A program made the translations under genes and the position numbers. Below, in pieces: positions 1-24,232 of a DNA stretch of 24,232 nucleotides (within the stretch, counting starts at the first letter, position 1; every line of letters begins with the position of its first letter). The notes beneath the pieces are model-generated. The model was not told the origin of the DNA and did no database searches. It was given only the letters and a program-made list of their open reading frames with translations. The stretch is from positions 1 through 24,232 of the forward strand of contig CAXHAT010000123.1 in the NCBI GenBank assembly GCA_964014485.1. Reading direction: 5' to 3'. The stretch comes from an uncultured Deferribacteres bacterium. Its GTDB lineage: Bacteria; Zhuqueibacterota; Zhuqueibacteria; Zhuqueibacterales; Geothermadaptataceae.

Positions 1-2
1 CC

Positions 3-809
3 TGGCATTCATTTCGTGACGAAGAGCGTTCAAAATATGTCGGCTTGGCGCTGCCGCGATTTTTGGGGCGTTTGCCTTACGATCCTGAGCAGGAGCCAAC
101 AAAGAATTTCACTTACAGCGAAGGCGTCTATCGCAACGGTAAAGACAACAGCTTATGGTGCGGCGCCTCCTATGCGATGGCGGCAAATATGCTGAAAAGC
201 TTCGAAAAGTGGGGCTGGAGCGTGAAGATTGTCGGCGTTGACACCGGCGGACGCGTTGAAGGCTTGCCTCCAGCCGTCTATGAAGAAGACGGCGAAATCA
301 AGCAGAAAGTGCCGTTGGAAGCGCGCGTCGGCGAACAAAAAGAGTACGAGCTGAGTCGCTTGGGATTTATGTCAATGGCGCACTGGGATCGCACAGACTA
401 CGCTTGCTTTTTTGAAGCGCCTTCCGTACAGCGCGTCAAGAAAATCAAGGAAGCGAAGGAACAGGCTAATCAGGATTTGGGCACGCGTCTGCAGTATACA
501 ATGCTTGTGACGCGCATTGCGCACTATCTCAAGTATCGTCAATTGCGCTTCGTCGGCAGAAATGCCGGCGCTAAGGCGATTGAAAAGGATTTGAGCGATT
601 GGCTAACAAACTTTGTAACTGAGAACCCGGCTCCGTCGGATGAACAGGTAGCGCAGCGTCCGTTGAAATCGTTCAGTCTTGAAGTTACTGAAATGGCCGA
701 AAAACCGGGCTTTTTTCAAGTAAGGGCGCAATTCAAGCCGCACGTCGCCATCGTGGGCATGGATGTCAACCTTCAGTTGGTCGCTTTTCATTCCGACGAG
801 GATGCATAG
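3..809 (+). CDS. tssC: T6SS contractile sheath large subunit TssC/VipB (5'-truncated by window edge)
   Basis: The frame is open from nt 3 and reads WHSFRDEERSKYVGLALPRFLGRLPY, the TssC 'YVGL.LPRFL.RLPY' motif. It also has GGRVEGLP, EYELSRLGF, YACFFEAPSVQ, RIAHYLK, RPLK and a C-terminal KPH motif. It lies directly upstream of hcp. Confidence 0.95.
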   Translation, partial: WHSFRDEERSKYVGLALPRFLGRLPYDPEQEPTKNFTYSEGVYRNGKDNSLWCGASYAMAANMLKSFEKWGWSVKIVGVDTGGRVEGLPPAVYEEDGEIKQKVPLEARVGEQKEYELSRLGFMSMAHWDRTDYACFFEAPSVQRVKKIKEAKEQANQDLGTRLQYTMLVTRIAHYLKYRQLRFVGRNAGAKAIEKDLSDWLTNFVTENPAPSDEQVAQRPLKSFSLEVTEMAEKPGFFQVRAQFKPHVAIVGMDVNLQLVAFHSDEDA

Positions 810-999
810 AAAATTGGGATAGCGCTTGCTGTCTAATTCGATGATTTCAGATGGATGGACGCGCCTTGACCCAATCCAAACAAATTCAAAAAAAAGTGAG
901 ATGCTGCTCCAGGTTTCCTGTCTCTAAAAATATGAGACAAACTCCAGTCTGGAGCACTCTTGGCAACCCGGAAAGATAGAAAAACAAGGAGAACAAATC

Positions 1000-1467
1000 A
1001 TGGCAATGAAAGGAACGTTGCTCGTTAAGAACCACGAAGGCACGGAACTGGAAGGGCCGCGCGCGGATAAAACCAGCTTAATTTTCGAATTCGACCACGA
1101 AGTCTACATGCCCTACGACAAGGAAGAAAACCGCATTCAGGGCTCGCGCCGAATTACCGCGTTTACGCTGACAAAGGACATTGACAAGCTTACGCCGCAG
1201 CTTTACCAAATGACGTGTCTTGGGCAGGAATGTCAGGAAGTAAAAGTTGAACTTTATCGCATTTCTCCGGAAGGCGGCGATGAAGAAGTCTACTTTACCT
1301 ACATTCTCGAAAATGCGAAGATCGTTTCCGTACAAAACTTGATGCCTTCGACCAAGTACGAAGAAAACGAAAACGTCGGCCACCTGGAAAAGGTGAAGTT
1401 TCTCGCAAAGAAATTCACCTGGCAGGCGAAAGACGGCGGCATTGAGTACACCGAAGAATCTTTCTAA
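1000..1467 (+). CDS. hcp: T6SS tube protein Hcp/TssD
   Basis: 155 aa. Motifs FDHEVYMP...GSRR...FTLTKDIDKLTPQLYQ...YFTYILENAKIVSV...HLEKV.F...KFTW. Strong RBS AAGGAG before the ATG. Confidence 0.95.
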   Translation: MAMKGTLLVKNHEGTELEGPRADKTSLIFEFDHEVYMPYDKEENRIQGSRRITAFTLTKDIDKLTPQLYQMTCLGQECQEVKVELYRISPEGGDEEVYFTYILENAKIVSVQNLMPSTKYEENENVGHLEKVKFLAKKFTWQAKDGGIEYTEESF

Positions 1468-1488
1468 CCCGTAATCTCCTCTCTCCAG

Positions 1489-1523
1489 TCATCCGTCGGG
1501 CGACCGGCGGATGATTTTTGTTT
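1489..1523 (+). terminator. Rho-independent terminator after hcp
   Basis: 11-bp stem TCATCCGTCGG/CCGGCGGATGA (one G-U pair), GCGA (GNRA) loop, followed by TTTTTGTTT. Confidence 0.85.
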
Positions 1524-1737
1524 GCTGCGACGCTTTTCTCAAATGCCATTCAGGAAAGCCAAAAAGCCGCCGAAGCAAAATCTTTTTGAGTCGCAAGTAC
1601 AGATTCGGAGTGCGACGATTCATCCTCGCCAGCGACGGCAAACCACATGCAAATGCTGAAGCGTTTGACTCCGAAGTTGTTACCCGATCAAGGCCGAAAG
1701 TGCGCTTGAATAATTACCCAACGCATCTTGCAACCTA

Positions 1738-2193
1738 ATGGAAAACCTGAGCTTATACGACGTTCTGGTTGGCGGATTTCGCGGCGACGATCTTGATGAA
1801 GATCAATTCGCAAAATTCAAGACGATGGACGATGAAGAGAAGCTCCGAACAAGTATTTCGGATAATCTCAAAATGATTCTGCAAACAAGGCAAGGATCAG
1901 TCGCCCATCTGCCGGATTATGGCCTGCCGGATGTGCTGCAAGTTTATTTTGAGCACAATGAGTCCATGGAGCCGCTCAAAAAACTCATCCGCGACATTAT
2001 TCTCAAATACGAGCCAAGAATCGCCGACGTGCGCATTCGCAAGCATGAGTTCGACCAGAACAACATGCGGATCAAATTCCACATTCGCGCAAAAATCAAA
2101 GCCGAAGACGGCAGTGAAAGACCCGAATTTCTTTTTACGGAATTCTCTTCTTCCGGCCCGACCGAAGTGCTCTTAGGAAAGCAGGAATCATGA
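1738..2193 (+). CDS. tssE: T6SS baseplate gp25-like subunit TssE
   Basis: SISDNLKMILQTRQGS...LPDYGLPD...ILKYEPRI is the TssE signature. ATGA overlap with tssF. Confidence 0.93.
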   Translation: MENLSLYDVLVGGFRGDDLDEDQFAKFKTMDDEEKLRTSISDNLKMILQTRQGSVAHLPDYGLPDVLQVYFEHNESMEPLKKLIRDIILKYEPRIADVRIRKHEFDQNNMRIKFHIRAKIKAEDGSERPEFLFTEFSSSGPTEVLLGKQES

Positions 2194-4043
2194 AAATTAG
2201 CGAATATTTCGACAGCGAATACAATTTTTTACAAACCGCCGGTGAAGAGTTCGCCGAACGGTTTCCCGAACGCGGAAAATTTCTGCGGCTCAGCGACAGG
2301 GACAGAAAAGACCCTTTTGTTGAGCGCTTGTTTGAAGGGTTTTCATTTCTCGCCGGGCGCATTCATGAACGCTTGGATAATGACTTTCCCGAACTGGCGG
2401 AAGGTCTGCTTGAACAGCTTTTCCCGCACATGCTGCGCCCGTTCCCTTCCTGCTCGATTGTTTCCACGAAATACAGACCCGGCGCACTGACCCAACCAGT
2501 GACCGTGCCGCGCGGCAGCGAAATTCGCTCTGGATTGGGAAAAATTACCTACAAGGCTCCGGCGGGTCCCGGCGAGCAGCGACGAACCGTTGAAAAGGAA
2601 GAAGTCGCCGAATTCATTTTCAGAACAACGAGCGATCTGACCATCAGGCCGATGCAACTCAAGGGCGTGCATGTTGAAGACGCCGGCGATGGCAAGAACG
2701 CGCTTATTTTCAGATTTCAGCCTGAGCGAAACGTACCGTACGAAACGCTGGATTTGAAGACGCTTTCCTTCTTTCTCGACGGCCCCGATGCGATGAAATT
2801 TAACCTTTTGCATTGCCTGACAGATCAATCGCATAAACAGGCTATTTCCGTACGCGAGCTCAATGCTCCGGATTCTGAGTTTAAAAAACTTCCGGATTGT
2901 AAAATAGGAATTAGCGCACTTTCGCCGGAACTGAATTCCAGCGAAAAAAACTCTGCAATTGTACCGTTTGCGCAGCAATCCTTCGACGGCTATCGTTTAC
3001 TCCACGAATATTTTTCCTTTCCCGAACGCTTCTTTTTCGTCGAAATCGAAGGTCTCGACCGATTCGAAGATTCCGGCGAAGGACATGCGTTTGAAGTGAA
3101 AATCGAGTTCAACCGTCACTTGGCGCGCGAGCATCATCCAGGCACGCAGAATATTCTTTTACACTGTGCGCCAATCGTGAATTTATTTGATTCAACCACG
3201 GAAGCGAGCATCAACCAGCGTATGCCGGAGTATAACATCATTCCCGACGTGACGAGACGCAATTCGCGGGAAATCTACTCGGTCGAAGGGGTGACCGGAT
3301 TAACCGAAAACGGCGTGGAAAAATATTTTTATACGCCGGTGACTTCAACGGAAATTCTCGATTCGCGTGATCCGAATTATAATTATCGCCGGTTTTACTC
3401 CGTCATTCGACGCGCAGAGCCGAAGAAGCTAGCTTCCACGTCACTGCGATTTTTCGGCACAAGCCTGGAGGACGAAGTTCTGGAGAAAGAGCTGCTCAGT
3501 GTAAAAGTGGCATTGTCCAACGGCAATTTACCCTGTACGCAGCTTGACGTCGGGACGATAAAAAATCCGCAAGGTTTTCCGCCCGGCGTGCAAGCGAGCA
3601 ACATTAGTGTGCCGACCGAAGCGCTGGAATGTCCAGAAAAGAAAAACTTTCTTTGGCATCTGATAGCCCACCTGAATTTAAGCTACTCAACGCTGGCCGA
3701 AAAAGAGACGCTGCAAAAAATCCTGCGTCTCTACAACTGGGCTCCGCGCACTCGCAACCCGAACAAAAAACGCATCGACGCGATTACGAAAGTTCATCCG
3801 ATTAAGCCGAAAAGCGTCATGCGCAACCGCGTTTTATTGCGCGGCATAGAATTTCATATTGAGATTGATCAGGCCGGATTTAACAACGGCGCCGGGGACG
3901 TGTTTTTGTTTGGGACGGTGCTGCACCGATTCCTGTCACAATATGTAACGATCAATTCGTTTGTCTTTCTCAAGATCACGGACAGCGGCTCCGAAAAGGA
4001 ATACACATGGGAACCGACGCTCGGCAAAATCTCGCCCATCTGA
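2190..4043 (+). CDS. tssF: T6SS baseplate subunit TssF
   Basis: 617 aa. YFDSEYNFL..GEEFAERFP, DPFVERLFEGFSFL, PHMLRPFPS, GYRLLHEYFSFPERF, LHCAPIVNLF, LWHLIAHLNLSY, FGTVLHRFLSQYVTINSF. Confidence 0.96.
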   Translation: MKISEYFDSEYNFLQTAGEEFAERFPERGKFLRLSDRDRKDPFVERLFEGFSFLAGRIHERLDNDFPELAEGLLEQLFPHMLRPFPSCSIVSTKYRPGALTQPVTVPRGSEIRSGLGKITYKAPAGPGEQRRTVEKEEVAEFIFRTTSDLTIRPMQLKGVHVEDAGDGKNALIFRFQPERNVPYETLDLKTLSFFLDGPDAMKFNLLHCLTDQSHKQAISVRELNAPDSEFKKLPDCKIGISALSPELNSSEKNSAIVPFAQQSFDGYRLLHEYFSFPERFFFVEIEGLDRFEDSGEGHAFEVKIEFNRHLAREHHPGTQNILLHCAPIVNLFDSTTEASINQRMPEYNIIPDVTRRNSREIYSVEGVTGLTENGVEKYFYTPVTSTEILDSRDPNYNYRRFYSVIRRAEPKKLASTSLRFFGTSLEDEVLEKELLSVKVALSNGNLPCTQLDVGTIKNPQGFPPGVQASNISVPTEALECPEKKNFLWHLIAHLNLSYSTLAEKETLQKILRLYNWAPRTRNPNKKRIDAITKVHPIKPKSVMRNRVLLRGIEFHIEIDQAGFNNGAGDVFLFGTVLHRFLSQYVTINSFVFLKITDSGSEKEYTWEPTLGKISPI

Positions 4044-5044
4044 TCGACGACCTGACGCAGGACGGCCCCAATTTTAACGTCTTTCAGGCGGTGCGCCTCA
4101 GCGAGATGCTTAGCAAATCGATGCATCCGCTGCGCAAGGACTTTTTGTTTGCGCAAGACGGACTGCATTTTCGCCCGCACGAATTTTACGGTTATCCGCC
4201 AAAAGACATCCGCGACATTGCTTTCGACAAAAAGGAAAATACGTTCAATTTCGTACTGAATTTCATGGGGTTGTATGGAATCAACGCCCCGCTTCCTTTT
4301 TGTTATCATGAAGAAGTCGCGTTGCAGCAAAACGTTCGCGGCCCCGGCAATGTCGCTTTGCAGGAATTCCTCGACATTTTCAACAACCGTCTCTACTGGT
4401 TTTACTACCAAGCGTGGAAAAAATACCGTTACCAATTTAACCTGCACGAAGATTCGGAATCCGGCGTGCGCGACCGCGTTTTTGCCTTCATCGGGCGCGG
4501 GCCATTGGCGGAGCGTAAGGATGAAGCAGTCCCGGCGATCAAACTGTTGCAATTTTCAGGAATTCTAAGTTTGCGCGTTCGCAGCAAGGCAGGGCTTTTG
4601 GTGCTATTGAGAAACATGTTTCCCAGATTCGATGTCGAGGTCAACGAATTCGTGCCGCAGCGCATTAAAATTTCCGAGCGGCCGGTCATGGGCGGGAAAA
4701 ACGGCGGAGCAACACACCGTTTGGGCGACACCAGTTTTCTGGGCTCAACAATGGTCGATTACTCCAGCCGCATTCAAATCGTCATCGGCCCGATCAGTTT
4801 TGAAGAATATTTGCAGTTTACCCCCGAAGGCGAGAACGCTCGCATTCTGCGCGAGCTATTGGCGCTTTACCTGAACGATGGCTTGACTTACAACGTCAAG
4901 TTCCTGATCAAATCCGAAACCATCGCCAAAATTTCCTGGAATGATCGACGTCTCAAACTCGGCTCGACAGTTTGGCTGGGGCGACCAAAAATGAAATTTG
5001 CAGGCGTTGAATACAGGTTCGAAAAATACACGGGAGCTAACTAA
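4007..5044 (+). CDS. tssG: T6SS baseplate subunit TssG
   Basis: 345 aa. FNVFQAVRL, NFMGLYGINAPLP, FLDIFNNRL..FYYQAWKKYR, IGPISFEEY..F.P, LGSTVWLG. Overlaps the 3' end of tssF by 37 nt, as is common for tssFG. Confidence 0.95.
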   Translation: MGTDARQNLAHLIDDLTQDGPNFNVFQAVRLSEMLSKSMHPLRKDFLFAQDGLHFRPHEFYGYPPKDIRDIAFDKKENTFNFVLNFMGLYGINAPLPFCYHEEVALQQNVRGPGNVALQEFLDIFNNRLYWFYYQAWKKYRYQFNLHEDSESGVRDRVFAFIGRGPLAERKDEAVPAIKLLQFSGILSLRVRSKAGLLVLLRNMFPRFDVEVNEFVPQRIKISERPVMGGKNGGATHRLGDTSFLGSTMVDYSSRIQIVIGPISFEEYLQFTPEGENARILRELLALYLNDGLTYNVKFLIKSETIAKISWNDRRLKLGSTVWLGRPKMKFAGVEYRFEKYTGAN

Positions 5045-5469
5045 AGCTCATGGAAAGGGTTTATGACCGTCATGCTCTCAATCTTTTGATTGTGCTGTAA
5101 GTCTTCAGAATAAAGATAGCGGCAATCCGCCTGAAGAGCCGCAGCTACGATTAGGGAATCATAAAATGAAAATCGCCATCGCTCCAAGACGTCCAGGGCC
5201 CGAGAGTAAAGTTCTATACTCACGAAAACCTGGCAAAGGGGCGAGAGAATCAATTTCAGATATTTTTCACAGTCTGTTGTTGAAAGAGGGACTGCGAATT
5301 TTCGGGTGGCAACGTTCATGAATTCCTGAACGACCTGAGAACTTATGCAGCCGTTTTTATTTTTGAATGCGGACTTTATTAATTCATTTGCTTTTTGCCG
5401 TTTTGCATGTTCGGCGGACTCGAAGGTATAGACAAAAATATTCGTGTCAATGAAGAATTTATCGCTCAT
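5041..5469 (-). CDS. vapC: PIN-domain ribonuclease toxin (VapC-like)
   Basis: FFIDTNIFVY, SSQVVQEF, FSFYDSLIVAAA and LYSEDL supply the acidic PIN residues D/E/D/D. 142 aa. Overlaps the upstream antitoxin gene. Confidence 0.92.
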   Translation of the reverse strand: MSDKFFIDTNIFVYTFESAEHAKRQKANELIKSAFKNKNGCISSQVVQEFMNVATRKFAVPLSTTDCEKYLKLILSPLCQVFVSIELYSRALDVLERWRFSFYDSLIVAAALQADCRYLYSEDLQHNQKIESMTVINPFHEL

Positions 5470-5680
5470 TCATTTCGTCCCTTGAAAATGTTTTGCCGGG
5501 CTTGGCATAGCTCAGGGATTGCATTAGATGATCATATTCTTTCAAAGTACGGTCAGCGCTAACATACTGTTCTAGCCATTCCCTGAACGTTGCATTAAGG
5601 GTAGTGCGCTCTTGTCGAGCCTTCTCTCTCGCCTTGTAAATAAGTTGTTCTTCTGCGCTTAGGGTGATGTTTTTGAGCAT
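5459..5680 (-). CDS. Ribbon-helix-helix antitoxin (VapB-like), 73 aa
   Basis: Start moved to the ATG at 5680, which is preceded by AGGAATCATT. MLKNITLSAEEQLIYKAREKARQERTTLNATFREWLEQY fits an RHH fold. It ends in FSRDEMNER and overlaps the vapC start. Confidence 0.85.
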   Translation of the reverse strand: MLKNITLSAEEQLIYKAREKARQERTTLNATFREWLEQYVSADRTLKEYDHLMQSLSYAKPGKTFSRDEMNER

Positions 5681-5696
5681 AATGATTCCTATGAAT

Positions 5697-5746
5697 GTGT
5701 ACACTGTTGTAGTGTGAAAAATATATAAGCACGACTCAGTTGTCAA
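5697..5746 (-). promoter_or_regulatory. Sigma70-type promoter and palindromic operator of the TA operon
   Basis: On the minus strand: TTGACA (5746-5741), 17 nt spacer, TATTTT (5723-5718). Between the -10 and the RBS lie a palindrome GTGTACAC (5697-5704) and an inverted repeat ACACT-N5-AGTGT (5701-5715). Confidence 0.65.
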
Positions 5747-5831
5747 GAGAAAATATATACAGAACCTTGAGTGTGTGAACTTGTTGATCGTTACTAGTCG
5801 TAGCCTGTAGCTTTCTTAAGGATTTTCAAAA

Positions 5832-8438
5832 ATGAACAGCAAAGACCTCCGATCTCTTTTACAGAAACTGAATCATTACATCGTTCGAAATCTGGACACG
5901 GCGACCGGTCTTGGCATCAAGCGTGAGCATTACGAAATCGGTATGGAGCATTTGCTCATCGCTCTTTTACAAGACGGCCAAGGCGACGTCCCGGCGATTT
6001 TGCGCAATTACGACGTTGACGCCGCCGACGTGCAGCGTGCTTGCCTGAGAAATATAGAAGAAATGAAAAGCGGCAACCCCGGCAAACCGCGCCTCTCCCC
6101 GCTTTTGACCGACATGCTGGAAAAAGCATGGATCGCCAGTTCCGTGCAACAGCGGGAGGCCAAGATTCGCTCCGGGGCATTGTTCTCGGTATTTATTGCC
6201 TCGGAACAGGTGATCAGTTCCGGGATGATGGACTTGTTTTCGCCAATCAATCAGGAAGACTTGCAATCGAATTTCTATGAAATCGTCGCCGGTTCCTGCG
6301 AAGGCGCAAGCTCGGCGGCGGATGATCTGCCGCAAGAAACCGCCAGCGCCATCCCGCAAGGCGGCAGCGTGCTCGATCTCTACGCGATGAACTTGACGCA
6401 ACAAGCCAAAGACGGCAAAATCGACCCGATTCTTGGGCGCGACGATGAAATCATTCAAATGATCGAAATTCTCAGTCGCCGTAAAAAGTCGAATCCAATT
6501 GTTTTGGGCGAACCGGGCGTGGGCAAGACTGCGCTGGTGGAAGGCTTGGCGTTAAAAGTCGCGGCGGACGAAGTGCCGGACATTCTCAAGAATGTCCAAA
6601 TTCACGCGCTTGATCTTGGCGCGCTGCAGGCCGGAACCAAGATGCGCGGCGAATTCGAAAAACGTTTGAAAGCGGTGATCAACGAAGTCACGGCTTCACC
6701 AAAAGCGATTATTCTATTTATCGACGAAGTCCACACGCTCATCGGGGCCGGCGCTTCCCAGGGCGGCGGCGATGCGGCGAATCTTCTGAAGCCTGCCCTG
6801 GCGCGCGGCGAGTTTCGCGCGATTGCAGCTACGACCTACCTCGAGTACAATAAATATTTTGCCAAAGACGCAGCGCTCGAACGCCGCTTTCAGCCCATTC
6901 ATGTCGGCGAGCCGGAAGACGACAAGGCCATGCTGATGCTGCGCGGCATTAAAAAGAGCTACGAAAAATATCACGGTATCCACGTCACCGATGAAGCGGT
7001 CGAAGCATCGGTAAGACTCTCACGCAAGTACATCGCCGGACGGCAACTACCGGACAAAGCCGTTGACTTGCTCGACACTTCCGCCACGCGCGTGAAAATG
7101 TCGATGACCAGCAAGCCGCCAAGCCTGGAATTGCGCGGCAGCCGTCTGAGAGCCGTCGATCTCGAAATTCAATCTCTGGAGAAAGACAAGTCGCTGCATG
7201 TTGACGAACACCAGGAAGCGCTGGAAAAATTGCAAGCGGAAAAATCGGCGTTGGAAACCGAAATCGCCGAAAAAGAAGAACGCTGGCAGAAAGAGTGTGA
7301 CTCGATCAAGAACCTGATGAACCTGCGCAAACAGAAACTCAGCGACGCGGAATCGAACGGCGTCGATTCGGAAATTCAAAAGGTCAAAACGGAACTGCGC
7401 GAATTGCAGGGCGAGAATCCGCAAGTTTTCGCAGACGTTACAAGCACCACCGTCGCCGAAGTGATCGAATCCTGGACCGGCGTGCCGGTTGGGCGCATGA
7501 CACAAGACGAGATGGAGTCGGTGCTGCAAATCGAAAAATCCCTGCAGCAGCGCGTCGTCGGACAAGATCACGCCATCAAACAAATCGCGGACGTGATTCG
7601 CGGCTCAAAAGTCGGCATGAATAAGGAAGACGCGCCCATCGGCGTATTTCTGCTGGTCGGGCCGAGCGGCGTTGGTAAAACCGAACTTGCGCGCGCGGTC
7701 GCCGAAGCGCTATTTGGCGACGAGCGTTTTATGATTACGCTCAACATGACGGAATATCAAAACGAATACAACACCTCGCGGCTCATCGGCGCCGATCCCG
7801 GCTTGGTCGGCTATGGCGAAGGCGGGGCTCTGAGCGAACCGGTGCGACGCAGGCCGTACAGCGTGGTTCTGCTCGACGAAATCGAGAAAGCCAATTCGTC
7901 GGTGATCGATCTTTTTATGCAGGTTTTTGATCGCGGCATGCTGCAAGACTCGGATCGCCGCCAGATCGATTTTACCAACACAATCATTTTCATGACTTCG
8001 AATTTTGCTTCGGAAATCATTTTTGAGTCTTACAACAAGGGCGAATCCGATCCGGACAAACTGCTCGAAGTTTTGCGACCGTATTTGACGCAAGGCTTCC
8101 GCCCCGAATTTCTCGGCAGGCTCAAGCCGATCGTTTTCTTGCCGTTGGCCGAGGATGTGATGAAAATGATCACTGAACTGAAACTGGGCAAACTCACGGC
8201 GCGGCTCAAGCGCAACCAGAACATCGACGTTGAATATTCGAAATCGGTCGTCGAGCAAATCACCGCTTCCTGCACCGCCGCGGAAACGGGCGCGCGTAAC
8301 ATCGACGCAATTATCGACCGCACCCTGACCCCGGAAATCTCCGCCCAACTGCTCGGCTACATGGCCGAGGGCAAATCGCCAACCAAGCTCAAAGTCACTA
8401 AAACCAAAGCCGGCGATTTCAGTTACAAGTTTTCTTGA
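5832..8438 (+). CDS. tssH: T6SS AAA+ ATPase ClpV/TssH
   Basis: 868 aa with two NBDs (GEPGVGKT/FIDEVH and GPSGVGKT/LLDEIEKA). ClpV-type N-terminus (LQKLN...HYEIGMEHLL) and ETGARNIDAI. Located in a T6SS cluster. Confidence 0.95.
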   Translation: MNSKDLRSLLQKLNHYIVRNLDTATGLGIKREHYEIGMEHLLIALLQDGQGDVPAILRNYDVDAADVQRACLRNIEEMKSGNPGKPRLSPLLTDMLEKAWIASSVQQREAKIRSGALFSVFIASEQVISSGMMDLFSPINQEDLQSNFYEIVAGSCEGASSAADDLPQETASAIPQGGSVLDLYAMNLTQQAKDGKIDPILGRDDEIIQMIEILSRRKKSNPIVLGEPGVGKTALVEGLALKVAADEVPDILKNVQIHALDLGALQAGTKMRGEFEKRLKAVINEVTASPKAIILFIDEVHTLIGAGASQGGGDAANLLKPALARGEFRAIAATTYLEYNKYFAKDAALERRFQPIHVGEPEDDKAMLMLRGIKKSYEKYHGIHVTDEAVEASVRLSRKYIAGRQLPDKAVDLLDTSATRVKMSMTSKPPSLELRGSRLRAVDLEIQSLEKDKSLHVDEHQEALEKLQAEKSALETEIAEKEERWQKECDSIKNLMNLRKQKLSDAESNGVDSEIQKVKTELRELQGENPQVFADVTSTTVAEVIESWTGVPVGRMTQDEMESVLQIEKSLQQRVVGQDHAIKQIADVIRGSKVGMNKEDAPIGVFLLVGPSGVGKTELARAVAEALFGDERFMITLNMTEYQNEYNTSRLIGADPGLVGYGEGGALSEPVRRRPYSVVLLDEIEKANSSVIDLFMQVFDRGMLQDSDRRQIDFTNTIIFMTSNFASEIIFESYNKGESDPDKLLEVLRPYLTQGFRPEFLGRLKPIVFLPLAEDVMKMITELKLGKLTARLKRNQNIDVEYSKSVVEQITASCTAAETGARNIDAIIDRTLTPEISAQLLGYMAEGKSPTKLKVTKTKAGDFSYKFS

Positions 8439-8589
8439 TTTTTTGACTGCGGACGGATTGCAAATTTCAGTGACCTCAATTGCATACTTGGGTTAAGCAG
8501 CGAAAAATCCTTGTGCTCCAAACCAGTGCTGCGACGGCTCTCGCTTGAGCCTTTAAACGCAAGTTTCATAAGATTTTACATATTCCAGT

Positions 8590-10848
8590 ATGGCAATTTA
8601 TAAATATAATCAGCCTTACTATAAGCTCCATTTCGCCGAGCTTGAAGAAGATGTCGCGAAGGTGCTTTCCTTTGAAGGGGAGGAGGCGATTTCGCTGCCA
8701 TTCGAGTATCGCATCGAATTACTCTCCGAAGATCCGGAGCTCGATCCAAACAAAATTCTCAACAAAAAAGCGACTTTTGTGATGACGCGCGAAGACGCGC
8801 CGATCAAAATTCACGGCATTATTTCACGCTTTGAGCAGCGTGGACGAACGCCGGATTACGTTTCATATTTTGCCGTGCTATCGCCCAAGCTCTGGCGCTT
8901 GAATCTGACTTATCAGAGCGAAATCTACCAGCATATGGATATCGCGCAAGTGATCGAGCAGGTTATGAAAAGCTCGGGTTTTTCGAATGAGGATTTCGAG
9001 ATAAACCTGTCGGGCGCTTATCCGGTAAAAGACTACGTCGTGCAATATCGCGAGACCAATTTCAATTTTCTCAACCGCCGTCTGGAACATTACGGCATTT
9101 TCTATTTCTTCGATCATCGCAATGACAATGACGTTATCGTGTTTACCGATGCCAATCAAGCTCTCTCGCCTATCGCCAATTCTGAAAATATTTATTATAA
9201 CCCAAACAGAGACCCGTTGAGCGACATCGAGACGATCACCGAAATTACCTGTCGTGAGGAGGTGGTGACCGGCTTGGTACGGTTGAAGGATTACAATTAT
9301 CTTCATCCCGAAAAACAGATTGTCGTGCAGAACCAAATCGATGCACAAGCTCCGGGGATGTATTACGAGTACGGCGATCACTTCGACGACGAAGGCCAGG
9401 GCGGCGCTTTGGCACGTGTGCGTAATGAGGAGATTCTCGCCAAGAGCAAAGTTTTCTCCGGCACGAGTGATTGCCGACTGTTCCGCGCCGGAGCAAAATT
9501 TACGCTTGGAAAGCACTATCGCGACGCCTGGAACGACGAGTACGTTCTTACGACGATTCGGTCACGGGGCACCCAGCGCGGCTTATTCAATATTCTCGCT
9601 GAACCGTCGAAGGTCACGCCCACTTACGAGAATATTTTTGAAGCGATCCCAGTCGATGTTGCTTACCGCCCGGCGCGACGCACGCCCGTCCCGCGTATTC
9701 CCGGCATTATGAGCGCAAAAATCGAATCGGGCTCCGGTGATGAGTATGCTTTCATCGACGATCACGGCCGCTACCGGGCCAAGATGCTGTTCGACCTCAG
9801 TGACGCCAGCAACGGGGAAGCGACGCTGCCGATCCGCCTGACGCAATCTTACTCCGGCGCGAATTACGGTATGCATTTCCCCAATCACGTCGGGACGGAA
9901 TTGGTCTGGGCGTGCGTCGATGGCGATGTTGACCGCCCGGTTGGAATCGGAACCGTGCCGAATCCGTCGAACAACTCGCCGGCGGTTGGCGGAAACAAAG
10001 CGCAGAGCGTGATCCGCACCGCCGGGCAAAACGAGTTGACGATGGATGACACAACCGGTAATGAAAACATTTATTTACATGGCACGAAAGACTGGACCAT
10101 CGACATCGTCAATGACAAAAATCAAACCATTGGCCATGACGAGTCCGCTTCGGTTGGCAACGACCGCATTCGCGAAGTCGGCAAAAACGAATCGGTGTCT
10201 ATCGGCAATGATCTCCGGAAGCAGGTTGGCAATGACGAAAGCCATTCAGTGGGTAACGATCGCACGCGCCAGGTTGACAATAATGAAACGATTTCGATTG
10301 GCAAGAACCGAAGCAAAGTCGTTGGCGATGACCAGACGGAGCAAATTGGCAAAAACAATTCGCTGAGCATCGGAATTGATTTTAAAGAACAAGTCGGTTC
10401 CAACAGACAAATCGACGTCGGTGCAAATCATGACGAGAATGTCGGCGCTAACAAAAGCGTTTCGGTCGGCGGGAATCAAAACGAGACTGTGAGCGGCGCA
10501 TCGATTGAAAATGTTTTGAAAGCAAAGACTGAGAACGTGGGGTTGGCGAAGACTTTGACTGTTGGCGGCGCTTGCCAGGTCAGCGTCGGGCTGGCGATGA
10601 ATGAAACCGTCGGTGGCGCTAGAATGGAGCAGGTCGGGAAGATAAAAAATGTTATGGTCGGCATGACGAGCACCGAAAATGTGGGTTTGGCGAAAATCAT
10701 TTCGGCGGGACAAAAAATTGAGTTGATCTGCGGCAAAGGCAAGATTTCTATCGAGAGCAACGGCAAGATTTCAATCGATGGCTCGGAATTGCATCTCACT
10801 GCCTCGGGCCCGGTAAAAATCAACGGGGAAGTGATCGATTTGAACTGA
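8590..10848 (+). CDS. vgrG: T6SS spike protein VgrG (copy 1)
   Basis: FEGEEAISLPFEYRIEL, VQYRETNFNFLNRRLEHYGIFYFF, DYNY, IDDHGRY, YGMHFP..GTE, GDVDRP, ENIYLHGTKD, then 8-aa gp5-like repeats. Ends in IDLN. Confidence 0.96.
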   Translation: MAIYKYNQPYYKLHFAELEEDVAKVLSFEGEEAISLPFEYRIELLSEDPELDPNKILNKKATFVMTREDAPIKIHGIISRFEQRGRTPDYVSYFAVLSPKLWRLNLTYQSEIYQHMDIAQVIEQVMKSSGFSNEDFEINLSGAYPVKDYVVQYRETNFNFLNRRLEHYGIFYFFDHRNDNDVIVFTDANQALSPIANSENIYYNPNRDPLSDIETITEITCREEVVTGLVRLKDYNYLHPEKQIVVQNQIDAQAPGMYYEYGDHFDDEGQGGALARVRNEEILAKSKVFSGTSDCRLFRAGAKFTLGKHYRDAWNDEYVLTTIRSRGTQRGLFNILAEPSKVTPTYENIFEAIPVDVAYRPARRTPVPRIPGIMSAKIESGSGDEYAFIDDHGRYRAKMLFDLSDASNGEATLPIRLTQSYSGANYGMHFPNHVGTELVWACVDGDVDRPVGIGTVPNPSNNSPAVGGNKAQSVIRTAGQNELTMDDTTGNENIYLHGTKDWTIDIVNDKNQTIGHDESASVGNDRIREVGKNESVSIGNDLRKQVGNDESHSVGNDRTRQVDNNETISIGKNRSKVVGDDQTEQIGKNNSLSIGIDFKEQVGSNRQIDVGANHDENVGANKSVSVGGNQNETVSGASIENVLKAKTENVGLAKTLTVGGACQVSVGLAMNETVGGARMEQVGKIKNVMVGMTSTENVGLAKIISAGQKIELICGKGKISIESNGKISIDGSELHLTASGPVKINGEVIDLN
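10111..10734 (+). repeat. 26 x 8-aa (24-nt) gp5-type beta-helix repeats in VgrG1
   Basis: NDKNQTIG HDESASVG NDRIREVG ... QKIELICG; 624 nt equals exactly 26 octamers. Confidence 0.85.
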
Positions 10849-10870
10849 ATCGAATCGATGATTTAAATCC

Positions 10871-11935
10871 ATGGAATTTCACAATTACACGCCGTTTTCG
10901 CCAATGACGTTTGAAAGCCTGGATTTGGACGACAATCCATTTCAGGTTATCGTTTTGCGCGGCACGTTCAACATTATTCCAGACGCTCCTCTGAAACCCG
11001 ATCCTGACCAAAAACGCGTTGTCACCGCCGATGAATTCTATGGTGAACCAACGACGAGCAGCATGCGGTTTGAAAATGATCTCGCGCCGTTCAAGCCGCG
11101 CTCCGATATCGTCATCAACGCAATCGCTCATGCGCCCGGGGGCAAACCTTCGCGGCAGTGGGACGTCGCCGTCCAAGTTGGCAAATTGCAAAAGCGCTTG
11201 ACAGTGACGGGGCCACGATACTGGAAGCATCATGCGATCAGTGGCTGGGAATTGGCCAAGCCGGAATCTTGTACGCAGACGCTGATCCGCTATGAACACG
11301 CCTTTGGCGGAGGGTGGCTGCATAAGGACAAATCGGGCGTTTACGAAAAGAATCCCGTTGGCTCCGGTTTCGTGAACAAGAGATTTGCTGACAAGAAGAA
11401 GCTTATACCGGCGCCGCGAATCATGTCGCCAGCCGATCCCGCTCCGAAGCTCGGCGGAACATATAAACCACAAGGCTTCTCTGCAATTGGCAAATCGTGG
11501 CTGCCGCGTCGTAAATACGGTGGAACGTATGACGAACGATGGCTCAAAGAACGCAGTCCCAAGCTCCCCAAAGATTTTGATTTCCTTTATTACAACTGCG
11601 CCCACCCGGACTTGATCTACGACGGCTATCTCAGGGGCGATGAAGTTGTCGTGTTAAAAAACCTGCACAAACGGCGTCCGTTTTTACAATTCTACTTGCC
11701 GAATTTTCAGGTGAGCGCGGCGATCACTGATCACGATGCTTATCGTTACGCCGCTTTGGGAAACCTCGACACACTCTATCTTGACGTCGAAGAGTCGCAA
11801 GCATTTTTGGTGTGGCGCATCACGCTCCCGATTTATGAGGATGGGATCAAACGCATCGAAGCGAGGTTGAAGCAGCCCTCAGACAAAATAAAACATGAAC
11901 CAATGGCAACGAATGGCAGAAGAGCATTGGCTTAG
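10871..11935 (+). CDS. DUF2169-family T6SS chaperone/adaptor (copy 1)
   Basis: N.TPF, ENDLAPFKPRSDIVINAIAHAPGG, VTGPRYW, YEHAFGG, NPVGSGF, W.PRRKYGGTYDERW, LPKDFDF.YYNCAHPDL. Sits between vgrG and a DUF4150 gene. Confidence 0.9.
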   Translation: MEFHNYTPFSPMTFESLDLDDNPFQVIVLRGTFNIIPDAPLKPDPDQKRVVTADEFYGEPTTSSMRFENDLAPFKPRSDIVINAIAHAPGGKPSRQWDVAVQVGKLQKRLTVTGPRYWKHHAISGWELAKPESCTQTLIRYEHAFGGGWLHKDKSGVYEKNPVGSGFVNKRFADKKKLIPAPRIMSPADPAPKLGGTYKPQGFSAIGKSWLPRRKYGGTYDERWLKERSPKLPKDFDFLYYNCAHPDLIYDGYLRGDEVVVLKNLHKRRPFLQFYLPNFQVSAAITDHDAYRYAALGNLDTLYLDVEESQAFLVWRITLPIYEDGIKRIEARLKQPSDKIKHEPMATNGRRALA

Positions 11936-11944
11936 GAAGAACTC

Positions 11945-14002
11945 ATGGCGAATAACCGCGCGGTCAACAAAAGTGCTGAAGCGCTTCTCGTTTGCCAGTC
12001 CCCGGACGTCTGTAAAACGCCGATGGGATCAAGCATGGTTCCGGTCGCCTACCAAATTCTTTCGCAATTCGACAAAGCCGTAAACACAGCGACAAGGGTC
12101 AATTATGGTGGTGCGCCCGCGTTCCATGCCGAAAGCTTTCTGCCAACGGTAACGGGTAATGAAGCCGGCGTTGGCGGCGGATTGTCTTCCGGAGTTAACG
12201 TTGGCGCTTGCCGCCCGACAAATTGGAGCACAACGATACGTACGGAAGGCAACTGGATTGTTCGGCATGACGATGTCTTTCTGATGAACTGCGCCGGGCC
12301 AAAAGGAAGCGGCAACACCAAGGGGAAGGTGATTTATGTAAAAATTGTGCAACTGGCCTGGATCAATGAAGACGGCACGATTGAAGTTGAGAAAGCGGCG
12401 GTCATTGAAGACGCTGAAGGGGACGTCCAAACGCTGGAAAGCGTCGAATTGCGCGACGCCGAAGGGAATGTTTTAGAAAGCAAAGCAAAGCTATCGGAGC
12501 ATGAAGCCATCCATCCGGCCCCGGAATCCGAGCCGTTGCAAATCGATCTGGGAAGAAGCAGCAACACTGGGCCGATCTTGGGCAATGAGGCCATTGGAAC
12601 GGTTGACGAGCATGGACGCATTTATCTTGGCGACGGCATGTATTCCGATCCCGTCGATATGGGAGAGCTCGATTCAACGCCGATAAAGCCCGAAGTGCCA
12701 ACGGACGCGCCGTCCGCCTCGGAACCGGATTTTCCCATCGAAATAGCCGATGATGATCCTGAGTTGTTGAATAACCCGGACTATCTTGAAGCGCTCGAGG
12801 CAGAGCAGGAAGCGCAAAAACAAATCGATGCGATCAATGAAGAACTGGTACGAGAAGCCGCGAAAACCGCGGCTGATGTTGCCGGATTGATCGATCCTAC
12901 GCCGATTAGCGATGCCGTCGCGGGGGCGATGGCCTTGCGAGACGGCGATTTTGTCGGCGCGGGACTCAGTATGCTTTCGTGGATTCCTTACGCAGGCGAC
13001 GCGATTGCAAAACCGCTCAAGGGCGCTCGAACCGCGGCCAGGGTGGCTAAGCTGACGAATAAGCTGAAAAAATTGATGCAGAAGCTCGAAAAGCTTAAAG
13101 ATGCTGTCAAAAGGGCTAAAGAGCGTGTTAAGGAGATGCTTAGAAGAAAACGAGCATCACAAAAGGCCCCGGAAGCGCCGCCTCCCCTGCCGAAGAAGTC
13201 CGCCGGTGGAACTGATGGAGGGAATGTCCCGAAAAGGAAGCCAAAACTCAAAAAAGTCAGCAGAGAAATCCCTTGTTTTCCGGAAGGAACTCTGGTTGCA
13301 ACGAAGAGTGAATTAGTGCCAATTGAGCAGTTATCGGTAGGTGACAAGGTTCTCACATATGACGAGACGGGCCTGAGAACCCTTGAGAAACCAATTACGA
13401 AAGTTCTACGAAATAAAGCTGTTTGCTTTATCGAAATTGCTTTGGCCGGAGACATTATTCGGACAACTAAGAAACATCGGTTTTGGGTCCAAAATCAACA
13501 AATGTGGCTTGATGCTCAATTTCTATCTTCCGGTATGCTGCTACGCAATTCTATTGGCGAGAATTGTAAAATTCGAGGTATTTCAACTCAGGAAGTTGAT
13601 GAGCGCGTTACCTACAATTTGACGGTTGATGACTGCCACACTTATTATGTAGGTCAATCGGGCATACTTGTACACAATACAGGGGATGCGGCCGCCGGGC
13701 AAATCTATCTTGGATATCTCAATGGTGAAGTCGTCTATGTTGGACAAACGAAACAAACGTTGGCTCAACGAATGAAGGGGCACCTGAACGACGCCTTGAG
13801 GTCTCCTGAGAAGTATGGCTGGAAACAAGATATGAAGATGGAGTTAGTTGACGGTATGGACGGCCTGGACGCCGATCAAATGAACTATCATGAGCGCAGA
13901 ATTTATGATGAGTTAAATGAACAGGGGCATGATCTGAAAAATCGTCAAGTGCCGTATACTGATGAAAAGATGGAAAAATTAGCCAAGAAGTACTGTAACT
14001 AA
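11945..14002 (+). CDS. Specialised PAAR-like (DUF4150) polymorphic toxin with HINT autoprocessing domain and C-terminal GIY-YIG-like nuclease
   Basis: N-terminal SPDVCKTP...TGNEAGVGGG..SG...VRHDD...MN (DUF4150). Middle DVAGLIDPTPISDA...WIPYAGDAIAK pre-toxin-like segment. HINT from CFPEGTLV (aa 444) through TKKHRF to TYNLTVDDCHTYYVG..GILVHN (aa 578). Tip GQIY-x9-YVGQT...QRMKGH...YHE...LKN. Confidence 0.85.
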   Translation: MANNRAVNKSAEALLVCQSPDVCKTPMGSSMVPVAYQILSQFDKAVNTATRVNYGGAPAFHAESFLPTVTGNEAGVGGGLSSGVNVGACRPTNWSTTIRTEGNWIVRHDDVFLMNCAGPKGSGNTKGKVIYVKIVQLAWINEDGTIEVEKAAVIEDAEGDVQTLESVELRDAEGNVLESKAKLSEHEAIHPAPESEPLQIDLGRSSNTGPILGNEAIGTVDEHGRIYLGDGMYSDPVDMGELDSTPIKPEVPTDAPSASEPDFPIEIADDDPELLNNPDYLEALEAEQEAQKQIDAINEELVREAAKTAADVAGLIDPTPISDAVAGAMALRDGDFVGAGLSMLSWIPYAGDAIAKPLKGARTAARVAKLTNKLKKLMQKLEKLKDAVKRAKERVKEMLRRKRASQKAPEAPPPLPKKSAGGTDGGNVPKRKPKLKKVSREIPCFPEGTLVATKSELVPIEQLSVGDKVLTYDETGLRTLEKPITKVLRNKAVCFIEIALAGDIIRTTKKHRFWVQNQQMWLDAQFLSSGMLLRNSIGENCKIRGISTQEVDERVTYNLTVDDCHTYYVGQSGILVHNTGDAAAGQIYLGYLNGEVVYVGQTKQTLAQRMKGHLNDALRSPEKYGWKQDMKMELVDGMDGLDADQMNYHERRIYDELNEQGHDLKNRQVPYTDEKMEKLAKKYCN

Positions 14003-14081
14003 AAACTTCCAGTTTTAATTACGACGTTTTACATTCTACAGAAGACGAAATGTATTTGAATCATAAAAAATGAGGCGATAA

Positions 14082-14330
14082 ATGGCTTGGGAAGATTTTG
14101 AACGAAACGGAGTTGAAGGAATGACGGGTGATATTCCTTTTGATGAATTTGCGCTTGCCATTCGCCGAATCGTGAACGCATATCAAGACAGGTTTGACAG
14201 GAACCCGACGATGGCTGAATTGGCGCATGCTTTTGAAAATGTCATCGGCTCGGACCCGGAAAGCTTCGTATCTGACCCTCAGGGGCTCGAATTGGCGGAT
14301 ATCATCGTAAAGCGTCGCATGGATAATTAA
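14082..14330 (+). CDS. Putative cognate immunity protein (82 aa, family not recognised)
   Basis: Small acidic ORF with RBS GAGG immediately downstream of the toxin. The function is inferred from position only. Confidence 0.6.
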   Translation: MAWEDFERNGVEGMTGDIPFDEFALAIRRIVNAYQDRFDRNPTMAELAHAFENVIGSDPESFVSDPQGLELADIIVKRRMDN

Positions 14331-14521
14331 ATTTTTTGATAAACGGATAACGCTGAATCATTCAATCCATTCACTTGCTTTTGAAAGAAATCCTGGGACG
14401 TTTTCCACCAACATACTGTCTATGGAATAATAACCAGCGGGCAGGACGGCGATGTTCGCGTATGGACTGCTTTTGAAGCCTGTTGAACTTTACCCGGCTA
14501 TTCGAAAATGGAGACCTGAGT

Positions 14522-16741
14522 ATGGTCGATTACAAACATAACGAGCCCTATTATAAGCTCAAATTTAGCGAGCTCGAAGAAGACGCCGTCCACGTTTACG
14601 GCTTCGAAGGCCATGAATCGATTTCACGCCTTTTCGAATATCGCATTGAATTGCTCTCGCAGGATCCCGAAATCGACGCTACGCAAATTTTGAATAAAAA
14701 AGCCAGCCTGATTTTCACACGCGGGGAAGAAGACCCCATCAAAATCAACGGAATCATTTCTCATTTTGAGCAGCGCGGCAAGTCGCCGGATTATGTCTCG
14801 TACTATGCCGTTCTCGTGCCCAAAATGTGGCGGCTCGGGCTGAATTTCAACAGCAAGATTTTCCAGCAAGTCGATCTCGAAGCAGTCGTTACGGAAGTCT
14901 TGCAGGAATCAGGATTCGCCAGCGAGGATTTTGAATTTCAACTCAACAATGCCTACCCGCAATTTGAATATTGCGTACAATACCGCGAAAGTGACTTCGA
15001 TTTCGTCAATCGTCGATTGGAGCATTTCGGGGTCTATTATTACTTTGACCATCGCGACGAAAACGACGTGATCGTTTTCACCGATAGCATCGACAATCTA
15101 CCCGTGATTTCCCAGGAAGACGACATCGTCTACAACCCAAACAAAGACCCGATGCCGAAACTGGAGACAGTCACTGAGCTTTCCTGCAAAGAAAAAGTGG
15201 TCACCGGCAAGTTTAAAGTGAAAGACTACAATTTTGAGTATCCAGACAAAGACTTGCAAGCTGAAGAGCAAATCGATTCGGAAGCGCCGGGCACGTTTTA
15301 TGACTACGGCGATCATTTCAAGGACGAGGGCGAAGGCTCCTTTCTCGCCAAAATGCGTAACGAACAAGCCGTTGCCGAAAGCAAGCTTTTCCATGGCAAG
15401 AGCGACTGCCGTCTGTTTCGTACCGGCTTTAAATTTACTTTTGACGTTGGCGAAGATTATCGCAATGATTGGAGCGGCGAATACATCTTGCTTAAAAAAG
15501 CGGCGCGCGGCAACCAGCACAATTTGTTTGCTTACCTGCCGTCCGCCCGAACCGATGTCCCGACCTATGAAAATATCTTTGTCGCCATGCCGACGGATCG
15601 CGAGTATCGTCCGCCGCGCATTACGCCGATTCCACGCATTTCCGGCATTCTCACCGCCAAAGTCGAATCCGGTGCCGGCGATGAATACGCTTTTCTCGAC
15701 GATCAAGGCCGCTACAAATACAAAGTGCCGTTCGATCTCAGCGGCGACACCGACGGCGAGGCTTCGCGCCCGGTACGCCTTTCTCAGCCCTACTCCGGCC
15801 CGGATTACGGCGTTCATTTCCCGAACCACGCCGGAACTGAATTGGTCCTTTCCTTCGTTGACGGTCATGTTGATCGCCCGCTGGCGTTGGGCACCGTGCC
15901 TAATCCGAACAATGTTTCGCCGTCGCTGGGCGGCAACAAGCCGCAGGCCGTGATCCGCACCGCCGCGCAGAACGAATTGCATTTCGACGACACGACCGGC
16001 AGCGAGAACATCTACTTGCACGGCACAAAAGACTGGACCATCGACATCGTCAACGACAAGATGCAAACCATCGGTCATGACGAAACCGCCTCCGTCGGCA
16101 ACGACCGCACCCGCGACGTTGGCAACAACGAAACGATCACTATCGGCAACAACCGCGACAAAAGCGTCGGCAACAACCAGACGGAAGCCATCGGCGCGAA
16201 TAAATCGATTCAGGTTGGCGCCAACCATGATGAGTCGATTGGCTCCAGCATGTCGATCACCGTTGCGCAAACGTTGACGGAAACGGTCGGCATTAATTAC
16301 GCTGAGACGGTCGGCGCCGCGATGGAATTAACTGTCGGCGGGATGCTGACGCAAAGCGTTGGCGCGGCTAAAACCGAGTCCGTAGGCGGAAGCAGCAGCG
16401 AGAGCGTCGGAAAAAGTAAGTCAGTTACGGTCGGTAAAAGTCTTTCGGAAACTGTTTCAGACAACATTTCGCGCAACGCCGGTAAAAATTTCAAGCTCGA
16501 AATTGGCGAAAACGGCGACTTTCTGATCGGTAAAAAAACCAAATTTCAGTCCGGCGACGACCTGACCATCAGCAGCGGAAAGAAAGCAGTGATTGACGTC
16601 AAGGATCAATTGACAATCAAGTGCGGCAAAGCGAGCATCATTATGAAAAAGAACGGCGACATTCAGATCAAGGGCAACAAGATCAATATCAAAGCGTCGG
16701 GCGACATCAAGATGAAAGGCTCGAAAATAGCGCAAAATTAA
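14522..16741 (+). CDS. vgrG: T6SS spike protein VgrG (copy 2), 739 aa
   Basis: Start moved to ATG 14522: GGAG RBS upstream, and MVDYKHNEPYYKL aligns with VgrG1 MAIYKYNQPYYKL. Same VgrG motifs (VQYRESDFDFVNRRLEHFG, LDDQGRY, GHVDRP, ENIYLHGTKD). Ends in IAQN. Confidence 0.96.
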   Translation: MVDYKHNEPYYKLKFSELEEDAVHVYGFEGHESISRLFEYRIELLSQDPEIDATQILNKKASLIFTRGEEDPIKINGIISHFEQRGKSPDYVSYYAVLVPKMWRLGLNFNSKIFQQVDLEAVVTEVLQESGFASEDFEFQLNNAYPQFEYCVQYRESDFDFVNRRLEHFGVYYYFDHRDENDVIVFTDSIDNLPVISQEDDIVYNPNKDPMPKLETVTELSCKEKVVTGKFKVKDYNFEYPDKDLQAEEQIDSEAPGTFYDYGDHFKDEGEGSFLAKMRNEQAVAESKLFHGKSDCRLFRTGFKFTFDVGEDYRNDWSGEYILLKKAARGNQHNLFAYLPSARTDVPTYENIFVAMPTDREYRPPRITPIPRISGILTAKVESGAGDEYAFLDDQGRYKYKVPFDLSGDTDGEASRPVRLSQPYSGPDYGVHFPNHAGTELVLSFVDGHVDRPLALGTVPNPNNVSPSLGGNKPQAVIRTAAQNELHFDDTTGSENIYLHGTKDWTIDIVNDKMQTIGHDETASVGNDRTRDVGNNETITIGNNRDKSVGNNQTEAIGANKSIQVGANHDESIGSSMSITVAQTLTETVGINYAETVGAAMELTVGGMLTQSVGAAKTESVGGSSSESVGKSKSVTVGKSLSETVSDNISRNAGKNFKLEIGENGDFLIGKKTKFQSGDDLTISSGKKAVIDVKDQLTIKCGKASIIMKKNGDIQIKGNKINIKASGDIKMKGSKIAQN
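16052..16627 (+). repeat. 24 x 8-aa gp5-type beta-helix repeats in VgrG2
   Basis: NDKMQTIG HDETASVG NDRTRDVG ... DQLTIKCG; 576 nt equals exactly 24 octamers. Confidence 0.85.
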
Positions 16742-16754
16742 CAGGAGAGAGTGA

Positions 16755-17264
16755 ATGCTGGAAACGGCGGCGGTTTTAACGGAATTGCTCCGTCTGGAGC
16801 AAGGCGCAGTTCAACAGGCGGAGCCGGGCGGCGAAGTCCTGGTCCAAGCTGGCGACGGTGACACGACCGTCTCATGCAAAATCTTGCGGACAAGCATCGG
16901 CGCCTTCCCTGAACTTAAAGCAGGGGATAAAGTGTTGGGCGTTTTCGATACGAACGCCAAAACCGGCTACATTCTTGGCGTTGTTGAAACCTACAATCCC
17001 CAAAAAGACCCGCTGGATGAATTGAGCAGCAAACTCAGCATGCCGGAAGACGAAGTCAACATCGAACTGCCGCGTAAGCCGAAGGATGTTAAGGTGAACG
17101 GAAAAAGGATTGTTTTTGAGGCGGATCACGAAATTCAGCTCAAGTGCGGCAAAGGCTCAATTTTGATGGATCGCCAGGGCAAGATTGTCATTCGAGGCAC
17201 GAATTTGATCAGCCGGTCAAGCGGCATGAATAAGATTAAAGGCGCCGCCGTCAATATAAACTGA
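16755..17264 (+). CDS. Short spike-like accessory protein (DUF6484 / PA0096-like; OB-fold plus VgrG-type tip)
   Basis: RBS AGGAGAG. N-terminal ..AGDKVLGVF.....GYILGVV resembles the gp5/gpV OB-fold. C-terminal EIQLKCGKGSILMDRQGKIVIRG...IKGAAVNIN. Lies between vgrG and DUF2169. Confidence 0.7.
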   Translation: MLETAAVLTELLRLEQGAVQQAEPGGEVLVQAGDGDTTVSCKILRTSIGAFPELKAGDKVLGVFDTNAKTGYILGVVETYNPQKDPLDELSSKLSMPEDEVNIELPRKPKDVKVNGKRIVFEADHEIQLKCGKGSILMDRQGKIVIRGTNLISRSSGMNKIKGAAVNIN

Positions 17265-18283
17265 TGAAGCTTGAGAATTTAACGCCTTTCGAAGCCGAAC
17301 GGTACGGCCTGAACGACGAAAACGGGAAAAATTTACTGTTGGTCGTGATGAAGGCAACGTATTCAATTACCCCAGACAATAAACTTGAACTTGCCGAGAA
17401 GCAAGAGCCGATTGAAATGGCCGATCAGTACTATGGGGAACCGGGTTATTCCAGCATCAAGTACGCTTCTGATTTTTCGTTTGATAAAACGGCGACCGAC
17501 GTCGCATTGCTTGGCCATGCTTATGCACCCAAGCGCGGCGCAAAGGAATCTGAGGTCAGTTTGCAAATCGGGCCGGTGCAAAAAAAGGTAAAAGTCTTTG
17601 GCGACCGCCGCTGGAAAAAACATGTCGGCGTTTCGATGATTTCTTCTTCGGAACCGTTTGAGAAAATTCCCCTGGTTTATGAACGTGCATTTGGCGGCGT
17701 TGACGAAAGCCATGCGGAATCAAAAAATCACGAAGCCGAACCGCGTAATCCGATCGGCGTCGGGTTTAGAGCGAAGAAGAGCAAGCTCAAAACGGACGGC
17801 GCGGCGCTGCCGAATTTTGAAGATCCGGACAATCCAATAAAAAAGCCGAGCAGTCGTCCCGGCCCGGCAGGATTCGGATTTATCAGCCCGGCGTGGCAGC
17901 CGCGCTTGGGATTTGCCGGAACGTATGATGAAGCGTGGCAAAAAAGCAGATCGCCGTTGCTGCCGGATGATTTCGACAAGAATTTTTTCAATTCGGCGCA
18001 TCCAGATCTGGTTTGCCCAGGATTTTTGAAGGGCGACGAACCTGTAATGGCAAGCGGCGTTTCGCCGCTTGGACCGCTCCGGTTTTCGCTTCCGGGCGTA
18101 CAGCCGCTTTGCTCTGTCGAACTCGTCGAAAATGACGAAGAGCAGCAAATAGAAATGAATCTGGCAAAAGCCGTTCTCGATGCTGACGACCGGCGCTTGA
18201 TTCTGGTGTGGAGCGGTAATATGAGAATTGAAGGCGAATGTCAGGACGTTGAAAACGTAAAATGTGAGCTTGAACAGGAGTAA
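17264..18283 (+). CDS. DUF2169-family T6SS chaperone/adaptor (copy 2)
   Basis: ENLTPF, DVALLGHAYAP, VFGDRRW, PLVYERAFGG, NPIGVGF, PAGFG...WQPR..FAGTYDEAW, LPDDFD..FFNSAHPDL. TGATG coupling with the upstream gene. Confidence 0.92.
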   Translation: MKLENLTPFEAERYGLNDENGKNLLLVVMKATYSITPDNKLELAEKQEPIEMADQYYGEPGYSSIKYASDFSFDKTATDVALLGHAYAPKRGAKESEVSLQIGPVQKKVKVFGDRRWKKHVGVSMISSSEPFEKIPLVYERAFGGVDESHAESKNHEAEPRNPIGVGFRAKKSKLKTDGAALPNFEDPDNPIKKPSSRPGPAGFGFISPAWQPRLGFAGTYDEAWQKSRSPLLPDDFDKNFFNSAHPDLVCPGFLKGDEPVMASGVSPLGPLRFSLPGVQPLCSVELVENDEEQQIEMNLAKAVLDADDRRLILVWSGNMRIEGECQDVENVKCELEQE

Positions 18284-18286
18284 AAA

Positions 18287-18751
18287 ATGGGCGTTACTGT
18301 TGGCGTAAACAACCTCTCCGTCGTACATAAAAGCAGCGGCGGCATTACCATAGCTTTCCCGGACGTGTGCAAAACCCCCGCTCCTCCGGCGCCTTTCGTG
18401 CCGATTCCTTACCCGAACATTGCCAAATCCGGCGATACGGCCAAAGGCAGCAAAAAAGTAAAATGCGACGGCAACCCGATTTGCCTAAAGGATTCCAATT
18501 TTAGCATGAGCGTAGGCGACGAAGGCGGCACTGCCGGCGGCGGCATGATCTCGAGCAAAATCAAAGGCAAGGCGGAATTCATCAATTTCTCTTTTGACGT
18601 CAAAGTCGAAGGAAAAAACGTCTGCCGCGCTTTCGACATGATGCTGCATAACGACAAAAACACCCCGCCAGTCCCGGTTTTGCAACCGCCGATTATTGTG
18701 GTAATTCCTGAAGAAAAGCCGGTTTGTTTAATTTGTGAAGAAGATTTTTAA
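18287..18751 (+). CDS. Stand-alone PAAR-like DUF4150 (PIPY-type) spike-tip protein
   Basis: VVHKSSGG...FPDVCKTPAPP..VPIPYPN...GDEGGTAGGG..S...FSFDVKVEGKNVCR..D.M.HN..N. Short Pro-rich tail ending CLICEEDF. RBS AGGAG. Confidence 0.92.
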   Translation: MGVTVGVNNLSVVHKSSGGITIAFPDVCKTPAPPAPFVPIPYPNIAKSGDTAKGSKKVKCDGNPICLKDSNFSMSVGDEGGTAGGGMISSKIKGKAEFINFSFDVKVEGKNVCRAFDMMLHNDKNTPPVPVLQPPIIVVIPEEKPVCLICEEDF

Positions 18752-18786
18752 TTTAATGGAAAATTTTTGGTTAGAAGCGCCTCGAC

Positions 18787-19962
18787 ATGGAAAATAGCAT
18801 GTTAAACAAAGATTCAATCGTTGTAAGTGGCATTGGCATGGTGTCTTCTTTAGGACACGACAGTGCAATGTCATGCTCTGCATATAGGGCGGGTCTGTCA
18901 AGGGCGAGCGAGTTAGATGAGTTTATGGTGCTGAACGAAAACAATAACGAATTTAACAATGTTATTGCTCAACAAATCCCTGTTATTACGAGTGGCTTTG
19001 AAGAAGCAGGTCTACTATCTAGGATTGGTATAGCGGCATTACAGGATCTGTTTAAGCAAAACGATTTTCAGAGATTTAACGACGGTAAGACAGGATTTTT
19101 TATCGCGCTGCCAAACCCTAAACGCTTCAACAATAATATTCCAAATGATGACAGCGAACGAACGATTCATAATGAGCAGAATACATCCTTTAGTCGCCCT
19201 AACACTCATGACGGCGCTTTTCTATCTCAGCGACTTTTGGAGAGTCTTGTAGAGTCAGCAGAATGTCACATTTTAAACCACAATATTCGAGAGTTTTACT
19301 GTGGCCATTCAGGCGTTATTTTCGCTATCGAAAATGCTGTTAGGGAAATTTCAGCAGGAAAAATCGAAAGGTGTATCGTTGGCGGTTTGGATAGCTTGCT
19401 TGAATCCGCTACACTAGAATGGTTGTTTAGAAATCAACGCCTTAAGGTAGATGAGAAAGCTTCAGGATTACAACCGGGTGAAGCAGGCGGTTTTATTTTA
19501 ATCGAGAAATATTCTGATATTCAATCAACAAAAAGCTGCGTCTTAGCAGTAATAGACGCAACTGCTACGGCGTACGAACCTGACCATCTTTTCACCGGTA
19601 AACTATCTCAAGGCGGCAGCTTATCAAAGGCAATTCAGCATGTGCTTTTAAAAGATTCCTCCGCCCCGTCTACACATCATTGGGTAATTTCAGATCAAAA
19701 TGGAGAGTATGCTAAGGCAAATGAGTGGAGTTACGCATTAACGAAATTAATGGCATCTTTCTCGGATTTGAGTGATGCACTCATAGAATATCCTGCAGTT
19801 TCCTTTGGTGATACAGGAGCTGCAAGTGGTGCGCTCGCAATTTGTCTAGCAATAAGAGCATTTGTAAGAAAATACGCGCCATCAAATAAGGCAATCATAA
19901 TTTCGGCCTCTGATAAAGGAGAGCGCGCAGCGTTGCGCTTGATGAATCATTACTATAACTAA
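18787..19962 (+). CDS. Thiolase/ketoacyl-synthase-fold T6SS adaptor (PRK06147 / PA0098-like)
   Basis: IVVSGIGMVSSLG...CSAYRAG, GHSG, CIVGGLDSL, PGEAGGF, SDQNGE...EW, PAVSFGDTGAASG. Lacks a canonical KAS xACxS context. The start codon is uncertain (18787 or 18799). Confidence 0.82.
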   Translation: MENSMLNKDSIVVSGIGMVSSLGHDSAMSCSAYRAGLSRASELDEFMVLNENNNEFNNVIAQQIPVITSGFEEAGLLSRIGIAALQDLFKQNDFQRFNDGKTGFFIALPNPKRFNNNIPNDDSERTIHNEQNTSFSRPNTHDGAFLSQRLLESLVESAECHILNHNIREFYCGHSGVIFAIENAVREISAGKIERCIVGGLDSLLESATLEWLFRNQRLKVDEKASGLQPGEAGGFILIEKYSDIQSTKSCVLAVIDATATAYEPDHLFTGKLSQGGSLSKAIQHVLLKDSSAPSTHHWVISDQNGEYAKANEWSYALTKLMASFSDLSDALIEYPAVSFGDTGAASGALAICLAIRAFVRKYAPSNKAIIISASDKGERAALRLMNHYYN

Positions 19963-19979
19963 ATGGGAGTAATAGTTGA

Positions 19980-20621
19980 ATGGCAGTTGACGGTGCAGTC
20001 ACACATTATCAAAAGACGAATACCAGAGAGAGCGTTCTTCATAGAAAAAGCGGTTTCCCAAATAATCTTTCTGGGTATGTAGACGGAAGCACGCCTTGGA
20101 AAAATCAGGTTCATCATGTCTTGGTCTGCTGTTTATTTCGTCAAGCAAAGATTGAGGAGGCGCTTGGCAATGATACGAATCGAGCAGAATATGTGAATGA
20201 TTGTTTATGGGTCACAAAATGGGATATAAATCGCAAAGACAATTTACTTTTAATGCCGCTCTGGTCCACCTACCTGAATAAATATAAGAACTCGACATCG
20301 GTTCCTGCTGGAGGGCCTCAGAATCTTCCAGCGCACACTAGAGACCATCCTAAGTATACAAAGGAAGTTAAAATGTGGCTAACAGATAATGTCTGGAATG
20401 CATTAAATGTTCAAAAAGAGCCGCACAAAGTTGATTTGGATACAATACTCACGCAGTTGGAGAATGGTGAGAAAAAATGGGTTGCTGCCTTGATAAAAAG
20501 GGGCTCTAATCGGCAAGGGGGTACTTGGCAGGCTTGGGTTAATAGAAAACAGAATTCGCTCTGGTACCAACCTTTTTCTATGACCAAAACAGCGTGGTGC
20601 AAACCACGATTAGCACCATAA
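19980..20621 (+). CDS. AHH-like (HNH/EndoVII fold) nuclease toxin, stand-alone cargo effector
   Basis: QVHHVL ... WDINRKDNLLLMP ... LPAHTRDHPKY follows the Tox-AHH motif order (xHH, DINxxxN..LP, HxxxHxxY). It is followed by an Imm11-like gene. Confidence 0.78.
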   Translation: MAVDGAVTHYQKTNTRESVLHRKSGFPNNLSGYVDGSTPWKNQVHHVLVCCLFRQAKIEEALGNDTNRAEYVNDCLWVTKWDINRKDNLLLMPLWSTYLNKYKNSTSVPAGGPQNLPAHTRDHPKYTKEVKMWLTDNVWNALNVQKEPHKVDLDTILTQLENGEKKWVAALIKRGSNRQGGTWQAWVNRKQNSLWYQPFSMTKTAWCKPRLAP

Positions 20622-20664
20622 GAGTGAACATTTCAAAACTCACCACTAAATAATATAGGAAAAG

Positions 20665-21246
20665 ATGATGAATTATCTGATATGGGAACATACAGTTGAT
20701 GACAGGTTGTGTAGCTTGAACCCGCTTGAAAATGTTGAGAACGCATTTGAACTTAGTTATGGTGTGTCCAGAATAGACGGATTTCCTCCTGATGCTTCTT
20801 TCAGAATGAATCCAGAGTATAAGAAGGCGATAAAACTTTCTGATGCCTTAGATAATATCGTATTTTTAATTGTGGCTTCGAAGCGGCTCAAAGAGTTTTT
20901 TGAAATGGAAAAGTTAATAAATATTGAATATCTGTCAGTAACCATTTTTAACCATAAGAACCGAATTGCAAGCGATGAATACTATATTGTACATCAGGTA
21001 GGTACTCAAGATTGTATCGACCAAGAAAAATCTGATTTTGATTGGAACATAATTAATCCAGATCAGATTTCTTCAGTAGATCATTTAGTTTTAGATGAAT
21101 CAAAGGTTGATCCCAATGCAAAACTCTTTAGAGCAAAGCATCTCCCAAGCACAATTTTTATCCGCAAGGATCTTGCAGAAAAGATAGAAGCAACTGGTTT
21201 TACAGGAATACGATTTGAGGACATTGACAGTTTTGAAAAGGTGTGA
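20665..21246 (+). CDS. Imm11 / DUF1629-like immunity protein
   Basis: IVASKRLKEFF..IEYLSVTI...YYIV.....DCIDQEKS...LVLDESKV....LFR......IFI..DLAEKI...GFTG..F. Directly after the AHH-like toxin. Confidence 0.8.
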   Translation: MMNYLIWEHTVDDRLCSLNPLENVENAFELSYGVSRIDGFPPDASFRMNPEYKKAIKLSDALDNIVFLIVASKRLKEFFEMEKLINIEYLSVTIFNHKNRIASDEYYIVHQVGTQDCIDQEKSDFDWNIINPDQISSVDHLVLDESKVDPNAKLFRAKHLPSTIFIRKDLAEKIEATGFTGIRFEDIDSFEKV

Positions 21247-22061
21247 AAACGCTTTTTAAAGGGAATTACTTCATGGAATTAAGAACCATTAAAGAAGAGT
21301 TGGGAGCATCAATCGAATTTGATTTAGAAGATATTGGCTATAACAATAAAATACAAGAAATTGGCAGCTTGTGCGAAGATATAAGCGAAAACTACAGATC
21401 GCTTGCAATATGTCGGCTCCTGCTAGAAGCTGACACAGATGGATTCTATCATGATCTTTTGAGAAGCGCTCAACTTCGACTTTACTATTTGACTCGTTGT
21501 CATCATGAAAAATATCTCAAAAATCCTCGCATTATTGCCAGCGAAAGCGACTCCTTTTTTGATGCTCTTGCTGTAAAGGATTTCGATCTGGCGAAAAGGA
21601 TTGCCGAACTCTCATCAAACTCTTGGTGGCCAGATGATGAATATGAGGAGGACTTCTATTATTCACACCTTGTTCATAAATTTATCATGTCGTATCCCGA
21701 TTGGCCAGACGACATTCGGGTAATTTTAGAAAATTTTGAAAATTCTCTACAGGGCGACAAAAGTGCAAGATTAGATCTGTGTAAAGGGTTGGTTTCGATT
21801 GATCAAGCAGCTTTTGATGAAGCTTTCTATGACTTGATTGATGAAAGAAAGTTACAAATTGAAAGAGAGAGAGAAATGGCTCTGGCAGATGAAATCTCAT
21901 TTCAAGTTGGACAACATGTTTTTATAGAAGGTTTGGCGCTACTGAGAATTGCTGAACGAATTGGATTAGTTGTTCAACAGGAGTATCTGTATTGCCCTTC
22001 GCTATGCAGCATTCCGATGAAAAAGTCTTTTCCCTTTGACGGATACCCAAGAAGAAATTGA
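21243..22061 (+). CDS. Imm49 / DUF1910-like immunity protein
   Basis: Helical acidic protein with FFDALA..DFDLA..IA, DQAAFDEAF..L and VFIEGLALLRIAERIGL.V..EY.YCP. Start is either GTG 21243 (GTGA overlap) or ATG 21273. Confidence 0.68.
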   Translation: MKTLFKGNYFMELRTIKEELGASIEFDLEDIGYNNKIQEIGSLCEDISENYRSLAICRLLLEADTDGFYHDLLRSAQLRLYYLTRCHHEKYLKNPRIIASESDSFFDALAVKDFDLAKRIAELSSNSWWPDDEYEEDFYYSHLVHKFIMSYPDWPDDIRVILENFENSLQGDKSARLDLCKGLVSIDQAAFDEAFYDLIDERKLQIEREREMALADEISFQVGQHVFIEGLALLRIAERIGLVVQQEYLYCPSLCSIPMKKSFPFDGYPRRN

Positions 22062-22317
22062 ATCTATTGAAATTGCCCGGTCCGTTGAACAAAGTTTCAA
22101 AGTCGAGAGCATCTTGCTCGTCTCCTGGCCCCCAAATGGCATAATGCAAATTGAGTGAATACCTCAGTCGAGTAAGCGATTTTGGAACACAGTCTTGCGT
22201 TTCCTTCTCGCGGCGTTTTGAGTTGTCAGACTTTATTCTATTGCCTGAATCGTTGTGCAAACATTGTAGTTGACGTTTTCATTTGACAAGTATGACCTAC
22301 TTACAATAGTATTCAAA

Positions 22318-23673
22318 ATGACCAGCGTATCTGCAAAACAATTTGCTATAGCCCTCTACCTCGAGCACCTCGAAGAGGCCTCTTTCCTCTACGAGCAGCA
22401 TCTCGGGCTTTCTGATGATCCCGAACTCACCTGGCTCGATGTTGAAGATTTTGAAGACCGGTTTGAGCCGCATATTGACGGGTTGGTGGTTGGGGAGGAA
22501 TTGGCGCTGGAGGTTTGCAAGCAGCGGGCGGTTGAAGGCGATTTCGGCGAATTGCATGCAGCGATGCGGGTGTTTTGTCGGCAAAAACGGCTGGATTTGA
22601 TTTTTGAAGTTTTGGAAGAGATTGACCCCGAAGACGAAGAAAGCATTAAAGCCGTCGGCGATGCCTTTAACGATGAACTGCCCGACGAATGGCGGGGTGA
22701 TTTTATCGGCCTTCTGGGGGAACACAATGAAAAACTAAACGCGATTCTCCCGCGCCTCATCGGCTATCGCCGAATTGACGCGGGGAAAAACTTGTTGCAT
22801 ATTTTGGAGCAAAACGGCGCAGCGCCAAATCCAGTCAGCATTTGGGCGCTGGGGCGTTTGGGCGATCAGCAAGCGAAGAATTTCCTTTTTCACAAATGTT
22901 TGCGGCAGGAAAATGAAGCCGTCGCCAGGGAAGCGGCGCTGGCGTTATTGCGAATGGGGGAAATGCAGGCATTGCAAGTCTGTCGACAAGCCGCCGAGAC
23001 GCAGGATTGGCCGATCATTTTTCTCGGTTTGGGGGAATCGCGCAAAGTCGCGTCCTTTTTACTGCAAATCGCCAATTCCGAGCGCGTAAACGCGGATTGT
23101 CTTTTTGCGCTGGGCTTGCTCGGCGAAGCTTCGGCGGTCGAGGCGCTCCTGGCACATCTTGAAAGCGCTGATCTTGCCGAAGCCGCTTCATGGGCGCTTA
23201 ATTTGATCACCGGCGCCGAGATTTACGAAGACGTTTTTATCCCGGAAGAAATCGATGAAGACGAGCTTTTTGAAGAAGAGTTGGAAAAGCTCAAGCGCGG
23301 CGAACCACTCTACCCGTCAGGCGAAGAACCGGGAACCGAACTGAATCGTCTGTCGCAAAATGCCGCTGATTGGCGGCATTGGTGGACGCAGAACCAAAAA
23401 AACTTTCAACCCGGCGTCTGTTACCGCAACGGCGAGCCTTACTCGCCCGCCTCATTACTGCAAAATCTTCTACACGAGCGTTCGCCACATCGCGTCCGCC
23501 AATTAGTCGCTGAAGAAATTGTGATTCGGTACGGCTTTGATTTTCACTTTGAGGCGGATATGTTTGTCCCGCAGCAAAAACGCGCGCTGGCAAAGCTTGC
23601 CCAAATCATCGAAGCGCGAGGCAAGGAATTCGAAGAGGGAAGGTGGTATTTCGCCGGACGTCTGGCGGTATAA
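22318..23673 (+). CDS. TIGR02270 / PA0101-like HEAT-repeat protein
   Basis: N-terminal EHLEEASFLY...DRFEPHIDGL. HEAT-like units WALGRLGD, AALALLRMGE, ALGLLGE, AASWALNLITG. The ATG at 22318 is preferred over the TTG at 22270. It closes the vgrG1b-like cassette. Confidence 0.8.
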   Translation: MTSVSAKQFAIALYLEHLEEASFLYEQHLGLSDDPELTWLDVEDFEDRFEPHIDGLVVGEELALEVCKQRAVEGDFGELHAAMRVFCRQKRLDLIFEVLEEIDPEDEESIKAVGDAFNDELPDEWRGDFIGLLGEHNEKLNAILPRLIGYRRIDAGKNLLHILEQNGAAPNPVSIWALGRLGDQQAKNFLFHKCLRQENEAVAREAALALLRMGEMQALQVCRQAAETQDWPIIFLGLGESRKVASFLLQIANSERVNADCLFALGLLGEASAVEALLAHLESADLAEAASWALNLITGAEIYEDVFIPEEIDEDELFEEELEKLKRGEPLYPSGEEPGTELNRLSQNAADWRHWWTQNQKNFQPGVCYRNGEPYSPASLLQNLLHERSPHRVRQLVAEEIVIRYGFDFHFEADMFVPQQKRALAKLAQIIEARGKEFEEGRWYFAGRLAV

Positions 23674-23827
23674 CCATTTTTTACAATTGCCGGGCGGAGA
23701 GACTTGACTTGAGGGAACGGTTTTTCTAATTTCGCACGTTACAAAAATATAAAATCTTTTTGATCTCGCAGCGCCGGGGATTCCCGCATCTCCCACGTTT
23801 TTCTTCTCGCAGGGGCGCTTCCCCAAA

Positions 23828-23856
23828 TTGATTCTCACCAGATTTTATCATAGACT
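23828..23856 (+). promoter_or_regulatory. Candidate sigma70 promoter of the last ORF
   Basis: TTGATT, 17 nt spacer, TAGACT, with RBS GAGGAG at 23881-23886. A second candidate TTGACT-17-TAATTT lies at 23704-23732. Confidence 0.4.
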
Positions 23857-23892
23857 AAAAACTTTGATTTCCTACGACCTGAGGAGCATTAA

Positions 23893-24186
23893 ATGTTGAA
23901 TCGGCGATTGGTTTTGCGCCGTTTTTTTGTGCTCATTTTTTTTGCCCTGACTTCGCATTTGTCGGCTCAGCAGCGTGAGAGTGTTGCGGTTCTGGAATTA
24001 GATCCGACCGGGCTTTCCGCGGACGATTCGCGCACGATCACCGAAAGCTTGCGCGACTATCTGCGTGCAACGCCTTCTTTCAATGTCATGGGCGGCGCAC
24101 TAACGGCCCAGATGATTCGCGACCGAGCCCCTGACAAATCCCCGCCTTTTGTAGACAACAATGAAATCATCGAAATCGGTCGACTC
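23893..24186 (+). CDS. Secreted protein with CsgG/TolB-N-like domain (3'-truncated by adapter)
   Basis: Signal peptide MLNRRLVLRRFFVLIFFALTSHLSA|QQ, then VAVLELD..GLS...ITESLR..L.....VM...EIGRL. The terminal LSLIHI is adapter-derived. Confidence 0.55.
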
Positions 24187-24232
24187 CTGTCTCTTATACA
24201 CATCTGACGCTGCCGACGAGCTTCTTGGTGTA
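24187..24232 (+). other. Illumina Nextera adapter read-through (artifact)
   Basis: CTGTCTCTTATACACATCT (Tn5 mosaic end), GACGCTGCCGACGA, an 8-nt index GCTTCTTG, and GTGTA (start of the P5 reverse complement). Confidence 0.98.

Follow-up and report, generated by a model that had tools for sequence, protein, structure and literature searches.

A HINT-coupled GIY-YIG domain on a PAAR-like T6SS spike protein and its candidate immunity partner, a minimal member of an unnamed family

Introduction

The locus studied here, which lies within a 24,232-nucleotide stretch of DNA that we refer to as the window, raises two questions: whether the C-terminal tip of a 685-aa PAAR-like protein is a nuclease toxin delivered by a T6SS, and whether the small acidic protein encoded just after it is the matching immunity protein. 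An initial annotation, made from the sequence alone, had implied that a T6SS effector of the GIY-YIG type would in itself be novel. This novelty fails because URI/GIY-YIG toxins coupled to HINT domains in the T6SS have been known since 2012 and the pair TkeA-TkiA was tested in 2025. In its available text, Zhang et al. 2012 (PMC3482391) lists the toxins Tox-URI1 and Tox-URI2 with T6SS delivery and HINT proteases; the accessible parts of PMC12302616 describe TkeA of Yersinia pseudotuberculosis as a T6SS-secreted, GIY-YIG-annotated DNase with the immunity protein TkiA, and those of PMC10469887 report PAAR-Rhs-GIY-YIG candidates in Salmonella. The type of weapon is already known, and what is new here is the immunity family in its minimal form.

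Results

Directly upstream of the effector, the genes of the window encode TssC, Hcp, TssE, TssF, TssG, ClpV, VgrG1 and a DUF2169 protein, as judged by Pfam, and only 9 nt separate the end of the DUF2169 gene, which VgrG1 precedes, from the 685-aa ORF. The features concerned are as follows.

8590..10848, + strand: VgrG1 spike protein, 752 aa (Phage_GPD, E 5.6e-75; Gp5_trimer_C, E 8.8e-39)
10871..11935, + strand: DUF2169 accessory protein, chaperone of DUF4150/PIPY spike tips (PF09937, E 3.5e-84; role from the available text of PMC11883445)
11945..14002, + strand: polymorphic T6SS effector, 685 aa, comprising PIPY/PAAR-like domain, carrier region, PT-HINT and GIY-YIG toxin (ORF, Pfam)
11990..12292, + strand: Tox-PAAR-like (DUF4150/PIPY) domain, aa 16-116 (PF13665, E 2.8e-25, 89 bits)
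13274..13678, + strand: pretoxin HINT domain, aa 444-578, with Cys444, T508-x-x-H511 and H577-N578 (PF07591, E 8.4e-18; Hint_2 from aa 443; TIGR01443)
13679..13999, + strand: GIY-YIG (URI-fold) nuclease toxin domain, aa 579-685, with Y588, Y598, G600, R609, H613, E650 and N666 (conservation, Pfam, model, hhalign)
14082..14330, + strand: candidate cognate immunity gene, 82 aa, pI 4.31, N-terminal-domain-only form of an unnamed ~190-aa family (ORF, relatives, linkage)

The Pfam domains found on the 685-aa ORF bear out the earlier description of a DUF4150 tip, a HINT domain and a 107-aa C-terminal domain joined in one polypeptide. The DUF4150 profile, whose cut-off is 31 bits, scores 89 bits and, with vgrG and DUF2169 as neighbors, places the N-terminus among PAAR-like spike tips; at the position of the PIPY motif (aa 33-36) the effector reads PVAY, not PIPY. 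A second PAAR-like protein of the window keeps PIPY. According to the accessible portions of Sachar et al. 2025 (PMC11883445), DUF2169 genes are found strictly alongside VgrG and DUF4150, and the spike complex requires DUF2169. We consider it likely that the locus is a vgrG-linked T6SS effector-immunity module, and this assessment covers our preferred explanation as a whole, including the mechanism proposed below. Scanning positions 13600-14700 for promoters and terminators yielded no signal worth using above shuffled sequences.

In its carrier part (aa 1 to ~440), the effector shares 42-47% identity with PAAR-like proteins bearing other C-terminal toxins, and in the five longest alignments this homology stops at aa 437-447, at the end of which GC content drops from 0.535 to 0.42. 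As part of the same explanation, the HINT domain, toxin and immunity gene probably make up a mobile cassette that a resident carrier acquired by recombination; in keeping with this, the toxin turned up in none of the 100 relatives of the window's genome that were searched. The PT-HINT match (aa 450-578) exceeds its cut-off of 27.7 bits with a score of 65.4 bits, TIGR01443, a model of intein C-terminal splicing, matches aa 556-579 with 19.9 bits, which is over its cut-off, and the HINT domain preserves Cys1, TxxH and the His-Asn at its end. In 24 of 27 relatives, His-Asn likewise stands directly before the toxin, and since the next residue is in most relatives D, E, A, Q, L or G, cleavage fits better than splicing.

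Translation of 13679-13999 gives 107 aa containing GQIY-x9-YVG, QRMKGH, YHE and LKN, so the GIY-YIG residue set that the initial annotation had read from the sequence is indeed there. Across 24 aligned toxin relatives, Y10, Y20, G22, H35 and E72 are invariant (Y588, Y598, G600, H613 and E650 of the full protein, whose numbering is obtained by adding 578), R31 (R609) and N88 (N666) are at least 90% conserved, and two residues beyond the canonical GIY-YIG set, K49 and C106, are invariant as well. Pfam GIY-YIG matches the whole effector at aa 593-633 (E 0.0034, 18.1 bits). The tip alone scores 22.0 bits against PF01541, just under the gathering cut-off of 22.6 bits; this model is matched at E<=1 by 22 of the 24 relatives (best 2e-7), and five of the 24 exceed its cut-off when taken at full length. 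Comparison with 28 canonical GIY-YIG proteins by hhalign (probability 95.3%, E 2.2e-8) pairs both Tyr, Gly, Arg, His and Glu of the toxin with those of the canonical proteins, which share their order and spacing (Tyr, Tyr-x-Gly, Arg, His, Glu); the two Tyr motifs fall on VY and YVG, and the alignment ends at column 80, with N88 beyond that point. Sequence searches of the PDB with the toxin, both as a single sequence and as a profile, returned nothing meaningful. The subfamily is rare, with 35 phmmer matches (E<=1e-3) among 1.84 billion representative proteins, all of them C-terminal. PT-HINT lies just before the toxin domain in 21 of 24 examined relatives, and the carriers of this HINT-toxin unit are PAAR-like, DUF4280 and eCIS_core proteins.

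The AF2 model of the toxin domain (pLDDT 94.3) contains strands at 7-14, 17-24 and 53-63, which form a three-stranded antiparallel sheet, together with helices, among them an extra C-terminal helix that ends in the invariant Cys. When the model of aa 579-685 was compared with known structures by Foldseek, a check that the initial annotation had suggested, chains of I-TevI, UvrC and PD-T4-3 occupied ranks 1-11 (I-TevI, probability 0.98 at a weak E of 0.08), consistent with a GIY-YIG fold. VIA-align against 48,161 chains likewise found the I-TevI catalytic domain (Z 7.2 over 81 aa at 2.8 A, a score at which chance fold matches also occur) and the UvrC N-terminal domain (6.2) to be the best structural matches, followed by EndoII (5.3), with Slx1, HIGLE and R.Eco29kI lower than EndoII. 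Compared with I-TevI and UvrC, the toxin shows a sequence identity of only 16-20% and comes without a DNA-binding or repair partner domain. The effector tip is a GIY-YIG nuclease domain, whose nuclease activity is predicted from its conserved residues and modeled fold.

The acidic 82-aa ORF reported to follow the toxin is present (pI 4.31; 17 D+E versus 8 K+R), with an RBS-like GAGG 7 nt ahead of its ATG. The proposal that it might represent a new immunity family stands insofar as the ORF matches no family in Pfam or NCBIfam, but it is no orphan, because it corresponds to the N-terminal domain of an unnamed ~190-aa family. At 90% identity, this family falls into at least 48 clusters from cyanobacteria, Thiomargarita and metagenomes, and none of 31 members matches a described immunity family (Pfam Imm1-Imm74, SUKH, CdiI etc.) at E<=1. 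Its profile found only designed helical repeats in the PDB, and an ESM Atlas look-up with a 192-aa relative gave no usable match. All 30 aligned relatives of the ORF carry ~110 additional residues that form a C-terminal domain; for this domain we found no counterpart 3' of 14330 in any frame or across the 8.4-Mb assembly. The 82-aa protein keeps 20 invariant family positions and differs at several near-invariant ones (S39D, K41N, T53N, Y62F and G72A). Its AF2 model, built from 31 sequences, is poor (pLDDT 57.9) and contains three helices.

Immunity relatives are linked to the same toxin family in other genomes, in agreement with the co-occurrence that the initial annotation had named as a check. 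A toxin-first search with the single protein identified one cyanobacterial locus, where the 82-aa ORF has a counterpart downstream of the toxin that shares 53% identity with it over 77 aa (E 5e-32); 400 further genomes of that cyanobacterium's phylum added one weak match, and the search of 100 relatives of the window's genome added none. Because these toxin-first searches gave few loci, the linkage count rests mostly on an immunity-first scan of metagenomes, which returned 17 loci, 13 of them with a substantial gene (L002-L014). At seven of these 13, a complete toxin domain lies 30-83 nt upstream of the immunity gene, at two there is a 3' toxin remnant, and at four no toxin is found upstream. 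Besides the window, six distinct loci have the immunity family 30-83 nt downstream of homologous toxins. Toxin and immunity divergence are correlated (r 0.94 for 21 non-independent pairs drawn from 7 loci). Complex prediction for the toxin domain and the 82-aa protein scored 0.00 in both runs, which lacked controls, and has no bearing on binding. Orphan immunity copies sit in toxin/immunity arrays, for example beside an Ntox15 toxin.

Taken as a whole, these features suggest a mechanism in which the 685-aa protein would cap the VgrG1 spike through its DUF4150/PIPY domain with the assistance of the DUF2169 chaperone, and the spike would then fire the effector into a neighboring cell. There, the pretoxin HINT domain (Cys444, TxxH, His577-Asn578) is predicted to cut after Asn578 and so free the 107-aa GIY-YIG nuclease, which would be expected to cleave target DNA using a Tyr/Arg/His/Glu-metal center like that of I-TevI and UvrC. 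The producer would be shielded by the acidic 82-aa protein, whose gene starts 79 nt after that of the effector and which is expected to inhibit the nuclease by binding it.

Discussion

The N- and C-terminal domains of the immunity family appear to be separable modules, because the partner ORF at locus L014 consists of two tandem N-domain-only copies of ~82 aa each and in P0080 the C-domain is fused to an unrelated N-terminal part. We tentatively propose that the N-terminal module of ~80 aa may on its own be a complete, undescribed inhibitor of GIY-YIG nucleases, of which this genome would hold the minimal natural form, and that the C-terminal domain of the 190-aa proteins may represent a distinct module, either an accessory one or one that confers a second immunity; we regard this as a serious possibility rather than as the expected outcome. 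On this reading, the 82-aa form, as a small, acidic (pI 4.3) and helical protein, may cover the side of the nuclease that binds DNA. With the C-domain of 30 out of 30 relatives absent from both the ORF and the assembly, the 82-aa protein could instead be a crippled remnant, a two-domain immunity gene truncated to a product without function, in a strain that owes its protection to something else or in which the effector is unexpressed or inactive. The ORF stops four residues past the domain boundary, adjoining an inserted vgrG2 module, and a search for relatives of 45-144 aa returned only the window's own sequence, both of which speak for such a loss. However, the toxin retains every catalytic residue and an intact HINT domain and would for this reason be lethal in the absence of immunity, and the 82-aa ORF is itself intact with its RBS-like motif, retains the invariant family positions and is on record with an identical sequence on 6 contigs. 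Given these observations and the separability of the two domains, we consider a relic unlikely.

The toxin half of the effector admits other readings as well. Its C-terminal domain might have the GIY-YIG fold and yet not act as a general DNase toxin, being instead a nuclease specific for a site or structure, an RNase or a module that binds without catalysis, a reading to which the invariant K49 and C106, the presence of the Tox-URI1 signature [RK]xxE in only 2 of 24 members and the lack of a solved structure matched by sequence lend some weight. We nonetheless find it very unlikely, as the family keeps the catalytic Tyr pair, Arg, His and Glu known from active enzymes and a candidate for their Asn, the domain is always C-terminal in secreted-toxin architectures (PAAR-like, DUF4280, eCIS_core) with an immunity gene downstream, and the GIY-YIG-annotated TkeA degrades lambda DNA in the available text of PMC12302616. 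There is a modest chance that the HINT domain serves only folding or loading, or that the effector acts as a single uncleaved chain, given that self-cleavage of pretoxin HINT domains is termed a prediction in the accessible parts of PMC13483458 and PMC3482391. Release of the toxin is nevertheless favored by the intact Cys444, TxxH and His-Asn, by the His-Asn that precedes the toxin in nearly all relatives and by the above-cut-off match to the intein splicing model.

Among known systems, Tox-URI1/2 share with our preferred reading of the locus a URI (GIY-YIG) fold at the C-terminus of a polymorphic toxin, the T6SS route, release by HINT and a downstream immunity gene (PMC3482391, as far as its available text goes). 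Of the Tox-URI1 signature given there (Y, YxG, R, [RK]xxE, N), the window has Y, YxG, R and N, but N-Y-H-E in place of [RK]xxE, the residue three before the Glu being N here and R or K in just two of the 24 relatives. Because this element is unmet, we treat the toxin as a separate URI/GIY-YIG subfamily. Pfam matches of the toxin domain at E up to 10 are GIY-YIG and GIY_YIG_2, with no Tox-URI model among them, and none of the Tox-URI immunity families named in the available text of PMC3482391 (Imm9, 12, 14, 26, 39, 44, 51 and 54) matches the 82-aa partner. TkeA-TkiA offers a tested parallel, a GIY-YIG-annotated T6SS effector that is a DNase, is toxic in E. coli and is neutralized by a downstream immunity protein (accessible parts of PMC12302616). 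TkeA is an Rhs protein, whereas the window encodes a PIPY-HINT protein and none of 24 scanned toxin relatives has an Rhs repeat at E<=0.001. The order vgrG, DUF2169, DUF4150 effector with C-terminal toxin and immunity gene, and with it the same loading logic, recurs in the P. aeruginosa and V. parahaemolyticus VP1415 modules (PMC11883445, available portions). Compared with these modules, the window has a different toxin domain, a HINT domain inserted before the toxin and PVAY for PIPY. Tde2 of A. tumefaciens is a further example of a VgrG-DUF2169-DUF4150 effector.

With both the architecture and the enzyme class already in print, the general understanding of T6SS effectors is left unchanged by this locus. 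It adds a rare GIY-YIG toxin subfamily that is nearly always coupled to HINT on PAAR-like, DUF4280 or eCIS_core carriers, and it identifies the partner of this toxin as an unnamed immunity family. Within that family, the natural 82-aa form marks the part most likely to be protective, making a small GIY-YIG inhibitor directly testable.

Domain architecture of the effector and its gene neighborhood

The window is one entire contig (24,232 bp) of an 8.4-Mb assembly, and its T6SS cluster encodes TssC, Hcp, TssE, TssF, TssG and ClpV together with the following features.

Features of the window
5041-5469, minus strand: PIN-domain gene (E 1.7e-10), between tssG and clpV
5459-5746, minus strand: 95-aa ORF overlapping the PIN gene, between tssG and clpV
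8590-10848: VgrG1
10871-11935: DUF2169
11945-14002, plus strand: 685-aa ORF, the effector
14082-14330, plus strand: 82-aa ORF, the candidate immunity gene
14483-23673: second spike module (VgrG2, a 169-aa ORF, DUF2169 and a 154-aa PAAR-like protein that stands alone) with the genes that come after it

The vgrG-DUF2169-DUF4150 (PIPY) trio, with DUF2169 as chaperone, is described by Sachar et al. 2025 (PMC11883445). In the effector, Pfam places a Tox-PAAR-like/DUF4150 domain at aa 16-116 (E 2.8e-25) and a PT-HINT domain at aa 450-578 (E 8.4e-18), and the GIY-YIG match is weak, at 18.1 bits for the whole protein and 22.0 bits for the tip alone (aa 579-685) against a cut-off of 22.6. The motifs on which the initial annotation had based a spike-borne, self-releasing GIY-YIG DNase are all found in the tip at the positions it gave.

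The effector tip is a GIY-YIG nuclease domain

Searching the full set of 1.84 billion representative proteins with the 107-aa domain in HMMER returned 35 matches at E<=1e-3, C-terminal without exception. Across an alignment of 24 domains, Y10, Y20, G22, H35, K49, L63, E72 and C106 (domain numbering) are invariant, and conservation reaches at least 90% at G12, T24, R31, N88, P92 and L101. Pfam GIY-YIG is matched at E<=1 by 22 of these 24 members (best 2e-7), and 5 of the 24 full-length relatives pass its cut-off. As an independent profile test, we used 28 canonical GIY-YIG proteins from the window genome and 12 relatives; hhalign aligned the toxin profile to theirs with a probability of 95.3% (E 2.2e-8), and in this alignment the two Tyr, the Gly, Arg31, His35 and Glu72 all fall on their canonical equivalents.

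An AlphaFold2 model of the domain built from 28 sequences has a pLDDT of 94.3, and chains of I-TevI, UvrC and PD-T4-3 fill ranks 1-11 of a Foldseek search against the PDB (I-TevI: probability 0.98, E 0.08; TM 0.56-0.63). In a VIA-align search of 48,161 representative chains, I-TevI again came top (Z 7.2, 81 residues, 2.8 A), ahead of UvrC (Z 6.2), PD-T4-3 (5.8), a plant Grx N-domain (5.8) and T4 EndoII (5.3), with Slx1, HIGLE and R.Eco29kI lower in the ranking. By themselves these Z-scores lie in the range where chance matches occur; the weight comes from the enzymes named or known as GIY-YIG that top both lists. The tip is, as proposed from the motifs, a GIY-YIG nuclease domain, and its catalytic set is complete.

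K49 (aa 627) and C106 (aa 684) are invariant in the toxin family yet lie outside the canonical GIY-YIG residue set; C106 sits two residues off the C-terminus, in a 'KYC' end.

The toxin lies in a cassette that recombined with a resident carrier

PT-HINT lies immediately N-terminal of the toxin in 21 of 24 relatives, and 24 of 27 have His-Asn just ahead of the toxin; in the window, Cys444, T508xxH511 and H577-N578 are all intact. After His-Asn, most carry D, E, A, Q, L or G, none of which can act as a splicing nucleophile, and C-terminal cleavage is therefore the chemistry expected of the HINT domain from its sequence. Upstream, the relatives vary, carrying Tox-PAAR-like (P0012), DUF4280 (P0007) or eCIS_core (P0011, P0022, P0024) N-terminal domains.

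Over its N-terminal 440 residues the effector shares 42-47% identity with PAAR-like proteins, two of them named from Polyangium, whose C-termini carry other toxin domains (Ntox50, GH-E, CdiA_C); the five longest alignments lose this homology at aa 437-447. GC content is 0.535-0.546 in the carrier, 0.42 in the HINT domain, 0.45 in the toxin and 0.29 in the stretch separating toxin and immunity gene; this fall, at 13265-14081, marks an imported cassette. A search of 100 relatives of the window genome did not find the toxin. HINT domain, toxin and immunity gene thus make up a cassette that has been joined by recombination to a resident carrier, a standard process for polymorphic toxins.

An unnamed putative immunity family accompanies the toxin

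The 82-aa ORF, with GAGG 7 nt before its ATG, encodes an acidic protein (pI 4.31) that has no Pfam or NCBIfam match and whose structure model is of low confidence; a search among 45-144-aa proteins returned only its own sequence. A toxin-first search of reference genomes led to a cyanobacterial MAG that encodes a HINT-GIY-YIG protein and, 68 nt further on, a 192-aa ORF that shares 53% identity with the 82-aa protein over the ORF's first 77 residues (E 5e-32). The family of this 192-aa protein comprises 48 clusters, mostly 187-202 aa long and drawn from cyanobacteria, Candidatus Thiomargarita and metagenomes, every one annotated 'hypothetical' and none with a Pfam domain. The initial annotation had allowed for a new immunity family, and 0 of 31 members match Pfam immunity families at E<=1. 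We found no literature on the family, which is nameless, so that word searches are blind to its members.

Scanning metagenomes with the family alignment turned up 17 loci.

Loci with immunity-family genes
Full toxin domain 30-83 nt upstream (n=7): L003, L004, L009, L010, L011, L013, L014
3' toxin remnant alone upstream (n=2): L002, L008
Toxin absent upstream (n=4): L005, L006, L007, L012
Immunity gene as short fragments only (n=4): L015-L018

Because scores are identical within the pairs L010/L001, L003/L004 and L006/L007, each pair is probably the same sequence, and merging likely duplicates leaves six distinct complete toxin-immunity pairs apart from the window. Toxin and immunity N-domain identities correlate with r 0.94 over 21 pairs, which come from 7 related loci and are not independent. 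Orphan immunity copies occur in toxin/immunity arrays; L008 (1-3101), where an Ntox15 toxin is followed in turn by a HEAT-repeat protein, a 53-aa GIY-YIG tip remnant and a full immunity gene, forms an orphan cassette array of the sort typical for polymorphic toxin loci.

The 82-aa ORF aligns with the family's N-terminal domain only and ends four residues past the domain boundary, with no trace of the C-terminal domain downstream or elsewhere in the assembly. In L014, a divergent HINT-GIY-YIG toxin precedes an ORF (2569-2967) of two tandem N-domains, ~82 aa each, that continues past the contig end. The family relative P0080 (209 aa) fuses an unrelated ~95-aa N-part to the C-domain, which therefore also moves independently. 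The two domains are thus separable. Since the N-domain is the part always retained beside the GIY-YIG toxin, it is the likely toxin-specific module, and we infer that the window gene is a minimal form and not debris.

Relation to known GIY-YIG toxins

The initial annotation read the effector correctly, and its view of a GIY-YIG T6SS effector as unusual has been overtaken by published work. Zhang et al. 2012 (PMC3482391) had covered both Tox-URI1 and Tox-URI2 toxins, with T6SS among their delivery routes, HINT listed as a protease, and Imm9, 12, 14, 26, 39, 44, 51 and 54 as immunity families. TkeA of Yersinia pseudotuberculosis, an Rhs protein annotated as GIY-YIG and secreted by T6SS-3, degrades lambda DNA, is toxic to E. 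coli and is neutralized by TkiA (PMC12302616). Published lists include PAAR-Rhs-GIY-YIG candidates from Salmonella (PMC10469887) and Rhs tips with GIY-YIG from Stenotrophomonas (bioRxiv 10.64898/2026.07.13.738213), so the kind is known. The [RK]xxE element of the printed Tox-URI1 signature is kept in only 2 of 24 members of the window's toxin subfamily. What appears to remain new is a rare HINT-coupled GIY-YIG toxin subfamily, members of which may be among those in Additional File 1 of Zhang et al. 2012, and the unnamed immunity family, present here in a natural N-domain-only form. By inference, the effector would be secreted, cleave itself and act as a DNase that the 82-aa protein neutralizes.

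Other modules in the window

VgrG2 of the second spike module is 52% identical to VgrG1, and the 154-aa PAAR-like protein has a true PIPY motif. Downstream of it lie uncharacterized 391-aa and 213-aa ORFs, Imm11, Imm49 and a HEAT-repeat protein, and this stretch may encode a cargo effector and an array of immunity genes. The PIN gene and the 95-aa ORF (5041-5746) look like a VapBC-type toxin-antitoxin pair inserted into the T6SS core cluster.
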